Of a stretch of DNA of 64,000 nt, positions 1-64,000 are shown in pieces. Under the pieces are notes generated by a model that had not been told where the DNA came from, made no database searches, and saw only the letters and a program-made list of their open reading frames with translations. This DNA comes from a virus. Lineage: Duplodnaviria; Heunggongvirae; Uroviricota; Caudoviricetes. The stretch covers positions 51,528 through 115,527 of IMG/VR virus record IMGVR_UViG_3300031998_000026; one strand, written 5' to 3'. Made by a program: the position numbers and the translations under genes. Numbering within the stretch: the first letter of the stretch is position 1; every line of letters begins with the position of its first letter.

Positions 1-646
1 CCCCGACGAGCAGGAGCCACAGCGGCTCGAGGGGCAGCCCCATCATCTTGTCGAACGCCTCGAGCGCGGTCTGCGCGCCCCATACGTCCCTCACCCCCTC
101 TATGGCGGCGAACGGGTCGTCGTCCCACACCGACTCGTCCTCCCACTCGCGCCCCTCGTCGCCGGGGTAGGAGAAGTGCGCCGAGCGTATCGGGTTGCCC
201 GGCAGTATGCCGTGGCGCTCCGCCCAGGTGAGCACGGACGAGAGGGCCGCCTTGCACTGCCTCGCGTCGACCCTGCCGGGGACGCCGTCTATCATGGACT
301 GGACCATGGGGACGGTTATGTGCGACACGTCCTCCCCGCCGAGCGCCGGCAGCACGTGGAGCCTCATGCAGCACTCGTAGCGGTCGAGCGTCGAGTTGGC
401 GAGCCTGCCTCGCCTCTCCGCCTCGTATGCCGACCACAGCGTCGCGAGCGTCCTGCCGGCGGACAGGGCGGGGCTCCTGCCGAGCTCGACCGCGGTCCTC
501 GCGACCCACGCCTCGGCCTCGTCGCGGCCGTCGAACGTCGCGTACCTCCTCCTCGGCGAGCCGTCGACCCTGAAGCCGACCGCCACCGACGCCTCGATCC
601 TCCCGTTCGGCAGCTCGCGTATGCTGCCCACCTTCCTCTTCGCCAT
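1..646 (-). CDS. int: Tyrosine integrase, N-terminal part; the C-terminus lies outside the window
   Basis: Reverse-complement translation MAKRKVGSIRELPNGRIEASVAVGF...SAYEAERRGRLANSTLDRYECCMRLHVLPALG matches a phage-integrase N-terminal SAM-like domain. ATG at 644-646; the ORF runs off the window start. Confidence 0.75.
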   Translation of the reverse strand, partial: MAKRKVGSIRELPNGRIEASVAVGFRVDGSPRRRYATFDGRDEAEAWVARTAVELGRSPALSAGRTLATLWSAYEAERRGRLANSTLDRYECCMRLHVLPALGGEDVSHITVPMVQSMIDGVPGRVDARQCKAALSSVLTWAERHGILPGNPIRSAHFSYPGDEGREWEDESVWDDDPFAAIEGVRDVWGAQTALEAFDKMMGLPLEPLWLLLVG

Positions 647-967
647 GTCGAACCTCCGTTCCCATGCCCGCGAGGGCCGCTGAGGGCCGCTCTGGCGGGA
701 CTTCTCCGCGCGTTACGATAACTTGCCCGTCCGCTTGCCCGAGACGTCTCAGAGCGTATCTCTGCTCGGCCTCGCGGACTTTCTCTTTACGTATTTCTCT
801 TTATCTCAGTACTTTGTAAGTAAGTACTTTGTCCTTAGTACTTAGTAGTGTGCAGCCCACCAGCTATGGAAACGTGCATCTGGACTGAGCTGGGCAAACG
901 CGCGTCTCCGCAGTTCGCGCCAGATGTCGTTTTCCGCATGTGGTTTCCCGCACGTGGGTTGCGGGGC

Positions 968-1672
968 CTAGTACGTCCAGTTGACCGGCTTGCAGTCCCA
1001 GGTCACGCGCCCGATCACCGTGACCGTATCCGTGCCCTCGACGCCGAAGTCGTACACCTTCGGGCGATAGGTCGGGTCGCTCGAGTCGGGCAGCAGCTCG
1101 AACCCGTTCGCGAGCCTGCGCACCCGCTTTATGGTCGCGCTATCGCCGTTTATCGCGACCGCGTACGGCTGCATGTCGTGCTCGACGTAGGGGCACGGGT
1201 CGACGAGCGCGTAGCACCCGTTGGGCAGTATCCGGTCCATCGAATTGCCGACGACCTTCAGCAGGAACGCGTCTGGGTACCTGTCGTGCACCGCGCGCGG
1301 GATGGGGTAGCTGTCCTCGACCTCGACCATGTCGATCGGGGTGCCGGCGGCGATCGAGCCGTAGAGCGGGACCTCGACCATCTCGTGCCCCGTCGTCTTC
1401 CGCACGATGCGCGTTGTGCCGGACATCATGTCGCGCACGACCTTCACGCCCGACAGTCCGTCAGGCTCCAGCAGCGAGGTCTTGCCTATCCCATAGCATG
1501 CGGACATGCGCTCGATTGCGCCCATCCGCGGAATCGCCTTTCCATGCTCCCACTTCGAGATTGCGTTCTCGGAAACCCCGGCCACCTCCGCGAGCTCGCT
1601 CTGAGTCAGGCCGACGATTTCCCTGAGTCTCTTTATGTTATTAGCTACAACCACATTGGAATCATATGCCAT
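968..1672 (-). CDS. CI-like repressor: N-terminal XRE HTH plus C-terminal S24 LexA-type peptidase
   Basis: HTH NNIKRLREIVGLTQSELAEVAGVSENAISKWE; S24 serine motif VVGNSMDRILPNG and a downstream Lys; GGAGG RBS 9 nt before ATG 1672; divergent from the cro-like gene. Confidence 0.8.
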   Translation of the reverse strand: MAYDSNVVVANNIKRLREIVGLTQSELAEVAGVSENAISKWEHGKAIPRMGAIERMSACYGIGKTSLLEPDGLSGVKVVRDMMSGTTRIVRKTTGHEMVEVPLYGSIAAGTPIDMVEVEDSYPIPRAVHDRYPDAFLLKVVGNSMDRILPNGCYALVDPCPYVEHDMQPYAVAINGDSATIKRVRRLANGFELLPDSSDPTYRPKVYDFGVEGTDTVTVIGRVTWDCKPVNWTY

Positions 1673-1713
1673 GGTGACGACCTCCGTAAAATATTTCTTA
1701 TATTCTAGTAAAA

Positions 1714-1774
1714 AAATTCTTGACACGCAACTGGAATTAAATTACAGTAGACACCACCGAAACGGAGGGGGCAA
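1714..1774 (+). promoter_or_regulatory. Divergent repressor/cro promoter-operator region: TTGACA-N17-TAAATT overlapping palindromic 12-mer GAATTAAATTAC
   Basis: TTGACA at 1719-1724; AT-rich -10 overlaps GAATTAAATTAC at 1736-1747; a second copy of the 12-mer at 1966-1977. Confidence 0.45.
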
Positions 1775-1972
1775 ATGAAGACGTTGAAACAGGCACGCGA
1801 GGACAAGGGCGTCATGAAGACGGCCATGGCAAAACACCTCGGAATTACTGCTAAGACGTACGCAACTTACGAAAAGCATCCAGAGAGAATGCGGTTGGAC
1901 ACCGCGATGCGTGCGGCAGAGTTCCTCGGAATGTCGATGAACGATATTTTTTTCTTCTCGAACGAGAATTAA
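1775..1972 (+). CDS. Cro-like XRE-family HTH regulator
   Basis: MKTLKQAREDKGVMKTAMAKHLGITAKTYATYEKHPERMRLDTAMRAAEFLGMSMNDIF; divergent from the CI-like gene. Confidence 0.75.
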   Translation: MKTLKQAREDKGVMKTAMAKHLGITAKTYATYEKHPERMRLDTAMRAAEFLGMSMNDIFFFSNEN

Positions 1973-2612
1973 ATTACGGTTTGACATCCTAAGAGCAAGA
2001 AAACAAGCCCGACGAACGGAGTGATTCGAATGGCGAACGGCAACAGGCAAGGGACTGTAGCGGGGGGCGCGTCGTAGGAAGGCTTTCGGGCGGCGCAGCT
2101 CCCCGATGAGCGGACGGGCAAGGACTCGGACCGCCCGCTCACCGGAGCGTTGCGACGCCCCACCACGTCATGGCCCGAAGTTTCCCGAGTTTGAGGTTGC
2201 GCGGACGAGCGCGTGAAACAGAGGCTAGGCGAGAGGCCCCTCGGGGCAAACCGCGACGGACAGGCGGGACGGACCGCTGCTCCATGACGAGGAATCTATG
2301 GTTTTGGATGACTGCCCGCTAGGTCGCGGGACGTTGGAATCCTGGTAATGGGGAGGTCTCCCCGTAGGTCGACTCGGACAAGCTCCGAGGCGTGGGCCTG
2401 ACGCAAGGCGCACGAAAGAACAAATGAAACCCCGGTCGGCTTGCGAGTCGGTCGGTTGAGATAGCCGCGCCCGTCGAGTGTGCGCGGACAGGCAAGGCAG
2501 TGCCCTCGCGAGGTGAGATTCGCGAGGGCATCTTCGAACTGGGCACACCTTTCGCGGGACATGCCTGGTTCGACATTTTACCAGAGGGAGGCCGCGTAGG
2601 CCTCCCGTCTAT

Positions 2613-2686
2613 CGGGACGTAGCTCAATCGGAGAGAGCGTCCGCCTCCTAAGCGGAAGGTTGCGGGATCGTACCCCGCCGTCCCGT
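2613..2686 (+). tRNA. tRNA-Arg (anticodon CCT)
   Basis: Hand-folded cloverleaf: acceptor CGGGACG/CGTCCCG, D arm GCTC/GAGC, anticodon stem TCCGC/GCGGA with loop CTCCTAA, T arm GCGGG-ATCGTAC-CCCGC; CCA not encoded. Confidence 0.7.
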
Positions 2687-2783
2687 CCTATGGATATGAG
2701 AAGAGCCCGCGCTGCAGCGCGGGCCCACGGTAGCGATGTTTGCAACCACATCGTTGCCATTGTAGCACGAACGGAGGTACGAG

Positions 2784-3839
2784 TTGCCAGACACCAGCAT
2801 ACAACAGGTCGTTGGTGGCGGTCTGGGTTCCGTACGAACGTACGAGCAGGCGATTTCAGAGGTTCCTGCGTTTCGCGACGCGAGCATGGATGACCAAGAC
2901 AGCATTACAGCGTTGCTGAATGCGGTTGCCGCTTTCAACGGCATCATCTCCGCTGGAGAGCGTGAGATACGTAGGGCACACAGTATTGATGACATCAACG
3001 AGTTTAACAAGGCAACCATCGAGGCAAGCCGAAACGCAGGCAACATGGCCCTATGGGGACAGCAGCGTCTCGGAGAGCTGTTGTCGGAGCTGCCAAAAAA
3101 TACTAGCTTCCGTGGCAATCAGCACAGTGAGGCAACTTCCAGCGCTATGGAAGTTACCAAAGCCGACGCAATCGCCAATGCCGGTATATCGAAGTCACAA
3201 GCATATGACCTGCAGAAGATGGCTGAGAATCCAGACATAGTTCAGATGGTAATCGACAAGGCCGAGGCTGACGGAACGGTCGCACGCAAGGCGCAGGTGC
3301 TCCGCGCCATCGACGAGAAGAAGCGTGCCGAGCGCGAGCGCGACATGGCGAACAGGGAGCTCGACGCCGCACGGCAGAACCTCGCCGACGCATATCGCGA
3401 CAGCGAGATGCGCGACGCAGAGATGGCGCAGCTGAGACAGCAGCTTGCCGAGAGGCCCAAGCCCGAGGTCGTCGAGCGCGAGGTTCCACCTGCGGACTAC
3501 GATGAGATTAAGAGACAGGTCGCAGGGACCAAGCGCGAGAGCGAGCGCCTGAACCGCAAGTACCAGGACGTCCTCAGGGAGAACATGGAGCTGCAGCGTC
3601 AGCTCGAGCAGGCGAACGACACCTTGGTTGAGCGCGGTCGAAGCAGCAGCGCGAATCGCGACGTCGAGCAACTCATCAACAACATATACACGCTACTCAG
3701 CAGACATGGCGGAAAGGCCCAGGCATTCGGGGACTTCCACCTCGTCGACAGCGAAACCCAGAGCGAGTGCAGGAAGGCGCTCGTCGCCCTTGACGGTTTC
3801 GCGCAGAACCTATTGGTCATGACTGAAGAAACGACTTAG
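2784..3839 (+). CDS. Hypothetical coiled-coil protein
   Basis: 351 aa ORF with TTG start and GGAGG RBS; Glu/Arg/Gln-rich heptad-like C-terminal half. Confidence 0.5.
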   Translation: MPDTSIQQVVGGGLGSVRTYEQAISEVPAFRDASMDDQDSITALLNAVAAFNGIISAGEREIRRAHSIDDINEFNKATIEASRNAGNMALWGQQRLGELLSELPKNTSFRGNQHSEATSSAMEVTKADAIANAGISKSQAYDLQKMAENPDIVQMVIDKAEADGTVARKAQVLRAIDEKKRAERERDMANRELDAARQNLADAYRDSEMRDAEMAQLRQQLAERPKPEVVEREVPPADYDEIKRQVAGTKRESERLNRKYQDVLRENMELQRQLEQANDTLVERGRSSSANRDVEQLINNIYTLLSRHGGKAQAFGDFHLVDSETQSECRKALVALDGFAQNLLVMTEETT

Positions 3840-3844
3840 ATTGG

Positions 3845-4345
3845 ATGTATTTTATGAGCAACGAACTGGCAAACAACGACTCTGGCGAGCTTGGGGACTT
3901 CCTTCGCAAATTCCTTGAGATGTACGACGACGACAGGAAGAGCCAGAGCAATTCCATTGCGAACGTTGAGCAGAAGGTCGACGACGTCGCCACGACCGTC
4001 GATGACGTTGTCACAACTATAGGCGTCATAAAGGAAAGTCAGTACCTCGAGCCGTGGCAGGCCGCAAAGGTGCAGGAGGCCGCGAAGCTACGCGTGTTCG
4101 ACCTGCTCAAGGAGTACTGCGAAGACAATGGCGAGGACATCGACATAATCTGCCACAGGTACTTCGGCAAGTTCGTGAGGGCCATCCACAACGACGCGAA
4201 GAAGGCCGGCCTCGAGATCGGGAAGATAATCTACACGCCGAAGAAGAACTACGAGCTGCTGCTCGAGTTCATCGGCAAGTGGTACCCGACGCGCGGGGTC
4301 AAGGGGCAGATGGAGCACTATGACAAGCTCGCATCCGACAGATAG
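3845..4345 (+). CDS. Hypothetical protein
   Basis: 166 aa ORF with coherent codon usage. Confidence 0.5.
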   Translation: MYFMSNELANNDSGELGDFLRKFLEMYDDDRKSQSNSIANVEQKVDDVATTVDDVVTTIGVIKESQYLEPWQAAKVQEAAKLRVFDLLKEYCEDNGEDIDIICHRYFGKFVRAIHNDAKKAGLEIGKIIYTPKKNYELLLEFIGKWYPTRGVKGQMEHYDKLASDR

Positions 4346-4496
4346 TCCACGTCATCAATAAGCAGGAAAGCCAAAAGCAAGCGCCCCCGCGAGCGGCAAC
4401 TCGCGAAGGCGACAGAGGGCGATGACCTTTAGTGCGGGCATCGCCCTCAATTCTAACTCAATCTGGCAAGCAGATCAGGAAAGAGGGCAAGAAGGC

Positions 4497-5387
4497 ATGA
4501 AGTACGAAGTAAAGAACGTGACACCCGAGATGGCGAAGGCGTACCTGGCGAGCAACTTCGACCACAACAGGAAGCTGTCCAGGCTGCACGTCAACGACCT
4601 CGCGAGCGCGATGCGCGACGGCACGTACGTCTCGCAGAACGGCCAGACCATAGTGGTGGGCGCCGACGGGACGCTCTACGACGGCCAGCACCGCATGAGC
4701 GCGATAGTCGAGTCGGGCACGACGCAGCAGATGCTCGTCTGCACGCTCGAGGAGTCCGACGACGCCATAGCCACGTTCAGGAGCGTGGACGGCGGCATGA
4801 AGAGGATGGCCTCGACGTTCATAAGTCGTCCGTACCAGCTCGAGAAGGCGGCGATATCGAGGATGTCGTACGGCATCGAGCAGGGGACGGCCCCGCTCAG
4901 GAGCGTGCTCGACGGCAGGGCGACGGCGAGGGAGAAGATCACCAGCAACCAGGCCGTGCGCTTCTTCTACGAGCACGAGGAGCTCATGACCGACGTCGCG
5001 ACCACGTCGAAGAGGGTGCAGCTCAAGGTCGGCAAGGGAAGCCCGTCCATGTTCGCGACGCTGGTCGTCCTGACCCGCTTCGTCGGCAGGGGCGAGCTCG
5101 TCGACCAGTTCATGGCCGACCTCAAGAGCGACATACCGCGCTCGGCGGCGGCGGTCATGCTCACCAACAGGATGCTCAGGGCCTACTCGGGCGGCAAGAA
5201 GCCCGACAACAAGTGGCAGCTCGGCATCCTGCTCGACGCGTACGAGAACTACCGCGCCGGCACCGCCAAGAAGCTCACGAGGTCCACCAGGATGATCGAC
5301 TACTACGACAGGCTCATGTCGGAGGCACGCGGGCGCGGCGCGCGCATAGAGATGCCCGAGAGACGCCTCGTCATGGCGTCGGCGTAG
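4497..5387 (+). CDS. ParB/Srx-like N-terminal nuclease-domain protein
   Basis: ParB-box-like LYDGQHRMSAIV with conserved DGQHR; RBS AAGAGGG before ATG 4497. Confidence 0.7.
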   Translation: MKYEVKNVTPEMAKAYLASNFDHNRKLSRLHVNDLASAMRDGTYVSQNGQTIVVGADGTLYDGQHRMSAIVESGTTQQMLVCTLEESDDAIATFRSVDGGMKRMASTFISRPYQLEKAAISRMSYGIEQGTAPLRSVLDGRATAREKITSNQAVRFFYEHEELMTDVATTSKRVQLKVGKGSPSMFATLVVLTRFVGRGELVDQFMADLKSDIPRSAAAVMLTNRMLRAYSGGKKPDNKWQLGILLDAYENYRAGTAKKLTRSTRMIDYYDRLMSEARGRGARIEMPERRLVMASA

Positions 5388-5403
5388 GGAGGGGGGCGGA
5401 TGA

Positions 5404-5601
5404 ATGAAGGTCCAGTCCCCATGGCTCAAGCCAGAGGGCGTCGCGGAGTACCTCGGCATGTCCGTGAACAGGGTCTACGGGTGGATACGGTCAGGCAAGC
5501 TGAAGAGCCACAGGGACCCGAGCTCGAAGAACGGGGTGCTGGTGAACGTCGCCGAGGTGGACGAGATGGTCTACGGATGGCCCAGCGCGGAGCGGCGGTA
5601 G
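5404..5601 (+). CDS. Excisionase-family / MerR-like HTH DNA-binding protein
   Basis: PEGVAEYLGMSVNRVYGWIRSGKL, typical of Xis-type HTH. Confidence 0.55.
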   Translation: MKVQSPWLKPEGVAEYLGMSVNRVYGWIRSGKLKSHRDPSSKNGVLVNVAEVDEMVYGWPSAERR

Positions 5602-5817
5602 CCGTGGCGCTGGCCCTCGCGCTGGCGCTCGCGGCGCTCCTCGGCGGCGCGGAGTCCGAGGCGCTCGAGTCGCACGGAAGGTGGATGCACGAGGCGAGGG
5701 AGGGCGGCGCATGGGTCATGTGGTAGCGCAGGCGCAGGTGGCGGTGGTCGCGGTGGCGCTCGTCACCGTCCCGTTCGTTGTGGCAGCCGTCGTGCTCGCG
5801 GGGCTGGCGGTGGCGTC

Positions 5818-6045
5818 ATGGCGGTAGAGGTGCCTGACGACGCGCTGTTCGTCTACTGCGAGTACGAGCGGGACGTCCACGGGACGCACCCCGAGACGAA
5901 GGAGCCGATATACCCGCCGCTCGGCATATGCATCATGTGCGAGCCGAGGGCGCTCGGGTGGGCGAAGTCGAGCCTCGCGAGCCTCAACAGGACGCGCGGA
6001 TGGCTCGGCGAGATAACGGTGGAGGAGGTGTCGCGCCATGACTAG
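5818..6045 (+). CDS. Hypothetical small protein
   Basis: 75 aa ORF preceding rusA. Confidence 0.4.
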   Translation: MAVEVPDDALFVYCEYERDVHGTHPETKEPIYPPLGICIMCEPRALGWAKSSLASLNRTRGWLGEITVEEVSRHD

Positions 6046-6484
6046 GTACACGGTCGAGTTCTCGGTCGACTTCCTGCAGGGGAAGCAGAGGCCGCGGTTC
6101 GGCGGGGGCAGGGCGTACACGCCCAAGGAGACCAAGGACGCGGAGCGCCGCATCGGCATTGCGTACAAGGGCGCCTCGATACGCAGGTACGGCCGCGTCG
6201 TCAGCGCGCCGAGGGGCGTGCCGGTGGCGATGAGGATCGACTGCTACACGAAGGCACCGAAGTCGTGGCCGAGCTATCTGCCCAAGTGGCTGAAGCCGCG
6301 CATGCCGTTCGTCACCAAGCCAGACGCCTCGAACGTGCTCAAGGCTGTCGAAGACGGTCTGAACGGCATCGCATATCACGACGACTCGCAGATCATCGCG
6401 ACGCATGCGTATAAGCATGACAGGGACGAAGGCACGACCGACCGCACTGACGTGGTCGTCACATGGGATATCGAGGAGGATTGA
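6038..6484 (+). CDS. rusA: RusA-family Holliday-junction resolvase
   Basis: KPDASNVLKAVEDGLNGIAYHDDSQI catalytic Asp signature of RusA; about 148 aa. Confidence 0.75.
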   Translation: MTRYTVEFSVDFLQGKQRPRFGGGRAYTPKETKDAERRIGIAYKGASIRRYGRVVSAPRGVPVAMRIDCYTKAPKSWPSYLPKWLKPRMPFVTKPDASNVLKAVEDGLNGIAYHDDSQIIATHAYKHDRDEGTTDRTDVVVTWDIEED

Positions 6485-7353
6485 TGCCGGCGCATAAAAA
6501 GGTATCAGATGAACAGATCGCTGAGTCTTACAGGCGACTTAACAGCGTGTGGAAGGTCGGAGATGAGCTTGGCGTGTGTGGGCAGTCGGTGCACGAGCGA
6601 TTGGTGAAGCTTGGCATGAACAACCGCGTAAATGTGTTTACCTCTGAAGATGATAATTATCTCAAAGAGCGATATGTGATTTATCGCGACGCTGGGAAAC
6701 TGCAGGACCTTGCCGACGAGATGGGAAGGACGAAGCCGTTCATATGCAGGCAGGCAAGAAGGCTTGGGCTTACCGACCCACACCACAAGGCAAGATGGCT
6801 GTACACGTGGCAGGACATCCCAGAGTGCGTAGCAAGGCCGATATGGGAGCAGTTCAAGCGTAGCAGCCTTTGTTTAAGCGACTTCTGCTCCAATCGTGGC
6901 TACGACGTGCAGCACTTCGTCGACACCATGAACAAATATTATCCAGACGAATATGACATGGTCATTGAGTCAAAGGGCAACAGGGACACCGCACGTGCTC
7001 GTGGGATGGACTTCGAGTTCGAAACGCAAAAGGACTTGAAGAAGCACGGTTACTGCGCATTGAGGTCCTCTGCATCTAAGTCACCTGCTGACGTGTATGC
7101 ATTCAGATATGGGGAAATGGTATTTGTCCAATGCAAGATCAATGGCGTCTTCAACGTCGACGAGTGGAATGACTTCTACGATTACGCGAACAGTGTCGGC
7201 GCACTTCCCGTCATGGCTGTGTCGGGTCGTGACGGCAGCGGAGTCGGATACTACAGAATCACTGGTTTGAAAAGCGGAAAGAACAATGTTGCGCAACCGA
7301 TGGTTGAGTGGACGCCAACGGTCGTGCAGTTCGACCTAGAGGAGGAATACTGA
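6484..7353 (+). CDS. N-terminal HTH plus C-terminal PD-(D/E)xK-like nuclease domain protein
   Basis: HTH GVCGQSVHERLVKLG; C-terminal ADVYAF...VFVQCK resembles the D...(E/Q)xK nuclease core. Confidence 0.45.
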   Translation: MPAHKKVSDEQIAESYRRLNSVWKVGDELGVCGQSVHERLVKLGMNNRVNVFTSEDDNYLKERYVIYRDAGKLQDLADEMGRTKPFICRQARRLGLTDPHHKARWLYTWQDIPECVARPIWEQFKRSSLCLSDFCSNRGYDVQHFVDTMNKYYPDEYDMVIESKGNRDTARARGMDFEFETQKDLKKHGYCALRSSASKSPADVYAFRYGEMVFVQCKINGVFNVDEWNDFYDYANSVGALPVMAVSGRDGSGVGYYRITGLKSGKNNVAQPMVEWTPTVVQFDLEEEY

Positions 7354-7619
7354 TGGGAAAGAAGTACGACGACGCGATGGCGAGGATACGAGAGATAAGC
7401 GCCGCCCTGCCAAAGGCCGCAGAGAGCGCTTTTCCTGAGGTCCCGCGTGACCTCAGGAGCAAGTTGGCAATGGATGCCATGACCGCGGACATCGTCGTGG
7501 ACGCGCTGCTCGACGCGGTCGACGGCCACATGGCTGACAAGGACGCGGACGAGGTCGCCGAGCTCATCGTGAAGGCGGTCGCGGTGTCGAGCTCGCTCGG
7601 CATGCTCATGCTGGGGTAG
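7353..7619 (+). CDS. Hypothetical protein
   Basis: ATG overlaps the stop of the upstream gene (ATGA junction); 88 aa. Confidence 0.45.
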   Translation: MGKKYDDAMARIREISAALPKAAESAFPEVPRDLRSKLAMDAMTADIVVDALLDAVDGHMADKDADEVAELIVKAVAVSSSLGMLMLG

Positions 7620-7623
7620 CGCG

Positions 7624-8541
7624 ATGCTGGCGAACGAGGGCAGGCTGTTCACGGTCAGGAGGTATGACCGCGAGAGCCGCGACGACGAGTGGCTGAGATT
7701 CAGGCGAAGCGGCATAGGCGGCTCAGACGTCGCGGGGATAATGGGGCTGTCCAGCTGGGCGAGCCCCATCTCCATATGGAGCGAGAAGACGGGCAGGGTC
7801 GAGCCGGCCGACCTCTCGGGCAACGAGTGGGTAGAGTGGGGCACGAGGCTCGAGTCCGTCATCAGGGAGCGGTTCAAGGAGGAGCACCCCGAGACGAGGG
7901 TGATCCACCCAGACGTCACCCTGGTCGGCGTCGACAGGCCGTGGGCGCACGCGAACCTCGACGGCATGGTGCGCGACCCCGAGAGGGGCTGGGGCGTCCT
8001 GGAGGTCAAGACGGCGTCCAGCGACCGCGACTGGTTCGACGAGGACGGCAGCGAGACCGTCCCGATCCACTACCAGACGCAAGCGACGCACTACCTGACC
8101 GTCACGGGGTACGGGTACGTCATGTTCGCGGTCCTCGTGCGCGGCAGCAGGTACATGGAGAGACTCTTCGTCCCAGACGAGGAGGACGTCGAGACCGTGC
8201 GCTCGGCGGTCGACGGGTTCTGGAACGACTACGTGCTCGCCGACGCCATGCCGACGCTCATGACGGGGCTGCAGTCCGAGTCGCAGGCGCTCTACGGAAT
8301 GTACGCCGAGCACGCCGACGACATGCTCGACGGCGACGCCGAGATGGGCAAGAAGATAGCGAAGTACAAGGCGGTGTCGGATGCCGAGAAGAGGATCAAG
8401 TCGCTCAGGTCGAGGATAGGCAACGAGCTCAAGGAGGCCATAGGCGACCTCGCGGGCATCCGCACGGCGTCGTACGAGGCCAAGTGGATACGTTCTGAGA
8501 AGAGGGACAGCGGGCTCAGGGTCAAGGAGACCGCTGCGTAG
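7624..8541 (+). CDS. YqaJ-like viral recombinase exonuclease (lambda-Exo family)
   Basis: RRSGIGGSDVAGIMGLS motif, PD-(D/E)xK core; immediately upstream of recT. Confidence 0.8.
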   Translation: MLANEGRLFTVRRYDRESRDDEWLRFRRSGIGGSDVAGIMGLSSWASPISIWSEKTGRVEPADLSGNEWVEWGTRLESVIRERFKEEHPETRVIHPDVTLVGVDRPWAHANLDGMVRDPERGWGVLEVKTASSDRDWFDEDGSETVPIHYQTQATHYLTVTGYGYVMFAVLVRGSRYMERLFVPDEEDVETVRSAVDGFWNDYVLADAMPTLMTGLQSESQALYGMYAEHADDMLDGDAEMGKKIAKYKAVSDAEKRIKSLRSRIGNELKEAIGDLAGIRTASYEAKWIRSEKRDSGLRVKETAA

Positions 8542-8561
8542 GGATAGAAACGGAGGCACGC

Positions 8562-8723
8562 ATGTCGGCGAACGACAACAAGGCCCTTGTCGAGCGCGTG
8601 TGGACGCTGTTCGACAAGTGGCAGCTCACTCCAGAGCAGATAGACAAGGAGCTCTGCCTGTCTTTTGGCACGGCGAAGAAGCTCCTGTTCGTAAAGTGGC
8701 ACTCGATCGGGAAGGTGGCTTAG
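8562..8723 (+). CDS. Hypothetical small protein (53 aa)
   Basis: ACGGAGG RBS then ATG; MSANDNKALVERVWTLFDKWQLTPEQIDKELCL...; below the ORF-track size cutoff. Confidence 0.4.
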   Translation: MSANDNKALVERVWTLFDKWQLTPEQIDKELCLSFGTAKKLLFVKWHSIGKVA

Positions 8724-8727
8724 GGAT

Positions 8728-9573
8728 ATGGGACAGCTGGCAAAGGCGGCGGCGCAGTCGATGATAGCGCCGGCGCAGAACAAGTCGATCAAGTTCGTCG
8801 ACGACTCGGGCAACGCGATTGTCGTCAACCAGCAGGACGTGATGCAGTACATCTGCCCGACCGCGACCGAGCAGGAGGTCGTGTTCTTCATGGAGCTGTG
8901 CCGCGCGCAGCGGCTCAACCCCTTCATCAAGGAGGCGTACCTCGTCAAGTACAAGGGCGGCCCCGCGTCCATGATAACGGCAGAGATAGTGTTCGAGCGC
9001 AGGGCGAACGCGCACCCAGACTACGAGGGCATGGAGTGCGGCGTGGTGTACATGGACAGGGACGGCAACATACAGAAGCGCGAGGGCACGGCCACGTACA
9101 AGGTCGCGGGCGAGACGCTCATAGGCGGATGGGCGAGGGTCCACCGCAAGGGCCGCTCCGACTCCTACGCCGAGGTGTCGCTCGACGAGTACGACAAGGG
9201 ACAGTCGGTGTGGAAGACGATGCCCGGCGTCATGATCCACAAGTGCGCCAAGGGCGTCGCGCTCAGGCTCGCGTTCCCGTCCGACTTCCAGGGCATGTAC
9301 CTCGAGGAGGAGATGGGCGGGGCCCCGTCCGTCATAGAGGTGCACGACGCCGTGGTGACCGACGCCGAGGAGCCCGCGCAGGACGGGCCGACCGACGAGG
9401 AGAAGGCCGAGCTGCGCAGGCTCACCGACGAGTGCGTGGCCGCTGGCTACGACGGCGCAGAGATGGCGCGCTGGCTGTACGACAGGTACAAGGAGGGTGG
9501 CATCGAGGCCGCGCGCGAGGGGGCTGCGAACGCCATGTCCGCGAACGCGGAGACTGGCGAGGTCGCCGAGTGA
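8728..9573 (+). CDS. recT: RecT-family single-strand annealing recombinase
   Basis: RecT core FIKEAYLVKYKGGPASMITAEIVFERRA...VWKTMPGVMIHKCAKGVALRLAFP; paired with YqaJ. Confidence 0.8.
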   Translation: MGQLAKAAAQSMIAPAQNKSIKFVDDSGNAIVVNQQDVMQYICPTATEQEVVFFMELCRAQRLNPFIKEAYLVKYKGGPASMITAEIVFERRANAHPDYEGMECGVVYMDRDGNIQKREGTATYKVAGETLIGGWARVHRKGRSDSYAEVSLDEYDKGQSVWKTMPGVMIHKCAKGVALRLAFPSDFQGMYLEEEMGGAPSVIEVHDAVVTDAEEPAQDGPTDEEKAELRRLTDECVAAGYDGAEMARWLYDRYKEGGIEAAREGAANAMSANAETGEVAE

Positions 9574-9794
9574 GCGCACCGCCGCCGCCGAGGCGCAGGG
9601 CGCCGTCCCCGTCCGATCCCGAGAGGGCCGAGATGAGGCGTGTGGCGGACGAACTCGCGTCGTACGGGTACGAGAAGGCGGAGGCCGACCACCTCGTGTG
9701 GGACGGGTACAGGGGCGGCATGGCGGGAGTCGCCGCGGTCGCCACCGTGCTGGCCGACATGCCGACGGTCGGCGCCAAGGACATTGTTTTCTAG
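9570..9794 (+). CDS. Hypothetical small protein
   Basis: GTG overlapping the recT stop; C-terminal MRRVADELASYGYEKAEADHLVWDGY looks protein-like. Confidence 0.35.
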   Translation: MSAPPPPRRRAPSPSDPERAEMRRVADELASYGYEKAEADHLVWDGYRGGMAGVAAVATVLADMPTVGAKDIVF

Positions 9795-9919
9795 CAGACG
9801 GGCGGGGCCGCGTGTCCCGCCCGCGACGTTTGCCGACGACGGTCGCGTGCGAAATCGATCTTACAAGGACCGTCCAATGGTCGCGTAGTCTCTTTTGAGA
9901 GGAGTTCCGTACGTCAATT

Positions 9920-10771
9920 ATGGAAGATATAACAAATTGTAGGTTTGGAGCTTTGACGCCAGTTGAGTTCGTTGGACATGGCAAGTGGAGATGTATCTGT
10001 GACTGCGGAAACACAGACTACGTGACACGTGCAGTGTTTCTTAAAAGAGGTGACATAAAGTCATGTGGCTGTGGAATACATCGATTTGGAGTGCTGACTG
10101 GAAGGCGATTTGGTCGTCTGACTGTATCTGAGTTTGTTGGAAGAAGCAGATGGCTTTGCAAGTGCGACTGCGGTAAAACCAAGGTTGTAAAGGCAAGCGA
10201 TTTGGTTCGCGGGGACGTCCAGTCTTGCGGATGTTACAAAATCGAACGGACGAAACAAGGCTCAAAGACGCATGGACTGAGCAAGAACAGCGGTAGATTG
10301 TACAGTTGTTGGATCTCAATGAGAGATAGGTGTAACAATCCAAACAATGCACATTATCATCGCTATGGCGGTCGTGGCATAAAAATATGTGACGAATGGT
10401 CTGACTATAAGAAGTTTTATGAATGGTCACACGGAAACGGATTCGACCCAAGCAAGCCATGGAAAGAGTGTACCTTGGATAGGATTGATAATGACGGCGA
10501 TTACTGTCCAGAAAACTGTCGTTGGACGACGCAGTCGATTCAAATCCTCAACCAAAAGCATGTGAGACACCATAGGCGAGGTGTTCCAGTCGATTTGGTC
10601 GGAGACAACGGAGAAGTAATCTCGACGTTTGAGTCGATTAGCGCCGCCGCAAAAGAGACTGGTTGTAAGTTCACGTCTGTAAGCAATACATGCCGAGGTG
10701 CTCAACATCGAGCGAACGGGATGATATTTCAGTATCACGACGAATCTCTTAGGAGGAAGTATGCAAGGTAG
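9920..10771 (+). CDS. HNH/NUMOD-type homing-endonuclease-like protein with tandem Zn-ribbon repeats (paralog 1 of 3)
   Basis: Two repeats FGxLTVxEFVGxxxWxCxCDCGxxxxVxxxxLxxGxxxSCGC, then YHRYGGRGIKICDEW and LDRIDNDGDYCPENCRW (HNH-like), and a C-terminal NUMOD-like FESISAAAKETG; paralogs at 15788 and 38587. Confidence 0.6.
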   Translation: MEDITNCRFGALTPVEFVGHGKWRCICDCGNTDYVTRAVFLKRGDIKSCGCGIHRFGVLTGRRFGRLTVSEFVGRSRWLCKCDCGKTKVVKASDLVRGDVQSCGCYKIERTKQGSKTHGLSKNSGRLYSCWISMRDRCNNPNNAHYHRYGGRGIKICDEWSDYKKFYEWSHGNGFDPSKPWKECTLDRIDNDGDYCPENCRWTTQSIQILNQKHVRHHRRGVPVDLVGDNGEVISTFESISAAAKETGCKFTSVSNTCRGAQHRANGMIFQYHDESLRRKYAR

Positions 10772-11186
10772 ACTCGGCGAAGACAGGGCTCAAATCATAC
10801 TCAACGCCATCCACAACGACCCAACGTTCTTCTTGAGTGACGGATGGTGCGAGGACCACAATGTGACCAAGGATGAGTGCGAGACGTTCCTCGAATACGG
10901 ACTGCGTCTCGCAAAGATGTACGACTGGCGCGCGGTCAACAGCGAGGTCGGGTCTGTCGAGGTGGGCCTGACGTTCACCAGCCACAGCGGCAAGGTCGGC
11001 TCCGAGGAGGAGAAGTGGACGGTGTTCGCCCCCCAGACGGACACGGCGAGGATAATGCGCGTCGCGGAGACGGGCAGGGTCACCGCGGTACTCACCCCCG
11101 AGCAGATGCCGCTGCCGCTCGACGAGGGCATGGGCGTCTTCGACATAGAGACGGGCGAGGTAATAAGTCAGTCACCCCACGCCTAA
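10761..11186 (+). CDS. Hypothetical protein whose C-terminal 8 codons lie inside the inserted mini-element
   Basis: ORF ends ...EVI|SQSPHA*; the last 8 codons fall within the left end of the omega-RNA-like element. Confidence 0.45.
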   Translation: MQGRLGEDRAQIILNAIHNDPTFFLSDGWCEDHNVTKDECETFLEYGLRLAKMYDWRAVNSEVGSVEVGLTFTSHSGKVGSEEEKWTVFAPQTDTARIMRVAETGRVTAVLTPEQMPLPLDEGMGVFDIETGEVISQSPHA

Positions 11187-11490
11187 ATGCGGGGGCTTGA
11201 AAGCCCTGACTGACTAGCCTGAGCGCCTCGGGCGCTACGTTGCCGACGAATGCATAGGCACCCTGGGATGTCCGCCCTAGTCCCAGGCACTGCGGCAGGT
11301 GGTTAAAGGCTCCGAGGGGTAGGAGCGGTGCCGCCTGCGGGAAACCGTCGGACAACATTGGCGAAGGGCAACTTACGGTTCGGCGCATACCGGCTTACAG
11401 CATAAAATGCGCCACTTCGTCAATATTGTGCAGCATCCTAGTAGAGAGGAGAGGTGCGGCTCCTCCCCATGCCTAAAGGCAGGGGTTCCC
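11167..11490 (+). mobile_element. Non-autonomous omega-RNA-only derivative of the IscB element (iscB deleted)
   Basis: Left end AGTCAGTCACCCCACGCCTAAATGCGGGGGCTTG, internal GGACAACATTGGCGA, and right-end hairpin CCTCCCCATGCCTAAAGGCAGGGG are all shared with the IscB element at 25414-26955; no ORF between the ends. Confidence 0.6.
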
Positions 11491-11503
11491 GCCGCACGAA
11501 ACT

Positions 11504-11875
11504 ATGATGGATAGCGGCTTCGAGCCCGAGTTCACGGGCCAGCACTTCGCGTGGGAGCTCGACCAGCTCAACGACCAGCTCGACGAGTCGATAGGTGCGT
11601 TGAGGATTGCGGGGTCGAAGAAGGCCGAGACCGAGAGGGACTACAGGGTCGCGCTCGCCAAGAAGATAATCGCTCTCAGGGCGCTGGGCACGCCCGTCAC
11701 GATCGTCAACGACCTCGCGAGGGGCGACGAGGAGGTCGCGACGCTGAGGCTCAAGAGGGACGTGGCGGAGTCCGAGTACTGGACCTCGCAGGAGGTAATA
11801 AACGTGGGCAAGCTCCGCGTGCGGACGGTCAACGACCAGATAGCGCGCGAGTGGGGCAGGCCAAGCAACATGTAG
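11504..11875 (+). CDS. Hypothetical protein
   Basis: 123 aa ORF immediately after the mini-element. Confidence 0.45.
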   Translation: MMDSGFEPEFTGQHFAWELDQLNDQLDESIGALRIAGSKKAETERDYRVALAKKIIALRALGTPVTIVNDLARGDEEVATLRLKRDVAESEYWTSQEVINVGKLRVRTVNDQIAREWGRPSNM

Positions 11876-11887
11876 GAGGGAGAACGG

Positions 11888-12184
11888 ATGAAGATACCAA
11901 GCGTTGAGGGCCACCTGACGTCCCTCGGCAACCTGGTGGTCGAGCAGACCGAGGACATGCACGTCAAGGTGACCATGAAGGCGACAAACCCGTCGAGGAT
12001 GCGGACGTCCCTGAGCGACTCTGGCGGCAGGGTCGTCCTCGACATGTGGGAGGGGCCACGCCCCCCGAAGGTGGGAGACGAGGTCAACGTGGACGGCAGC
12101 AGCTTTGCCATCACCAAGGTGGAGGCGTACGGCGGCGACATATGGGTGTACGGGGACAACGGACGGAAGGTCAGGTGGGAATAG
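11888..12184 (+). CDS. Hypothetical protein
   Basis: 98 aa ORF. Confidence 0.4.
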   Translation: MKIPSVEGHLTSLGNLVVEQTEDMHVKVTMKATNPSRMRTSLSDSGGRVVLDMWEGPRPPKVGDEVNVDGSSFAITKVEAYGGDIWVYGDNGRKVRWE

Positions 12185-12714
12185 TGTCGGCAGACATCAA
12201 CTCCGTGTCCGTGTCGGGGCACGTCACCAAGGACCCGACGCTTCGCTCGACGCAGTCGGGCACGGGCATACTCACGTTCTCGGTGGCGGTGAACGAGCGG
12301 CGCAAGACGCAGCAGGGCGAGTGGGAGGACGCGCCGTCCTTCGTGGACGTCGTCGTGTTCGGCAAGCCGACGGAGTGGCTCTCGAAGGACGTACGGAAGG
12401 GACGCTTCGTGTTCGTGCAGGGCAAGCTGAGGCAGACGTCGTGGGAGGACCGCGAGACGGGCCAGCGCAGGTCGAAGGTAGAGATAGTGGCCGACCTCGT
12501 CAAGTACGACAGGCTCCCCGACGCCGAGCGTCAGCAGGGCACGTACCAGCAGCCACAGCAGCAGGCGGCGTACCAGCAGCCACAGCAGGGAGCGTACCAG
12601 CAGCCACAGCAGCAGGCGGCGTACCAGCCGCCGCAGCCGACGAGGAGCGCCTACGTCGACCAGAGCCCCGCGCAGCAGCGTGACGACCCATACGGAGATT
12701 CAATCCCCTTCTAG
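12184..12714 (+). CDS. ssb: Single-stranded DNA-binding protein
   Basis: OB-fold core NSVSVSGHVTKDPTLRSTQSGTGILTFSVAVNERRK...RFVFVQGKLRQTSWEDRETGQRRSKVEIVADLV; Q/P-rich linker; acidic tail DDPYGDSIPF; GTG start overlapping the upstream stop. Confidence 0.85.
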   Translation: MSADINSVSVSGHVTKDPTLRSTQSGTGILTFSVAVNERRKTQQGEWEDAPSFVDVVVFGKPTEWLSKDVRKGRFVFVQGKLRQTSWEDRETGQRRSKVEIVADLVKYDRLPDAERQQGTYQQPQQQAAYQQPQQGAYQQPQQQAAYQPPQPTRSAYVDQSPAQQRDDPYGDSIPF

Positions 12715-12766
12715 CACCCGCTAGACGCACGTGCCAGTACAAGACGAAAGAGAAAGGCCCTCCCAC

Positions 12767-13417
12767 ATGGCAACCTACCGCGTACACAAGACCTCCAACT
12801 ACACCGTCATGAGCAACCGCCACCTGAGGGACGAGTCGCTGTCGCTGAGGGCGAAGGGGCTGCTGTCGGTGATGCTGATGCTGCCCGACGACTGGCGGTT
12901 CAGCGTGTCTGGGCTCGCGTCGATCCTCAAGGAGGGGGTCGGCGCCGTCAGGTCCACCCTCGCCGAGCTCAAGGACGCGGGGTACGTGAGGGTCGAGAAG
13001 GTGCGCGACGAATCCGGCAGGTACCGCTACGAGTACGACATATACGAGGCGCCCGGCAACGACGAGGAGAGGCCGTACGAGGTCGAGGCCCCCGACGTTG
13101 ACGAGCCAGGGCATGAGCCGACGCAAGAGAAGAAGCCCGAGCCGAAGGCCAAGGCGAGGAGGCCCGCCAAGCAGAGGCGGTTCAGCCCGCCCGCGCCCGA
13201 GGAGGTCGAGGAGTACGCGAGGTCGATAGGCTTCGCGCTCGACGGCGGGAGGTTCTGCGACTACTACGAGTCAAGGGGCTGGAAGTACAAGGGGAACGTC
13301 GCCATGCGTGACTGGAAGGCGGCGGTGAGGAACTGGAAGAGGTCGGGGTCTAATGACGTTGGCGGCAAGAGACGCAGCGACGAGGACGCGGAGTGGGACG
13401 CGAGGCACGGCTGGTAG
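12767..13417 (+). CDS. Replication initiation / replisome-organiser protein (DnaD-like N-terminal HTH)
   Basis: YTVMSNRHLRDESLSLRAKGLLSVMLMLPDDWRFSVSGLASIL typical of phage replisome-organiser N-terminal domains; precedes the DnaC-like gene. Confidence 0.6.
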   Translation: MATYRVHKTSNYTVMSNRHLRDESLSLRAKGLLSVMLMLPDDWRFSVSGLASILKEGVGAVRSTLAELKDAGYVRVEKVRDESGRYRYEYDIYEAPGNDEERPYEVEAPDVDEPGHEPTQEKKPEPKAKARRPAKQRRFSPPAPEEVEEYARSIGFALDGGRFCDYYESRGWKYKGNVAMRDWKAAVRNWKRSGSNDVGGKRRSDEDAEWDARHGW

Positions 13418-13418
13418 C

Positions 13419-14153
13419 GTGTGTCCGCTCTGCGGGGCCGTGCTCCCCACGAGGGACTTCGCGCTGCCCGGCCACAGGCCGATGGTGGTGACCATGCCGT
13501 GCGCGTGTCCCGGCGCCGTCGCCGAGGCCGCGGCGGAGGCGGCGGAGCGCACGAGGTCCGAGAGGGCGCGGAGGTTCGCGGAGGTGTGGTCGAGGTCGGG
13601 CGTGCCAGAGGAGTTCGCGCACGTCCGCGCCGACTTCTCGAGGGCCGACGCCATCGACTCGAACAGGAGCGTCTACATAGCGGGGAGGAACGGGCGCGGC
13701 AAGACGCACAGGGCGTGCCAGTACGCCAAGGGATGGCTCGTCAGGCACGTCACCGAGGAGCACGGCGTCATGGCCTGCAGGCGCTCGCTGAGGTTCGTGA
13801 CGTCTCAGAGGCTCGCGTCGCTCCTCAAGTCCTCGTGGCAGCGGTGGGACGAGACCGAGGAGGACGTGTTCCAGAGGCTCGCGGGGGTCGACCTGCTGGT
13901 GCTCGACGACCTCGGCAAGGGCGTGCCGAGCGAGTGGTTCGCTGAGAACCTGCTCAGGCTCATAGACGAGAGGTGGTCGGCGCACAAGCCGATGGTCATA
14001 ACGTCGCAGTACGGCACCTCAGAGCTCGCGGACAGGCTCTGCAAGGCTGACGACAACACGCTCGGGGCGCTCAAGTCGAGGCTCAGGGGATGGTGCGACG
14101 GCGAGGTCATCGAAGGGCCCGACAGGAGGATCGGGGGAGGTGTTGTGGAATGA
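13419..14153 (+). CDS. DnaC/IstB-like AAA+ helicase-loader ATPase
   Basis: Walker A GRNGRGKTH, Walker B LLVLDDLG; N-terminal Cys cluster; GTG start. Confidence 0.75.
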   Translation: MCPLCGAVLPTRDFALPGHRPMVVTMPCACPGAVAEAAAEAAERTRSERARRFAEVWSRSGVPEEFAHVRADFSRADAIDSNRSVYIAGRNGRGKTHRACQYAKGWLVRHVTEEHGVMACRRSLRFVTSQRLASLLKSSWQRWDETEEDVFQRLAGVDLLVLDDLGKGVPSEWFAENLLRLIDERWSAHKPMVITSQYGTSELADRLCKADDNTLGALKSRLRGWCDGEVIEGPDRRIGGGVVE

Positions 14154-14410
14154 GGCTGAGGAGGGACGTCCTTGAGGCCAAGCGCATGCGCATCCTGGCG
14201 TACGTGGTCGAGTACGAAAGGCCGTGGGCGCCGAGCGTCGGAGACGTGAGCCGTGGCTGCGGCATCCCGTCGAGGTCGACGGCTGCCGGGCACCTCAAGG
14301 CGCTCAGGGAGATGGGCCTCGTCGACTGGGACGACGGGAAGAGCAGGACGCTGCACGCGACCGAGGAGGGCATCGAGGCCGTCGGCAGGTGGAGGCAGGC
14401 GGGCCTTTAA
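14150..14410 (+). CDS. Winged-HTH regulator (LexA N-terminal-like)
   Basis: MRLRRDVLEAKRMRILAYVVEY...GHLKALREMGLV. Confidence 0.45.
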   Translation: MRLRRDVLEAKRMRILAYVVEYERPWAPSVGDVSRGCGIPSRSTAAGHLKALREMGLVDWDDGKSRTLHATEEGIEAVGRWRQAGL

Positions 14411-14478
14411 CTAGCGACAAGACAGATTGGGTGAGAGGGCGTCTTGCGGGGCGCCCTCGTGTTTTTAGGGGGTACAGA

Positions 14479-15192
14479 ATGCTCATGTTAGACAACGAGG
14501 TATCGGCGGTCATCTCATCGTGCCAGGTCGAGACGGAAAATCCGTGGGACGGGGGAGCATACGCGACGCTCGACGGATCGTCCCTGACGCTCAAATCGCC
14601 GATTGAGACGCTCAGGGTCGACTTCTGGCGCACGACAAGCTGGAAGCAGCGCATGGAGGCACTCTCGAGGCTGTTCTACGTCAACGACTACGAGGCCAAG
14701 GACGAGCCGACCGAGGTGATCATCCACGGCCCAGCGGTCGTCGCGTACTTCGCCGACGGGAAGAGGACGGTCGCCACGTGCAAGGGAGGCGACAGGTTCA
14801 GGCACGCCATGGGCGTCGTCATATGCGCGTTCAAGAGGGTCTGCGGCAAGAGGGAGCGCGTCGACGAGTGGGAGGACGTGCTCGACGCCGTGTGCCGCCT
14901 GTCACCCGAGCAGATGCGCACGCTGTCCAGGACGCTCTCCGTGGCCGCTGACATGCGCGACGTAATTGGCACGCAGGCGAGCTGGAACGGCGTGCTGTTC
15001 GGCCTCTCCGAGCGTGCCCCGAGGACAGCCAAGGCACTCAAGGGCTCGAGGGCAACCGACGACGGGAAGGTGGTCACCGTGTCCCTGCGCAAGGGCGCGA
15101 GCGTGTCGGGAGGGCAGGTGCGGGCTGTCAGGCGGGCAGTACGCAAGGTGTTCGGCGAGCGCGAGGTCAGGTTCGAGGGCCGCACGCGGTGA
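14479..15192 (+). CDS. Hypothetical protein
   Basis: 237 aa; preceded by the TAACTAGCGACA motif and a terminator hairpin. Confidence 0.45.
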   Translation: MLMLDNEVSAVISSCQVETENPWDGGAYATLDGSSLTLKSPIETLRVDFWRTTSWKQRMEALSRLFYVNDYEAKDEPTEVIIHGPAVVAYFADGKRTVATCKGGDRFRHAMGVVICAFKRVCGKRERVDEWEDVLDAVCRLSPEQMRTLSRTLSVAADMRDVIGTQASWNGVLFGLSERAPRTAKALKGSRATDDGKVVTVSLRKGASVSGGQVRAVRRAVRKVFGEREVRFEGRTR

Positions 15193-15662
15193 TCGAGATG
15201 TCAAGGCTCCAAGGCCTGTCAGTCGACAAGGCCGAGCTGTTCGGAAAGCCCAACGTGGGCTGCGAGTACACGGGTTACGAGTCAGGGGCGTATCGCGTGC
15301 TTGACGGCGCACGCTGCGTCGTATGCGGGTCGTACCACCCACTCAACGCACACCACGTATGTCCCCGGTCGGTGCGACACGTGTTCGTGCTCGGGGGACG
15401 CGAGCTAAGGTCGCCCCTCATGTGCCTGTGCGGGTCTGGCACGCAGGGTTGCCATGGGATGCTGCATGCCGGCAGGTTCGCGGTCAGGTGGGAGTGGGAC
15501 TCGGACGAGTCCATGGAGGCATGGTGGTCGGGCGAGCTGCTCGACCGCCACGGCCCGCACTCCGACGAGCTTTACCGATACGGAAGGTATCTGATAACCG
15601 ACCGCATGCGCGGCTTCGACATGACGGTTAGGGGGAACCCCTTTGGACGACGAGACGGTTGA
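15189..15662 (+). CDS. Putative HNH-like Cys/His nuclease
   Basis: VVCGSYHPLNAHHVCPRS ... CLCGSGTQGCHGMLH resembles a His-Me finger with Zn ligands. Confidence 0.35.
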   Translation: MIEMSRLQGLSVDKAELFGKPNVGCEYTGYESGAYRVLDGARCVVCGSYHPLNAHHVCPRSVRHVFVLGGRELRSPLMCLCGSGTQGCHGMLHAGRFAVRWEWDSDESMEAWWSGELLDRHGPHSDELYRYGRYLITDRMRGFDMTVRGNPFGRRDG

Positions 15663-15669
15663 GCGTGCG

Positions 15670-15807
15670 GTGAGGTACGCGCATGACACGGGATACGACG
15701 AGGGCTACGAGTGCGGATACCAGGACGGCTACGACGTGGGCTACGAGGACGGCGTCGCCTACGGATACGAGAAGGGCATCAGGGAGGATGAGGAAACCAA
15801 AATTTGA
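15670..15807 (+). CDS. Small acidic Gly-Tyr repeat peptide (45 aa)
   Basis: GTG start; VRYAHDTGYDEGYECGYQDGYDVGYEDGVAYGYEKGIREDEETKI; high GC3; not in the ORF track (under 60 aa). Confidence 0.35.
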   Translation: MRYAHDTGYDEGYECGYQDGYDVGYEDGVAYGYEKGIREDEETKI

Positions 15808-16444
15808 CCTTACTGGCATGAGGTTTGGAAGACTGACCGTAATTAGCTATAAGGGGCGGCAGTACTGGAACTGTATGTGTGACTGTGGCAACAGCGTAGC
15901 TGTGCGAGCAAACAACCTGAAGATGGGTACCGCAAAATCCTGTGGATGCTATCACAGAGATAGAGTAAGAGAAACATCAACAAAACATGGTGAGCATAAT
16001 AGACCTTTGTATCACGTATGGCAGTCGATGAAACAACGCTGTGGCAATAAGAATAGCCATGTTTATCAGTATTACGGTGGCAGGGGTATTAGCGTATGCC
16101 ATGAGTGGACTGAGTATATACCGTTTCGAAATTGGGCTTTGGCAAACGGCTACGCGCGTGGTCTTACTCTTGATCGTATTGATACAGATGGTAACTATGA
16201 GCCGTCAAACTGCAGATGGGTAACAATGTCTGTACAGAACTCAAATAAGCGCCACTACGAAAGGCCGTCTCTTTACAAACCTGTTGATGCAATAGGCGAT
16301 GATGGTCTTGTGTCACATTTTCCAAGCATAAAGAGCGCTGCAGAGTCTATCGGAGGAAACGTCAATTCGAATAAGACGCGCATACACAAGGCTCTTCGAG
16401 GGGAGATAAACAAGGCATTCGGCATGAGGTGGGAATATGCGTAA
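15788..16444 (+). CDS. HNH/NUMOD-type homing-endonuclease-like protein (paralog 2 of 3)
   Basis: MRKPKFDLTGMRFGRLTVISYKGRQYWNCMCDCGNS..., YQYYGGRGISVCHEW, LDRIDTDGNYEPSNCRW, C-terminal FPSIKSAAESIGG. Confidence 0.6.
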   Translation: MRKPKFDLTGMRFGRLTVISYKGRQYWNCMCDCGNSVAVRANNLKMGTAKSCGCYHRDRVRETSTKHGEHNRPLYHVWQSMKQRCGNKNSHVYQYYGGRGISVCHEWTEYIPFRNWALANGYARGLTLDRIDTDGNYEPSNCRWVTMSVQNSNKRHYERPSLYKPVDAIGDDGLVSHFPSIKSAAESIGGNVNSNKTRIHKALRGEINKAFGMRWEYA

Positions 16445-18023
16445 GCTCACCTTTATCTCGCTCTTCTCCGGCATAGAGGCTGCGAGCCTCGCGTTCGAGC
16501 CGCTCGGATGGGAGCCGGTGGCCTTCTGCGAGGTCGACGAATTTGCAAGTTCTATCTTGGCGAACAGGTGGCCCGACGTGCCGAACCTCGGGTCGATATG
16601 CGACGTGGATTGGAGTGAGTACCATGGAGCAGCTGACGTTTGCATTGGAGGATTTCCGTGCCAAAGCTACAGCATTGCCGGACTCCGCAAGGGACTGGCT
16701 GACCCTAGAGGTGAGCTCATGCTCGAGTTTCTCAGAGCTTGCAGGGAGGTCGACCCCGAGTGGGTCATCGCGGAGAACGTCCCAGGCCTTCTTTCCTCTC
16801 ACCAAGGAAGGGATTTCCAGACCTTCCTCGACGCGGTGGCTATCCTATGGCCTCGGGGGGGCTGCTGTTGGAGGGTTCTGGACGCGCAATGGTTCGGACT
16901 CGCCCAGCGGAGGCGCCGTCTGTTCGTTGTCGTCAACACTCGAGACTGGAGACGTGCCGCAGCGGTACTATCTGAGCCCGAAGGCGTGCTCTGGGATCTT
17001 GCGCCGCAGCAGGAAAAGAGGAAAGCCCTTGCCTCCGGTCCTGCAGGAGACGCTGGAGAGGGTGGCGGCGGAGGAGTGACGTCGTTCAAATGGTGGCAGG
17101 GAGCCAACGCGAGGTCGGTCGCCGCATACGATGACGGGACCACGTCCACGCTCACCAACTCCGACAGCCACCAGGCCGCCGTAATGTACCCTTCCGACAA
17201 GATGCTGTGCATGGCGAGCGGGCAGGCGCACGCCGAGATAGGCGAGGACGTCAGCCCGACGATGTCGGCGAGGCAGTTCAAGGACCCACCGATCGTCATT
17301 GACCGCGCCGCCTACAACCAGGGCGCGAACGCGCAGTACCCCCCCACATAGAGCAGACCGAGCTGATGGACACCCTGGTGGCGAGGGGTCCGCACGCGAT
17401 TGCGTACTCTCCAACGGACAGGAGATAGTCGGCGCGCTGTGCGTGAGGGACTTCAAGGCGGTGGGGAGCCAGTACGTGCAGGAAGGAAAGGTCATATGCC
17501 AGAGGAAGCGTACGTCCTGAAGGTTCGCATGGGAAGCGACACGTGGGTAAAGCCCGACGGCACCGTTGGCACCGCAGGCAAGGGGGCGCTCATAGAGAGG
17601 GAGGTCACGTTCACGTTGGCTACGAGACAGGACCAGACGCTGTTCCACCCAAGTGGCGGCGGATACGTGGTGAGAAGGCTCACGCCGACCGAGACAGAGA
17701 GGCTGCAGGGAATGCCTGACGGCTACACCGACCTGACTGGCTGCGACGTCAAGGCGGTGACGGACAAGGTGGCCGAGTCGCTCGGATACGACGAGAGGCA
17801 GAAGGCGAAGCTCAGGAGAAACGTCCAGAGGTGGTCGAACGAGTGCCCTGACGGCCCGAGGTACCGGTGCACGGGAAACAGCTTCGCGGTGCCGGTGGTC
17901 GGGTGGATCGGCGCGCGCCTGCAGATGGTGCAGGAAATCATAGACGAGACGGAGGGGGCCGACGAGGCCCCCGACTCATGTAGCGAACGGGATTCATTCG
18001 ATTGGATGCAAGATGCCAAGTAA
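16437..18023 (+). pseudogene. DNA (cytosine-5) methyltransferase interrupted by two compensating frameshifts
   Basis: Motif I FSGIEAASLA, motif IV GGFPCQSYSIAG and ENV in 16437-17351; the TRD-like segment ALCVRDFKAVG lies in the +1 frame (17352-17520); motifs IX/X RRLTPTETERLQGMPDGYTD and CTGNSFAVPV are back in the original frame to 18023; frame breaks at C7 tract 17338-17344 and near GGAAGGAAAGG around 17470. Confidence 0.65.
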
Positions 18024-18249
18024 GTTCCAGAGAAACCTGAAGCTGCTCATGCTCGACAGGGAGATGACGCAGAAGCAGCTCGCCGACGTCATAGGAACGA
18101 GCCAAGGGGACGTCTCCAGATGGGTGAACGGATACGTCTCGCCGACTTTGACAAAGCTCGTGAGGCTGAGGGAAGCGTTCGGCTGCACGTGGGAGGAGCT
18201 GCTCGGGGAAGGCCCCGACCTCGGTGCTGGTCGAAGGAAGCTCTCTTGA
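18013..18249 (+). CDS. XRE-family HTH regulator
   Basis: LMLDREMTQKQLADVIGTSQGDVSRWVNG. Confidence 0.6.
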   Translation: MPSKFQRNLKLLMLDREMTQKQLADVIGTSQGDVSRWVNGYVSPTLTKLVRLREAFGCTWEELLGEGPDLGAGRRKLS

Positions 18250-18971
18250 GGGTCGGGTGGTTCTCGTGCGGATGCTCATCCCTCGTGGCGTGCAAGGTCG
18301 CGCAACCGGACGAGGTCATATACATACACGTCACCGACCAGCATCCCGACACGCTGAGGTTCCTCGCAGACGCGAGGGTGCTTCTTGGGAGGCCGATAAC
18401 GGTACTGCAGTCGATGCGGTATGCGAACGTCGGTGACGTCATAGTCTCGAACGGATACATAAACGGGCCGTCCGGCGCGAGGTGCACGCTCGAGCTCAAG
18501 AAGAGGGTCAGGCAGGACTGGGAGCGCGAGCACTGGGCGAGGCACACGTACCTCTGGGGCTTCGATGTCACGGAGAGGTCTCGCGCCAGGAGGACGGTCG
18601 AGGCGATGCCTGAGTTCGACCACGAGTTCCCGCTGATAGACAGGGGGCTCACCAAGGAGGACTGCCATGCCCTCTGCGAGGAGTGGGGCATACGGAGGCC
18701 CGAGATGTACGACCTCGGGCTGCCGAACAACAACTGCATCTGCTGCGTAAAGGGTTCGAAGGGCTACTACAACAGGATGCGCGAGCTGTTCCCGGAGGCG
18801 TTCGCGAGGAGGGCGCGCGAGGAGCGCGAGGTGGGGCACAGCTGCCTCAGGGGCACGTTTCTCGACGAGCTAAACCCGAGGGCGGGCAGGGGGAAGGTGG
18901 TCGTCCCGGACTGCTCGCTCGCATGCACGTACGTTTTGGAACATGAGGCGGAAGGAGGCCAAGATGGCTGA
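18246..18971 (+). CDS. PAPS-reductase-like (PP-loop ATP pyrophosphatase superfamily, DndC-like) protein
   Basis: TTG start overlapping the upstream stop; PP-loop-like VGWFSCGCSSLVAC; phage PAPS-reductase-like family. Confidence 0.5.
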   Translation: MRVGWFSCGCSSLVACKVAQPDEVIYIHVTDQHPDTLRFLADARVLLGRPITVLQSMRYANVGDVIVSNGYINGPSGARCTLELKKRVRQDWEREHWARHTYLWGFDVTERSRARRTVEAMPEFDHEFPLIDRGLTKEDCHALCEEWGIRRPEMYDLGLPNNNCICCVKGSKGYYNRMRELFPEAFARRAREEREVGHSCLRGTFLDELNPRAGRGKVVVPDCSLACTYVLEHEAEGGQDG

Positions 18972-19227
18972 TCTGGTTTACGAGGAGATGCCCGGCGGCG
19001 GGCGCAAGGAGCGGGTGTACGAGAGGTACATACCGATAGTCGAGGAGTTCGAGCGGTCGCTGCAGCCGACGGCCAGGGTGCGCGACGACGTGAGCCAGGC
19101 GGCGCTCGTCGGCAGGCTGAGGTCAGCCATAGCGCACTCGGACGCGAGGGGCGTCGTCGGGGTGAAGGTGAGCGGCAGGAGGACGTACCTCAAGAGGATC
19201 GACTCGATAGGGGGTGTCGCGCGATGA
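18964..19227 (+). CDS. Hypothetical protein
   Basis: 87 aa starting MADLVYEEM. Confidence 0.4.
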   Translation: MADLVYEEMPGGGRKERVYERYIPIVEEFERSLQPTARVRDDVSQAALVGRLRSAIAHSDARGVVGVKVSGRRTYLKRIDSIGGVAR

Positions 19228-20306
19228 GGTTCACGATATCGCAGCCGACGCTGCTCAGGTCGCTCTCGACGGTCTCGAGGGGAATGGCGTCGAACCCCGA
19301 CAACCCGATGCTCGGCGGGGTGCTCGTCGTCGCCTCAGACGGCATGGTCGAGATGCAGGCGACGGACTCGAACGTCTCCGTCAGGCACGTCGCGCCCGCT
19401 GCCGTGGAGGAGGAGGGCGCCACGGTGCTCTCCGGCAAGCTGCTCGCGAACATGGCGAAGGGGATGCCCGACGAGGCCGTGACGTTCGAGACGAGGGGGC
19501 CGCGCGTGTCGGTCGAGTGCGCGAGGTCGAGGACGCTGCTGAACCCGCTCGACCCGGCGCTTTTCCCGAGGTTCCCGGAGGTCACGCCGACGAGCGGGGC
19601 GAGGCTCCCGGCGGACGTGCTGTCCGAGATGGTGTCGAGGGTGCACAGGATGACGTCGCGGGACAACTCGCGCCCGACCCTCTCCGGCGTGCTTCTGCGG
19701 GTCGGCGACGGGAGCCTCACGGTCGCGGCTACCGACACCTACAGGATAGGCGTGTGCACGGCCCCGTGCGACGGCGGGCCGTTCGAGGCTATCGTGCCGG
19801 GGCAGAGGCTCAACGACGCGCTGAGGGACGCGGCCGGGGAGGTCGTCGTCGGCATGTCCGAGAGCCAGGTCAGCGTGGCATGCGGACAGTCGACCACCGT
19901 CATGCGAAGGGTCGAGGGCACGTTCCCGAACTACGGCGCGGTCATCCCCGCGTCGTTCGGCACCACGGTGACGCTCGACGCGGGCGAGCTCGCGGACGCG
20001 GTGAGGAGGGTGGCCCTCGTCGCTGACGCGAACCCGGCGGTCACGATGCGCGTCTCGGGCGAGCTCCCCGTGGAGGTGACGCTCATGGCTACGTCGCAGG
20101 AGCGCGGCGAGGCGAGCGAGAGCGTGCCGGCCGACACGGAGGGCGTCGACGTGACCGTGCACATGAACCACAGGTACCTGCTCGACGGCATCGGCCACAT
20201 GTCCGGCGGCGTCAGGTGCGGGATAGCGGGCCCGCTGTCGCCGCTTGCGTTCGAGTCCGACGACGGCATCGACTTCACGTTCCTGCTGATGCCGATAAGG
20301 GGGTAG
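19224..20306 (+). CDS. dnaN: DNA polymerase III beta sliding clamp
   Basis: 360 aa; three-domain clamp with LSGVLLRVGDGSLTVAATDTYRIG and MLGGVLVVASDGMVEMQATDSNVSVRH. Confidence 0.8.
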   Translation: MRFTISQPTLLRSLSTVSRGMASNPDNPMLGGVLVVASDGMVEMQATDSNVSVRHVAPAAVEEEGATVLSGKLLANMAKGMPDEAVTFETRGPRVSVECARSRTLLNPLDPALFPRFPEVTPTSGARLPADVLSEMVSRVHRMTSRDNSRPTLSGVLLRVGDGSLTVAATDTYRIGVCTAPCDGGPFEAIVPGQRLNDALRDAAGEVVVGMSESQVSVACGQSTTVMRRVEGTFPNYGAVIPASFGTTVTLDAGELADAVRRVALVADANPAVTMRVSGELPVEVTLMATSQERGEASESVPADTEGVDVTVHMNHRYLLDGIGHMSGGVRCGIAGPLSPLAFESDDGIDFTFLLMPIRG

Positions 20307-20308
20307 CG

Positions 20309-20485
20309 ATGCGCACCGAGAGGGATCGCGAGTACGCGTGGCGCATGAGCAAGGGCGGCATGTCCCACAAGGAGATAGCCGACATGCTCGGCTACCCGAT
20401 AACGACGGTGAGGAACTGGATATCGCTCGGCAACAGGTTCACGCGCGAGGCGATGGACAGGCTCAACAAGGGGAGGCAGGCATGA
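20309..20485 (+). CDS. Small HTH DNA-binding protein
   Basis: MSHKEIADMLGYPITTVRNWISLG. Confidence 0.5.
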   Translation: MRTERDREYAWRMSKGGMSHKEIADMLGYPITTVRNWISLGNRFTREAMDRLNKGRQA

Positions 20486-20589
20486 TTGAAGGTGACGAGC
20501 AGACGGCGGCTGCGATCGTAAGCGCCGCGATTGCGGCGTTCGCGTTCACGGCGATAGTGGCGGTGGTGACATGGGTGTTCCTGGGCTGA
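20482..20589 (+). CDS. Small hydrophobic peptide (35 aa)
   Basis: MIEGDEQTAAAIVSAAIAAFAFTAIVAVVTWVFLG, single TM helix. Confidence 0.3.
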   Translation: MIEGDEQTAAAIVSAAIAAFAFTAIVAVVTWVFLG

Positions 20590-20768
20590 GAAAGAGGGCG
20601 GTGCGCGAGGTGCGCACGTACGGGGCAGTTGGGCGCTGCACGTGCTCGCTGTGCCACTGGCGAATCGACGCGATAGACGCCTACTGCCGCAGGTGCGGCG
20701 CGGAGCTAGTCAGGACGGAATACGTGGAGGTGGGCAAGCATGGACGAGGCAGCGAGGGACAGGCATGA
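20571..20768 (+). CDS. Small Zn-ribbon protein
   Basis: CxxC...CxxC pairs. Confidence 0.35.
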   Translation: MGVPGLRKRAVREVRTYGAVGRCTCSLCHWRIDAIDAYCRRCGAELVRTEYVEVGKHGRGSEGQA

Positions 20769-20945
20769 CACGTGCGTACATTCCGAGGCGTGCGACCGCG
20801 CCTACATGATGCTTGTGCGTTGGTATGAGAGCCAGTCAGAATGGACTCCAAATCGACCTTCTCTGGACTGCGACGGATGCGACGCCTACGACTCGCAGCA
20901 CTGCCCGATGTCCTACTCGGGGACGATGCGGTGCAGGGGGCTGGC

Positions 20946-21152
20946 ATGAGGAGCATAGGCAAAGACCCGTACTATACGCCGCCGTGCCAGTGGGAGATGG
21001 CGCGCGTGGGCACGGACATGTACCAGATCGCCACCTACTGCCCGTACTGCGGCCACCACGGGCGCGACCAGATAACGCAGTATCGCGGCATATGGCTACG
21101 CCTGAAGTGCCGGAAGTGCGGCACGACGTACGAGGTGCATGGAAGAGGCTAG
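20946..21152 (+). CDS. Small Zn-ribbon protein
   Basis: CPYCGHHG...CRKCG. Confidence 0.4.
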   Translation: MRSIGKDPYYTPPCQWEMARVGTDMYQIATYCPYCGHHGRDQITQYRGIWLRLKCRKCGTTYEVHGRG

Positions 21153-21161
21153 GGGGAGAAG

Positions 21162-21599
21162 ATGCTGGATAGCATAGAGAGATTGCGCGATTGCGCGAAA
21201 AGACGCGCCATCACCGTGTCATTTGACAAGACGGAACTGCTCGACCAACTGGACGCCATCGAGCGCGAGGTGGAGGAGAGGTACGTAGAGGGACCGACTG
21301 ACAAGAACGGCGACCCCATCACGTACCACACGATGACGCATCAGTGGGGTGCGCTGGAGTACATCTGCTGTGAGATGTATAAAGACGGCACCTACGAATG
21401 GTTCGTGCGCGGTCATGACATTTCGGCACCATTGGAGAAAGCCAAGCATGTGACGATAGTGAAACCGCCTACCGTCGAGGACGTGCTGAACGAGCTTTGC
21501 ACGAAGGCGTTCCACTCAAGGCAACCCGACGCGCACGTTCGATACAAGGATGTCATAGCGGAATACGCCAAGCGCCTGCAACTGAGGGAGGCGGAGTAG
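21162..21599 (+). CDS. Hypothetical protein
   Basis: 145 aa ORF. Confidence 0.45.
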   Translation: MLDSIERLRDCAKRRAITVSFDKTELLDQLDAIEREVEERYVEGPTDKNGDPITYHTMTHQWGALEYICCEMYKDGTYEWFVRGHDISAPLEKAKHVTIVKPPTVEDVLNELCTKAFHSRQPDAHVRYKDVIAEYAKRLQLREAE

Positions 21600-21794
21600 A
21601 TGCTGGTCAAGTCCATAACGTGCGGGTTGGACGAGGTGCACGTCAATCCGCACCAGATAGTCGACGCATGGGAGTATGACGGCAGGTACAAGTTTCGCCT
21701 GAGCAACGACATATACGTGTACGAGACGGACCGCGAGTCATATGACCGCATAGTGGCGTGGATGGAGCGGCAAGAGAGATTGGAGACTTTCTAA
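21600..21794 (+). CDS. Hypothetical protein
   Basis: 64 aa ORF; ATG overlaps the upstream stop. Confidence 0.4.
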   Translation: MLVKSITCGLDEVHVNPHQIVDAWEYDGRYKFRLSNDIYVYETDRESYDRIVAWMERQERLETF

Positions 21795-22225
21795 TGGGTG
21801 GACTGTATAACATGCTATTCGGATGGAATCCCTCGTGTGTGTTGCTGGCACCGATGCTCACCGAAGAGAACCCGCAAACCTTCTTCCCGAGGTTTCGGGA
21901 CTGCTACCTCAGCGGTGACCGCGAGCACATCGAGATTTACACGAGGGTCGGCGGCGGAAACCGAGAGGAATACGCCGACGAGATAGAGGACTTGCGTTCG
22001 ATGCCGACATACGTATCGGACGAGGACGACGACTTCGACTGCACGTATGCCACGTTCACGTTCGAGGTGCCAGAGGAGTGGCGGGCTGACTTCGAGCACG
22101 TCAAGGCGCGAGAGTTCGGCGAGCTGTCGGATGCCTACGTCGAACGCATGCAGACGTGCTACCCCAAGCTGGACATAAGGGGGATGCTCGACAGCGCGGT
22201 GGAGAAGCTCAAGGGGGACGAATGA
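21794..22225 (+). CDS. Hypothetical protein
   Basis: 143 aa ORF. Confidence 0.45.
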   Translation: MGGLYNMLFGWNPSCVLLAPMLTEENPQTFFPRFRDCYLSGDREHIEIYTRVGGGNREEYADEIEDLRSMPTYVSDEDDDFDCTYATFTFEVPEEWRADFEHVKAREFGELSDAYVERMQTCYPKLDIRGMLDSAVEKLKGDE

Positions 22226-22416
22226 GCGACACACAGGAAATCATACGGTGTCGCGACTGCCAGTACGGCTACCAGCACGACTGCAAGCGATATCCGAAGG
22301 ACAAGAGATATATGGGCCAATGGTACTGCATCGTGTGGGGCGACGGGATGCAGGGCGAGTGGACTAAGGCGGACGGCTACTGCCATCGTGCGAAGAGGAG
22401 AGAGGGGCAACGATGA
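22222..22416 (+). CDS. Small Cys-rich protein
   Basis: CRDCQYGYQHDCKRYP. Confidence 0.4.
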   Translation: MSDTQEIIRCRDCQYGYQHDCKRYPKDKRYMGQWYCIVWGDGMQGEWTKADGYCHRAKRREGQR

Positions 22417-22883
22417 AGAGCCAATACACAAGCATGTACCCGACCGTCGAGGTCAAACGCCTTAACCCAGACGCGCCGATGCCCAAGTTCGCGCGGGACG
22501 GTGACGCGGGCTGCGACCTGTGCTGCATGGATGCGGTAATCATCCAGCCACACCAGACGGTACGGGTGCACAGCGGCATATCGGTTGCCATACCGCGCGG
22601 CTTCGAGGGGACGCTGCGACCGCGAAGCGGCATGGCGTCCAAGCGCGGGATAACCCTCGCGAACGCGCCGTCGACCATCGACAGCAACTATCGCGGCGAG
22701 GTGCTGCTGCCGCTGCACAACATGACCGACGAGACGGTGCGAGTCGAGGCGGGCGAGCGCGTGTGCCAACTGCTGGTAAAGCTGCAACCCGAGCCGAACT
22801 TCGTGGAGGTGGACGAGTTCACCGACGCAGACACCAACAGGGGAGACTCTGGCTTCGGCTCAAGCGGGTACGGGAGGCTGTGA
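22413..22883 (+). CDS. dut: dUTP diphosphatase
   Basis: Motifs AGCDLC, RSGMASKRGITLANAPSTIDSNYRGEV, and C-terminal RGDSGFGSSG. Confidence 0.85.
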   Translation: MKSQYTSMYPTVEVKRLNPDAPMPKFARDGDAGCDLCCMDAVIIQPHQTVRVHSGISVAIPRGFEGTLRPRSGMASKRGITLANAPSTIDSNYRGEVLLPLHNMTDETVRVEAGERVCQLLVKLQPEPNFVEVDEFTDADTNRGDSGFGSSGYGRL

Positions 22884-23443
22884 TGGGCAATCTAACGTAC
22901 GAACTTCCAACGTACGAACTACGAGCCAGATTGGACAAGCTGGGCGTGGAGTGGACGTATGCAAACGGAACGGTAAGGTTCAACGACGGCAGGCGCTGGT
23001 TCCGCGCATGGGCGTACAACGATGACTTGCTATGCGTTTCGATGGGCTACCTCACCCCCGAGCAGGCAATCGCCGCGACGGTGGGCAACGCACGAGAACC
23101 TTCCGATTCCGTTATAGAGCGCATAGAGCGATTCTGCACTGACTATGCGCAATGTCTGATAAACTCCACGATTCTCAGCAAGCGCAATCACGAGTTCGTA
23201 GACCGAAGGGCGGCGGAGAAAGCCGAGGTCGTGGAAGCCGATTTGATACGCGAGCTTGCCGAGGACATAGCGACGGTGGGCGCGGGGACGTGCAACATGG
23301 AGCCAGACGGCTACTACGGAGAGCAATACGGAATCTACAAGTGCTCCAACTGCGGCGAGCTGTGGCAGTTCGACTGCGACGGCCCGAAGGAGCACGGCTG
23401 GACGTGCTGCCCGAAGTGCCAAGCGATAATCAAGGAGGACTAG
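22883..23443 (+). CDS. Hypothetical protein with C-terminal Zn ribbon
   Basis: CSNCG...CCPKC. Confidence 0.45.
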   Translation: MGNLTYELPTYELRARLDKLGVEWTYANGTVRFNDGRRWFRAWAYNDDLLCVSMGYLTPEQAIAATVGNAREPSDSVIERIERFCTDYAQCLINSTILSKRNHEFVDRRAAEKAEVVEADLIRELAEDIATVGAGTCNMEPDGYYGEQYGIYKCSNCGELWQFDCDGPKEHGWTCCPKCQAIIKED

Positions 23444-23445
23444 AC

Positions 23446-24054
23446 ATGGCGACAGCCGACATGCCGACCCCAGCGTGCGACGGCATGAACCGAACTGAGA
23501 TTACCGCGTTGCTGGACTCTGAGCTTATACGTATGAGACTTACCCGAAGGAACGCATACAGCTATTGGGCGCATGAGGTATGGCTCGACAGATACACGGA
23601 ACACGAGAAGCGGGTTGACTTCGTGGAGTTCCTGCCCAAGGGAGGTGTCACGTACAGTGACGCACCGTACATAGAACACGGCACGTTCTCGTTCTATGAG
23701 GTAAAGAGCTGCATGTCCGACCTCAAGAGCGGCCACGGCCTGAACTTTGACGGAGATGAGAACTGGCTGGTTATGCCAGTGGAGATGTTCGAGCCGTACA
23801 AGAATGAGGTAATTGATAACCCGAACGGGTACGTCGCACAACGCACGACACGCTCTAGGTGCCTTTTGTATGGCATCGGGAAGAACGGCAGGCCGACGTT
23901 CTGGGAACAGCCGAGGAAATGGAGTAACAACTGGTCGTGCCGCAAGAGAAGTGCGTCCGAGCTGCTGTTCGCCATGATGCGGGCGATGATAGCGAACTCA
24001 GACCACTCAAACGTCAACCATCAGGTAAGAAGAGCCAAGGAGGAATCCGAATGA
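23446..24054 (+). CDS. Hypothetical protein, possible PD-(D/E)xK-fold nuclease
   Basis: VDFVEF...FYEVKSC resembles the D/ExK core; weak. Confidence 0.35.
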   Translation: MATADMPTPACDGMNRTEITALLDSELIRMRLTRRNAYSYWAHEVWLDRYTEHEKRVDFVEFLPKGGVTYSDAPYIEHGTFSFYEVKSCMSDLKSGHGLNFDGDENWLVMPVEMFEPYKNEVIDNPNGYVAQRTTRSRCLLYGIGKNGRPTFWEQPRKWSNNWSCRKRSASELLFAMMRAMIANSDHSNVNHQVRRAKEESE

Positions 24055-24215
24055 ACGCGACAATCGAACAGCTGGAAACCCTGCGCACCCCACTCGCGAC
24101 CATCACGCCCGTTGTGTGGCGCGACGGTGACATGTGCGGGCTGGCGAGCGTGAGGGTCACTCCGACATGTCCGCTGGCGCGGCTGCTGGGAGCGATTGCG
24201 AGGGCAGTCGCATGA
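24051..24215 (+). CDS. Hypothetical small protein
   Basis: 54 aa. Confidence 0.3.
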   Translation: MNATIEQLETLRTPLATITPVVWRDGDMCGLASVRVTPTCPLARLLGAIARAVA

Positions 24216-24448
24216 CCGACGAGCAACGCGCCAAGCGAATCCACCATCACATGTATGAGACCTGCGAAGGCATCGCCGAGCACGCAGAGCGAATCGTGCG
24301 ACTTGAGGACGAGAACGAGAAGCTGCGAATCATTGTGTGCAATTGGTATCCGCACATGGTCAAGCGAGTCGGCATCGACGCCCTGACTCAGTGGGGGTAC
24401 ATGGACGTGCTTCGCGAGCTGGGAATCGAGGTGACCGAGAATGAATGA
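24212..24448 (+). CDS. Hypothetical small protein
   Basis: 78 aa. Confidence 0.4.
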   Translation: MTDEQRAKRIHHHMYETCEGIAEHAERIVRLEDENEKLRIIVCNWYPHMVKRVGIDALTQWGYMDVLRELGIEVTENE

Positions 24449-24821
24449 CTACAACAAAGGCGCACTGCCAGACCCATGTCTGAGGCTGGACTACGGATTC
24501 GGCGAGCAGTGGGCGTCGGTCGAGCTTGGCGACGGCACGGGATACGTCAGACTAGTCGACTATGAGAAGGCCGTGGCCGAGAACGCCAAACTGCGTCGAG
24601 CGTCAGAGCGGGATGCAGACGTCATGGAGTCGCTGAATCTATCGCTTGAGGAAGCACAGGCCGAGAACGACAAGCTGCGGGAGATGGTCGATGGGCTTAC
24701 ATGGTGCTGTGAGCATTACTCCTGTAGACAAGAGTGCCCGCTGTATGACGTGTCCGAGCCTGACCATTGCCGCGAAGTATCAATCAAGCGCGAGCTGGGA
24801 ATCGAGGTCGAAGATGACTGA
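24441..24821 (+). CDS. Hypothetical coiled-coil protein
   Basis: 126 aa. Confidence 0.4.
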   Translation: MNDYNKGALPDPCLRLDYGFGEQWASVELGDGTGYVRLVDYEKAVAENAKLRRASERDADVMESLNLSLEEAQAENDKLREMVDGLTWCCEHYSCRQECPLYDVSEPDHCREVSIKRELGIEVEDD

Positions 24822-25239
24822 CGCGAAATACCTCGGACTAACCACGAACCAGCTCGCCAAGATTGCCAGCGACCTCAAGGCAGAGAACAAGAAGCTGCGG
24901 AGGGAACTCGACTTCTACAAGGCGCAAGTCGAGCCTGTGGACGAAGACAATCGTCGGCTTAGGGAGAGATGGAAGGAGGCCTTGGCCGAGAACGGGAAGC
25001 TGCGGGACGCCATGTACGCAGACGCAAAGAGACACGGCCTGCAGCACATGGACGCCGACGAGCTGAGGGTATGGGCCACGAGGCAGGCGGAATTGATAGA
25101 CGCGCTGCGGAAGGTGGCAAAGGACATGTACCCGTCGTATTGCTATGCCAACGGCGGCAATGGCGAGACTTACCTGACCTACGAGCAAGACGCGGACATA
25201 CGTGACCGCGTGCGAGAGCTGGGGGTGCTGGACGAATGA
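24814..25239 (+). CDS. Hypothetical coiled-coil protein
   Basis: 141 aa. Confidence 0.4.
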   Translation: MTDAKYLGLTTNQLAKIASDLKAENKKLRRELDFYKAQVEPVDEDNRRLRERWKEALAENGKLRDAMYADAKRHGLQHMDADELRVWATRQAELIDALRKVAKDMYPSYCYANGGNGETYLTYEQDADIRDRVRELGVLDE

Positions 25240-25463
25240 GCACAGGCTTAATCGTTGCGGTCGTGACGCTTGTCATCGTGGCCGCGATATACATGGCCTA
25301 TACGATGGGCGAGATATCGGAGATGCGCCGAGCATTGGAGCGTATCGAGCGCAGGCAGAAGCTGAGCGACATACCCACGGAAAGGCGGCCAGACATAGAG
25401 GTGCTGCCGTATGAGTCAGTCACCCCACGCATAAATGCGGGGGCTTGCAATAGCCCCGACTGA
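25236..25463 (+). CDS. Small membrane protein with C-terminus replaced by the IscB-element insertion
   Basis: TM helix LIVAVVTLVIVAAIYMAY; the ORF reads into the element left end at ...EVLPYE|SVTPRINAG. Confidence 0.4.
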   Translation: MSTGLIVAVVTLVIVAAIYMAYTMGEISEMRRALERIERRQKLSDIPTERRPDIEVLPYESVTPRINAGACNSPD

Positions 25464-25647
25464 CCAGCCTGAGTGCTTCGGGCACTACGTTGTCCGCGTC
25501 ATGGCACCCCGAGATGCCTCCTCAGTCTCGGGCTCTGCCGCCCGTCATTAAACAGCCCGCAGGGGTGTGGGCAGTGTGGCGGGCACGACAAGCGCGGACA
25601 ACATTGGCGAGAGGAACATTACCGCCCTTCTGGGCGAGGAGGTATTT

Positions 25648-25650
<3 letters not shown>
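25414..25650 (+). ncRNA. IscB omega-RNA scaffold; the guide would be the roughly 16 nt 5' of the left end
   Basis: About 235 nt structured non-coding stretch directly upstream of and overlapping the iscB start, conserved in the iscB-less copy at 11167-11400. Confidence 0.55.
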
Positions 25651-26955
<1,305 letters not shown>

Positions 26956-26966
26956 GGTGAGGTCGC

Positions 26967-27302
26967 ATGAGTGACTGGAAGGCGGAGGCGCTCCGCCACA
27001 AGTACGACCCTTTGCCAGAGGAGCCGAAGCACAGGAAGAAGGCCAAGAAGAGGCATGTCCGAAGCGACCACAGGCACGATTACGAGGAAATCGCCATAGA
27101 CGCAGGCACATACACGTTTAGCAGGGGCGAGCGGCGCAAGAACTACCACAAGGGCATGCGATGCAGGATTTGCGGGAGGTTGCATAACGTGAGGTTTTGG
27201 GAGTGGCGTGAGGAGCCGCCAGAGGACATGCCGCTGTACGAGGTGGACGGCATCAAAGGACTGCTTGCCAAGGAGCTTGGCGAGGATAGGAGGGTGCGGT
27301 GA
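26967..27302 (+). CDS. Hypothetical protein
   Basis: 111 aa, basic. Confidence 0.4.
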   Translation: MSDWKAEALRHKYDPLPEEPKHRKKAKKRHVRSDHRHDYEEIAIDAGTYTFSRGERRKNYHKGMRCRICGRLHNVRFWEWREEPPEDMPLYEVDGIKGLLAKELGEDRRVR

Positions 27303-27931
27303 GTAAGGCGTCAATCATAAAGAAGAGCGTTCTTGCGGGCGTCCTGATTGCGATAGGAGCCTTGTTCTCTATTGCCGCAAGGCCATACGGAAGCGTCGTG
27401 CAAGGACTGTGCTTCTCGGTAGGCCTGTTCGCCGTTCTGTGCACGGGGGCGAGGCTGTTCACTGGCTCCATGCTCGCCATCGAGTCCGTGTGGCGCAAGG
27501 ACATGGGCATATCGGACGTTCTGGTCATGTGGGTGACCCTTTGGGCGATGAACCTGCTTGGAGCCGTCTGCGTGGCTCTCATGGCCTCACAGACGGGCTT
27601 CGACGCGACCGCCACGGCACAGTCGAAGGCGGCGCTCCCGTGGCACTCGGTGCTCATGCGGGCGGTGCTGTGCAACGTGCTGGTCTGCCTCGCGGTGTGG
27701 ACGTTCAGCCACGGCAAGCTCACGACAGTCAACGCGTTGGCCGCGTCGTTGCTTCCAGTCGCGTGCTTCGTGGCATGCGGCTTCGAGCATAGCGTTGCCG
27801 ACATGCTCTACCTGCCGCTTGGGATGATGCAGGGCGCGGTGTCGCTGACAGACTGCATGCGGGTGATTCTCACGGCGACGGCGGGCAACATGGTCGGTGG
27901 GATAGCGTTCGCTTGGATGGTAAGGGAATGA
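27299..27931 (+). CDS. Formate/nitrite transporter (FNT) family channel, short form
   Basis: Six predicted TM segments; FNT signatures ARLFTGS and ACGFEHSVADMLY. Confidence 0.6.
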   Translation: MSKASIIKKSVLAGVLIAIGALFSIAARPYGSVVQGLCFSVGLFAVLCTGARLFTGSMLAIESVWRKDMGISDVLVMWVTLWAMNLLGAVCVALMASQTGFDATATAQSKAALPWHSVLMRAVLCNVLVCLAVWTFSHGKLTTVNALAASLLPVACFVACGFEHSVADMLYLPLGMMQGAVSLTDCMRVILTATAGNMVGGIAFAWMVRE

Positions 27932-28137
27932 GTGACTACTACCTCTGCGACTACTGCGACAACCAACACGTCAAAGGAAACGCCTACGAGTGGCAAGAGA
28001 TGTGCGACGCGGGCGAAATCGAGCCGAAGGTCATGCACGACCACCACGGCATGGACGGCAAGAGATACGACGAGCCAACGTATGTATGCGAGCACTACGT
28101 AGCGAGGAGAGGTGAAGCATGTACGGAGAAAACCTAG
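27913..28137 (+). CDS. Small Cys-rich protein
   Basis: YLCDYCDNQH ... YVCEHYV. Confidence 0.35.
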   Translation: MDGKGMSDYYLCDYCDNQHVKGNAYEWQEMCDAGEIEPKVMHDHHGMDGKRYDEPTYVCEHYVARRGEACTEKT

Positions 28138-28457
28138 GGACAGGCACGCTCAAGAAGATGCTCGTCCGCATCGCGACTGCGATAAACAACGATGAGACGT
28201 ATCTCGGTGACACGATTGCGGAGGACTGCCGATACCTCATGGAGGGCGCGACCGTCCTGTGGCTGGCAGAAAAGGAAGAGGAACAGCCAGAGTGCCGCGC
28301 GGAGAGGACTCTGATGTACGAAGGTACGCCCTACGAGCGCTATGGGTACGTATGCGAGCACACGGGAGAGGAGTACGCGATGGGATGGATGCCAAGGCAT
28401 TGCCCAGAGTGTGGCGGGATGCTGGTGGTCACTGGCGAGGAGGTAGTCGATGGGTAA
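28119..28457 (+). CDS. Hypothetical protein with Zn ribbon
   Basis: CPECGG. Confidence 0.4.
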   Translation: MYGENLGTGTLKKMLVRIATAINNDETYLGDTIAEDCRYLMEGATVLWLAEKEEEQPECRAERTLMYEGTPYERYGYVCEHTGEEYAMGWMPRHCPECGGMLVVTGEEVVDG

Positions 28458-28758
28458 GGTTGCAGACCCACTGAGGGAACAGGTTGAGGAGATATTCAAA
28501 ATCATTGACCTCCCGCATTTCACCGATATAGACGAGAATCTTTGCACTGAGTTGCTTCGTATAGCCGACCAGATAGACCGCGAGCACGAGCGCCGCATGG
28601 AGCAATGCAGGCACGAGACGAAGAGGGCGTTTGCCAAGTATTTGCGGCAGATAACTGCGGAGTACGAGCGCGACCACAAGCGAAAGTCATGGGTGGCGCA
28701 GAATAAGATGCAGCTTGAGCTGGATGTGCTCAAGCATAAGGAGGGGATGGGACAATGA
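28450..28758 (+). CDS. Hypothetical protein
   Basis: 102 aa. Confidence 0.4.
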   Translation: MGKVADPLREQVEEIFKIIDLPHFTDIDENLCTELLRIADQIDREHERRMEQCRHETKRAFAKYLRQITAEYERDHKRKSWVAQNKMQLELDVLKHKEGMGQ

Positions 28759-28943
28759 CTACCATAACGCCGTATCAGGCACTTAGAGAGAACGAGTTCG
28801 CGGTGGTGACGCGCAACGAGCCGCGCCATGTGTACGACCTCTACCCGAGCAAGGACATAGCGTGCAGAATATGCAACGACCTCAACCGCAGGTACGGCGA
28901 CATGTACGAGGTTGCTGCGATAGACTTTGGAGAGACGGCATGA
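28755..28943 (+). CDS. Hypothetical small protein
   Basis: 62 aa. Confidence 0.35.
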   Translation: MTTITPYQALRENEFAVVTRNEPRHVYDLYPSKDIACRICNDLNRRYGDMYEVAAIDFGETA

Positions 28944-29230
28944 AGACAGCGACGTTCTACCCTACGCCTTACGGCTCCACGGACGCGGCGCACACATACA
29001 GTACGGCTCTATACGAGATAGAGAACGGGCTGAATGTGAGAACCACTCAGATGTGCCTGCTCAACTACGTAAAGGACTACGACTTAATACGTATCGTAAG
29101 CAATCCCACCGACGTCGTAGAGATCATAAACAACCACGACAAGACCTACGAGTGCGACCGAACGAAAAAGGAGCTTAGGGTTGGGCATAACTTCTTCAAG
29201 CTCTGGGAGAACGGGGAGTTTGACCTATGA
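28940..29230 (+). CDS. Hypothetical protein
   Basis: 96 aa. Confidence 0.4.
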   Translation: MKTATFYPTPYGSTDAAHTYSTALYEIENGLNVRTTQMCLLNYVKDYDLIRIVSNPTDVVEIINNHDKTYECDRTKKELRVGHNFFKLWENGEFDL

Positions 29231-29496
29231 GAAAGGCGGCTATAGCCACACTCGCCCTCGCATTGGCATTGTGCGGTTGCACAAGCGGCGAGAAGGGCGT
29301 GCAACGAACGGAGGGCAGCCCGAAGCCGGAACTGAGCCAGAGGTTCCTCTGCGACAGAGCATATGCCTTTGAGACGGTGGTAGACTCAAAGACGGGCGTC
29401 ACGTACCTGGTTGTGCGCAACGGCGACAACATCGGCATAACACCACTGCTCAATAGGAACGGTTACCCAGTCATAAGCGAGGAGGTGGGCGAGTGA
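29227..29496 (+). CDS. Putative lipoprotein
   Basis: Signal peptide MRKAAIATLALALALCGC with lipobox LALCGC. Confidence 0.55.
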   Translation: MRKAAIATLALALALCGCTSGEKGVQRTEGSPKPELSQRFLCDRAYAFETVVDSKTGVTYLVVRNGDNIGITPLLNRNGYPVISEEVGE

Positions 29497-29660
29497 TTAC
29501 GCTGGGGTCAGGCATCGTCGGCGTAGCTGGAATCGCCGCGTGCCTCTACATGACAGAGCATGGCTACGAGTGGTGGCAGGTAGCACTCATGGCGCTCTTC
29601 ACGCTATGCGTGATGCCGAGATTCAGCCTTAGCTACAGCCACAAGGAGGACGCAGAATGA
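29493..29660 (+). CDS. Small membrane peptide (55 aa)
   Basis: GTG overlapping the upstream stop; two hydrophobic helices. Confidence 0.3.
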   Translation: MITLGSGIVGVAGIAACLYMTEHGYEWWQVALMALFTLCVMPRFSLSYSHKEDAE

Positions 29661-29923
29661 CACGGGAGAACCAAGAGGCGCTGATACGGGCCTACAGGGC
29701 GGCGATAGAGGCGGGGCAAAGCGAGATAGCCGAGCTGTTGGAGAAATTGATATTAAGCGAGATGGGATCAAACGGCCCTGTGATGCGCGGAATCAAGATT
29801 GGCGATGGGGAGCAGCAAATCAAACCGCCTTGGAACGTGACGTGCGAGCCAGGTGTCACGCTGCTCGGCGCGAAGATGGAATGCACAGGAATCGACCATC
29901 TGAGCAAGGAGGCGACGGCATGA
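29657..29923 (+). CDS. Hypothetical protein
   Basis: 88 aa. Confidence 0.4.
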   Translation: MTRENQEALIRAYRAAIEAGQSEIAELLEKLILSEMGSNGPVMRGIKIGDGEQQIKPPWNVTCEPGVTLLGAKMECTGIDHLSKEATA

Positions 29924-31017
29924 CCGAGAGCTTCGATGGCGCGATGGCGTTCGCACGAGCGATTGTGGCCGACTGTGACGCACCAATACTCGACCGCCTG
30001 CAAAGGGCGCACGAGCACGAGATGGAGCAGCTTCGCCGCTTGCGGTTTCGCGAGGGGTACGAGGCTGGGCAGAGGTCGATGGACGCGGAGCACTACGCCG
30101 TCGCGCTAAGGCTCAAGCACCTGCCGTTGGACGAGGACAGCCACGGCAATCTTTCGCAAATCGCACGGGCGGTATGGCACAGCGACTTCGGCTGGACGAG
30201 GGGAGCGTGCGAGGCGCTGCGAGACGAGCTGGTACGACTGTTGGGAGGCGTCCATGACGATCCTGCACCGACTGCTGCAACTTGCGGCGCTTGCGATGCT
30301 GATTGCGATTGTCATAACCAGCAGCCGAAAGCCGTAGCGCATGACGTGCTTGGCAACGAACGGCACAAGGCGGTGTGCGAGCTGAGGAACGCAAGAGACA
30401 GCATGAGCGACAACTTTGCAGACAACGTATCAAGAATCATGTATGCCATCGACGCGAGGCCGAAGGTTTGCGAACGTGCTTGCGAGGCAATCGCCGACCG
30501 TCTCATTCACCTTCTCGGAGGGGACGAGCCTGCGGAGTCACTTATCGAAACCTTGGTCAAAAACACCGAAGAGCTGAGCAGGCAGGGCAAAGTCAGGTTC
30601 CCGCCGAACGCGGATGGAAGCCTAGACAGCCTGAAAACCGTGGAAGAGACGGCGGCGCTCATAGATGAGGTGAAGATGCGAGCCGACCAGTCCCACGAGT
30701 CAAGTCCCATGAGACAAGAAAATGAGACTGGAATCACCGACGAGCTGCGGAAGTGGGCGAGTACGGAGGTGCCGTACAAATACGGTCACCAGCTCCACGC
30801 CATTGCCGACCGCATAGACGCCCAGTTCAAACGCATCTGCTGGCAGCAGGAGGCCGTGCTGCAACATACCATAGACACAATGGTGGACGAGCGCGACGAG
30901 CTGCAAAGGGAGCGCGACGAGCTGCGAACCGAGCTTGAGGACACGCGTGCCGCCCTGAGGCTGCAATTCATAGCGGATCGCGAGGCCGTGCGCAGGATAG
31001 GGGCGCTGCATGGGTAG
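29920..31017 (+). CDS. Hypothetical coiled-coil protein
   Basis: 365 aa. Confidence 0.45.
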   Translation: MTESFDGAMAFARAIVADCDAPILDRLQRAHEHEMEQLRRLRFREGYEAGQRSMDAEHYAVALRLKHLPLDEDSHGNLSQIARAVWHSDFGWTRGACEALRDELVRLLGGVHDDPAPTAATCGACDADCDCHNQQPKAVAHDVLGNERHKAVCELRNARDSMSDNFADNVSRIMYAIDARPKVCERACEAIADRLIHLLGGDEPAESLIETLVKNTEELSRQGKVRFPPNADGSLDSLKTVEETAALIDEVKMRADQSHESSPMRQENETGITDELRKWASTEVPYKYGHQLHAIADRIDAQFKRICWQQEAVLQHTIDTMVDERDELQRERDELRTELEDTRAALRLQFIADREAVRRIGALHG

Positions 31018-31306
31018 CCGAAGGCCATGGACCGAGCCCGAGGTCGATGCGCTCGAGCGCAACTACAAGAGGTACGGCGGCGACGTCGACGCGTGGGACG
31101 AGCGGATCGACAGGACGCGCAGGGCGGTCGTCTCGAAGGCGGAGAAGCTCGGCCTCGCATGCCCGTCCCGTCGCGGCAGCTCGCTCGAAATGGCTGACCA
31201 GCGGCGGCTCGAGTACGTGGTAAACGAGCTGTGCGGGAGGCTCGGCGTGTCCAGGAGGCAGCTCGCAAGAGAGGTCGCGCTCATCGCGGCAAGGGCCGGA
31301 CGATGA
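31010..31306 (+). CDS. Hypothetical protein
   Basis: 98 aa. Confidence 0.4.
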   Translation: MGSRRPWTEPEVDALERNYKRYGGDVDAWDERIDRTRRAVVSKAEKLGLACPSRRGSSLEMADQRRLEYVVNELCGRLGVSRRQLAREVALIAARAGR

Positions 31307-31554
31307 GCGCATGGTACAGGGAATGCGACCATGTTGCGTCCGTCATGGGCAAGAGCGTCGTGTTCGCCAACATCGAGTACCCGTCCGACGAGCCTCCGGA
31401 CGAGATAGTGATCCGCGGCGTGCGGTACGTGCGCGAGGTCGAGCCGAGGGGCAGGCACATGAGGGAAGAGAGAGGGGCGTATATGCCCCTCCTTTCGGTT
31501 AGGGAAGAAGCCGAGATGGGAGAGGGGCATATATCTGCCCCTCCTTTCTGTTAG
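31303..31554 (+). CDS. Hypothetical protein; its 3' end carries two tandem 50-bp hairpin repeats
   Basis: 83 aa; the last ~85 nt contain the tandem hairpins. Confidence 0.35.
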   Translation: MSAWYRECDHVASVMGKSVVFANIEYPSDEPPDEIVIRGVRYVREVEPRGRHMREERGAYMPLLSVREEAEMGEGHISAPPFC

Positions 31555-31556
31555 GA
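31469..31556 (+). repeat. Tandem ~50-bp direct repeat, each copy with an AGGGGC-ATAT-GCCCCT hairpin followed by CCTTTCxGTTAGG
   Basis: gagaggggcgtatatgcccctcctttcggttagg and gagaggggcatatatctgcccctcctttctgttagg. Confidence 0.6.
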
Positions 31557-31568
31557 AGGAACAAGCAG

Positions 31569-32501
31569 ATGGTCTTTTTCGTAATAGCGGTGATATGCGT
31601 CGTGCTGGCAATCGCGATAGTCGCGAGGGGAGGTGTGATGTTCGACGAAGTCTCCAACGAACCCGCGTACGGCCGCGGAGTGGCGGTCGTGCCGCTCGTG
31701 ATCGCTGCGGTGACCCTGGCGATATCCATGGTCTACGCTCAGGACGCCGGCGAGGTGTGCGTGAGGATAAACATGGGCGGGTCGCTTGACGGGTACTCCG
31801 AGGAGGCGGGCTTCCACGTCAAGGCCCCGTGGCAGAGCGTCGTGAGCTATGACGTGCGAAACAACCTCATCAACCTCTACAGGGAGACGGAGTACACATA
31901 TGACGGTGGCGCGGCTCAGGGGTCGTGCGTCACGGTCAACGACAAGGGCGGCGCGTCGGCCGACATAGACCTCCAAGTAGTCTACTCGCTCGACGGCGAC
32001 TCCGCGCTCGCGCTATACCGAGACTACGGCACACAGGAGAAGTTCACGTCAGACGTGATCCTCAACGACGTGCGTGCCGTGGCGCGCGAGGTGGCCGGGC
32101 AGTACGACACGATTACGCTGCTCACCAACAGGGGCGAGTTCACCAAGGGCATGCGCGACGCCCTCACGAGGAGATGGGACGAAATGGGCCTCAACGTCGA
32201 GCAGGTGTCGATTCAGGACGTCCGTTACGCCGACTCCATCAAGCAGAAGTACGCCGAGGCGCAGGCCGCAGAGGTGGCGAAGTCGAAGGCGCTCAACGAC
32301 CAGGAGACGGCCAAGGTCGTCGCGAACACCAAGAAGATAGAGGCGCAGGGCGAGGCGGACGCGAACAGGGTCCTCACCGAGTCGCTCACCCCAGAGGTCA
32401 TACAGCAGCGCTACATCGACACGCTCAGGGAGATAGGCAAGTCAGGCAACCTCGTGGTGGTGCCCGAGGGGTCGACGCCCATGGTGAACGTTTCGAAGTA
32501 A
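31569..32501 (+). CDS. SPFH/Band-7 (stomatin/prohibitin/HflKC-like) membrane protein
   Basis: N-terminal TM helix, SPFH core, C-terminal coiled coil AEAQAAEVAKSKALNDQETAKVVANTKKIEAQGEADANRVL. Confidence 0.65.
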   Translation: MVFFVIAVICVVLAIAIVARGGVMFDEVSNEPAYGRGVAVVPLVIAAVTLAISMVYAQDAGEVCVRINMGGSLDGYSEEAGFHVKAPWQSVVSYDVRNNLINLYRETEYTYDGGAAQGSCVTVNDKGGASADIDLQVVYSLDGDSALALYRDYGTQEKFTSDVILNDVRAVAREVAGQYDTITLLTNRGEFTKGMRDALTRRWDEMGLNVEQVSIQDVRYADSIKQKYAEAQAAEVAKSKALNDQETAKVVANTKKIEAQGEADANRVLTESLTPEVIQQRYIDTLREIGKSGNLVVVPEGSTPMVNVSK

Positions 32502-32713
32502 TGGGCATCGACTACAAGGCCATCTTCTCGCGCGAGCTGGAGAAGATAGTCATGGAGACGCTGGAAGAGCACGGCATCGAGTACATATACGAGGACGAGC
32601 TGAACGAGATAGTCACCGACATCACGCTCGCAGAGTACTGGCCGTGCATACAGGAGCTCAGGCGGACGTACAAGATGCCGAGGGCGACGGACGGCATCCG
32701 GTTCAGGTGGTAG
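32501..32713 (+). CDS. Hypothetical small protein
   Basis: 70 aa; ATG overlaps the upstream TAA. Confidence 0.35.
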   Translation: MGIDYKAIFSRELEKIVMETLEEHGIEYIYEDELNEIVTDITLAEYWPCIQELRRTYKMPRATDGIRFRW

Positions 32714-32719
32714 GAGGGA

Positions 32720-32986
32720 GTGATTGCGATGATGATGGACAGGCTGTTCGACATACCGGCCGTCGCGCAGGAGCGCGGCTGCGGGACGTGCGCACATGCC
32801 GCGCAGAGGCACGGGACGCATGCGAGGGGGACGTATCCGCTCGTGTGCCTCGTCATGGCGTGCCCCGTGAGCGCGAGCTACGAGGGCATGGCAGGCAGGA
32901 AGGCGACGGACTGGCCGTGCAAGGCGGACTTCGACGACCTCGGGCCGTTCCCGAGGGGATGGGAGCCGCGCGATGGTCAGTCTTAG
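32720..32986 (+). CDS. Hypothetical Cys-rich protein
   Basis: 88 aa. Confidence 0.35.
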   Translation: MIAMMMDRLFDIPAVAQERGCGTCAHAAQRHGTHARGTYPLVCLVMACPVSASYEGMAGRKATDWPCKADFDDLGPFPRGWEPRDGQS

Positions 32987-33155
32987 GAACTGCTCCGGAT
33001 GCGAGTACCTCGTGGTCGACGAGGACGGCATGAGGTGCGCGTTCGTGGGGCTGTGCGTCTACAAGAAGGAGTTCGGCAGGCCGTACGGGTACAGGACCCC
33101 GGAGGACAAGATGCCCAAGCCCGAGAGGAGGGACGATGCCGGAGGACGAGGTTAG
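32973..33155 (+). CDS. Hypothetical small Cys-rich protein
   Basis: 60 aa. Confidence 0.3.
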   Translation: MVSLRNCSGCEYLVVDEDGMRCAFVGLCVYKKEFGRPYGYRTPEDKMPKPERRDDAGGRG

Positions 33156-33561
33156 ACGGCCGCTGCTGTTCGGCATGTCCAACGGCGGCGAGTTCGAGCC
33201 GGTCTGCGAGATATCCGATACGTCCCCTTTGTCTAGCGACACGGATGACGGGCCGTACTACGACCCCAGCGTCTTCGACGAGCTCTCGGCCACGGTCGAG
33301 GTCGGCCTCGAGGAGTACGGCGACGCGCTCGCCAAGCTGGGCACGGTGTTCCACGCCACAGGCAGTCAGATACAGCTCATGTTCGATCGCATCGTCCGCG
33401 CGCCGAGGTTCTGGTACATATGGCAGTACAAGTCGCACCCGAAGGGCAGGGGCAGGCGTCGCAGAAGGCCGTCCTGGATGAGGGTGAAGACGGTGCTGCA
33501 CGACGTGGAGGTGGAGTCGAGCGGAGACATCGCGACGTTCAGGGCGGTGATGCCAAGATGA
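33136..33561 (+). CDS. Hypothetical protein
   Basis: 141 aa. Confidence 0.4.
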   Translation: MPEDEVRRPLLFGMSNGGEFEPVCEISDTSPLSSDTDDGPYYDPSVFDELSATVEVGLEEYGDALAKLGTVFHATGSQIQLMFDRIVRAPRFWYIWQYKSHPKGRGRRRRRPSWMRVKTVLHDVEVESSGDIATFRAVMPR

Positions 33562-33908
33562 GCGGCAGGAGGGTGTGCGTCACCGGCGGGCGCGACTTCG
33601 ATGATGCCGCCCTCGTCCGCAAGGCTTTCGACGAGATCGGGCTGCGTGGCGGTGACACCCTCGTGCACGGCTGCTGCAGGGGAGCCGACCTGCTGTGCGA
33701 CCGCATAGCCCGCAACGAGTACGGAGCACGCAGCGAGGCGCACCCTGCCGACTGGTACAGGCACGGAAAGGCCGCAGGGCCAATCAGGAACCGGGAGATG
33801 CTGGGGTCAGGCATCGACGTGCTGCTGGCGTTTCCCGGCGGAAGGGGCACCGAGAACTGCGTTGCCACTGCAATTAGGATGGAAATCGAGGTGAAGAGGT
33901 ATGGATAG
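33558..33908 (+). CDS. SLOG-family / DUF2493-like protein (LOG/DprA-like Rossmann fold)
   Basis: CVTGGRDFDD...VHGCCRGADL...GPIRNREML...AFPGGRGTE. Confidence 0.5.
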   Translation: MSGRRVCVTGGRDFDDAALVRKAFDEIGLRGGDTLVHGCCRGADLLCDRIARNEYGARSEAHPADWYRHGKAAGPIRNREMLGSGIDVLLAFPGGRGTENCVATAIRMEIEVKRYG

Positions 33909-34527
33909 TGCTAACTATGGAACGAGCGGCATCCAAAGGCTCAGGAACATGTCACACGAGTTCGACGGTATGTACGATGGCGGCGACAACAGGAGCTTAG
34001 GATACAGGCTCAGGAGCCTCATATGTGACGTCGAGCGCGAGCTTAGGGAGTCGACGGACTTCTGCAAGAGGGTGGAGCTCGCGGCCTCGAAGGGTGTCGA
34101 CGTCACCCTGTTCGGGGCGGAGTACACGCCTTACCCGAAGGGCAAGGACGGGCAGCCCATACTCCTGGGCCAGAAGGTGTACGGCGAGGACGGCCGCGAG
34201 TGGACAGTATTGCGGATCATAATCGGCAAGCGCCACTGCGTCGTGGGCAACGACGGCTCCGAGACCAAGGAGATGCTGCCGGAGTGGCTTACCCATGAAA
34301 GGCCGGAGACGGCGCGCACGGTGGTGTCGGAGCTTGTCGAGGAGGCGTGGAATGCGTTCTGCCGAGGAGTCACGCTGTCCGAGCTGGAGGTCAAGGGGGC
34401 GTTCGACGGGTATGCCGATAGGCTCGAGCTCAAGAGGCCGTGCGCGTGCGAGTCGACTGGCGTGGTCGCCGACGGCAGGTACGTCGGCAACAGGTGGTTG
34501 GACATGGACGAGGAGGTACGGGCATGA
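33901..34527 (+). CDS. Hypothetical protein
   Basis: 208 aa. Confidence 0.45.
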   Translation: MDSANYGTSGIQRLRNMSHEFDGMYDGGDNRSLGYRLRSLICDVERELRESTDFCKRVELAASKGVDVTLFGAEYTPYPKGKDGQPILLGQKVYGEDGREWTVLRIIIGKRHCVVGNDGSETKEMLPEWLTHERPETARTVVSELVEEAWNAFCRGVTLSELEVKGAFDGYADRLELKRPCACESTGVVADGRYVGNRWLDMDEEVRA

Positions 34528-34685
34528 TCGCCGCGCTCTTTGATGTCGTGGGGGCGATTGCGGCCGTTGGCCTCGGTGTGGTGGTCATCACGCTGATGTG
34601 CGCGTTGGTGCTTTTCTTCGCGACGGTCATACGTGACATGTGGCACGAACTTATGCGCCACGACAAAGGAGGAGGACACCTATGA
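34524..34685 (+). CDS. Small membrane peptide
   Basis: MIAALFDVVGAIAAVGLGVVVITLMCALVLFFATVI. Confidence 0.3.
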   Translation: MIAALFDVVGAIAAVGLGVVVITLMCALVLFFATVIRDMWHELMRHDKGGGHL

Positions 34686-34984
34686 CACCGTGCCCCCAGA
34701 CGACCGAGCTCAGGGAGGGCCTGGACAGGCTCGGGATACCGTACGAGACGAGCGACGCCGAGGGGTGGGTCGACCTGGACGAGTGGACGGAGGTGTTCGC
34801 CCACCACGAGCAGACGGACTTCATCCACGGCGACAGGATATACACGGTGACCTACCATTGGGACAGGGATGCCGACGAGCGCAAGATGGGGCGCTCGCTC
34901 GGATGGCCTGCATTCATGGAGTGCGAGGTCGACGGCATGTCCAAGATGGTGGAGGCGTGGGAGCTCCTCGAGGAACTCGGGTAG
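34682..34984 (+). CDS. Hypothetical protein
   Basis: 100 aa. Confidence 0.4.
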   Translation: MTPCPQTTELREGLDRLGIPYETSDAEGWVDLDEWTEVFAHHEQTDFIHGDRIYTVTYHWDRDADERKMGRSLGWPAFMECEVDGMSKMVEAWELLEELG

Positions 34985-35173
34985 ACGAACAAATTTACTG
35001 GTTCTCGCGCACGTTGCGAACGCGTGTGCTACACTTGAAGAACACTGATGCGCCGTAGTATCGAGCATGGTAGTAGCACAGTCGTGCGACTTGGTACGCC
35101 TTTTTGCCATCAGGACTATCCGTTTTTCCAGCGACGAATGCGCCGCTGGATAGTCCTGCGAAAGGCGTGCCTT

Positions 35174-35890
35174 ATGTCAGACAATAGTGTTGTCAACCAT
35201 GGTGGTGTTGACTATAGAAGGGTTATGCGTGGTGGTTACTTCGTCTTGCATCCCATAGACGGAGAGCGTACGGATTACAGCGTGTCGATACCTGAGCATA
35301 GACTTGTTTATGAAATTGCCCATAACAAAAAATTGCCAAGCGACGTACAGGTCCATCATCTCAACCACGACAAATTGGATAATCGAGTCGCTAATCTGAT
35401 AGCAGTTACTCGCGAGGATCATATGCGCATACATGCATATGAGAACAATCATGTCGATCGCATAACTCGGAAGAGGCGTACTGACGACATACTTGCTAAC
35501 CTTGCGACATATGACGGGCAGATATATTACAGGAGGCTCAGGGACGGAAAATACGTGCTCTCACCGATTGTTGACGGGCATATCGATTTTGAAAAGACTG
35601 TATATGAGCACAGACTTGTCTACGAACTCGCCAACGGAATAGAGCTTGACGCAACGACGCGCATAACGCATATCAATGGTGACGATACAGACAATCGAAT
35701 CGAAAACCTCTCAGTTGACAAAACGCATTTTTCGCGGCCAAGCAAAGATGAGCTTAAAGGCTTGATTAAGGGATACACTGACCGCGAAATTGCTGAGAGG
35801 TTCGGGGTACGTAGGCATACCGTATACAAATGGAGAAGGTTCTATGGCTTTCCTCCTGAGAATGGCTATAGGAATACGAACGAGAAGTAG
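35174..35890 (+). CDS. Tandem double-HNH endonuclease with C-terminal HTH (homing-endonuclease-like)
   Basis: Two HNH_3-type motifs EHRLVYEIA...VHHLNHDKLDNRVANL and EHRLVYELANG...ITHINGDDTDNRIENL; C-terminal GYTDREIAERFGVRRHTVYKW. Confidence 0.7.
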   Translation: MSDNSVVNHGGVDYRRVMRGGYFVLHPIDGERTDYSVSIPEHRLVYEIAHNKKLPSDVQVHHLNHDKLDNRVANLIAVTREDHMRIHAYENNHVDRITRKRRTDDILANLATYDGQIYYRRLRDGKYVLSPIVDGHIDFEKTVYEHRLVYELANGIELDATTRITHINGDDTDNRIENLSVDKTHFSRPSKDELKGLIKGYTDREIAERFGVRRHTVYKWRRFYGFPPENGYRNTNEK

Positions 35891-35932
35891 TTTTAAGGCG
35901 TCCAACGTCTTGATAATAACGGATGTGATGCA

Positions 35933-37033
35933 ATGCAAGACTTGAAGATATACGCCAAGAACCTCGAGCGGGCGGCTCGGGAGCAGATAGACACGCTCGC
36001 GAGCCTGCCCGCCTTCGAGGGGGCGAAGATAAGGATTATGCCCGACGCGCACGCCGGAGCGGGATGCGTCATAGGGTTCACCGCCGACCTCGGCGACAAG
36101 GTGGTCGCGAACCTGGTGGGGGTAGACATCGGCTGCGGGATGCTCACGGTCAAGCTGGACGGGCGCGTGGACTTCGAGCGTCTCGACAAGGTGATCCGCA
36201 AGGTCGTGCCGAACGGCTTCGGAGTGCACGGCAGGCCGACGTGCGACGTGGCGTCCCTCGGCCTCAGGTGCTTCGACAGCCTCAAGAAGGTGGAGCACCT
36301 CGACAGGTCGATGGGGACACTCGGCGGAGGGAACCACTTCGTCGCTGTCGACGAGGACGCCGATGGCAACCAATACCTCATCATCCACACGGGCTCGCGC
36401 AACCTCGGGCTGCAGGTGGCAAACATCTACCAACGGCTCGGCGAGGAGACGTGCGACGCCGACGTGCCGAGGGACCTCAAGTGGCTTGACGGACAGGATG
36501 CCGATGACTACATGCACGACATGAGGATATGCCAGAGGTGGGCGTGGGAGAACCGCGAGGCCATAGCGAAGGCCATCCTCGTCGGAATCAGGTCGGATGC
36601 AGATGACGAGTTCCAGACCGTCCACAACTACATCGGAGACGACAACGTCATACGAAAGGGAGCCATATCCGCAAAGGGCGGCGAGCGCGTGCTCATACCG
36701 CTCAACATGCGTGACGGCTGCCTAGTCTGCACGGGGCTTGGCAACGTTGACTGGAACGAGTCGGCCCCGCACGGAGCAGGGCGCACCATGAGTCGCAGGA
36801 AAGCCAAGGAGACGCTCGATGTCGAGGACTTCAAGGCCCAGATGCAGGGCGTGTATTCCACGACGATATGCGAGGCGACGCTTGACGAGGCGCCGGACGC
36901 GTACAAGCCCGCACGGGACATCATCGACGCAATAGACGGCGTGACCGTCACCGTCGACGAGCACCTGCGGGAGGTCTACAACTTCAAGAGCACCGACGAG
37001 TCAGGCTGGCGAAGGAGGAAGAAACGCTCTTGA
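35933..37033 (+). CDS. rtcB: RtcB-family RNA 3'-phosphate/5'-OH ligase
   Basis: MPDAHAGAGCVIGF, GTLGGGNHF, HGAGR motifs. Confidence 0.8.
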   Translation: MQDLKIYAKNLERAAREQIDTLASLPAFEGAKIRIMPDAHAGAGCVIGFTADLGDKVVANLVGVDIGCGMLTVKLDGRVDFERLDKVIRKVVPNGFGVHGRPTCDVASLGLRCFDSLKKVEHLDRSMGTLGGGNHFVAVDEDADGNQYLIIHTGSRNLGLQVANIYQRLGEETCDADVPRDLKWLDGQDADDYMHDMRICQRWAWENREAIAKAILVGIRSDADDEFQTVHNYIGDDNVIRKGAISAKGGERVLIPLNMRDGCLVCTGLGNVDWNESAPHGAGRTMSRRKAKETLDVEDFKAQMQGVYSTTICEATLDEAPDAYKPARDIIDAIDGVTVTVDEHLREVYNFKSTDESGWRRRKKRS

Positions 37034-37086
37034 CATAGCGACACCATCGGGCGGTCTTCGGGCCGCCCGTTTCGATTGGGGGATGC

Positions 37087-37323
37087 ATGCGATTAGGCAA
37101 CAAGGACGTCCACATATCCGACGTCTCCCCGACCCTGCATCACGGCATAGAGTCCGAGTGCGAGCACGGGCACGTGTGGTACTCCACGGTCAGGGTGTAC
37201 TGCATAGACGACGGCGAGCACAGGCGATGGCTCGCGACTTGCCCCGTGTGCAGGCGGCAGACGGAGACGTGCGCGACTTACCAGGAGCCATTGGAAAGGG
37301 CGGCGATGGAGTGGTGGACATAG
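37087..37323 (+). CDS. Small Zn-ribbon protein
   Basis: CEHGH...CPVCRRQ. Confidence 0.35.
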   Translation: MRLGNKDVHISDVSPTLHHGIESECEHGHVWYSTVRVYCIDDGEHRRWLATCPVCRRQTETCATYQEPLERAAMEWWT

Positions 37324-37385
37324 GCACTATAGCTAGCAACATCATAGGGCGGCCTTCGGGCCACCGCTTTTTCTAAGGAGGGACA

Positions 37386-38504
37386 ATGAATCCGAATCGC
37401 AAGATGGCGACGATGAGGAAGGTGGACGCGATTACGCCCATCGACGGCGCAGACAGGATAGAGTGCGCGCACATCGGTGGATGGACGTGCGTCGTGGGCA
37501 AGGGGGACTTCGGACCCGGCGACCTCTGCGTGTACTACGAGGTCGACTCATTTTTGCCCACATCGGACCCGAGGTACGCGCAGTTCGCCGAGCGTGGCGA
37601 GAAGGTCATGACCATAAACGGCAACCCAACGAGAGGCCACGTGCTCAGGACAATCAAGCTCAGGGGCCAGATAAGCCAGGGCCTGCTGATGAGGCCACGG
37701 GACGTGCTGCCAGAGTCCGTTCCCGAGCATGCCTATCGGCTCATGTACGAGCGCAGGGCGAGGCTCGACGGCATATGCGGCGTGCGCGAGTACCACCCCG
37801 ACCAGAACTCACTTGCCGCCGGGTTCATAGGGAAGTACGACCCATACGTGGCACCCAGGACGGGATGCGAGCGCATCCAGAACATAGACCAGGACGTGTT
37901 CGACCTAATCAAGCGGTGCGTCTACTTCACGAGCGTGAAGGTGGACGGCACGAGCATAACGCTTGTCAACGACTCCCGACACGGCCGCATAAGGGCGTTC
38001 TCGCACAACAACGAGTTCGACGTGGGCGAGGGCCAGGGCAAGCTGGTCATGGAGACTGCAGCGCGGCAATGTCTCGACGTGTTCCTCGACGAGAACCCGG
38101 ACATAGCCATACAAGCCGAGCTATGCGGCCCAAAAATCGGGGGCAACACGCTCAGACTCAATGACTACAAGCTGTTTGTGTTCTCCATGTGGGACATGGT
38201 CGGCAGGCGATACCTGAACCCGTATCTGACGTACAGCCATGCCATAGCGAACTCGACGACTCCATGTCTCGACCTCGACCTCGACCAGTTCGACATGCCG
38301 CAGGACCTCATCGAGTGGACGAACTCCCTTCGCGGGTCGGTCACGAAGGATGCGCTCGACGAGGGGATAGTCGTGCACGTCATGGACACGGGCGACCTGT
38401 CAAAGGACGAGCAGACGATGCTTCGCAATGTGCTGGGCGAGCAGATGCAGATGAAGAGCGTCTCGGCGGCGTTCCTGCTCAAGAAGGCGAAGAAGGCCAT
38501 ATAG
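37386..38504 (+). CDS. ATP-dependent RNA ligase (covalent nucleotidyltransferase superfamily)
   Basis: Motif I KVDGTS (adenylation lysine), motif IV-like EGIVVHV; adjacent to rtcB. Confidence 0.6.
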   Translation: MNPNRKMATMRKVDAITPIDGADRIECAHIGGWTCVVGKGDFGPGDLCVYYEVDSFLPTSDPRYAQFAERGEKVMTINGNPTRGHVLRTIKLRGQISQGLLMRPRDVLPESVPEHAYRLMYERRARLDGICGVREYHPDQNSLAAGFIGKYDPYVAPRTGCERIQNIDQDVFDLIKRCVYFTSVKVDGTSITLVNDSRHGRIRAFSHNNEFDVGEGQGKLVMETAARQCLDVFLDENPDIAIQAELCGPKIGGNTLRLNDYKLFVFSMWDMVGRRYLNPYLTYSHAIANSTTPCLDLDLDQFDMPQDLIEWTNSLRGSVTKDALDEGIVVHVMDTGDLSKDEQTMLRNVLGEQMQMKSVSAAFLLKKAKKAI

Positions 38505-38586
38505 CTAACGACATTACGGCGGCCTTCGGGCCGCCGATTCTTTAAGGAGGATGGCATGAACGAGAAACGCAGCGGAGGATTGAGGG

Positions 38587-39450
38587 ATGCCTAGGAAACC
38601 TATAGACGTATCTGGACAACGTTTTGGGATGCTTGTAGCCAAGGAATACATAGGACTTGGAAACTGGATATGCGAGTGCGACTGCGGCAATGAGACTGTC
38701 GCTCGCAGCACTGCGCTCATAGGCGGAAAAAGGCTTTCATGCGGATGCAATCATCAAGAAGCGCTTCGGCGCGCAAGAGTTGACAGAACCGGGAAGCGAT
38801 ACGGGAGACTCACAGCCATCAGACATGTCGGAAAGCAGAACTGGCTGTGTCGATGCGATTGTGGCAAAGATGTAGTGGTAGATGGAAGAAACCTAACGTG
38901 CGGACACACGAAGTCATGCGGATGTCTAAAGCTCGAAAAATCAAAAGAGCTCAATAGAACACACGGATGTTCAAAGAGTAGGCTCTATCGCGTATGGAAA
39001 GGCATGCGAAAGAGATGCCTAAACAAAAGCGAACCGGCTTATAAGAACTATGGCGGCAGAGGAATCAAGATATGCGATGAGTGGCTTGACGACTATCAAG
39101 CGTTCCGCAATTGGGCCATGGAGCACGGGTATGACGAAAACGCACCCTATGGAGAGTGCACTATCGACAGGATTGACGTAAACGGCAATTACGAGCCAAG
39201 CAATTGCCGGTTCATAACTCTTGGCGAGCAATCGAGAAATACCAGACATTGCAGACAGGTTGAGGTGGTCGACTCTAACAACGACGTCATCGCAACATAT
39301 GGCACGGTCACTGAAGCAGCCGAACGCACAGGCATAAGCAAGTCGTCAATCTATCGAACATGCACTGGCAGACAAAAGAGCACACACGGACTGCGAATGC
39401 GATATAGATCCCGCATTCATGCTCAAGAAGTCGAAGAAGGGATAGGATAA
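38587..39450 (+). CDS. HNH/NUMOD-type homing-endonuclease-like protein (paralog 3 of 3)
   Basis: QRFGMLVAKEYIGLGNWICECDCGNE..., YKNYGGRGIKICDEW, IDRIDVNGNYEPSNCRF, C-terminal YGTVTEAAERTG. Confidence 0.6.
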   Translation: MPRKPIDVSGQRFGMLVAKEYIGLGNWICECDCGNETVARSTALIGGKRLSCGCNHQEALRRARVDRTGKRYGRLTAIRHVGKQNWLCRCDCGKDVVVDGRNLTCGHTKSCGCLKLEKSKELNRTHGCSKSRLYRVWKGMRKRCLNKSEPAYKNYGGRGIKICDEWLDDYQAFRNWAMEHGYDENAPYGECTIDRIDVNGNYEPSNCRFITLGEQSRNTRHCRQVEVVDSNNDVIATYGTVTEAAERTGISKSSIYRTCTGRQKSTHGLRMRYRSRIHAQEVEEGIG

Positions 39451-40472
39451 TGGGCAAAATAACCAGAAAGATACGCATCCCGACGGGATACCTGTTCACC
39501 GGGGAGTACTCCCACGGCGAGCTCGAGACTCTGTCCATAGGCGACTACGGCAAGCGGCACAACATAAAGGCCGACTTCCTCGGGTTCCACGACGACGTGG
39601 AGAAGGTAAGCAACGGCAGGACGGAGCCGCTGTCAGAGAAGTGGGTGGTCACGCTCTCGACCCAGTACGGCTGTCCGATGCGATGCGCGTTCTGCGACTG
39701 CCCCAAGGTGCCGTTCGGTGGCAACGCGACCATCGGAGACCTCAAGGCCCAGCTGTACAACGCGCTGGCGTGCTTCCCGGACGAGCATTACGCCGGCAGA
39801 CTCAACGTCCACTTCGCGCGCATGGGAGAGCCGTCGCTCAACGACTCGAACGTCATCGGCTTCTCCCAGTGGATGGCGACGCACAAGCGTGACATCAAGC
39901 ACGACACCGGGGTCTCGGTTGACGTGCTGCATCCCGTGTTCACAACGATGTGCCCGAAGAGCCTCGGACGGCAGGGGCTCAAGTCCGTGCTCGGGCAATG
40001 GTGCACCGTCAAGAACGAGACGTACGCAGGGTGCGCCGGCCTACAGCTATCGGTGAACTCCACGAGCGACGCCCAGAGGGACGAGATGTTCGGCGGGATG
40101 GCGATGTCTCTCGAGGAGATAGCGGACGTATGCTCGTTCCTGCCCGAGCCGCTCGGCAGGAAGTACTGCCTGAACTTCGCGCTCGCGGACGGGTACGAGG
40201 TCGACGTCGACCGTCTCAGGGAGCTGTTCGCCCCGACCGACTTCATGGTCAAGATCACGCCCATCCACAACAACGACGCCTGCAGGGAGTCAGGCATCGA
40301 GACGAGCCACGGCTACACGGACTCGACGTGGTACCGCAAGGCGGAGGAGGACCTCAAGTCTGTCGGCTTCGACGTGCTCGTGTTCGTCCCGTCCATGGAC
40401 GAGGAGGACGGGCTGGTGACGTGCGGCAACCTCGTGCTCTCCGGGTCTGAGGTCAGGAACGAAGTGCTTTAG
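39450..40472 (+). CDS. Radical-SAM enzyme, RlmN/Cfr-like RNA methyltransferase candidate
   Basis: CPMRCAFCDC (CxxxCxxC) and a downstream MGEP motif (ARMGEPSLN) as in RlmN; 340 aa. Confidence 0.5.
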   Translation: MGKITRKIRIPTGYLFTGEYSHGELETLSIGDYGKRHNIKADFLGFHDDVEKVSNGRTEPLSEKWVVTLSTQYGCPMRCAFCDCPKVPFGGNATIGDLKAQLYNALACFPDEHYAGRLNVHFARMGEPSLNDSNVIGFSQWMATHKRDIKHDTGVSVDVLHPVFTTMCPKSLGRQGLKSVLGQWCTVKNETYAGCAGLQLSVNSTSDAQRDEMFGGMAMSLEEIADVCSFLPEPLGRKYCLNFALADGYEVDVDRLRELFAPTDFMVKITPIHNNDACRESGIETSHGYTDSTWYRKAEEDLKSVGFDVLVFVPSMDEEDGLVTCGNLVLSGSEVRNEVL

Positions 40473-40520
40473 CTAGCGACATTTCGGCGGCCCTTCGGGG
40501 CCGCCTTGTTAGGGGGAAAC

Positions 40521-40796
40521 ATGGGAAACAAGCTCAGGGACGTGCTCTTCCCGACTCGCGAGCAAGCCATGGCGACACGCAAGAGGCTGCTTGGCCTTTT
40601 CGGCTTGCCGGACAGGCACGTCAGGTACCTGTGCGCCGCCGAGTTCCAAGGAATGCAAATCATACACGAGGGGTACGCAGAACAGCACACTCCATGCAGC
40701 TTCTCCGAGGGTCCCGGCGACTGGTACTGCTTCCGATTCGGAAATGGTGGAAGGACATACAGGATCACAGTCGAGGAGGTCGAGGAGGTCGACTAG
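40521..40796 (+). CDS. Hypothetical protein
   Basis: 91 aa. Confidence 0.4.
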   Translation: MGNKLRDVLFPTREQAMATRKRLLGLFGLPDRHVRYLCAAEFQGMQIIHEGYAEQHTPCSFSEGPGDWYCFRFGNGGRTYRITVEEVEEVD

Positions 40797-40797
40797 C

Positions 40798-41103
40798 ATG
40801 CACATATGCGCCGAATGCCTCGACTTCATGGAGTGTGGCGACTGGGACATCTGCTGCAGGCAGCAGGTCAGGCGCCTCACCTACGAGTACTGCGAGGCGT
40901 GCGACACGTTTCGCGAGGGACGCGAGATAAGGCCGGTCATAGTCACTGGGGAGGCGGTTGCCTTCAGGCCGAACGGCGAGGTCACGTTCGACGAGTGCGT
41001 CGCCAAGGCCGAGGAGCTCATCGCCGATGGCTACGAGGACGTGAAGATATGGGACGACCGCAAGGAGCAGCTGTACCCGCTGCTGTGGAGGGAAGGACAA
41101 TGA
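40798..41103 (+). CDS. Hypothetical Cys-rich protein
   Basis: MHICAECLDFMECGDWDICC. Confidence 0.4.
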   Translation: MHICAECLDFMECGDWDICCRQQVRRLTYEYCEACDTFREGREIRPVIVTGEAVAFRPNGEVTFDECVAKAEELIADGYEDVKIWDDRKEQLYPLLWREGQ

Positions 41104-41462
41104 GCATCGTGGAAGGAGAGGCGCCTGTCACGGTCGAGGTCTCCAATACCTGTATGCCGACATATTCCCATGTGCTGTTCGACACCGTCACGAGCACTAC
41201 GTACAGGCCCGTGCAACGACATAAGAGCCTCATACGCTGCGAGTACTGCGACATGTCCTACGACGGCGACGAGCACGAGAACTGCCCTCACTGCATGGCC
41301 CCGAGGCCGAGGGCAAGGCCGAGACCAGCCGTAGAGACGCAAGACAGCGCCGTCTTCTACAGGGATAACGTGGCGTACTTCACTTTCAGGGATGGGATAC
41401 TCACGAACAACGAGGCGAGGCAGATGGTTCCGGAACCGTATGGGACCGTCGACAGGAGGTGA
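41100..41462 (+). CDS. Hypothetical protein with Zn ribbon
   Basis: CEYCD...CPHC. Confidence 0.4.
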   Translation: MSIVEGEAPVTVEVSNTCMPTYSHVLFDTVTSTTYRPVQRHKSLIRCEYCDMSYDGDEHENCPHCMAPRPRARPRPAVETQDSAVFYRDNVAYFTFRDGILTNNEARQMVPEPYGTVDRR

Positions 41463-41704
41463 TTGCCATGGCTGAGAAGCTATACGTCCCCGTGTTCCAA
41501 TTTTTCATGAACGACGAGCTGGGCTTTGCGTACGGCACGACCGGAAGGGCGTACCTCACGTACGACGAGGCGAGGCGGTCCCTCCTTGACGGGGGCTGGG
41601 AGCTCCGCCGCTTCGAGGACGTCGTGTACGACGAGGTGCGGGAGTTCTTCTGGAGGGGCGACGAATCGGCAAAGATAGAGGAGGTGGTGGTCGTAGATGG
41701 CTGA
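41459..41704 (+). CDS. Hypothetical protein
   Basis: 81 aa. Confidence 0.4.
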   Translation: MIAMAEKLYVPVFQFFMNDELGFAYGTTGRAYLTYDEARRSLLDGGWELRRFEDVVYDEVREFFWRGDESAKIEEVVVVDG

Positions 41705-42080
41705 GGGAAAGGCCTACGTGGCATACGAGGTCGTCTACAAGGCATGGGACGATCCCGGCATACCGATTATACATACGTTCGTGTTCTCGACGTTCGACAA
41801 GGCCAAGGCCTTCGTAGAGTCGAGAACCATAGACGTCTGCAAGGTAAAGACGATCGACCCGCGCTATCGCGACGGAGAATGGGAGCGTTGGGAGGAGTGC
41901 GAGGACTTCTACGAAATGGAGGACGAGTGCGAGACCGCCCACTTCAAGCTGTCCCACGAGGAGGAGTCGATGTACTCGAGCCACTACTTCACCTACCCCG
42001 TCGTCGATAAGGACGGTGATGCGGTCGAGAGAGGCGTCACGCACTGGTACGTCGATGTGTGCGAGGTGGATGCCGAATGA
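41697..42080 (+). CDS. Hypothetical protein
   Basis: 127 aa. Confidence 0.4.
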   Translation: MAEGKAYVAYEVVYKAWDDPGIPIIHTFVFSTFDKAKAFVESRTIDVCKVKTIDPRYRDGEWERWEECEDFYEMEDECETAHFKLSHEEESMYSSHYFTYPVVDKDGDAVERGVTHWYVDVCEVDAE

Positions 42081-42646
42081 TCTGGTTCACGGCGGACACA
42101 CACCTCGGGCACGGGAACATAATCATGCAGGCTGGCAGGCCGTTCGAGAGCGTTGGGCAGATGGACGACCATATAATCGGCGTCATAAACGACATGGTCA
42201 CCCCCGGAGACGAGCTGTACGTCCTCGGTGACTTCGCGTTTCGAGTCCCAAGGGAGGACGTGCGGCGCTACAGGTGGCTCATCAGGTGCAACAACGTCTA
42301 TCTGGTTCGGGGCAACCACGACGTCCTGTGGCACGGCGACTCCCCCTTCCAGGCGGAGCACGGGTACTTCGACTGCCTGCACTCTCCGAGGCCGATGAGG
42401 CACCGCATAGTCATGTGCCATTACCCGATACTGAGCTGGCGGTCCATGGATCACGGGTCCATACACCTGCACGGCCACATACACGCAAAGGCCGACTACA
42501 ACCTCAGAAACAGGGAGGATGGCGTGTTCAGGTACGACGTGGGGGTCGAGGCCAACGGATACATGCCCGTCAGCCTAGACCAGATAACCGAGTTCTTCGA
42601 CGGCGTGGAGCCACGGAGGGCTCACCACAAGGAGGAGGGTCTGTGA
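42077..42646 (+). CDS. Calcineurin-like metallophosphoesterase
   Basis: FTADTHLGH, GDFAFR, GNHD, HGHIH metal-binding motifs. Confidence 0.7.
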   Translation: MIWFTADTHLGHGNIIMQAGRPFESVGQMDDHIIGVINDMVTPGDELYVLGDFAFRVPREDVRRYRWLIRCNNVYLVRGNHDVLWHGDSPFQAEHGYFDCLHSPRPMRHRIVMCHYPILSWRSMDHGSIHLHGHIHAKADYNLRNREDGVFRYDVGVEANGYMPVSLDQITEFFDGVEPRRAHHKEEGL

Positions 42647-42649
42647 AGG

Positions 42650-42952
42650 TTGGAAGGGTCGATGGAGAAGAACGATGAGGTCATTTCGATGAGCATCGAG
42701 CGCGACGGACATGTGTACGTCAGCCTTGAGTTTATCGGCAGAATCCTTAGGAACGCGATATGCGTGTGCCACGCCGTCAGGAGTGTCAAGGTCCTTTCCG
42801 CGCATGACCTGTGGGACATCTATTCAAAGATATGCGAAACGGTCGGTGTGGAGAACGACGTGTCGGAACCGCCGAACGTCAGGCTCATGGGCTCAGGATG
42901 GCCTGACGCGTTTGGGTGGTACGGCTTCTGCAAGTGGTGGGAGGAAGTATGA
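42650..42952 (+). CDS. Hypothetical protein
   Basis: 100 aa. Confidence 0.35.
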   Translation: MEGSMEKNDEVISMSIERDGHVYVSLEFIGRILRNAICVCHAVRSVKVLSAHDLWDIYSKICETVGVENDVSEPPNVRLMGSGWPDAFGWYGFCKWWEEV

Positions 42953-43326
42953 GACACTCAACGCCCGAGGAGAACGATTTCTACGAGGCATGGCTCACGA
43001 GCGAGTCCGTGCCGCTGTTCACGGAGGAGGAGCTGATGAAGGACGCACCGACGAAGAGGGAGAGGCGCGTCACCCGGAAGTGCGACTGCGGGTGCTGTAT
43101 GCTGGTGTTCGAGAAGACCGTCTGGGACGACGGCATGACTTGGTACGACGTGTCGGTGCAGGACAACCGCTACGACCATGACGCCAACGGTATCCTGAAC
43201 CGCATCAGGAACGCGCTCAAGGTGCTGTTCGGCAAGACTGTGTCTTGGAACGACGTGTTCTTTGAGAACCCCGAGGACTTCGACGAGCTTCTGTGGGAGC
43301 TGGACGAGCTGCGTGAGTGGTCTTAG
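42949..43326 (+). CDS. Hypothetical protein
   Basis: 125 aa. Confidence 0.4.
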   Translation: MRHSTPEENDFYEAWLTSESVPLFTEEELMKDAPTKRERRVTRKCDCGCCMLVFEKTVWDDGMTWYDVSVQDNRYDHDANGILNRIRNALKVLFGKTVSWNDVFFENPEDFDELLWELDELREWS

Positions 43327-43432
43327 CTAGCGACATGAGGGCGGCAGGGGAATTATGGCAAGGCCGTAGCCATAACTACACGTTATGGTACACTTGTGCG
43401 TACGGTAGAACACACGTACGTCAGGAGGCAGG

Positions 43433-43936
43433 ATGCCAGACAAGGTAGCAATCGCTTCGCCGTGGATGACGTTCGCACGGGAGGTGCATGCGCTGTTCAG
43501 GTACGACCCCGAGGTGGAGGTCGACTTCGACAACGACGCGCCCGAGCTGACGCTCTATGTGGCGAACGCGAGCAAGGCGGACGCGCTCGGCAAGCTCGTG
43601 CCCACCGAGAGGCAGTTCGGCAACGTCACGCTCAGGATAACGGTCGTCCCCGCCAACGAGAACGAGTCCGAGGTGGAGCTGTTCCGTCGCGCCTTCGCGG
43701 GCAACGACGCCGTCGTGGACATACAGACGGTGCAGGACATGTTCGGCTCGGAGGTCTCCTACGTGGAGTTCGCGCCTAAGGTCGTGTCGTTTCCCAACGA
43801 CAACGTCGGAGACTTCAACGGGTACAGCCACACGCTGTACGAGACCATCGCAAAGGAGCTCTTCGCGCCCAGTGCGGGCACTCGCCTCTGCACTGCGCTG
43901 CTTGTGGAGGACGCTCCTCTCGGCGAGTGGCCTTAG
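43433..43936 (+). CDS. Hypothetical protein
   Basis: 167 aa. Confidence 0.45.
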   Translation: MPDKVAIASPWMTFAREVHALFRYDPEVEVDFDNDAPELTLYVANASKADALGKLVPTERQFGNVTLRITVVPANENESEVELFRRAFAGNDAVVDIQTVQDMFGSEVSYVEFAPKVVSFPNDNVGDFNGYSHTLYETIAKELFAPSAGTRLCTALLVEDAPLGEWP

Positions 43937-43946
43937 GAAGTAGCAC

Positions 43947-44019
43947 GGGGATGTAGCTCAGTTGGAAGAGCGCCGGACTGTCTCTCCGGAGGTCGTGGGA
44001 TCGAGGCCCATCATCCTCG
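43947..44019 (+). tRNA. tRNA-Asp (GTC); CCA encoded at 44020-44022
   Basis: Hand-folded: acceptor GGGGATG/CATCCTC, D arm GCTC/GAGC, anticodon stem CCGGA/TCCGG with loop CTGTCTC, T arm GTGGG/CCCAT. Confidence 0.6.
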
Positions 44020-44023
44020 CCAT

Positions 44024-44097
44024 TGGGGCGTAGCTCAGTCGGTATGAGCAGGGGCCTGTTAAGCCTCGTGTCGCTGGTTCGATCCCAGCCGTCCCAG
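44024..44097 (+). tRNA. tRNA-Asn (GTT); CCA encoded
   Basis: Acceptor TGGGGCG/CGTCCCA, anticodon loop CTGTTAA, T arm GCTGG-TTCGATC-CCAGC. Confidence 0.65.
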
Positions 44098-44101
44098 CCA
44101 T

Positions 44102-44173
44102 CGCGGAGTACAGTAGCGGTCACTGGCCGGATTCATGCTCCGGTGCACGTGGGTTCGAATCCCACCTCCGCCA
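44102..44173 (+). tRNA. tRNA-Met (CAT), elongator-type; CCA encoded
   Basis: Anticodon stem CCGGA/TCCGG with loop TTCATGC; T arm GTGGG-TTCGAAT-CCCAC; no GGG/CCC initiator stem signature. Confidence 0.6.
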
Positions 44174-44264
44174 CCAGACACATCCCGCCCCCTGAGGCGG
44201 TGGCCGTTGCGCGGGCCGGAAATCAGCGCCCTCTTGCGGAGTCAGGGGAACCCGCATGCACAAT

Positions 44265-44337
44265 GGGTCGTTAGCTCAGCTGGGAGAGCAGTTGGCTCTT
44301 AACCATCAGGTCCTGGGTTCGAGTCCCAGACGACCCA
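44265..44337 (+). tRNA. tRNA-Lys (CTT); CCA encoded
   Basis: Acceptor GGGTCGT/ACGACCC, anticodon loop CTCTTAA, T arm CTGGG-TTCGAGT-CCCAG. Confidence 0.65.
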
Positions 44338-44341
44338 CCAT

Positions 44342-44413
44342 ACTCCGTTAGCTCATCGGGTAGAGCAGTGGGCTTTTAACCCTCAGAGCAGAGTTCGAGC
44401 CTCTGGCGGAGTA
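44342..44413 (+). tRNA. tRNA-Lys (TTT); CCA encoded
   Basis: Acceptor ACTCCGT/GCGGAGT, anticodon loop CTTTTAA, T arm CAGAG-TTCGAGC-CTCTG. Confidence 0.65.
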
Positions 44414-44424
44414 CCAGGCAATAC

Positions 44425-44498
44425 GGAGTCCGTAGCACAACGGTTTAGTGCGCTGGGTTGTGGCCCCGGATACGAAGGTTCGACTCCTTTCGGACTCC
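44425..44498 (+). tRNA. tRNA-His (GTG) with G-1
   Basis: G-1 opposite C73, acceptor GAGTCCG/CGGACTC, anticodon loop TTGTGGC, T arm GAAGG-TTCGACT-CCTTT. Confidence 0.6.
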
Positions 44499-44505
44499 CA
44501 TCCAT

Positions 44506-44579
44506 TTCCCCGTAGTTCAATCCGGCAGAACGCCTGACTCTGGTTCAGGAGGTACCTTGTTCGACTCAAGGCGGGGAAG
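44506..44579 (+). tRNA. tRNA-Gln (CTG); CCA encoded
   Basis: Acceptor TTCCCCG/CGGGGAA, anticodon stem CCTGA/TCAGG with loop CTCTGGT, T arm CCTTG-TTCGACT-CAAGG. Confidence 0.65.
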
Positions 44580-44768
44580 CCAGAGAAATACCGCGCGATC
44601 GCACTAGTACCTGTCCGGAGGGGAAACTGCGACTGGGGCCAGCCACACTCTGAGCTCGCGCGTCCATACAGGAGGTCGTAGTAAAGGTGAATACGACGCG
44701 TTGCAACAGGGGGGACGCTTCCGCAACACGTAGATGCAAGGTTCGAGTCCTTGCCCTCCCAACCCAAC

Positions 44769-44840
44769 AGGCTCTTGGTGTCAAAGGAAGCACGCTGGTC
44801 TCCAAAACCAGAGGAGGGGGATCGATACCTCCAGGGCCTG
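44769..44840 (+). tRNA. tRNA-Trp (CCA); CCA encoded
   Basis: Acceptor AGGCTCT/AGGGCCT, anticodon stem CTGGT/ACCAG with loop CTCCAAA, T arm GGGGG-ATCGATA-CCTCC. Confidence 0.55.
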
Positions 44841-44908
44841 CCATAGAAGTCACTTGAGGGGCGTGGCCTTCGCGGCTGCGTCCCTCTTCCGTACGAAGGA
44901 AGGAGTCA

Positions 44909-45198
44909 TGGGCAAGAGGCGCCCGCAGAGGTCGAAGCGCGACAGGGACAGGCACAGGTACGCGAGGAAGGCGAGGAAGCATGCCATGATGGCGAACGAG
45001 GCGAGGAGTGCGGCGATCCTCGAGGAGTACGGGCCGCAGGGTACGGCCTGCGCGAGGAAGGTACGGTACCAGTCTTGGTACGAGGCAGAGCGATATGCGG
45101 CACACTACGAGCTGCTGAGGGACGTGAGGCTGAGGTCATACAGGTGCCCGCGATGCGGCGGATGGCACCTTACGCACGAGAGGGGCGGGAAGGGTTGA
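44909..45198 (+). CDS. Small basic Zn-ribbon protein
   Basis: Basic N-terminus; CPRCGGWH. Confidence 0.4.
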
Positions 45199-45761
45199 GG
45201 ACATCCGAGATACTCAAGCAGTCGAGGGCGTCGGTGCTCCGCATGAGGGAGATGGACGAGGACCTGGAGGTCATGCGGAGCCGTGTCGGTGGGCAGGGCA
45301 CGGGTTTCGGAACCAGCATCGACCACAACGTCATACTCGACGTCTTCCGCAACCTCGACGAGTACATAACGGCGTCGTCGGCCGACACCCCGGAGGGTCG
45401 CGAGCGCATACGGGAGTACGAGGAGTGCAGGCGTGACGTGCTTGCAGCAGAGACGCTCATAGCGGGCGCGGAGCAGCTCATAGAGCGGCACTCCGTCGAA
45501 CAGGGCATGGACCGCGCCACGGCCCACAAGAACGCCAACGACATGTGCTACGTGGTTCGGGCGTACTACGTCGAGGCGTGCAGCATGTCGGAGCTGTGCA
45601 GGCGCACGGGCTACGACGGAAGGGTGAACAGGGCGATGCTCGACCTCAGCCTCAGGTGGTTCGACTCCAACGGCATCGCCCACCTGAAGGCGGAGATCGA
45701 GCACGACTACAGGACGAGGGAGCAGCTCCGAATGGAGTATTGCAGGGGGGATGCCGAATGA
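45195..45761 (+). CDS. Hypothetical protein with C-terminal HTH; possible transcriptional activator
   Basis: TTG start overlapping the upstream stop; CSMSELCRRTGYDGRVNRAMLD. Confidence 0.35.
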   Translation: MRTSEILKQSRASVLRMREMDEDLEVMRSRVGGQGTGFGTSIDHNVILDVFRNLDEYITASSADTPEGRERIREYEECRRDVLAAETLIAGAEQLIERHSVEQGMDRATAHKNANDMCYVVRAYYVEACSMSELCRRTGYDGRVNRAMLDLSLRWFDSNGIAHLKAEIEHDYRTREQLRMEYCRGDAE

Positions 45762-46021
45762 CGCCGGAAGAGCTCGACCGATGGGCCAACCTCATAGACG
45801 GTATGATAAGGGGCGAGTACGCCGAGCTGCTTTGTCGTGACCAAATGGCGGCACGGAACGCCCAACACGATTGCATGGGCATCCTCGACGAGATCGACCT
45901 GCCGTACGACGCAGGCAGAAGCGCCAACGACATGTGGGTGAGGGTATGCGGCACGATACGGTTCCTGCCGGACACGAACCCGAACGTGCATTATATGGGG
46001 TGGAAGCAGATTTGGAGATGA
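45758..46021 (+). CDS. Hypothetical protein
   Basis: 87 aa. Confidence 0.4.
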   Translation: MTPEELDRWANLIDGMIRGEYAELLCRDQMAARNAQHDCMGILDEIDLPYDAGRSANDMWVRVCGTIRFLPDTNPNVHYMGWKQIWR

Positions 46022-46335
46022 CGTATCCCACTGAAATGGAAAAGTTCGAGGCCCTCGTCGACATGGTGTGCAGCGTCGCAGGCTGCGAAAGGTGGAAGGC
46101 CGAGTTGGCCGTCGCCACGTACGTCGCACGCGAGATGCGGCTTCGGTGCATGGAGCTGTCCGGCAGGGAAGTGCCGCCAAGCCTGCGAGGCAACGATTTC
46201 AATAAGATTCTGTACGATGAAGTACCCTTTACTAGCGACGTTTTGATCGAGGAGGTCGAGGAGGAATGGAAGAGGGCAAATTCACGGTGGTGGACGGTGG
46301 CAAGGGTGATCGAGGGCCGGCGATCCAAGGCATGA
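46018..46335 (+). CDS. Hypothetical protein
   Basis: 105 aa. Confidence 0.4.
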   Translation: MTYPTEMEKFEALVDMVCSVAGCERWKAELAVATYVAREMRLRCMELSGREVPPSLRGNDFNKILYDEVPFTSDVLIEEVEEEWKRANSRWWTVARVIEGRRSKA

Positions 46336-46727
46336 GGATGGTGGAGGACCCGCATCCGACGCAGTTCATAGGCACGCCGTCGGAAGTCGAGACGGTGCTG
46401 CGTCGCTTCTTCGGGTACCAGCGCAGCTACCTCATAGCACAGACCTCGGAGGCCGGCGATGACGGCATCTTCCTGCGCGACGAGGACGGCGGACTGATAC
46501 CCACCGACGAGCAGGAGGGCGTGCTGGACACGTTCGAGCGCACCGTGTGGCGGGTTGACATAACCCCTCTGGACAAGGTAGCAAAGACCCGGTGCAGGCA
46601 CGCGTTCGAGGCCGACGCCGAGCGCATGCGCACCGAGCGGGAGCTGTACGAGCTGCTCGCGAAGGGGTCGTTTGCGGGGGTCGTGGACGAAACATCAGGC
46701 GAAGGCATGACAACAGACGAGACATAA
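46266..46727 (+). CDS. Hypothetical protein
   Basis: 153 aa. Confidence 0.4.
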   Translation: MEEGKFTVVDGGKGDRGPAIQGMRMVEDPHPTQFIGTPSEVETVLRRFFGYQRSYLIAQTSEAGDDGIFLRDEDGGLIPTDEQEGVLDTFERTVWRVDITPLDKVAKTRCRHAFEADAERMRTERELYELLAKGSFAGVVDETSGEGMTTDET

Positions 46728-46771
46728 GATATGATTATGGGAATGCAGGCTGCGAGGGCAAGGGGTGTCCA

Positions 46772-47035
46772 TTGCTGTTCGAGTGCACCGAGGGCTTCGA
46801 GACGCGCGAGTTCGGTTTCCCGCAACAGGTTGACAGGGGCACGTGCTGGTACAGGGTGAGGGACGTGATAGTCCCCGGCGGATACGAGTGCTGCCACATG
46901 CTCGAGGTCGTGGACGGGCAGTACACGGCAAACTACGTCAGGATCAGGCTGGAGCGACTGTCCGAGAACTTCAGGCAGATGCCCATGAGCGGCTCGGCGC
47001 TGCCAGTGCCGGACTCCCAGTCCCATGCATATTAG
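46772..47035 (+). CDS. Hypothetical Cys-rich protein (start uncertain)
   Basis: Protein-like frame CTEGFETREFGFPQQVDRGTCWYRV...CCHMLEVVDGQYTANYVRI; the only in-frame start candidate is a TTG. Confidence 0.3.
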   Translation: MLFECTEGFETREFGFPQQVDRGTCWYRVRDVIVPGGYECCHMLEVVDGQYTANYVRIRLERLSENFRQMPMSGSALPVPDSQSHAY

Positions 47036-47050
47036 GAAGGGCGGCATTTT

Positions 47051-47257
47051 ATGTCGAACAACGGCGGCGCATCGGGCGGGATAGGGTTCTTGGGCTTGCT
47101 CTGCATCCTGTTCGTCGGCCTCAAGCTCGCGAATATCATAGACTGGGAGTGGTGGGCGGTCCTCATGCCGCTCTGGGCGCCTGTCGCGCTCGTCCTGCTC
47201 CTGCTGCTCGTTCTGATGGCGTACAACTCGTGGGACGACTGGAGGTGGCGGCATTGA
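47051..47257 (+). CDS. Small membrane protein (two TM helices), holin-like topology
   Basis: GFLGLLCILFVGLKLANII...WWAVLMPLWAPVALVLLLLLVLMAY. Confidence 0.35.
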   Translation: MSNNGGASGGIGFLGLLCILFVGLKLANIIDWEWWAVLMPLWAPVALVLLLLLVLMAYNSWDDWRWRH

Positions 47258-47490
47258 CGGAGAAGGAGCAAGTCGAAAGGTTCCGAAAACAGACCGAGAA
47301 CGGCCTCGTGGCGTGCGCGAAGTGGCTCGAGGACAACGCATGGCTCCTCTCGCACGAGATTGCGGGCGGATGCAGGTCGTGGGCGGTGTCGTTCGAGGCC
47401 GGGGAGGACGGGATCTTCCCCGAGATCAAGATTTCGGTCAACAAGATAGACAAAGGCATCATCGAGGCATACGAAGGTGCCTCTAACTAG
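47254..47490 (+). CDS. Hypothetical protein
   Basis: 78 aa, TTG start. Confidence 0.35.
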   Translation: MTEKEQVERFRKQTENGLVACAKWLEDNAWLLSHEIAGGCRSWAVSFEAGEDGIFPEIKISVNKIDKGIIEAYEGASN

Positions 47491-47527
47491 CGACATAAGG
47501 CCCGAAAAGTCATATCAAACGCAGAAA

Positions 47528-47570
47528 ACGCCCCTCCGCACCCATTCTCGGGTCGCGGAGGGGCGTTTTT
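47528..47570 (+). terminator. Rho-independent terminator ending the plus-strand arm
   Basis: CGCCCCTCCGC-N15-GCGGAGGGGCG followed by TTTTTT. Confidence 0.75.
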
Positions 47571-47602
47571 TCGTATAATTCGAGTCGGGGGAGCGATTTG
47601 CA

Positions 47603-47827
47603 ATGTATCCGGAGACGCTTGCATACAAAAACGGCTCGATAAACGATGACATGTGGCGTCTCTTGGGCAAGGATGGCCGTATCAGCGTCCCAGAGCACGT
47701 GAGAGTGCTCATAAACTATGGTAGGCTGTGCATCATGGTGAAAAACAGCCAAGAGACGGTCATCATGCCCGTTCACAAGCGCGTTTCTTGGGCGTTCATC
47801 GCCGCAATCACGTCCATTAGGGCATAA
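47603..47827 (+). CDS. AbrB/MazE/SpoVT-type swapped-hairpin DNA-binding protein
   Basis: LGKDGRISVPEHVRVLINYG. Confidence 0.45.
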   Translation: MYPETLAYKNGSINDDMWRLLGKDGRISVPEHVRVLINYGRLCIMVKNSQETVIMPVHKRVSWAFIAAITSIRA

Positions 47828-47950
47828 TGACGCAGAAATGCGTGGAATTCGTGCCTAGACCACGAATTTGAGGAACACGTCGTCCAAAATCGGCCACTCG
47901 ACCATCTTCGGACGCTCCAAGGTGCCGATTTTTGCCCTGCCTTTCAAAAC

Positions 47951-49099
47951 TTACGCAAACCTACGCTTGCCGTTTGATTCCTGCTTCGTAGGGCGCTCCA
48001 CCTCGACGGCTTCGACGCCCTCCACAGGCATGAGTTCGGGATAGTTCGCCATCCCTACGTTCAGTATGTTTATCGCCGCGTTCACGTCGCGGTCGATGAC
48101 GGCCCCGCAGTCTGGGCACTCGTAAGTGCGCTCGGAGAGCGGCATGTCGCGTACGCACCCGCAGTTTGAGCACGTCTTACTGCTCGGGTACCAGCGGTCT
48201 ATCCTGCCGACCCTCGCCTTGTACTCGAACTGGCTCGCCATCGTCGCCAACGACGCATCGGCTATCGACTTCGCCAGCTTGTGGTTCGAGCGCATGCCCT
48301 TGACGTTGAGATCCTCCAAGAACACGACGCCGTACCTGCGCACGACGTCCGTCGTGGCCTTGTGGATGTAGTCCGCCCTCATGCATGCCGTGCGATACTG
48401 GAACTTGGCGAGCCTGTCCTTCGCCTTGCGCCAGTTCTTGGAACCCTTCTTCTTGCGCGACAGATCCCGCTGCAGGTGCCTCATACGCCTCTCGCGCCTC
48501 CGATACCAGCGAGGATTCTGGACCACCGTACCGTCCGAGAGCGCCATGAGTACGTGGCAACCGAGGTCGATGCCCACGGCGGCTTGGCTTTCGCCCGCCG
48601 TGTCCGGCACCTCGCACGAGATGGCCGCGAACCACATGTTCGCCCTCTTGGATACGGTCACGTTGTATATCTTGGTGCAGTCTTGGTATCTCAGCGGCTC
48701 TGCCATCTTCAGTGTGAGTCCCTTGGGCAACCTGAGGTACCTGCCTTCCACCCTGACGGCCGAGCCGTCGATGCGGAATGAGTCTCTAACGCCCTTCTTG
48801 TGGAACCTCGGGTGCTTCGTGTTGCCCCTGAAGAACGACTTGAACCCCTTGTCGAGATCCTGTATCGCCGCCTCTCCTATCCACTTGGAGTACTCGTACA
48901 TCCACGGGAACTCCGCCTTCTTGCGGGCGTTGAACTTCTTCTTTATCGAATAGTAGTTGTGTCTGACGCCGTTGTCGTAGTCCTCGTTCCACATGCCGAG
49001 GCAGAGGTTGTATGCCGTCCGAGAGAACCCGCAGCAACCCCTCAGATACGACTCCTGCACGTTGTTGGGATATATTCGCGTCTTGAACGTCCGATTCAT
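47951..49099 (-). CDS. tnpB: TnpB RNA-guided nuclease (RuvC plus Zn finger)
   Basis: N-terminus MNRTFKTRIYPN; RuvC-I AVGIDLG; RuvC-II VVFLEDLNVKGM; Zn finger CSNCGCV...CPDCG; RuvC-III DRDVNAAINI. Confidence 0.85.
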   Translation of the reverse strand: MNRTFKTRIYPNNVQESYLRGCCGFSRTAYNLCLGMWNEDYDNGVRHNYYSIKKKFNARKKAEFPWMYEYSKWIGEAAIQDLDKGFKSFFRGNTKHPRFHKKGVRDSFRIDGSAVRVEGRYLRLPKGLTLKMAEPLRYQDCTKIYNVTVSKRANMWFAAISCEVPDTAGESQAAVGIDLGCHVLMALSDGTVVQNPRWYRRRERRMRHLQRDLSRKKKGSKNWRKAKDRLAKFQYRTACMRADYIHKATTDVVRRYGVVFLEDLNVKGMRSNHKLAKSIADASLATMASQFEYKARVGRIDRWYPSSKTCSNCGCVRDMPLSERTYECPDCGAVIDRDVNAAINILNVGMANYPELMPVEGVEAVEVERPTKQESNGKRRFA

Positions 49100-49326
49100 C
49101 GTTGCTCCTCGAGCAACTCGTCGTCGAGCCTCCATTCTATTGTGTCCCTCACCTTCTCGAGCCTCAGGTATTCGGACACTGGCCTGTCGTACACGAACCG
49201 CACGTCGTAGTCCGAATCCTCGCTCGCAAAGCCCCAGCAGCGGCTCCCGGACTCGATTGCGAGCACCAGGTTGACGTTCTTCTCCCTCTCGACGGACTCG
49301 AGCTCACGGATTATTGTCTCACGCAT
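49096..49326 (-). CDS. Minimal nucleotidyltransferase (MNT-like) fragment
   Basis: LVLAIESGSRCWGFASEDSDYDVRFVY is a Pol-beta-type GS...DxD motif; only 76 aa; stop abuts the tnpB start. Confidence 0.45.
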   Translation of the reverse strand: MRETIIRELESVEREKNVNLVLAIESGSRCWGFASEDSDYDVRFVYDRPVSEYLRLEKVRDTIEWRLDDELLEEQR

Positions 49327-49342
49327 CGAAAATCACCCAAAT

Positions 49343-50257
49343 TCAGTAAAGCTGGCACTCTTTGCCACCTGATCTGTAGTACACACTGACACGGAGCGTC
49401 GTCTCGCCCCACCCGCGGTCGGTTCCGTCGTCAAGGCGCCAAAGGTCCCACATCTCGTCCAATTCGGCGTCGCTGGGGTCGTCCTCGAGGTAGCAGAGCA
49501 CCTCGAACCTCGGCCACGAGCGCAGTCCGTAGTCATGGAGGCCGCACTCGGCCACATACGGCATCCCGGACGCCCTCCTGACCCTCAGGCTCGCCCATCT
49601 GCGCCAGCACTCGTGGGAGAGCCTCCTCTTGGCCCGCCTCACGTGCTCAGATGCCATGTACCGCACCGTCATTGCCGCCGGGTGGTAGTCTATGGGAATC
49701 CAGTCCGTTATCCCCTCGTACGACAGGAACGGGTGCATCCTTACCTGCTCTGCGAGGGCCTGGACGTGCCTTTCCGGTCCAGGACGGATGACCACGCCGT
49801 CAGAGCGCACGAAGGGACCGTCCTCGATCATCCGCATAAGGTCATGCCTTGTGACCTCGACCACGAGGTCGGACGCACTCGGCTTGAACTTGTCTATGGC
49901 CGTGTCGTGCTGGCAGAACAGCTGGATTACCTTCGAGTCGCCGTCTGCGTCGCCTGTGAGGTTCTCTGCGTTGAGCCAGATGCCGAAACGCCACCCCGGC
50001 CACACCCTCGACAGCCTGAAGCTGACCACCGAGCACGGGTAGCCGCCGAACACGAAGTACGTGTCGCCCCTCTGCACGTCCCTCGCCCTGTAGCCCTTGG
50101 CGGCGAGCACGTCGAGCACCCAGTCGCACAGGGCCTCGTTCAGCTCGCCCACGACCCTCAGCCTCTCGTCCGGAACGTCCGCCACCAGGTCGAACGGCAG
50201 TCCCAGTCCCTCTATTACGTCCATTGCGTCCCCCTCTTCACAAATACCATCGTACAA
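49343..50257 (-). CDS. Hypothetical protein
   Basis: 304 aa, upstream of the MNT-like gene. Confidence 0.45.
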   Translation of the reverse strand: MYDGICEEGDAMDVIEGLGLPFDLVADVPDERLRVVGELNEALCDWVLDVLAAKGYRARDVQRGDTYFVFGGYPCSVVSFRLSRVWPGWRFGIWLNAENLTGDADGDSKVIQLFCQHDTAIDKFKPSASDLVVEVTRHDLMRMIEDGPFVRSDGVVIRPGPERHVQALAEQVRMHPFLSYEGITDWIPIDYHPAAMTVRYMASEHVRRAKRRLSHECWRRWASLRVRRASGMPYVAECGLHDYGLRSWPRFEVLCYLEDDPSDAELDEMWDLWRLDDGTDRGWGETTLRVSVYYRSGGKECQLY

Positions 50258-50281
50258 CTGTTCGTGCGCGTGTCTGCGAGG

Positions 50282-50449
50282 TCATGCGACTCGTCTTATG
50301 CCCTCGACGTACGCGTGCACGTTCCCGACGAGCTCGCACTCCCTGTAGCGCCTCTCCCAGCGCAGCATGCAAGCGTATGCTTCGGATATGCGCCTGAACC
50401 CGCCGAGTATGGCCCCGTTGGTGTTCTTGACAACCCAAAGCGTCGTCAT
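50282..50449 (-). CDS. Hypothetical small protein
   Basis: MTTLWVVKNTNGAILGGFRRISEAYACMLRWERRYRECELVGNVHAYVEGIRRVA. Confidence 0.3.
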   Translation of the reverse strand: MTTLWVVKNTNGAILGGFRRISEAYACMLRWERRYRECELVGNVHAYVEGIRRVA

Positions 50450-50619
50450 GCCGCCCTCCTCTCTCCGAGGAACCGATACATCTCGTCCACGGCCTCGCCG
50501 AAGTCTCCGAAGAGCCTCCTCTTGAGCAGTCGGCCCCTCTGGTCCCTGATTGTGAGTGTGAAGAGCCCTTCCTTGCCGAGAATCTCGGCAGAGCAGCCAC
50601 CGAACCTGTGCCTGAGCAT
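50446..50619 (-). CDS. Hypothetical small protein
   Basis: GGAGG RBS before MLRHRFGGCSAEILGKEGLFTLTIRDQRGRLL... Confidence 0.35.
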   Translation of the reverse strand: MLRHRFGGCSAEILGKEGLFTLTIRDQRGRLLKRRLFGDFGEAVDEMYRFLGERRAA

Positions 50620-50651
50620 GATTTGCCTCCAATCTCCCCGAAACTCGTCTG

Positions 50652-50996
50652 TCAGAGCACCATCGAGAGCTGTCCGCCCTCTTCTGTGACCGAACACGTG
50701 TTCTTGGCATCGTCTGAGCCATTCTTAGCACATTTGCAGGGCTTTACGACCGAAAATGGGTTACGAGTCGCATGTGTTGTCGAAAAACCCGCAGACACGC
50801 TCTCAGAGGGTCGTTTTTTCTGTGTCGTCCGTGATTTTTCGCCAGCCGGCATGCCTTGGCGCGTCGGGACGAGCGACGAGCCATCCGGCACGCCCCCGAG
50901 AGCCTCGAAGCGCTCCCGGATGGTCATTCTGTCGGGGTCGAGCCCCATCTCGCGCAGCTTGTCGCCGTCGATGTCGAACTGTGACCTCTTTGCCAT
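50652..50996 (-). CDS. Hypothetical protein (low confidence)
   Basis: MAKRSQFDIDGDKLREMGLDPDRMTIRERFEALGG...; its 3' half overlaps a terminator-like T/A-run region. Confidence 0.25.
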   Translation of the reverse strand: MAKRSQFDIDGDKLREMGLDPDRMTIRERFEALGGVPDGSSLVPTRQGMPAGEKSRTTQKKRPSESVSAGFSTTHATRNPFSVVKPCKCAKNGSDDAKNTCSVTEEGGQLSMVL

Positions 50997-51197
50997 GAAA
51001 TCGCCTCCAAAATGCGAGGGGCGAGCCGAAATGGCCCGCCCCGTGTGAAAACTCATATAAAAGAGGCCGCCCATGCTCGGACGGCCGATTGGTTCGCCTT
51101 GTCTGCGTCAGCAGGTCGCTAATCTGCGTCGTCGCACCTAGCCCTGCCCGTACATGTTCTCGTACGCCTCGAAGTCGTCGCGCATGTCTGAGTATCG

Positions 51198-51443
51198 CTA
51201 TGGCTTGGCGACTGCGGCGCCTATCGCGTCCACGATGAACTGGCTTCTGCTCTTGCCGGCCTTCTCCGCCATCCTCTTTGCGGCGTCAAGCACCGACCGC
51301 GGCATGTACACCCTCACCGCAACGTCGACGTTTCCATCTCCGATGTCATCGTGGAACGCCTCGTCCCACTCGAACAGGTCATCCATGTCCTCCCCGCTGT
51401 CGAAGCGGGCGTCGAACTCGTCAGCCGTTAAGATGTCGGTCAT
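51198..51443 (-). CDS. brnA: BrnA-type antitoxin (ribbon-helix-helix)
   Basis: DEFDARFDSGEDMDDLFEWDEA ... C-terminal RHH PRSVLDAAKRMAEKAGKSRSQFIVDAI; overlaps brnT. Confidence 0.65.
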   Translation of the reverse strand: MTDILTADEFDARFDSGEDMDDLFEWDEAFHDDIGDGNVDVAVRVYMPRSVLDAAKRMAEKAGKSRSQFIVDAIGAAVAKP

Positions 51444-51729
51444 ATGCGCTCCTCTCTCGATGGTTTGACGGTCTCGCCGATATTATACGCCTGACCTTCT
51501 TGTCAGGCATGGTATGAATCACCGACCAATAGCCGCCGAACGCCCTGCCTATTATCATGTAGCGTCTTAGGTCGCCTTTTGTTTGCTTTGCTGGCACCGT
51601 GACGCTGTTCGGGTCAGACCACACCTGCATTGCGTAGTCGAAGTTTATGCCGTGCAGCTCCTCGTTAATCGCGTCCTTCGCCTCGTCCCACTCGAAGAAC
51701 AGGTCTATCTCCTCCAATCGAATCACCTC
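51421..51729 (-). CDS. brnT: BrnT-type toxin (RelE/ParE-fold ribonuclease, DUF497)
   Basis: FEWDEAKDAINEELHGINFDYAMQVWSD ... RRIISARPSNHRERSAY. Confidence 0.65.
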   Translation of the reverse strand, partial: EVIRLEEIDLFFEWDEAKDAINEELHGINFDYAMQVWSDPNSVTVPAKQTKGDLRRYMIIGRAFGGYWSVIHTMPDKKVRRIISARPSNHRERSAYDRHLNG

Positions 51730-51746
51730 CATCTTGAAGTATACAT

Positions 51747-52016
51747 TTACCGCCTCACCCACATCGTGTCGGTCATGCAAAGCAGCCAGCCGACGTTCGC
51801 CTCGTACAGCATGGCGGCGTCGTATATGAGCTTCGCCTTCAGCGTCCTCGTGCCCTGCTCGTACTTGTAGAGCGACTGCTGCGACATGCCCAGCGCGTCG
51901 GCGGCTTCGGCGATGGTCAAGCCGGCGAACCTGCGCGCCTCAGAGAGCCTCCTTCCCACCTCGGCGTCGTACTCGTCTATCTCGGCCTTGCTTGCGCTGC
52001 CAGCATTGAAGTCCAT
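51747..52016 (-). CDS. XRE-family HTH regulator
   Basis: LSEARRFAGLTIAEAADALGMSQQSLYKYEQG. Confidence 0.6.
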   Translation of the reverse strand: MDFNAGSASKAEIDEYDAEVGRRLSEARRFAGLTIAEAADALGMSQQSLYKYEQGTRTLKAKLIYDAAMLYEANVGWLLCMTDTMWVRR

Positions 52017-52026
52017 TCCTGCCTCC

Positions 52027-52293
52027 CTACATCCTGCACGTCGGGTTGTGCACGGGGTCGATTATCGTCCAGCGGCTCTCCTCGTACAGCGTCCCGCCCG
52101 TTATCCACGCCGTCCAGTCACGGCACTCTCCGATTACCTCGTCGGGGTCGTCGGCCCACTCACGCTCCTCCTTCAGACCGTCCCACCACTCGCTGTTCAT
52201 GGTCCTGCGTGCGTCGTCGAGCTCCTCGAACGTGCCGCAGACCCTTACCTGCGTGCCCTCGTCGTCCTTGGTTATGCCAATCAGTGTGAACAT
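52027..52293 (-). CDS. Hypothetical protein
   Basis: 88 aa, acidic. Confidence 0.4.
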   Translation of the reverse strand: MFTLIGITKDDEGTQVRVCGTFEELDDARRTMNSEWWDGLKEEREWADDPDEVIGECRDWTAWITGGTLYEESRWTIIDPVHNPTCRM

Positions 52294-52300
52294 GTGTCTC

Positions 52301-52591
52301 CTAGCTCCTTGCCCCGTCGTTTTTCACGGCCTTCATCCCGACGAGCGCGGCGTCGAGCATCGACCCGACCATCACGTTGAGGTCGCTCCACGTCCTCGCA
52401 GACACGGCGAACGCCGTCCTGCCGTCATCGCACAGCATGTCGAACCTGAGCACGTCCCCGTCACGGTACCAGGCGCCGTTCCAGGTGCCGCCCTCGGCGT
52501 CGTGCAGAATGCCCTCGAGCTTGGAGGCGCAGAACCTTATCCACTGCCGGGCCTCTGTCGCCGTCATGTTTTGTCTCGTACCGTATGCCAT
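52301..52591 (-). CDS. Hypothetical protein
   Basis: 96 aa. Confidence 0.4.
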   Translation of the reverse strand: MAYGTRQNMTATEARQWIRFCASKLEGILHDAEGGTWNGAWYRDGDVLRFDMLCDDGRTAFAVSARTWSDLNVMVGSMLDAALVGMKAVKNDGARS

Positions 52592-52604
52592 GTCGCTCTC
52601 CTCC

Positions 52605-53003
52605 CTAAAGGGCTATCCCGAACTTGCCGCCGACCATGTCGAGCGTCTGTCTGTCGTATCCCTGCGCCTTGAGCACTGCGAGCGCGTCCCTCAGCGTGCC
52701 GTGCGTCAGGTCGAACTCGTGGTCCCACCGCTCGTCGGTCAGTATCTGCATGTCGAACACCCTGCACATGCCGTGCCCGAGGTCCTCGTAGCAGTATGCC
52801 AGCTGGTAGCCGAGCCCGTCGTGGCAGTCGTAGTAGGAAACCTCGCCCTCCTGCCACGGCCCGGTTGCCGACTGTCCCGTGCTGCCCTCGCAAGGTATGC
52901 ACTCGTGCCCCGTGGCTATCCACACGAGCCTCCTCATTTCCTCGCTGCTGTCCTGGTGTGCCATCTTCTCCTCGATGTATGCGTCCTCTGCCATGTTGTA
53001 CAT
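52605..53003 (-). CDS. Hypothetical protein
   Basis: RBS GGAGAGAAAGAGGG before MYNMAEDAY. Confidence 0.4.
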   Translation of the reverse strand: MYNMAEDAYIEEKMAHQDSSEEMRRLVWIATGHECIPCEGSTGQSATGPWQEGEVSYYDCHDGLGYQLAYCYEDLGHGMCRVFDMQILTDERWDHEFDLTHGTLRDALAVLKAQGYDRQTLDMVGGKFGIAL

Positions 53004-53049
53004 CTCGTACCCTCTTTCTCTCCGAATCTTTTTCCGATCGAACCCTTGC

Positions 53050-53541
53050 CTATGCCACCTCCGTCGTGACCCTCTTCCTCGGCAGCCTCCTCCCGTCCAG
53101 GTAGAGCCAGTCCTCGAGCTCGGCGATGCCGTCTGCCTTCTCCCACACGGTGCCGAAGTCGTCGTGCTCTGCACGGTACGGCTCGCCCCCGTCGCACCAT
53201 ATCGAGAGCACCGGTATGCCCTCCTGCACGCTCTGCGCCACGTGCGCGTCCCATATCAGCCCGCTTATGGGGACGAGGCAGTTCTCGAACCTGCCCTCCT
53301 CCTCCATGGGGACGTTGGCGTTCCTGTAGAAGCGTCCCTCGTAGTAGTAGACCCAACGGGGGAAGCGCTCGTATCGCTTGCCACCCCTCGGCCCCTTGGT
53401 CTCGGATATTCTGGTGCCCCACTCGTACGTGTAGCGGGTCTGCAGGACCTTCGGCCTGCTCCCGTCCATCATGAGGAACGTACGCCGCCTGTTGCTGTGC
53501 CTCTTCGGCGTGTACGGAAGCCTCGGTACCTTGTATCCCAT
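53050..53541 (-). CDS. Hypothetical protein
   Basis: 163 aa. Confidence 0.4.
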   Translation of the reverse strand: MGYKVPRLPYTPKRHSNRRRTFLMMDGSRPKVLQTRYTYEWGTRISETKGPRGGKRYERFPRWVYYYEGRFYRNANVPMEEEGRFENCLVPISGLIWDAHVAQSVQEGIPVLSIWCDGGEPYRAEHDDFGTVWEKADGIAELEDWLYLDGRRLPRKRVTTEVA

Positions 53542-53627
53542 GCTGGTCTCCTCTCTCCTCGTCAAATGCCCAGCAGAAAGGGCGCCCCTTCCGAGGTGCC
53601 CTTCCGTGACGGGTATTCGTCGTGTCG

Positions 53628-54023
53628 CTAGTCCTGCAACCCGAAGCTCAGGTAGCGTCCCATGCGATCCTCGTCCACCACGTCCATCGAGGCGTACCCT
53701 GCGAGCGTGTCGCACTGCTCGTCCGTGAGCACGTGGCCCGACGCCGCCGCCGACTCTCGCATCTGTGCCCTTGTGAAGGTGAAGGTGTAGGTCTTGTCGG
53801 TCTCGCGCTCCTCGTCGTACGACTGCAGGGACAGGTGGCAGTCTCCGTCGGGCCCCCAGTCCTCGTCGCTGACCGAGTCGTTAAGCGGTGATACGATTTC
53901 GTCCACGGGCAGTATGTCGTAGTCGCCATTGCCGTCGTAGTGCCAAAGCTCAACACCCTGCTTGAGCAGGTGGCGAGGCATCTTGTCCAGCACGTCCATC
54001 AGTTCCAGCCAAGTCATTGCCAT
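53628..54023 (-). CDS. Hypothetical acidic protein
   Basis: 131 aa. Confidence 0.4.
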   Translation of the reverse strand: MAMTWLELMDVLDKMPRHLLKQGVELWHYDGNGDYDILPVDEIVSPLNDSVSDEDWGPDGDCHLSLQSYDEERETDKTYTFTFTRAQMRESAAASGHVLTDEQCDTLAGYASMDVVDEDRMGRYLSFGLQD

Positions 54024-54037
54024 GTCCTTCTCCTCTC

Positions 54038-54304
54038 CTAGACCGCGTACTCCTTGACGAACGCCTTGAGCGGCATGTACTCGTCGGCGTCCCCGTAGTT
54101 GTGCTCCTCGTCCAGGCGGACGAGGAAGTCCGTCTTGTTCATGCACTTGTACGACTGCCTGCACTCGTACAGCTTCTTCTTGATTTGCCTTCCGGCCTTG
54201 TCCATGCCCTCCCAGCAGCGCCTCGTTGGTTTGGCGTCGTCCGTGAACCTGGACACCCTCTTGTACGTGCCGCAGTCGATGGGTCGCACTATCGTTACTC
54301 TCAT
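54038..54304 (-). CDS. Hypothetical protein
   Basis: 88 aa; AAGGAGG RBS. Confidence 0.45.
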   Translation of the reverse strand: MRVTIVRPIDCGTYKRVSRFTDDAKPTRRCWEGMDKAGRQIKKKLYECRQSYKCMNKTDFLVRLDEEHNYGDADEYMPLKAFVKEYAV

Positions 54305-54365
54305 TGCTCCTCCTTAAAACGAAGGCACCCGCAGGTGCCCATCCAAACCTCTGTCGTGTCGCTAG

Positions 54366-54599
54366 CTAGGCCAACGGGTATTGTCCAGGCTCCACCTCCT
54401 TGTATGGGTGCAACTCGATGTTCTCGAGCAGCCAGTCTGTCTGCAGGTGGTCCTTGAGTGCGACGCAGTGATCGGCGAAGAAGTCCTCGTCACCATAGAG
54501 CCGCTTCTCCAGCTTCTCGATTGCCTCCTCCATCGTGTCGGCTTCTACCTCGTACGTCCTCCAGAGTGCCATCTGCGTGTCGATTGCGAACCTTGCCAT
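54366..54599 (-). CDS. Hypothetical protein
   Basis: 77 aa. Confidence 0.4.
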   Translation of the reverse strand: MARFAIDTQMALWRTYEVEADTMEEAIEKLEKRLYGDEDFFADHCVALKDHLQTDWLLENIELHPYKEVEPGQYPLA

Positions 54600-54601
54600 T
54601 G

Positions 54602-54772
54602 CTAGTCCTCCTCTTTCTCTTCCTTCTCGTTAATCTCGATTACGAAGTAGCCGACCACGAAGTAAGACCCACAGTCGTCGCACTCGTACTCCTCGTACTC
54701 TGGGAAGCTGCCCATGCAGCTCGCCTGCCCGCCACATACGGGGCAGTCCCCGTAGAACTCGATTGGTTTCAT
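54602..54772 (-). CDS. Small Zn-ribbon protein
   Basis: CPVCGG...CDDCG. Confidence 0.35.
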   Translation of the reverse strand: MKPIEFYGDCPVCGGQASCMGSFPEYEEYECDDCGSYFVVGYFVIEINEKEEKEED

Positions 54773-54774
54773 GT

Positions 54775-55062
54775 CTAGTCCTCCTTGAAGTTCTCGTCCT
54801 CGTACCTGCTTGCCAGCAGCGACCCGAACAGGTACCCGAACCCGTCGTTCCACGCGTCGTCGTAGAAGTCCTGATTGCTTATGACCCACGCCATGAGGTC
54901 CGTCAGGTCGTCGCCACGCATGACGTTCGTTATGTCGGATGCCGCCCTGTCCCAGCACTCGTCTGGGTTGTAGAAGCTGTACCAGAGGCTCACGTCCTCC
55001 TTCTCGAGGATGCGCTCATAAACTTTGTCTGCCAGTTCCTCGCCGTGCTTTGCGTCGAACAT
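54775..55062 (-). CDS. Hypothetical acidic protein
   Basis: 95 aa. Confidence 0.35.
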   Translation of the reverse strand: MFDAKHGEELADKVYERILEKEDVSLWYSFYNPDECWDRAASDITNVMRGDDLTDLMAWVISNQDFYDDAWNDGFGYLFGSLLASRYEDENFKED

Positions 55063-55556
55063 CAGAACTCCCTCCAATTGTCTCCTGCGTAGTACTTGAC
55101 CGCCCTTCTCGCATACCCCATGCAGGCGTCGAGCATGAAGCACTCGTATCCGTCGCAGAGGTCCGGCCCCTCGCCTTGGGTCGCCGCTTCGGCGTACCCT
55201 CTGAACATGAGGGAGAAGGTCTCGTATGCCGTGCGGTTCGTTGCGTCCTCGCATTTGCCCTCCTCGGCGTACGCCGTCCTCGCAACGAGCATGCACAGCG
55301 CCTCCGCTATCGCATGGTCGGGCGTCGCACTCGTCCATGTCTCGACCGCCGCTCCGTCTGGGTCCTCTATCTCGGCGAACCACAGGCCATCCGCATGCCC
55401 GACGATCATGGTGTAGCTGCCCATCTCGTCGTCGTACTCGAAGCGCCCGTGCCTTGCGGGCCTGTCGGTGTCGTAGCACGGGCCGCCTGCGAAGTAGCCG
55501 TGCTCGTCCATCCAATCCCTCGTGGCTGGCGTCATGTCGGTGAAGTTTATCCTCAT
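55062..55556 (-). CDS. Hypothetical protein
   Basis: 164 aa. Confidence 0.4.
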   Translation of the reverse strand: MRINFTDMTPATRDWMDEHGYFAGGPCYDTDRPARHGRFEYDDEMGSYTMIVGHADGLWFAEIEDPDGAAVETWTSATPDHAIAEALCMLVARTAYAEEGKCEDATNRTAYETFSLMFRGYAEAATQGEGPDLCDGYECFMLDACMGYARRAVKYYAGDNWREF

Positions 55557-55939
55557 GCCAAGTCCCCCTTTATCATGCAGTTCACCTTCGTCATGCTTGC
55601 GAATATGTCCACGCCCTCGCACTGCATGACCTCCTCCCACAGCTCGCCGAACGTGCCGCAGTCGTAGCCGTCACCGGCGATGCGATAGAGGTCCTCGAAC
55701 CCTATCTCGTCCTCGATGCAGTCTCGGCTGCGCTTGTAGCCCGTCCACAGGCCGTCGCCGTACTGGTACGGTTCGTCTGGGCTGTAGTGGATGCCGAGGC
55801 ACCCGAGGTATCCCTCGTCGTACTCAACGTCGTCGTCCTCCCAGTACAGATGCAGCGAGAATATCTCCTCGCCGTTGTAGAACAGCCCCTCGTCCTCGTC
55901 GGGGGCCGTGGTTGGGTCGTATTTGGTCGGCTTCATCAT
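55553..55939 (-). CDS. Hypothetical acidic protein
   Basis: 128 aa. Confidence 0.4.
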   Translation of the reverse strand: MMKPTKYDPTTAPDEDEGLFYNGEEIFSLHLYWEDDDVEYDEGYLGCLGIHYSPDEPYQYGDGLWTGYKRSRDCIEDEIGFEDLYRIAGDGYDCGTFGELWEEVMQCEGVDIFASMTKVNCMIKGDLA

Positions 55940-55952
55940 GTCCTGCCTCCTC

Positions 55953-56522
55953 CTACTTGTAGTCGTCCTGCTCGCTTATGATTTCCTCGACCTCGCTTGC
56001 GTCGAGGGTTATGTCTGCGTACCCATCTTCGTCGCTGTCGCATACGACGTCTGAGAGGAATGCGTTCGACCCGCTGTCTGCGAACACCTTGCCGAGCAGC
56101 TCGTGCAGCCTGTCGGTGTCGGCTACGATGGTCTCCGCCAGGTAGTTCGCCTCCTTCTCACTCTTGGCTCTGAAGTAGATGCTCAATGGCACCATGATGT
56201 GCGCTATGTAGGGCTTGCGCTCGGTGGGGGAGTCGGGCACCTCATGGATGACCCACCTGTGCTCGCCGTCCTCCAGGTATGCGTCGAAGTCGTGGAGGAA
56301 CCCGAGGTACACTTTGCCGCCACCCTCGCCGGCCCAGTCACCGTAGAGGTCATAACGTCCCGGCGCGCACTCGACCTTCCTCGAGATGCTGTAGTCGTCA
56401 TCGGCGAGGATGCGCTCAAGCTGGCCCAACATGACCGCATGCGCCTTCTCTGCGCTGTCGTATGCCCTGCACTCGTTGTCAGTGCTCAGGCTGTTTCCCT
56501 CGCTGTAAACCAATACGAACAT
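55953..56522 (-). CDS. Hypothetical protein
   Basis: 189 aa. Confidence 0.45.
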   Translation of the reverse strand: MFVLVYSEGNSLSTDNECRAYDSAEKAHAVMLGQLERILADDDYSISRKVECAPGRYDLYGDWAGEGGGKVYLGFLHDFDAYLEDGEHRWVIHEVPDSPTERKPYIAHIMVPLSIYFRAKSEKEANYLAETIVADTDRLHELLGKVFADSGSNAFLSDVVCDSDEDGYADITLDASEVEEIISEQDDYK

Positions 56523-56525
56523 GTC

Positions 56526-56864
56526 TTACTCCTCCTCGAATCGGCACCAGTAGGTGCCCTCTTTTGTCTCCTCGTTTACCTCGTTGAGCGGCAGGTGCGT
56601 GCCCGGCTCGCCGTCGTAGTACTCGTTGACGAAGTCCCTTATCCCTTCGTCCGCAAGCTCCTCCCAGTAGTGCGTGACCGCACACTGGGCCGCATCGAGT
56701 TCGCTTGCGCTGTACGAGGACACGGGCACGACGGCGCTCATCTCCTCGTGCACCCAGTAGCCCTCGTCGTGCAGCCACAGGAACCCGAGAAGGTGCACGA
56801 CCTTCTCGCCGTTGCGGACCTCCACCGAGTAGAAGTCACGCTCGTAGTCAGTGTTGAAGCACAT
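56526..56864 (-). CDS. Hypothetical protein
   Basis: 112 aa. Confidence 0.4.
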   Translation of the reverse strand: MCFNTDYERDFYSVEVRNGEKVVHLLGFLWLHDEGYWVHEEMSAVVPVSSYSASELDAAQCAVTHYWEELADEGIRDFVNEYYDGEPGTHLPLNEVNEETKEGTYWCRFEEE

Positions 56865-56867
56865 GCC

Positions 56868-57071
56868 TTACTCCTCCTCGTCCTCGTCGATTACGTTGTC
56901 CAAGAAGTAGTTGAACACCAGCGTGTGGTCGCACTCCGGGCAGTAGTTGATGAGCTGTACGCCTCCGTCCATGAACTCGAGCTCGTCGTAGCCGTCGAGG
57001 TCTGCGCCGCACGTCGGGCAACGGCTGTCGTCGCCGCTCTTGTATTTCTTCCCCATGGTGTACTCCTTCAT
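56868..57071 (-). CDS. Small Zn-ribbon protein
   Basis: CPTCG...CPECD. Confidence 0.4.
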   Translation of the reverse strand: MKEYTMGKKYKSGDDSRCPTCGADLDGYDELEFMDGGVQLINYCPECDHTLVFNYFLDNVIDEDEEE

Positions 57072-57074
57072 GTC

Positions 57075-57335
57075 TTACTCCTCTCCGCCGACGTACTCGG
57101 CAATCTCTTCCTTGGTGAGCGTGACCTCACCGTCCACCTTCCATGCACAGCACCCGCCGTTGACCATGCACTCGTGCTCCTCGTACTCGGCGAGGTCGAC
57201 GACCTTGCACTCGAAGTCCTCGCTGTCGATGAGCTCGTTGGCTATGCGCTCTGCCTCCTCCACCGAGTCGGTCTCGACCGTCTCGTAGTGGTAGTAGGTT
57301 TCCACTTTCTTGAAACACAGTTCGTAGTGCGCCAT
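57075..57335 (-). CDS. Hypothetical acidic protein
   Basis: 86 aa. Confidence 0.35.
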   Translation of the reverse strand: MAHYELCFKKVETYYHYETVETDSVEEAERIANELIDSEDFECKVVDLAEYEEHECMVNGGCCAWKVDGEVTLTKEEIAEYVGGEE

Positions 57336-57577
57336 TACTCGTTTCCCTCCCAGTCGTGCAATCCGATTTCCAAGTACTCGCCATCGGCGCACTCACTGGC
57401 GTTGATGCCGCACACCTCGTAGCCGAGCAGGTCGCTGCTCAGCTCCTCGATGTCCCCGTTTACGTGGCAACCGTCGTGGTAGACCTCCGGCGCTGCGCCA
57501 CAGGCGAATACGTTCGCCCTCGTGAACCCCACGGGTCCGTAGATATCCATGCTGTTTATGAGCTGTCCGAGTGTCAT
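57335..57577 (-). CDS. Hypothetical protein
   Basis: 80 aa. Confidence 0.35.
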   Translation of the reverse strand: MTLGQLINSMDIYGPVGFTRANVFACGAAPEVYHDGCHVNGDIEELSSDLLGYEVCGINASECADGEYLEIGLHDWEGNE

Positions 57578-57581
57578 TGCC

Positions 57582-57917
57582 TTACTCCTCTCCGTATTCC
57601 TCGCACTCGGCGAAGAACTTGTCCGTGAACTCGTACAGTGGGTACGTGCAGTACCCGCTCGGCATCTCGATGCCAGTGGGGTGGGCGAGTCCGTTGCTCT
57701 CCAGGAACTCTGTCGCCCAAGGGCAATTGTTCGTGTCGACGAACGCATGGCGCTCGTCTCCCGTTCCGAGGTTCACCGTGAGCGTCGCCCACGGCTCCCA
57801 GTCTCCGAATCCGTTCGCAATCATCTCGACGGCCAGCGAGCCGTCGTAGTAGCTGCCACGGACGAGGCAGGCGTCCATGGTGTCTCCGTATTGGTCTGTG
57901 TACTTGTAGGTTGCCAT
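57582..57917 (-). CDS. Hypothetical protein
   Basis: 111 aa. Confidence 0.4.
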   Translation of the reverse strand: MATYKYTDQYGDTMDACLVRGSYYDGSLAVEMIANGFGDWEPWATLTVNLGTGDERHAFVDTNNCPWATEFLESNGLAHPTGIEMPSGYCTYPLYEFTDKFFAECEEYGEE

Positions 57918-57931
57918 GCTCGTTCTCCTCT

Positions 57932-58312
57932 CTAAACCTGCCACCATCCGTCGACGGTGCGTACCAGCGTCTCGTCGTGCCATTCGTTCGGCATGCTCTC
58001 GAAGCCGAGAGCCTTGGCGAGGCGGAAGAACTTGTATGCCGAAGGCGCCCACTTCCTTCGTGGGTTCCAGCGGTGGTATGCGATGGGGTGTCGGTGCGCA
58101 ACCTCGCATGCAATCTCTGCGACGGCGCCGAACAGGTCCATCGCAAGCCCGTGCCACTCGTGCTCATCTATTGCCAAGTAGTACTGTGCCTTGGCAAACA
58201 CCTTGCGGGCGGCGGGGGAGTGACGAAGGACGTACAGCTCGTCCTCGAACTCCGCTTGGTCGACCCTCGCAAGCTCCGCCTTGGTGAAGTCGTGCATCTT
58301 CCAGAAACCCAT
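57932..58312 (-). CDS. Hypothetical protein
   Basis: 126 aa. Confidence 0.4.
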   Translation of the reverse strand: MGFWKMHDFTKAELARVDQAEFEDELYVLRHSPAARKVFAKAQYYLAIDEHEWHGLAMDLFGAVAEIACEVAHRHPIAYHRWNPRRKWAPSAYKFFRLAKALGFESMPNEWHDETLVRTVDGWWQV

Positions 58313-58324
58313 GTGTCTTCCTCT

Positions 58325-58537
58325 CTATCGGTTGCTCTCGATGACTCGTGCCGTCTCCTTTATCGCGAAGTCGACGATTGCGTCCATCAGGTGGTCGTTC
58401 CAGTAACCAAGGTTGTCCTCGACCCATTCGAGAATCTCGTCCTCGTCCATCTCAAGCAGGTCTGCCACCGCACTTACGGGAAACCACACTCCGCCCTCGC
58501 AGAGTCCCATCGTGCTGTCTCTCCTGTCGATTACCAT
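58325..58537 (-). CDS. Hypothetical small protein
   Basis: AAAGGAGAA RBS before MVIDRR. Confidence 0.35.
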   Translation of the reverse strand: MVIDRRDSTMGLCEGGVWFPVSAVADLLEMDEDEILEWVEDNLGYWNDHLMDAIVDFAIKETARVIESNR

Positions 58538-58655
58538 GCTTGTTCTCCTTTCGAACGCATGTTCCATTGTCCCATCCTTACGGGACAACATTTCGGCAAG
58601 TGCCGCCATCGGGGGGAGCACCTCCACGGATGCTCCCCATAGGTGGGGGCGCTCG

Positions 58656-58961
58656 CTAACGAATCTCTTCGAGCTTCTCGTCGACATACCTGCTCTCCAT
58701 GTCGTGGATGGTGTCTACCATGAGCATCCACTCCCTCGAATGCTTCTCGTAGAACCACTTCTGGAAGTCGGGTATGTCGTACTCGTCGCGAGTCGCCCCC
58801 ATCCGTGCGACGATGTTGAGCTTGCGCTCCAGGTCGTCAACATCCTCAACATCCATGGGTCTTGCGGAGCCGTCGACGATCCGCTCGAACTCGGCAGGCA
58901 TGAAGTCGCCTGCGTTTATCTCGATGTCGAGCCAGTTGTTCTTTACCTTCGAAAGTGCCAT
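58656..58961 (-). CDS. Hypothetical protein
   Basis: 101 aa. Confidence 0.4.
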   Translation of the reverse strand: MALSKVKNNWLDIEINAGDFMPAEFERIVDGSARPMDVEDVDDLERKLNIVARMGATRDEYDIPDFQKWFYEKHSREWMLMVDTIHDMESRYVDEKLEEIR

Positions 58962-58981
58962 GCTCTCCTCCTCCAAGCTCG

Positions 58982-59341
58982 TTAGAAAAGAAAGTCCTCT
59001 TCGTAAGCCATCTCTATGCCCATCCAAGGTCTCTCGTAACGGATTACTATCGCGGTTAGCTCGCTTGGGTGGTCCTTGCACTCGACGTGCACGAAGCCCC
59101 TTCCCTCTAGGGCCGCCTTCCACTCGTTGCGACACACGTCCCTCGACTGGAGCGCAAGGCCTCTGTCGAACTCAAGCCCGTGCCTCTCGGCGAACACTTC
59201 GAGAGGATTCAGGTTCACCTGCAGGTATCGCGTCCAACACCCGTCGTCAACGCGCTCGTCCTCGGCGAACCTCGTCGCCACCTTTCTCGACCACTCCTCG
59301 ACCTCGTCGAGGAGCATCGCCAACCTCATTCGATCGGTCAT
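58982..59341 (-). CDS. Hypothetical protein
   Basis: 119 aa. Confidence 0.4.
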   Translation of the reverse strand: MTDRMRLAMLLDEVEEWSRKVATRFAEDERVDDGCWTRYLQVNLNPLEVFAERHGLEFDRGLALQSRDVCRNEWKAALEGRGFVHVECKDHPSELTAIVIRYERPWMGIEMAYEEDFLF

Positions 59342-59353
59342 GTCCTACCTCCT

Positions 59354-59641
59354 TCAAAGACCGAGGACGCCACCATTGACGCCATCGTTGTACCTATCGA
59401 CCCTTCGCACGAACCTCTCGTGCCGAAGGTCTATCCTGCAGACCGTGCGACCGTGCCTGTAGACCATGACCAGCACGGCGCCCATGTCCCTCACGGCAGA
59501 CTCGACGAACCTCTCTAGCTCGTCCCTGCTCTCGACGTGTGCCGTCGCCCTTCCGCGTCCCCTCCTTCCGAACGTGCACGCCTCGCAGCCGTTGCTTGGC
59601 GAACGAACTACCTCCGGGTACTGTCTGAACAGCTCGTCCAT
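59354..59641 (-). CDS. Hypothetical protein
   Basis: 95 aa. Confidence 0.35.
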   Translation of the reverse strand: MDELFRQYPEVVRSPSNGCEACTFGRRGRGRATAHVESRDELERFVESAVRDMGAVLVMVYRHGRTVCRIDLRHERFVRRVDRYNDGVNGGVLGL

Positions 59642-59714
59642 GCGCTCTCCCTTCGTCGACCAGTGCGCATCCCAAGGGGCACCGCACGGGTGCCCCGCAG
59701 GACGGGTACTGTGC

Positions 59715-60158
59715 CTACTCGTGCCAGTTGAATCCCATCGCGTCGTAAAGGCTGGTGAAGTGCGTGTCCCTGAAGCCGTAGCCGCAACCGTCCACGGCGA
59801 GGGCATAGAGCTCGTCATTGTGCATGACGAGCGTGAACCCGCATTCTGCAACCTCTCTCAGGTGCTCGTAGCACCAGCGCCAAACGAAGCTGTCGGGAAC
59901 GAACCACGTGTTCCACATCGGCGCCCCTGTCGTGGTGTCCGCCGAGCAGGTGTATGCGAGCCCGTCCATCTCGTCGTACCAGCTCACCTCGTCTGGGCTG
60001 ACGTCGTGCTCCTCGGGGTCGAAGCTCCCGACGAAGCTCCAGACCTCGAACCAGTCGGGCAGCTCCGTTATGAGCGTGCTGTCGATGCCGTCGAAGCACT
60101 CGTCCATGAACAGGCCGACGCACTCCTCTTTCGTCTCGTACTTGCGGATGATTGCCAT
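59715..60158 (-). CDS. Hypothetical protein
   Basis: 147 aa. Confidence 0.45.
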   Translation of the reverse strand: MAIIRKYETKEECVGLFMDECFDGIDSTLITELPDWFEVWSFVGSFDPEEHDVSPDEVSWYDEMDGLAYTCSADTTTGAPMWNTWFVPDSFVWRWCYEHLREVAECGFTLVMHNDELYALAVDGCGYGFRDTHFTSLYDAMGFNWHE

Positions 60159-60210
60159 GCGCTCTCCCTTCGTAAGACGGGCGCCAACGAGCGGCGCCCG
60201 TCGCTTGCGG

Positions 60211-60456
60211 CTATTCCTTCGTCGGCACCTGCTCCAGCAGGTCGACGTAGCGGTCCAGCTTCATGAGGACCTTGTGGACGTCGTGGTTGGCGTTGTTGCG
60301 GCGTGCGAGCATCTCTGCCTTCGACTCGTCGCGTTCGAGCATGTACATCTCGTGCGTATGCTCCATCCGCCCCCTGCTCTCCCTGTAGAGGGCGTCGATC
60401 ATGTGAACGAGCTTGTCGTACTTCTCCTCGATGGTCATTGGCTCGTCGTAATACAT
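60211..60456 (-). CDS. Hypothetical protein
   Basis: 81 aa. Confidence 0.4.
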   Translation of the reverse strand: MYYDEPMTIEEKYDKLVHMIDALYRESRGRMEHTHEMYMLERDESKAEMLARRNNANHDVHKVLMKLDRYVDLLEQVPTKE

Positions 60457-60525
60457 TCGCTATGTCCTCTCTGCTATGCGGGGCGTCCCTCGTGGACGCC
60501 CCGACAACTGACTTCCTGGCGTGTG

Positions 60526-60972
60526 CTACTCGCCGCACATGGCCGCACAATCTGCCTCGAACACCTCGAGGTTTCGCATGGACTCCCTCAAGACCTCAAG
60601 CGGGCGCTCCGACTCGTCCCACTCGAACACCGGTGCGACGTACTCCAAAAACGATGCGGTCGTCATGTGCGGCACGGTGCGGTCGTATGCCACACCCTCT
60701 TCCATGTCGCCGCTCGTGAGGTAGGTGTCGTAATGGCTCAGTAGCGCAGCCCCGAGCCTCACGGCATCGTCATGCGGAAGCTCGTTGGCCTTGCGGAAGA
60801 ACATGTACTCGGGGCGAGCCATGCGGTAGAAGCCCATCTCGATGAACGAGTCGGGCGGCACGGGACCGTCGTAGACGGTCACCTTGCGGACGTTGGCACC
60901 CGCCTCGGTCGCCCTCTCTGCCATTTCCTTTGCGCACTCGGGTGCGGCAAGAATCTCTACGCTGTCAAACAT
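60526..60972 (-). CDS. Hypothetical protein
   Basis: 148 aa. Confidence 0.45.
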   Translation of the reverse strand: MFDSVEILAAPECAKEMAERATEAGANVRKVTVYDGPVPPDSFIEMGFYRMARPEYMFFRKANELPHDDAVRLGAALLSHYDTYLTSGDMEEGVAYDRTVPHMTTASFLEYVAPVFEWDESERPLEVLRESMRNLEVFEADCAAMCGE

Positions 60973-61039
60973 TTGTTTGTCCTCTCTAAGACGCGGGGCG
61001 CCCCTCGTAGGCGCCCCTTCGTTACCTTTCGCTCGTTCC

Positions 61040-61831
61040 TTATGCGATTGCGACCAAGTCCTCCGCCGAGACCAGCTCTCCCTCCTCCCATGCCTCGATG
61101 GCGTCGTATACCTCGTCGCACATGGGGCCGTAGACCATGCACGAGCCGATGTGCTTGCACTTCCCGCAGCACAGGTCGAACACGTCGTCGTACTCGGGAC
61201 CGTATGCGGGGTAGTCGAACCCGTCGTAGTACTCGTCCTCGTAGTCGTAGAGGTCGGCGTACGTCCAGCGCCACGTGGAGTTGGACGCCTGTATGCCCTC
61301 GGTCACGGTCTCCCAGCCGTCGCCGACTCGATACACGCTGCCGTCCTTCGTCATGACCGCGAAGCGGTTGCCCGGCGCTATCTCCCTCATGCGGCGCTTC
61401 ATGTTCTTGGTCACCTTGCCCTCGTACAGCTCGGTCATGTACTCGGACACGAACGTGACCGTGTCGGACACGCCAAGCTCGTCGTTGGTCGGCATGTTCT
61501 TTATGACGCCGTTGTGTGCCACGGCGACGTCGCACTCGACGTCTGGGGCGTGGAGCACGTCGAGGTCTCGGCACACGGGGAAGGGGTGGCACGTGCCCAC
61601 GTTGATGCCGCCGCTCGTCGCTATCCTCATGTGGATTACGAGCTGCGAGTCGATGGGCGTCGACTCGATGGCCTGTATGAGCTGCGGTGCGCTCATGAAT
61701 CCCTTCGATATCTGGACTCGTCCGTCCTCAACCCACATGATGCCAGCGCCGTCGGGGTTGCCGAGGAAGCAGCTCTCGACGAGGTCGTGGGTGGGACGGA
61801 CGTTCTTCTCGCAGGTGAGGATGATGCACAT
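61040..61831 (-). CDS. Class-II (Ntn) glutamine amidotransferase-like protein
   Basis: N-terminal MCIIL (Cys2 nucleophile); YafJ/GATase-II-like fold; adjacent to the amidoligase. Confidence 0.5.
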   Translation of the reverse strand: MCIILTCEKNVRPTHDLVESCFLGNPDGAGIMWVEDGRVQISKGFMSAPQLIQAIESTPIDSQLVIHMRIATSGGINVGTCHPFPVCRDLDVLHAPDVECDVAVAHNGVIKNMPTNDELGVSDTVTFVSEYMTELYEGKVTKNMKRRMREIAPGNRFAVMTKDGSVYRVGDGWETVTEGIQASNSTWRWTYADLYDYEDEYYDGFDYPAYGPEYDDVFDLCCGKCKHIGSCMVYGPMCDEVYDAIEAWEEGELVSAEDLVAIA

Positions 61832-61877
61832 AACAAGTTTCCTTTCGTTTGGCTTTTCTTTTGTTCTGATTCGTTAC

Positions 61878-63392
61878 TTAGAGGCCGCGGCGCTCGATGT
61901 AGGCGTCGAGGTCGTCGTGGGGGAGACCCTGCTCTTCAAGGGCGAACCTGACGAGCACCTTGACCATGCTCCACGTGAGCTGGTCGGCGAACTCGTCCGT
62001 CATGGTGTTGGCGATGATTGCCAGCCCAGTCGTCATCTCGACGGTGGCTCGGAAGGTCTCCATGTTGAGGGTGCCGCGCCACAGTCGGATCTCGACGGTG
62101 GCGAAGTTCGTGTCGTTGACCGCCTCGTAGCGGCCGGCGAACTTCTTCTTGTCCTCCCAGACCTTCTTGCGCTCGGCGACGTCTGGGATGTCGTGCAGGT
62201 CGTCCTCGCCGATGCGGCACCACTCCATCGAGCGCTCGGTTCGACGTGAGAAGTTGACCAGCTGACCCTCGAAGCGATGGAACAGGCGGTCTAGCCTGTA
62301 CACGGCGTCGTGGTCGACGAAGAAGCCCCTCGACAGGTGGACGTGGAGGCCGCAGGTGCAGGCGTCGTGGGACTTGCCGCCGTGGTCCCTCACTATCTGG
62401 GAGATGCGCTCCCACATGCCGCTCGTGAGGTGCACCTCGGGGGTCATGGGCTGGGACACTATCTCGAGCCCGTTGTCGTGCAGGGAGCCGTCCCTCTTGC
62501 ACTCCACGTGCTCTTCGTCGTACTCGTCAGCGATGTCGTTGGCAAGTGCCGCACGGTCGTCGTTCTGGTCGGTCTCAAGCTCGATTCCGAGGAAGAGTGT
62601 CTTCTTGTACTCGTCCCCTAGCTCCCAGCCGTACTTCTTCAGGTCGGACTTGAGCCAGAACGTCGTCCCGTCGGTGTGTCCGTACTCGTGGACGTTTCCG
62701 CCGTGCTCTTCGTAGCAGTCCGGGCAGTAGGGTTCGTCCCACTCGTCCCACTCGGCGTCGTCCAAGGGGACGAGGTCGCCACAGTGGCTGCACGTGCTGT
62801 AGTGGTCGTCTACGCAGCCGTCGCACAGCTGCTGGTAACCCTGCGAGTAGACGCTGTAATCGCTTATTATGCCGCTGTCAACGGAGAACAGGTCCCCGCA
62901 GCAGTCGCACTGGATTGCGTCGCGGTCCACGCATTCCTCGCACCACCCCTCGGACTCGTATCCGCGCCAGTAGGAGCCGCCGACGTACACCTCGGTCAGC
63001 AAGGTGTGGTACGTCTCGCAGCGCTCGCAGTATTCCGCATGGTCGTCCTTGCATTCCTCGCACCACACCTCGGTGGTGCCGTTGTCGCCCTCGACCTCGA
63101 AGGCGCAGTCCTCCTCGACCACCTGGCCGCAGTGGTCGCAGGTGACCGCGTGCGTCTCGACGCAGGCGGGGCACCAGTCCTCGTGGCTTCCGCGCCATCC
63201 GTCTACCAGCACCTCGGTCGCCTCGCCCTCGTGCCAGTCGCCGCAGTGCTCGCACTCGTAGGCGTCGTTCTCGGTGCACTCTTGGCACCATTCCTGCAGG
63301 GTGCCGTCCTTCGCGTAGACCAAGTCGAGGACGTCGTCCTCGACGACCTGACCGCAGTGCTCGCATACGTGCTTACCGTTCTTGTCTATCAT
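61878..63392 (-). CDS. Amidoligase-family enzyme (glutamine-synthetase-like) with six N-terminal Zn-ribbon repeats
   Basis: Six repeats of about 37 aa, each C(E/D)HCG...WCxEC; C-terminal FLGIELETD, KRDGSL, GLEIVSQP, CGLHVHL resemble the Amidoligase_2 family. Confidence 0.55.
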   Translation of the reverse strand: MIDKNGKHVCEHCGQVVEDDVLDLVYAKDGTLQEWCQECTENDAYECEHCGDWHEGEATEVLVDGWRGSHEDWCPACVETHAVTCDHCGQVVEEDCAFEVEGDNGTTEVWCEECKDDHAEYCERCETYHTLLTEVYVGGSYWRGYESEGWCEECVDRDAIQCDCCGDLFSVDSGIISDYSVYSQGYQQLCDGCVDDHYSTCSHCGDLVPLDDAEWDEWDEPYCPDCYEEHGGNVHEYGHTDGTTFWLKSDLKKYGWELGDEYKKTLFLGIELETDQNDDRAALANDIADEYDEEHVECKRDGSLHDNGLEIVSQPMTPEVHLTSGMWERISQIVRDHGGKSHDACTCGLHVHLSRGFFVDHDAVYRLDRLFHRFEGQLVNFSRRTERSMEWCRIGEDDLHDIPDVAERKKVWEDKKKFAGRYEAVNDTNFATVEIRLWRGTLNMETFRATVEMTTGLAIIANTMTDEFADQLTWSMVKVLVRFALEEQGLPHDDLDAYIERRGL

Positions 63393-63475
63393 TTTTCGTC
63401 CCTTCTAAGACGTGGGGCGCCCTCGCAAGGACGCCCCGATTTACAGGTATCTGAAAATTGATGGGTAAAAAATTT

Positions 63476-63814
63476 TCATGCGCTCCAGACGTATTCGCTC
63501 TCGCTGAGGAGCTTGAGCAGGGCGGCGTTCGTCTCCTCCTCGGAGTACGAACGGAGGAACGGGACTGATTCGTTGTTGTAGGCGACGGGGAAGTCCCCGA
63601 TGTACTCGATGTACTCGTCGGGGATGTATCCAAACTCGTCATAATCGTCGTACCAGTCCTCGATGACCTGTGCCACCGACCACTCGGTCAGGCCCCTGCG
63701 GATGAAGAGGTTCGGATACGTAACCTCACCTGCCTGCAACATCTCCATGCCCGTGTCCTCGCCGTACTCGCCGTACTGCGGGACGAGGCTCGTGTAGACC
63801 TTGGTTTCGTTCAT
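63476..63814 (-). CDS. Hypothetical acidic protein
   Basis: GGAGG RBS; 112 aa. Confidence 0.4.
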   Translation of the reverse strand: MNETKVYTSLVPQYGEYGEDTGMEMLQAGEVTYPNLFIRRGLTEWSVAQVIEDWYDDYDEFGYIPDEYIEYIGDFPVAYNNESVPFLRSYSEEETNAALLKLLSESEYVWSA

Positions 63815-63827
63815 TGCTACCTCCTTA

Positions 63828-64000
63828 TTAGCAGAACGTGAACGTCGTGCCGTTCGGCACGAACACCACGTCGGATTTGATCTCAGGGGCGTACTCGCAG
63901 CGGGAGTGCAGGAACTTGACGCCGTTCCATCCCATCTCATCCCTCTGCTCGTCGGTGAGCGGCTTCTCCATCCAGTACATGCGCCCCTTGACACCTTCCC
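63828..64000 (-). CDS. Hypothetical protein, C-terminal fragment; the start lies beyond the window end
   Basis: Open frame to the window edge ending ...VVFVPNGTTFTFC*. Confidence 0.3.
   Translation of the reverse strand, partial: EGVKGRMYWMEKPLTDEQRDEMGWNGVKFLHSRCEYAPEIKSDVVFVPNGTTFTFC

Follow-up and report, generated by a model that had tools for sequence, protein, structure and literature searches.

The stretch of phage DNA analysed here (64,000 nucleotides in length and referred to below as the window) contains a tnpB gene on the minus strand (47951..49099), whose 382-aa product is predicted to be an OMEGA-class RuvC nuclease guided by RNA. Its start is placed at the ATG at 49099; a mechanical list of open reading frames runs to an upstream ATG at 49135. 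Three Pfam domains are found in the product, HTH_OrfB_IS605, OrfB_IS605 (RuvC) and the Cas12f1-like_TNB zinc ribbon, with E-values of 1e-10, 1e-24 and 5e-18, all passing the curated cut-offs. The protein also matches PHROG 506 (E 3e-109), and its best match among solved structures is the TnpB of ISDra2 (8bf8/8exa; E 2e-51). When aligned to ISDra2 TnpB, the D-E-D positions of RuvC are conserved (GIDLG, FLEDLN and DRDVNAAINI) and the CxxC...CxxC zinc finger is intact (CSNCG...CPDCG). An earlier note on this DNA, made from the letters alone, had described a clear minus-strand TnpB with RuvC and a zinc finger and with no tnpA: the Pfam matches and the ISDra2 alignment bear out the former, and no tnpA homologue was found anywhere in the 64-kb window. 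The gene product is thus an intact-looking, transposase-less TnpB as judged from its catalytic residues, and the activity predicted for it is guide-dependent and TAM-dependent DNA cleavage.

Two other regions of the window are of the OMEGA type. One is an IscB gene (25648-26952) with its HEARO RNA (25415-25622); the other is a HEARO RNA (11167-11376) that is not followed by an IscB ORF. The three OMEGA loci counted before are thus only approximately correct, the third being an RNA without a nuclease gene after it.

A structured RNA over the 3' end of tnpB

A putative omega-RNA (reRNA) scaffold was identified at 47937..48058 on the minus strand by the limit of homology, by covariation and with a covariance model. 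Provisional at its 5' limit, it overlaps the final 35 codons of tnpB together with the stop codon, and ends at the right end of the element (...GAAAGGCAG, position 47937), where homology is lost abruptly after GGCAG in eight close relatives and in about 19 copies of a family with 58% identity. Of 40 bases, the first 34 do not vary, even at synonymous sites, and dS is ∼0.3 where tnpB and the scaffold overlap versus 1.5–1.7 in the remainder of tnpB. In the consensus structure 97.7% of the cells are paired, compensatory changes are seen in two helices, and none of 500 shuffles was as good. A covariance model built from the relatives only, with the window left out, matches 47937-48058 on the minus strand with 125 bits (E 1e-29). 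No Rfam family matched the scaffold at the gathering score or at E <= 10 (region 47300-49600); the only matches were chance ones, which sit on a terminator hairpin at 47514-47587. Nor did Rfam reveal a group I intron at the gathering score or at E <= 10, and the element is not classed as an IStron.

These comparisons indicate that a conserved structured scaffold lies over the 3' end of tnpB and ends at the right boundary of the element. The reRNA scaffold had earlier been placed at 47840-47950; the conserved, covarying one lies instead within the 3' part of tnpB (48058-47937). The same note had proposed searching the minus strand for a reRNA, and had held that the lack of a conserved structure would speak against its claim: a conserved structure is there (at 48058-47937), matched by the relatives-built model and by no Rfam family.

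As the scaffold ends at 47937, the guide is expected to start at 47936 and to span ∼47936-47917, its length (∼16–20 nt) being taken from known TnpB systems. The predicted guide, GGCAAAAATCGGCACCTTGG (47917..47936, minus strand), thus consists of the first bases past the conserved right end. It sits in a probable 3' remnant of rlaP (see below), ∼90 nt short of the gene at 47603-47827, and not, as had been proposed, in the end of that gene, whose 'AbrB-like' label finds no support in Pfam or PHROG. The guide sequence occurs once in the window with up to three mismatches allowed. It has no match in the viral contigs searched, and no intact rlaP allele carrying a match to it was found there.

Remnants of rlaP and tnpA around tnpB

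Upstream of tnpB is a 76-aa ORF (49096-49326), most of which (49121..49326, minus strand) is the 5' fragment, codons 1 to ∼70, of rlaP, a gene for an RNA-repair-associated pol-beta-type nucleotidyltransferase. The ORF matches positions 1–71 of 249 of Pfam RlaP (PF10127; E 4e-26) and positions 1–71 of 254 of a viral RlaP profile. RlaP homologues are full-length at 245–277 aa (one from the related phage L021 has 259 aa), so the 76-aa ORF, which covers only these positions, is a truncated nucleotidyltransferase, and a full-length RlaP domain (∼250 aa) is, by profile comparison, absent at the locus. The earlier note had suggested comparing the fragment with full-length minimal nucleotidyltransferase (MNT) proteins, on the view that a full-length ORF in homologs would speak against truncation, and looking for an uninterrupted locus. 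The comparison gives a truncated protein, and the uninterrupted arrangement is found in L021, where a homologue of the 304-aa neighbour is followed by the full-length rlaP. Other searches were less informative. Homologues collected with the 76-aa fragment were only short or broken proteins, and truncation is not demonstrable from those alone; as sole query the fragment found no viral relatives (an alignment query did); the 304-aa neighbour had no relatives in the viral-contig search; the genomic contexts of P0006, P0012 and P0007 have no synteny with the window locus; and the 4-kb region found no match in the phage collection by blastn.

The remainder of the 76-aa ORF is what is left of the 3' end of a tnpA gene for an IS607-type serine recombinase, its TGA included (49096..49120, minus strand): RlaP residues 1–70 are fused in frame to the last 7–8 codons of tnpA, with the junction at 49121 ± 3 according to alignments to the rlaP of L223 and the tnpA of L018. 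The tail DDELLEEQR* in the window matches PDDLLGEQR* of an ORF in L018 and SDLLGEQQ* in L024, and 22 of the last 27 nt are identical to L018. L018 is the closest full relative (88% aa identity), and its ORF encodes a MerR-HTH and a Resolvase domain and has a stop that overlaps tnpB; L024 retains a longer tnpA relic of 33 codons. In the window, the stop of the fusion (TGA, 49098-49096) overlaps the ATG of tnpB (49099-49097) as ATGA, and does not lie 3 nt before it as had been noted. Of the two possibilities raised for this fragment, truncation by the insertion or cargo, truncation holds, though not by the insertion alone; the fragment, which ends in a tnpA tail, is also unlikely to be cargo.

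Directly after the right end, on the same strand, are probably the last 26 codons and the stop of rlaP (AKIGTLERPKMVEWPILDDVFLKFVV*, 47855..47935), an assignment that draws its support from comparisons within the close subfamily. By BLASTP this segment matches P0005 (E 5e-4) and the L021 RlaP (E 0.006) at their very C-termini; it aligns to positions 226–249 of 251 of a subfamily RlaP profile, with which it ranks second among 1746 six-frame segments (after the N-terminal fragment); and it has the C-terminal motif W-x-x-L-[ND]-x-[LV]-F-L. The match is not significant with the broad viral RlaP profile (E 79), Pfam does not detect it, and its DNA alignment to the 3' end of the L223 rlaP is no better than those of shuffles.

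Origin of the locus

A complete element of this lineage consists of a left end, a serine-recombinase tnpA, tnpB with its start overlapping the tnpA stop, and a right end encoding the scaffold. The members of the 58%-identity family that were sampled (L001, L033, L098 and L099) also carry a tnpA with MerR-HTH and Resolvase domains. Neither the window nor the relatives tested yielded a Y1 (HUH) tnpA; the transposases found are serine recombinases. All that the window retains is the last 7–8 codons of tnpA plus tnpB and the scaffold, both intact, the latter ending at 47937. No left end is present, as rlaP homology reaches within ∼22 nt of the tnpB ATG, and an upstream serine-recombinase tnpA, judging from these alignments, is present as nothing but the ∼25-nt relic. 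In the 58% sister family NGGAG is found at the left junction in 11 out of 12 copies; the window's own left flank is deleted.

The locus is probably what remains of an IS607-family insertion sequence that entered the rlaP gene of a phage and was then immobilised. The tnpA tail fused to the 5' fragment, together with the C-terminal remnant of rlaP past the right end, points to an insertion and then a deletion that included the left end and tnpA. In the simplest history, an IS607 element would have inserted ∼26 codons before the end of rlaP, and a single deletion of ∼1.1 kb would then have brought rlaP codon ∼70 into frame with the tail of tnpA, with loss of rlaP codons ∼71–224, the left end and almost the whole of tnpA. 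Having lost its left end and tnpA, the element is no longer able to transpose. Since the stop of the RlaP'-'TnpA fusion overlaps the tnpB start, tnpB is probably translated as the last gene of a leftward phage operon.

Selection, age and alternative readings

The dN/dS of tnpB against its relatives is 0.10–0.22. Against L155, which has the same junction, tnpB has 17 synonymous and nine non-synonymous changes (dN/dS 0.12), and dS is 0.20–0.29 for the rlaP'-tnpB module versus 0.92 for the adjacent gene. As far as substitution patterns tell, purifying selection acts on tnpB and on the scaffold, and the module is younger than the neighbouring gene. We rejected the retention of tnpB in all relatives as evidence of selection, since the relatives were all found with a TnpB query and their always keeping tnpB is in part an effect of ascertainment.

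The tnpB-scaffold unit could instead be non-functional and merely not yet decayed, of no use to the phage or to itself: without a left end or tnpA transposition is impossible, and the window holds neither a second copy nor a target of the guide. We regard this as unlikely. The ORF is intact with all its catalytic residues, the changes in tnpB since the fusion shared with L155 are mostly the synonymous ones counted above, and the scaffold reaches 125 bits against the family model.

A similar dN/dS was obtained for the rlaP fragment (0.14 versus L155, from 12 synonymous and seven non-synonymous changes), which also retains the GS...DxD nucleotidyltransferase motif and whose stop overlaps the tnpB start, as would suit a minimal nucleotidyltransferase that selection maintains as a functional partner or cargo of TnpB, to which its translation is coupled. 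Such a role is quite improbable: the fragment comprises 71 of 249 profile positions only, an RlaP fragment precedes tnpB in none of the other TnpB relatives (there, tnpA or unrelated genes stand directly before the ATG), and the low dN/dS comes from a total of 19 changes and could be explained by recombination with intact rlaP alleles.

The Pfam names of the TnpB domains and the closest solved structure (ISDra2) come from IS605-type elements, and a solo tnpB of the IS200/IS605 (Y1) or IS1341 type might have cut rlaP directly by peel-and-paste insertion. We find this very hard to reconcile with the data, because a serine recombinase is the only type of transposase found beside the relatives and the window keeps its tail, the ∼22 nt between rlaP homology and the tnpB ATG leave no room for a left-end hairpin, and the left flanks in the sister family are NGGAG as in IS607, not T-rich.

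A TldR-type, domesticated and nuclease-dead TnpB that represses a target gene would likewise be phage-borne and transposase-less, as TldRs are, but this is hardly credible for a TnpB of normal length (382 aa) with an intact RuvC D-E-D triad and zinc finger and a guide that has no match elsewhere in the window.

The right flank contains the two inverted repeats on which the earlier placement of the scaffold was based. A 9-bp inverted repeat (AAAATCGGC/GCCGATTTT, 47886-47894/47924-47932) lies outside the conserved element, with one arm within the predicted guide and the other within the rlaP remnant; an 8-bp hairpin (AATTCGTG/CACGAATT, 47846-47853/47861-47868) lies in flanking DNA beyond the right end, spanning the stop codon of the rlaP remnant between two convergent gene arms. 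Both are present as described, but as flanking DNA and not as a scaffold. The region 47828-47950 folds no better than shuffles (z -1.16), and all but its last 14 nt are beyond the point at which every relative diverges. That a solo TnpB uses these two hairpins at 47840-47950 as its scaffold, with a guide into the convergent gene at 47603-47827, deserves almost no weight: the repeats do fold as hairpins in the minimum-energy structure, but every relative loses homology at 47937, upstream of both, no Rfam match is found there, and the conserved covarying scaffold sits at 48058-47937.

A possible role for the immobilised module

If the locus is an immobilised IS607 remnant, its nuclease and guide RNA may still act. 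By analogy with established TnpB biology, a transcript through the 3' end of tnpB would be processed into an omega-RNA, whose guide of ∼16–20 nt would be the flanking rlaP sequence (GGCAAAAATCGGCACC...). TnpB with this RNA would cut DNA bearing the guide sequence beside a proper TAM, the presumed target being an rlaP allele without the insertion, e.g. that of a sibling phage infecting the same cell; the copy in the phage itself would be spared because the right end, and not a TAM, precedes the guide sequence. The module would then be copied during repair from the genome that carries tnpB (homing), or cutting would do no more than damage a competitor. We tentatively suggest, while holding it to be somewhat doubtful, that transposase-less TnpB-omega-RNA modules in this phage lineage may be maintained by selection as RNA-guided devices for intronless homing or competitor killing, directed here against intact rlaP of sibling phages; such a module would spread by double-strand-break repair with rlaP flanks, deleting most of rlaP. 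The selection on the module and its young age would fit, without proving it, a role in homing or in cutting competitors that have intact rlaP alleles, and the younger age could reflect ordinary phage mosaicism and not nuclease-driven homing.

The analysis corrects the annotation of the locus in three respects: the position of the guide RNA, the target of the guide and the reason for the short upstream ORF. It also provides a clean natural case of an IS607 element that, within a phage gene, has been pared down to nuclease and guide, with an in-frame fusion of the host gene to tnpA. If the proposed homing or competition is true, the locus would lend itself to asking whether phages go on carrying OMEGA nucleases as selfish homing elements once transposition is lost.

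Comparison with known systems

As it stands, the locus is a well-resolved if ordinary example of a well-described class. It is closest to the IS607 family (e.g. ISXfa1), in which the scaffold likewise lies over the 3' end of tnpB and the right flank supplies the guide: in L018, the closest complete relative, a MerR-HTH/Resolvase tnpA overlaps the tnpB start, and the sister family inserts after NGGAG, which matches the G-rich TAMs of IS607 TnpBs (PMC13565253, PMC10711439). Restorative homing, and G-rich TAMs such as AGGAG, have been described for IS607 TnpB (PMC13565253, PMC10711439). Unlike an IS607 element, the window locus has no left end and has lost all but ∼25 nt of tnpA, and so is not a transposable element; its right end is GGCAG, not a plain GG terminus, and its scaffold has no Rfam match (E <= 10).

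With the ISDra2 TnpB-reRNA complex (IS200/IS605; PDB 8bf8, 8exa and 8h1j) the window TnpB shares domain order, catalytic triad, zinc finger and the position of the scaffold. The transposase differs, however (Y1 HUH in ISDra2 versus a serine recombinase in the relatives of the window TnpB), as does the TAM type (TTGAT in ISDra2 versus an expected G-rich TAM here), and the scaffold sequences are not alignable.

Solo tnpB genes (IS1341-type) and IStrons likewise have tnpB and the guide RNA intact after loss of the transposase, and retention of TnpB after the loss of TnpA has been noted and read as a sign of homing (review PMC13565253). In contrast to these, the loss in the window is traceable to one deletion with an in-frame fusion to a gene of the host phage, and there is no group I intron.

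In phages, free-standing homing endonucleases (e.g. the Seg proteins of T4, with intronless homing) recognize their targets by protein, whereas recognition here is predicted to be by an RNA guide and a TAM, and homing is itself a presumed activity. The likeness is in the arrangement: a nuclease gene between or within conserved phage genes, with co-inherited flanks and a module younger than its neighbours (dS 0.2–0.3 versus 0.92).

The tnpB gene and its relatives

The window, part of a 117.8-kb metagenomic contig, contains phage-type replication genes and, on the minus strand, a 382-aa tnpB ORF (ATG at 49099, stop codon at 47951–47953). Its product carries all three TnpB domains in Pfam (HTH_OrfB_IS605, OrfB_IS605 and Cas12f1-like_TNB), is included in a large phage 'transposase' PHROG, and has ISDra2 TnpB as its top match among solved structures (E 2e-51). 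The RuvC residues (D, E, D) and the CxxC...CxxC zinc finger are kept in the alignment to ISDra2 TnpB, in agreement with the earlier note, which had recognized a TnpB with RuvC motifs and a zinc finger. A TnpB search of viral, metagenome and genome collections gathered eight close relatives (72–88% aa identity) and a sister family at ~58% identity, which has many near-identical copies in varied contexts, some of them on contigs assigned to Collinsella and Bifidobacterium.

An rlaP–tnpA chimera upstream of tnpB

Immediately upstream of tnpB is a 76-aa ORF (49326–49096, minus strand), whose TGA overlaps the tnpB ATG as ATGA; the earlier note had placed its end 3 nt before tnpB. Compared with full-length nucleotidyltransferases, as had been suggested, this ORF covers only positions 1–71 of the 249-position RlaP profile (Pfam). 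Conservation among the relatives extends only ~15–27 nt upstream of the tnpB ATG. In the closest relative (L018, 88%) this stretch forms the 3' end of an IS607-type serine-recombinase tnpA, a 199-aa ORF that encodes a MerR-type HTH plus a Resolvase domain; its stop codon overlaps the tnpB start, and the same serine-recombinase tnpA is present in the sampled members of the sister family. The C-terminus of the 76-aa ORF (DDELLEEQR*) resembles that of L018 TnpA (PDDLLGEQR*), and the two ORFs agree at 22 of their last 27 nt. Since the RlaP match is limited to positions 1–71 and the tail is like TnpA, the ORF is a chimera of RlaP residues 1–70 and the last 7–8 tnpA codons, with the joint at ~49121. 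No tnpA homologue was found elsewhere in the window, so the element indeed has no tnpA beyond these codons; its left end and ~190 tnpA codons are missing.

Most of the close relatives (among L019, L020, L021, L022/L023 and L024) are also without a transposase, and differing genes adjoin the tnpB ATG, with overlapping stop and start codons in two of them (TAATG in L020, ATGA in L022). Their tnpA relics range from ~0 to 33 codons; the one in L024 (33 codons) is longer than that in the window.

On the other side of tnpB, the frame beyond the right end (47935–47855, minus strand) reads AKIGTLERPKMVEWPILDDVFLKFVV* and matches the extreme C-terminus (EWGELDELFLKLVKD*) of P0005, the closest RlaP homologue having a C-terminus (E 5e-4). 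This segment also aligns with residues 246–257 of the 259-aa RlaP of L021, contains the terminal motif of the nearest viral RlaP subfamily (W-x-x-L-[ND]-x-[LV]-F-L), and falls at positions 226–249 of the 251-position subfamily profile; of 1746 six-frame segments of the window scored with that profile, only the N-terminal fragment ranks higher. The match is short, and it escaped detection by Pfam, by a broad RlaP profile and by comparison at the DNA level; we therefore regard the segment as the probable end of rlaP. An uninterrupted arrangement, which the earlier note had proposed to look for, is found in L021: a homologue of the 304-aa gene that neighbors the rlaP fragment in the window, followed by a full-length 259-aa rlaP. 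The tnpB right end in L021 lies 6 nt upstream of the start codon of the 304-aa-gene homologue.

The most economical history of the locus would be the insertion of an IS607 element ~26 codons ahead of the rlaP end, and then a single ~1.1 kb deletion from rlaP codon ~71 to tnpA codon ~192, creating the in-frame fusion (possibly at a short microhomology of GAYGA type). Thus, of the earlier proposal that the gene was either truncated by the insertion or cargo, truncation stands, but it would have come about in two steps, an insertion and then a deletion by which the transposon, too, was disabled. In the sister family the left end is conserved, beginning GGAGCAT, with variable flanks before it.

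The omega-RNA scaffold and its predicted guide

In the flank alignment, every copy is conserved over the last ~105 nt of tnpB and its stop codon, and conservation ends abruptly after ...GAAAGGCAG (47937 in the window). The sequence past 47937 is common to none of the relatives, including both hairpins that had been taken for an omega-RNA scaffold at 47840–47950; the region 47828–47950 folds no better than shuffled sequence (z -1.16) and has no match in an Rfam scan. Conservation, covariation and a covariance model all place the scaffold at 48058–47937 (122 nt, minus strand). Of 40 bases, the first 34 are invariant in both families, synonymous sites too, and dS is ~0.3 across the overlap versus 1.5–1.7 elsewhere in tnpB. 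In the consensus structure 97.7% of cells are paired, with compensatory changes in two 3' helices (one pair occurs as GC, CG, AU, UA and UG); none of 500 shuffles equalled the pairing score, and shifting the partners abolished pairing. A covariance model built from 15 relatives, with the window left out, had a single match in the window, exactly at 47937–48058 (minus strand; 125 bits). The segment behaves, by these comparisons, as a structured RNA besides coding sequence. With this match and the blank fold and Rfam results at 47828–47950, a conserved omega-RNA is present, but elsewhere than first placed; the suggested search with guide RNA models succeeded with the relatives-based model and not with Rfam.

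The predicted guide starts at 47936 (minus strand) in the flank after the right end, GGCAAAAATCGGCACCTTGG, and stops ~90 nt short of the 47603–47827 gene into which it had been expected to read. A 9-bp perfect inverted repeat (47886–47894 and 47924–47932, 29 nt apart) has its first arm in the probable rlaP remnant and its second in the predicted guide. At the RNA level, the repeat would either tie up part of the guide or fold into a 3' hairpin; it may be chance, a terminator, a processing signal or something else.

Possible function and age of the module

By sequence, the nuclease gene and the family-typical scaffold are both intact, the guide segment lies in probable rlaP sequence, and the locus is without means of transposition. 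The omega-RNA would be processed out of the tnpB transcript (PMC10711439, PMC13565253), and, going by published TnpB biology, the TnpB–RNA complex would cut DNA having a guide-matching sequence beside a target-adjacent motif (TAM). The cut target would be an insertion-free rlaP allele; the resident copy would be spared, as the right end GGCAG stands where the TAM would be. The TAMs reported for IS607 TnpBs are G-rich, e.g. AGGAG and GAGGG (PMC10711439, PMC13565253). Left junctions of the sister family have NGGAG in 11 out of 12 copies; in the window the corresponding left flank was lost in the deletion.

The rlaP'::tnpA-tail::tnpB junction recurs, with 93.5% nucleotide identity, in another metagenomic contig (L155). 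After the fusion that both contigs share, tnpB acquired 17 synonymous and nine non-synonymous changes (dN/dS 0.12), and the rlaP fragment (49096–49326, minus strand; 708–938 in L155) 12 and seven (dN/dS 0.14). The latter, from small counts, shows a pattern of purifying selection since the fusion, which one would not expect of a 70-aa remainder of a 250-aa enzyme; recombination with intact rlaP alleles could explain it. Divergence from L155 steps sharply at the start of rlaP', from dS 0.92 in the 304-aa gene to 0.20–0.29 in rlaP'–tnpB, and the module is therefore younger than its surroundings. L155 has an extra 82-aa ORF (436–707) between the 304-aa gene and rlaP', where the window has only 49327–49342. 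A younger module is as expected under inter-phage movement by recombination, which fits homing and, equally, ordinary phage mosaicism. A role in homing or competition is a tentative reading; that the tnpB–scaffold unit is a dead relic without function seems less likely still. The structural description is much firmer than either functional reading.

Other features of the phage

Two HEARO RNAs (IscB omega-RNAs) are found on the plus strand. The first is full-length (11167–11376, 141.9 bits) and is followed by no IscB ORF (the next plus-strand ORF, 11504–11875, belongs to an unrelated PHROG of unassigned function); it looks like an orphan left after iscB loss. The second (25415–25622, 175.9 bits) precedes an intact iscB gene (25648–26952, plus strand) whose product has RRXRR and HNH domains, and the two make a complete IscB unit. 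Immediately left of the 47603–47827 gene, a strong GC-rich hairpin flanked by A and T runs (AAAACGCCCCTCCGC...GCGGAGGGGCGTTTT, 47514–47587) looks like a bidirectional terminator and has only chance Rfam matches. Eight tRNA genes are clustered ~3 kb left of the locus (43947–44840, plus strand), and one more is at 2613–2686 (plus strand). In the same leftward arm as tnpB, an HTH gene (HTH_3/HTH_31) overlaps a BrnT-toxin-family gene (~51421–52016, minus strand; 3084–3679 in L010), a probable BrnT/BrnA-type toxin–antitoxin pair. An independent assembly of this phage (L012, Logan SRR9008936) is 100% identical across the 1551 nt compared and stops ~150 nt inside tnpB; the break may be due to a repeat at the locus or to heterogeneity in the population there.

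Comparison with known systems

Three known types do not fit the locus: an IStron (no group I intron), a TldR-type dead regulator (the catalytic triad is intact) and an IS605-type element (no Y1 transposase was found among the relatives examined, and the space before tnpB is too short for a left-end hairpin). Phage-borne OMEGA nucleases are already well known, as are tnpB genes that lack a transposase; this locus is of interest because its deletion can be traced, the fusion of a host gene in frame to tnpA is coupled to tnpB, and the predicted guide is directed at the disrupted gene itself. It derives from, and would work like, an IS607-family TnpB–omega-RNA unit, but is not itself an IS607 transposon, as it lacks tnpA and the left end.

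Follow-up and report, generated by a model that had tools for sequence, protein, structure and literature searches.

Pairs of an Amidoligase_2 enzyme and an amidotransferase were reportedly predicted in phages by Iyer et al. in 2009. In genome papers as late as 2025, the function of such cassettes was only conjectured (PMC10580990, PMC11706807), and we found in the literature no cassette member with an experimentally tested substrate. Beside other phage Amidoligase_2 genes, a gamma-glutamyl cyclotransferase replaces or joins the amidotransferase (PMC11318856; PMC5498523). The same two families occur together, with hypothesized functions, in the early regions of phiEco32, LUZ24/tf/PaP3, RIO-1/PSA-HP1 and the OM43 phages MEP401/402. 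Several of the phiEco32/RIO-1-type cassettes harbor extra genes, namely, a second ligase (PF14395), an ATP-grasp enzyme and a gamma-glutamyl cyclotransferase, and in several the amidotransferase is about 486 amino acids long. The pair is also encoded by the cultured and genetically tractable mycobacteriophage Marvin (cluster S, with Tesla, MosMoris and others), where gp105 and gp106, both annotated as "glutamine amidotransferase domain protein," are located near the genome end in the order ligase and then Cys-Ntn protein.

The preliminary description had noticed a pair of this kind in the window, that is, in the whole 64,000-nucleotide stretch of phage DNA analyzed here. Compared to the phiEco32/RIO-1 type, this cassette consists of two genes only, its ligase carries an array of six zinc fingers, and the amidotransferase-like partner is short and ends in a Cys4 tail. 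MEP401/402 gave weak matches to both window proteins. The Marvin cassette has the same gene order, its ligase shows CxxC motifs at the N terminus as well as an acidic stretch, and its partner has an MCIL start and a Cys-rich C terminus, all as in the window; furthermore, the Tesla homologue was a structural match. However, the partners are only about 25% identical, the Marvin ligase has three to four CxxC motifs, compared with twelve in the window ligase, and differs from the latter also by a long C-terminal extension.

Both ORFs were confirmed on the minus strand, at the positions given by the ORF listing of the preliminary description. The ligase gene (61878 to 63392, 504 amino acids plus stop) encodes the zinc-finger array followed by the Amidoligase_2 core and is separated by a 46-nt spacer (61832 to 61877) from the partner gene (61040 to 61831, 263 amino acids plus stop). 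Plausible ribosome-binding sites precede both genes in the sequence: AAAGGAAA in the spacer and GAAGGGA in the 5' leader of the ligase gene (63393 to 63460, minus strand), where a 10-bp GC-rich hairpin (63414 to 63437) is followed by a small hairpin over this site. The RNA fold of the leader reached −28.8 kcal/mol (z = −4.0), and GC-rich stems of a similar kind were present upstream of the ligase gene in four related loci (L001, L002, L010 and L011). Since the leader hairpin is devoid of a T-run, it was not called by the terminator scan, and scanning for promoters and terminators around the cassette gave no signal above shuffled expectation. The cassette belongs to a series of more than 30 early ORFs that are small and acidic, and the end of the contig is 2.8 kb away. 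The genes next to the cassette in the window had no PHROG match, and no integrase or lysogeny module was visible near it. No near-identical DNA was found in cultured phages, and the source contig looks like a large virulent, apparently lytic phage.

The ligase had been placed in the amidoligase family on the basis of four motifs, and all of them were located in the protein (FLGIELE, aa 266 to 272; KRDGSL, aa 299 to 304; GLEIVSQP, aa 308 to 315; CGLHVHL, aa 347 to 353). They belong to a core of aa 263 to 504 (61881 to 62606, minus strand), supported by alignment A2, Foldseek and PF12224. In the profile search, the ligase reached the Amidoligase_2 (PF12224) threshold by a small margin (22.6 bits, cutoff 22), and the same family was clearly matched by 64 of the 67 aligned relatives, at best with 6e-15. 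Additionally, the ligase matched phrog_16683 at 3e-33 and amidoligase PHROGs at about 1e-5, and its relatives fill at least 816 database clusters. The AF2 model (pLDDT 91.9) showed the glutamine-synthetase fold. The best solved structural match of the core was YbdK, of the YbdK/GCS2 carboxylate-amine ligases (8e-7), to which there was also a weak NCBIfam match, followed by glutamine synthetases (about 1e-4), plant glutamate-cysteine ligase (1e-3) and Dop (5e-3). Sequence identity in the best Foldseek matches was 13 to 14% (about 13% for YbdK), and YbdK has neither a zinc array nor an amidohydrolase partner. A sequence-profile search of solved structures returned none for the core and LIM-like matches to the array only. 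Twelve core residues were invariant in the 67 sequences of alignment A2 (E271, E273, D301, E310, C347, H350, H352, R383, R384, N426, E434 and R436), and the acidic, histidine and arginine residues of this set form a putative metal-ATP site of the glutamine-synthetase type. Domain fusions were uninformative, as the long relatives (P0074, P0083, P0012 and others) showed Amidoligase_2 only. Overall, profile matches and model support the assignment of the ligase to Amidoligase_2, with a glutamine-synthetase fold and a predicted carboxylate-amine ligase activity.

Six tandem C4 zinc-finger modules precede the core (aa 10 to 226; 62715 to 63365, minus strand), as seen from the CxxC positions, a DNA repeat and DSSP analysis of the AF2 model. 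The 12 CxxC motifs, at aa 10, 36, 47, 74, 85, 111, 122, 151, 162, 190, 201 and 223, make up six CxxC-x22-26-CxxC modules with a period of 37 to 40 aa. At the DNA level, the repeat (family D1) appears as four 57-nt copies at 62897 to 63298, with a spacing of 111 to 120 nt and an identity of 63 to 74%. This is in agreement with the six CxxC modules first described, and the proposed WCxxC motif was found in modules 1 to 4, where a tryptophan precedes the second CxxC. The modules had also been called Zn-ribbons, which is probably not correct. In the model, each of them is composed of a knuckle, a beta-hairpin and a helix, with the second CxxC at the helix N terminus in a treble-clef-like manner. 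Pfam LIM was matched in 6 of 67 relatives (up to 1e-11), as was DZR (double zinc ribbon) in 6 of 67, and the array profile matched CRP LIM domains with an E value of 0.008. Judging from the model, the modules are probably LIM/treble-clef-like fingers rather than classical Zn-ribbons. They share with LIM and treble-clef C4 fingers the CxxC…CxxC spacing and, in the model, the second pair at the helix N terminus; however, the linkers are of 2 residues in LIM and of 7 in the window array, in which all ligands are cysteines.

The array had been regarded as an unusual addition, but all 120 best relatives of the ligase harbor 2 to 7 modules, six being at the high end, and all aligned relatives keep the cysteines of the last three modules. 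The alignments indicate that the array is typical of the ligase family and not an unusual add-on; UniProt and BFVD entries exist for such proteins under the names "Amidoligase enzyme" or "LIM domain containing protein." Nucleic acid had been suggested as its ligand, which is unlikely because the array has a net charge of about −53 over 230 aa and its acidity is kept across the family (−0.17 per residue in the array versus −0.05 in the core, over 120 relatives). The early operon around the cassette is wholly acidic (mean charge of −0.10 per residue), so that the acidity of the array is extreme there, yet not unique. Pairwise identity among relatives was 31% in the array versus 60% in the core, and the array therefore evolves faster. 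When searched alone, it recovered 133 new representatives, 47 of which had no match to the ligase core by single-sequence phmmer; these include stand-alone arrays and proteins with N-terminal domains lacking a Pfam family. The domains fused to the array elsewhere matched no Pfam family and only PHROGs 6980 and 18912, both of unknown function. These searches indicate that the array is a portable module that is also present on other phage proteins.

The partner had been described as GATase-II-like with a Cys2 nucleophile, and this was supported. Its N terminus is MCIIL, and an MC start was found in 119 of 120 relatives, the sole exception having an internal MCIIL after a probably miscalled start. 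The Ntn-hydrolase domain (aa 2 to 190; 61262 to 61828, minus strand) is followed by a low-complexity Trp/Tyr/Asp/Glu-rich linker that is disordered in the model (aa 186 to 220; 61172 to 61276) and by a C-terminal helical mini-domain (61043 to 61171) with a Cys4 cluster (C222, C225, C231 and C238; CxxCx5Cx6C). The AF2 model had a pLDDT of 88, falling below 50 for aa 191 to 205, with helices at aa 212 to 262, and Foldseek retrieved GFAT/GlmS (6e-7), EgtC (4e-5) and PurF (8e-5). The structure predictions suggested in the preliminary description thus gave the expected folds for both proteins, while the suggested HMM searches were positive for Amidoligase_2 and negative for GATase_6 (16 bits versus 27); profile searches did not fail for both proteins, and the N-terminal cysteine is conserved in homologues. 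The best Pfam family of the partner was the stand-alone type GATase_4, also below its gathering threshold (20 bits, cutoff 23). Pfam support at E ≤ 0.01 was obtained for only 24 of 72 relatives, and none of the at least 561 database clusters of relatives has a precomputed Pfam match. By these profile searches, the partner is a divergent subfamily missed by Pfam.

In alignment A1, C2 and N107-G108 of the partner are invariant, R69 and D123 nearly so. Alignment with the glutaminase domain of Escherichia coli GlmS by hhalign equated R69 with R73 and N107-G108 with N98-G99, and D123, which lies in an SDT motif, was assigned to the glutamine-pocket aspartate by motif alone. The glutamine pocket is kept, and recognition of free glutamine or of a gamma-glutamyl head group is predicted. 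The cysteines of the Cys4 cluster are also nearly invariant in alignment A1, and the mini-domain is missing from more distant GAT partners. Trp/Tyr/Asp/Glu-rich tails of 29 to 86 aa occur in paired partner relatives. LIM-style binding of this tail by the array was considered and rejected, since module number and linker length were not correlated in 33 cognate pairs (Spearman 0.03, p = 0.88). The partner is a separate protein encoded after the ligase and does not have the canonical fused layout of ammonia-channelling enzymes. Sequence and model support its identification as a stand-alone Cys-Ntn class-II glutamine-amidotransferase-like protein with a conserved N-terminal cysteine, putatively an amidohydrolase. 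A comparable division of labor is known from EgtA and EgtC, where a glutamine-synthetase-fold gamma-glutamyl ligase is combined with a stand-alone class-II amidotransferase-like Ntn hydrolase that strips the gamma-glutamyl group. However, EgtC, from mycobacterial ergothioneine synthesis, is only about 17% identical to the partner, and EgtA/EgtC act in a metabolic pathway with intervening enzymes, with no zinc array and no mobile phage cassette.

We compared the window with 17 related loci (L001 to L017). The pairing was retained: wherever sequence was available, the ligase gene is directly followed by the hydrolase gene. According to called gene coordinates, the spacer is about 0 to 76 nt in most loci; the full range outside the window is from overlapping genes to about 170 nt, with about 630 nt in L009. 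Identities of ligase and partner to the window fell in parallel (61/76, 48/58, 48/56, 48/53, 38/42, 38/40, 30/32 and 28/26%), indicating that the two proteins co-diverge as a unit. No third gene was conserved with the cassette across the 17 loci. The cassette was found in many phage types; neighbors in other loci include ArdC-N/MPTase-PolyVal, DUF4313, PcfJ and DUF2958, and in one prophage the region separating the packaging module from the early module has the cassette as its sole plus-strand unit. A pattern scan of representative bacterial genomes detected no prophage copies, and the PADLOC defense models did not match the ligase, the partner or three neighbors. These comparisons indicate that the two genes form an accessory unit of phages that is complete in itself and moves horizontally. 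A DNA hypermodification pathway was also considered and is unlikely, as the cassette moves alone among unrelated phages, with no conserved partner enzymes.

We tentatively favor the hypothesis, which we hold at somewhat less than even odds, that this mobile cassette writes and erases gamma-glutamyl-type amides on a host target. From the above comparisons we infer a substrate, a direction of the chemistry and a biological role as follows. The ligase would activate a carboxylate as an acyl-phosphate in an ATP-dependent manner and join it to an amine, thereby attaching a gamma-glutamyl-type group to a target amine, for example, a protein lysine. The acidic array would dock to, or act as a decoy for, a basic host macromolecule other than nucleic acid, and the partner would hydrolyze gamma-glutamyl amides in order to edit, reverse or recycle the mark. 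The cassette may act in host takeover, counterdefense or superinfection exclusion. Cleavage of gamma-glutamyl amides is the only ability common to the amidotransferase and cyclotransferase partners of such ligases, and this substitution of partners argues for gamma-glutamyl chemistry. The array is proposed to be a targeting module because it is acidic, portable, variable in module number (2 to 7) and less conserved than the core.

A ligase and a hydrolase acting on the same bond would run a futile cycle, which speaks against writing and erasing unless they work at different times or on different targets, or the hydrolase cleaves another amide. A mere scaffold or an oligomerization device is possible for the array, which speaks against its role in targeting.

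The glutamine pocket fits an ammonia donor equally well, which also speaks against writing and erasing. A possible, though doubtful, alternative is a two-subunit glutamine-dependent amidotransferase, in which the partner would act as glutaminase and pass ammonia to the ligase for amidation of an ATP-activated carboxylate (e.g., a Glu/Asp side chain, a C terminus or a cell wall precursor, with a change of −0.98 Da). All glutaminase residues are kept in the partner (C2, R69, N107-G108 and D123), the genes are tightly coupled by spacers of about 0 to 76 nt in most loci, and the two proteins co-diverge; furthermore, ammonia is the classical nucleophile of glutamine-synthetase-fold enzymes, and the ligase core matches this fold. 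However, to our knowledge, the characterized ammonia-channelling class-II amidotransferases (GlmS, PurF, AsnB and GltS) are all fused to their synthase domain and channel within one polypeptide, separate glutaminase subunits being of class I. The best family of the partner is the stand-alone GATase_4 type with EgtC as a close structural match, the order of ligase and hydrolase is opposite to that of the fused enzymes, and the gamma-glutamyl cyclotransferase found as partner in other phages cannot donate ammonia.

A modification of small molecules or of the cell envelope, with the zinc array as a structural scaffold only, seems unlikely. Here, the two enzymes would produce or alter a gamma-glutamyl metabolite, a polyamine conjugate or a peptidoglycan stem peptide, leading to a superinfection block or to altered metabolism. 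This is in line with published hypotheses for the related phiEco32-, LUZ24- and RIO-1-type cassettes (PMC5498523; PMC10580990; PMC11706807), and the acidic array could draw polyamine-like cations. The window cassette, however, has no ATP-grasp enzyme, second ligase (PF14395), cyclotransferase or conserved third gene, and neither sequence shows obvious envelope targeting. The moron-like position in the prophage would suit expression in lysogeny, but in the window the cassette is part of an early operon, neither an integrase nor a lysogeny module is visible nearby, and the contig looks virulent. Moreover, a fast-evolving, portable array of variable copy number is more typical of a macromolecular interface.

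Quite unlikely, too, is a reading in which the acidic, zinc-stiffened array is a DNA-mimic-like decoy for basic DNA-binding host proteins, which the ligase would covalently gamma-glutamylate or amidate while the Ntn partner spares or recycles off-targets. Candidate captives would be restriction or other defense enzymes and nucleoid proteins. If true, the cassette would be an enzymatic antidefense weapon, a "catalytic Ocr," and the portable array would arm other phage domains as well.

The peptide tag suggested in the preliminary description found no counterpart in the loci, as no tag gene is conserved across them. Pup-like tagging, in which the ligase would join the C-terminal glutamate of a small protein to target lysines and the partner would, like Dop, deamidate a C-terminal glutamine, is very improbable. 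As proposed for the pair studied here, PafA/Dop/Pup combines a glutamine-synthetase-fold ligase that makes a gamma-glutamyl-lysine isopeptide with an amidase step. Structural matches of the ligase include Dop, and the next downstream ORF (60526 to 60972, minus strand) ends in …CGE. However, this ORF is conserved in the closest relative only (L001, 34% identity), the loci share no small companion gene of the cassette that could be the required Pup tag, and Dop is a paralogue of PafA, whereas the partner has an Ntn fold. Finally, it is hardly credible that the cassette burns ATP in a Glu/Gln cycle, or is toxic in the manner of abortive infection, instead of modifying a specific target: a glutamine-synthetase-like ligase and a glutaminase formally make a futile cycle and the cassette occurs as a moron in one prophage, but defense-system models gave no match, the cassette is found in many types of phage, here within the early operon of one that is apparently lytic, and the elaborate variable array would be left unexplained.

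The observation holds, but its novelty is moderate, since the pairing had already been predicted and is common. With at least 816 ligase and 561 partner clusters, and with array cysteines and catalytic residues invariant in the relatives that were aligned, it is not due to chance, and the window represents a minimal form of an abundant Amidoligase_2-amidotransferase system. The portable, acidic and fast-evolving array on the ligase points to a macromolecular target. Because Marvin gp105/gp106 provide a cultured equivalent, the old question of function is directly testable, and the answer could bring to light a new chemistry by which phages covalently modify their hosts.

The two ORFs of the preliminary description were confirmed on the minus strand, where the ligase gene (61878-63392; 504 aa) is separated by 46 nt from the partner gene (61040-61831; 263 aa) and each carries a purine-rich ribosome-binding site. 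All C-terminal motifs quoted for the ligase and the N-terminal MCIIL of the partner were found. Just 5' of the ligase gene (63393-63460, minus strand), a stable 10-bp GC hairpin is accompanied by a second hairpin over the ribosome-binding site (-28.8 kcal/mol, z = -4.0). GC-rich stems of different sequence are also present upstream of the ligase at the comparison loci L001, L002, L010 and L011. They may act as terminators that lack the U tract, as sites of processing or in the control of translation.

The ligase passed the Pfam cut-off for Amidoligase_2 only marginally (22.6 bits versus 22). Its top library match was a PHROG of unknown function (phrog_16683, 3e-33), and two "amidoligase" PHROGs matched at about 1e-5. 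We found 816 relatives in a large protein database; PF12224 was matched by 64 of the 67 that were aligned (best E-value 6e-15). Residues G269, E271, E273, D301, E310, C347, H350, H352, R383, R384, N426, E434 and R436 were invariant in this alignment. By our mapping, the acidic, histidine and arginine residues among them would supply what a metal-ATP site of the glutamine synthetase type needs. No solved structure was matched by the core in sequence profile comparisons. In the confident AF2 model (pLDDT 91.9), the predicted core fold resembled YbdK (8e-7), glutamine synthetases, plant glutamate-cysteine ligase and the Pup deamidase Dop, in agreement with the amidoligase proposal; even the closest fold matches remain distant.

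The partner missed the Pfam cut-offs for both GATase_4 (20 versus 23) and GATase_6 (16 versus 27), and none of its 561 relatives had a precomputed Pfam hit. The N-terminal cysteine previously proposed as the nucleophile was conserved, since 119 of 120 relatives start with MC and the exception carries an internal MCIIL. C2, N25, P26, G28, G30, H106, N107, G108, S122, S183 and N184 were invariant and R69 and D123 nearly so. When aligned by hhalign to the glutaminase domain of E. coli GlmS, the partner motif HMRIATSG fell on HTRWATHG (R69 = R73) and AHNG on VHNG, placing N107-G108 on the oxyanion pair N98-G99. The modeled fold (pLDDT 88) resembled GFAT/GlmS (6e-7), the gamma-glutamyl amidohydrolase EgtC (4e-5) and PurF, consistent with the predicted class-II amidotransferase identity. 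Behind the Ntn domain lies a disordered linker rich in Trp, Tyr, Asp and Glu (29 to 86 aa in relatives). In the subfamily of the window, the C terminus is a helical CxxCx5Cx6C knot, which more distant partners do not have.

The six tandem modules described for the ligase were present: residues 10 to 226 contain 12 CxxC motifs, forming six CxxC-x22-26-CxxC units with a period of 37 to 40 aa. Modules 1 to 4 have a Trp directly before the second CxxC, and at the DNA level the repeat shows up as four copies of 57 nt at a spacing of 111 to 120 nt. In the AF2 model, each module consists of a knuckle and a beta-hairpin followed by a helix beginning at the second CxxC (residues 37-43, 75-81, 112-118, 152-158, 191-197 and 224-230), so that the predicted pattern is the one of treble-clef/LIM fingers and not of a classical ribbon. 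The ligase family profile matched the LIM domains of CRP (E = 0.008), and Pfam LIM was found in 6 of 67 relatives (up to 1e-11). Because of this helix and these LIM matches, we call the modules LIM-like C4 fingers that are probably not classical Zn ribbons, despite DZR matches in six other relatives that fit the earlier label.

Far from being an unusual addition, such modules are normal for the family, numbering about 2 to 7 (most often 3 to 5) in the 120 best relatives, among which six falls in the upper tenth. The last three are universal, and copy number varies N-terminally. The array has a net charge of -53 over 230 aa, and across relatives the mean charge per residue was -0.17, compared to -0.05 in the core. 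This extreme, shared acidity argues against the suggested nucleic acid binding. Pairwise identity at non-cysteine positions was 31% in the array versus 60% in the core, and the array is fast-evolving. When the whole library was searched with HMMER using only the array, 238 representatives were recovered, and 47 of 133 new ones had no ligase-core match by single-sequence phmmer. The core-less proteins include stand-alone arrays (100 to 260 aa) and others whose N-terminal domains are unknown, some of them matching phrog_6980 or phrog_18912; arrays sampled from 38 of these proteins were again acidic (mean, -0.15). The array is thus portable between proteins. The same acidic CxxC array forms the C terminus of at least two other uncharacterized phage protein families (P0312, P0313, P0343, P0345 and P0348; P0269, P0357 and P0382), one with an N terminus of the type DWKAREx-F-SGEY-VPW and another matching phrog_6980.

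At every related locus with downstream sequence, the Cys-Ntn gene lies directly 3' of the ligase (metagenome and viral loci L001 to L005, L007 to L013 and L017, podovirus record L015 and gp105/gp106 of Mycobacterium phage Marvin, L018). No other gene was kept across loci L001 to L017, and ligase and partner identities to the window drop together, from 61/76% down to 28/26%. The carriers are very diverse: some are temperate siphoviruses of the HK97 type and others large contigs that look virulent, and a phage with a P22 portal and a podovirus encoding an RNA polymerase are also among them; one pair came from an Atopobiaceae MAG. In the prophage L011/L017, the packaging and early modules flank the cassette, which is the sole unit on the plus strand there, as expected for a moron. 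Neighbors at other loci include ArdC-N/MPTase-PolyVal, DUF4313, PcfJ, DUF2958 and DUF2786, families that mobile elements typically carry in their early-entry regions.

The cassette of the window is 2.8 kb away from the end of its 117.8-kb contig, where over 30 small ORFs form a minus-strand run (about 52000-64000; L016, 1-14350). Their mean charge is -0.10 per residue, compared to about -0.03 in replication genes, and the run resembles an early host-takeover or anti-defense region. Its ORFs have almost no database matches; one (57582-57917) is a DUF4313, several are below -0.18 per residue, and many end in Glu-rich tails.

The phage itself is novel and far from any cultured one. The nearest cultured relatives of its sliding clamp (19224-20306, plus strand), from Mycobacterium and Arthrobacter phages, are less than 30% identical. 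The plus strand also carries a RecE-like exonuclease and RecT-like annealase pair (7624-9573) and two HEARO RNAs (RF02033; 176 and 142 bits). One (25415-25622) is found right where a 462-aa HNH ORF begins (25567-26955, phrog_2214); the two together resemble an IscB-type nuclease and its guide RNA, set in the replication module. The other (11167-11376) is followed by no long HNH ORF, and this copy may stand alone or have decayed. A 394-aa IS605 OrfB/TnpB-like transposase (47951-49135, minus strand; phrog_506, 6e-110) sits exactly at the plus-to-minus switch of gene orientation and GC skew. RtcB-type and ATP-dependent RNA ligases (35933-38504 and 43947-44843, plus strand) adjoin eight clustered tRNA genes, with a further tRNA-Arg (2613-2688, plus strand), and look like a tRNA repair/replacement kit against anticodon nucleases.

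What we predict with confidence is two enzymes: a carboxylate-amine ligase that uses ATP, and an amidohydrolase of the Cys-Ntn type with a pocket that recognizes free glutamine or a gamma-glutamyl head group. Our tentative preference is that the array would bring a macromolecular host target to the ligase, which would write a gamma-glutamyl-type group that the partner would erase. We favor this because the partner is a free-standing protein closest to the GATase_4/EgtC type, because known ammonia-channelling class-II enzymes are fusions, and because the array behaves like an evolving interface. Another reason is that Amidoligase_2 genes elsewhere in phages have as their partner gamma-glutamyl cyclotransferase (PMC11318856, PMC5498523), which has only the cleavage of gamma-glutamyl amides in common with our partner. 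The main rival, a glutamine-dependent amidation relay, accounts just as well for the intact glutaminase pocket and for the close coupling of the genes, and we consider it a less probable second choice. A small-molecule or cell-wall role, the standing hypothesis for larger cassettes (PMC10580990, PMC5498523, PMC11706807), seems unlikely here. The peptide-tag idea of the preliminary description, in the form of Pup-like tagging, is very improbable because no tag gene was conserved across the loci, and a futile-cycle or toxic module is the least credible of all.

The cassette is of a known kind: Amidoligase_2 and class-II amidotransferase pairs have been noted in phiEco32, LUZ24/tf, RIO-1-type, OM43 and Marvin-type phages, none of them backed by experiments (PMC10580990, PMC5498523, PMC11706807). 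Array-bearing relatives in BFVD are named "Amidoligase enzyme" or "LIM domain containing protein". Marvin gp105 (gp105/gp106, L018, record positions 61626-63966) is annotated as a "glutamine amidotransferase domain protein", yet its motifs GVELEV, GVEIVSHP and YGYHIHV are those of the amidoligase core, and its homolog in phage Tesla is a structural match to our ligase. The true Ntn partner is gp106, and the gp105 label looks like a misannotation spread through cluster S phages. What is new is the minimal, two-gene form of the system, a divergent partner subfamily that escapes Pfam detection, the characterization of the array as acidic, copy-number-variable, fast-evolving and portable, and the recognition of Marvin as a cultured, tractable counterpart.
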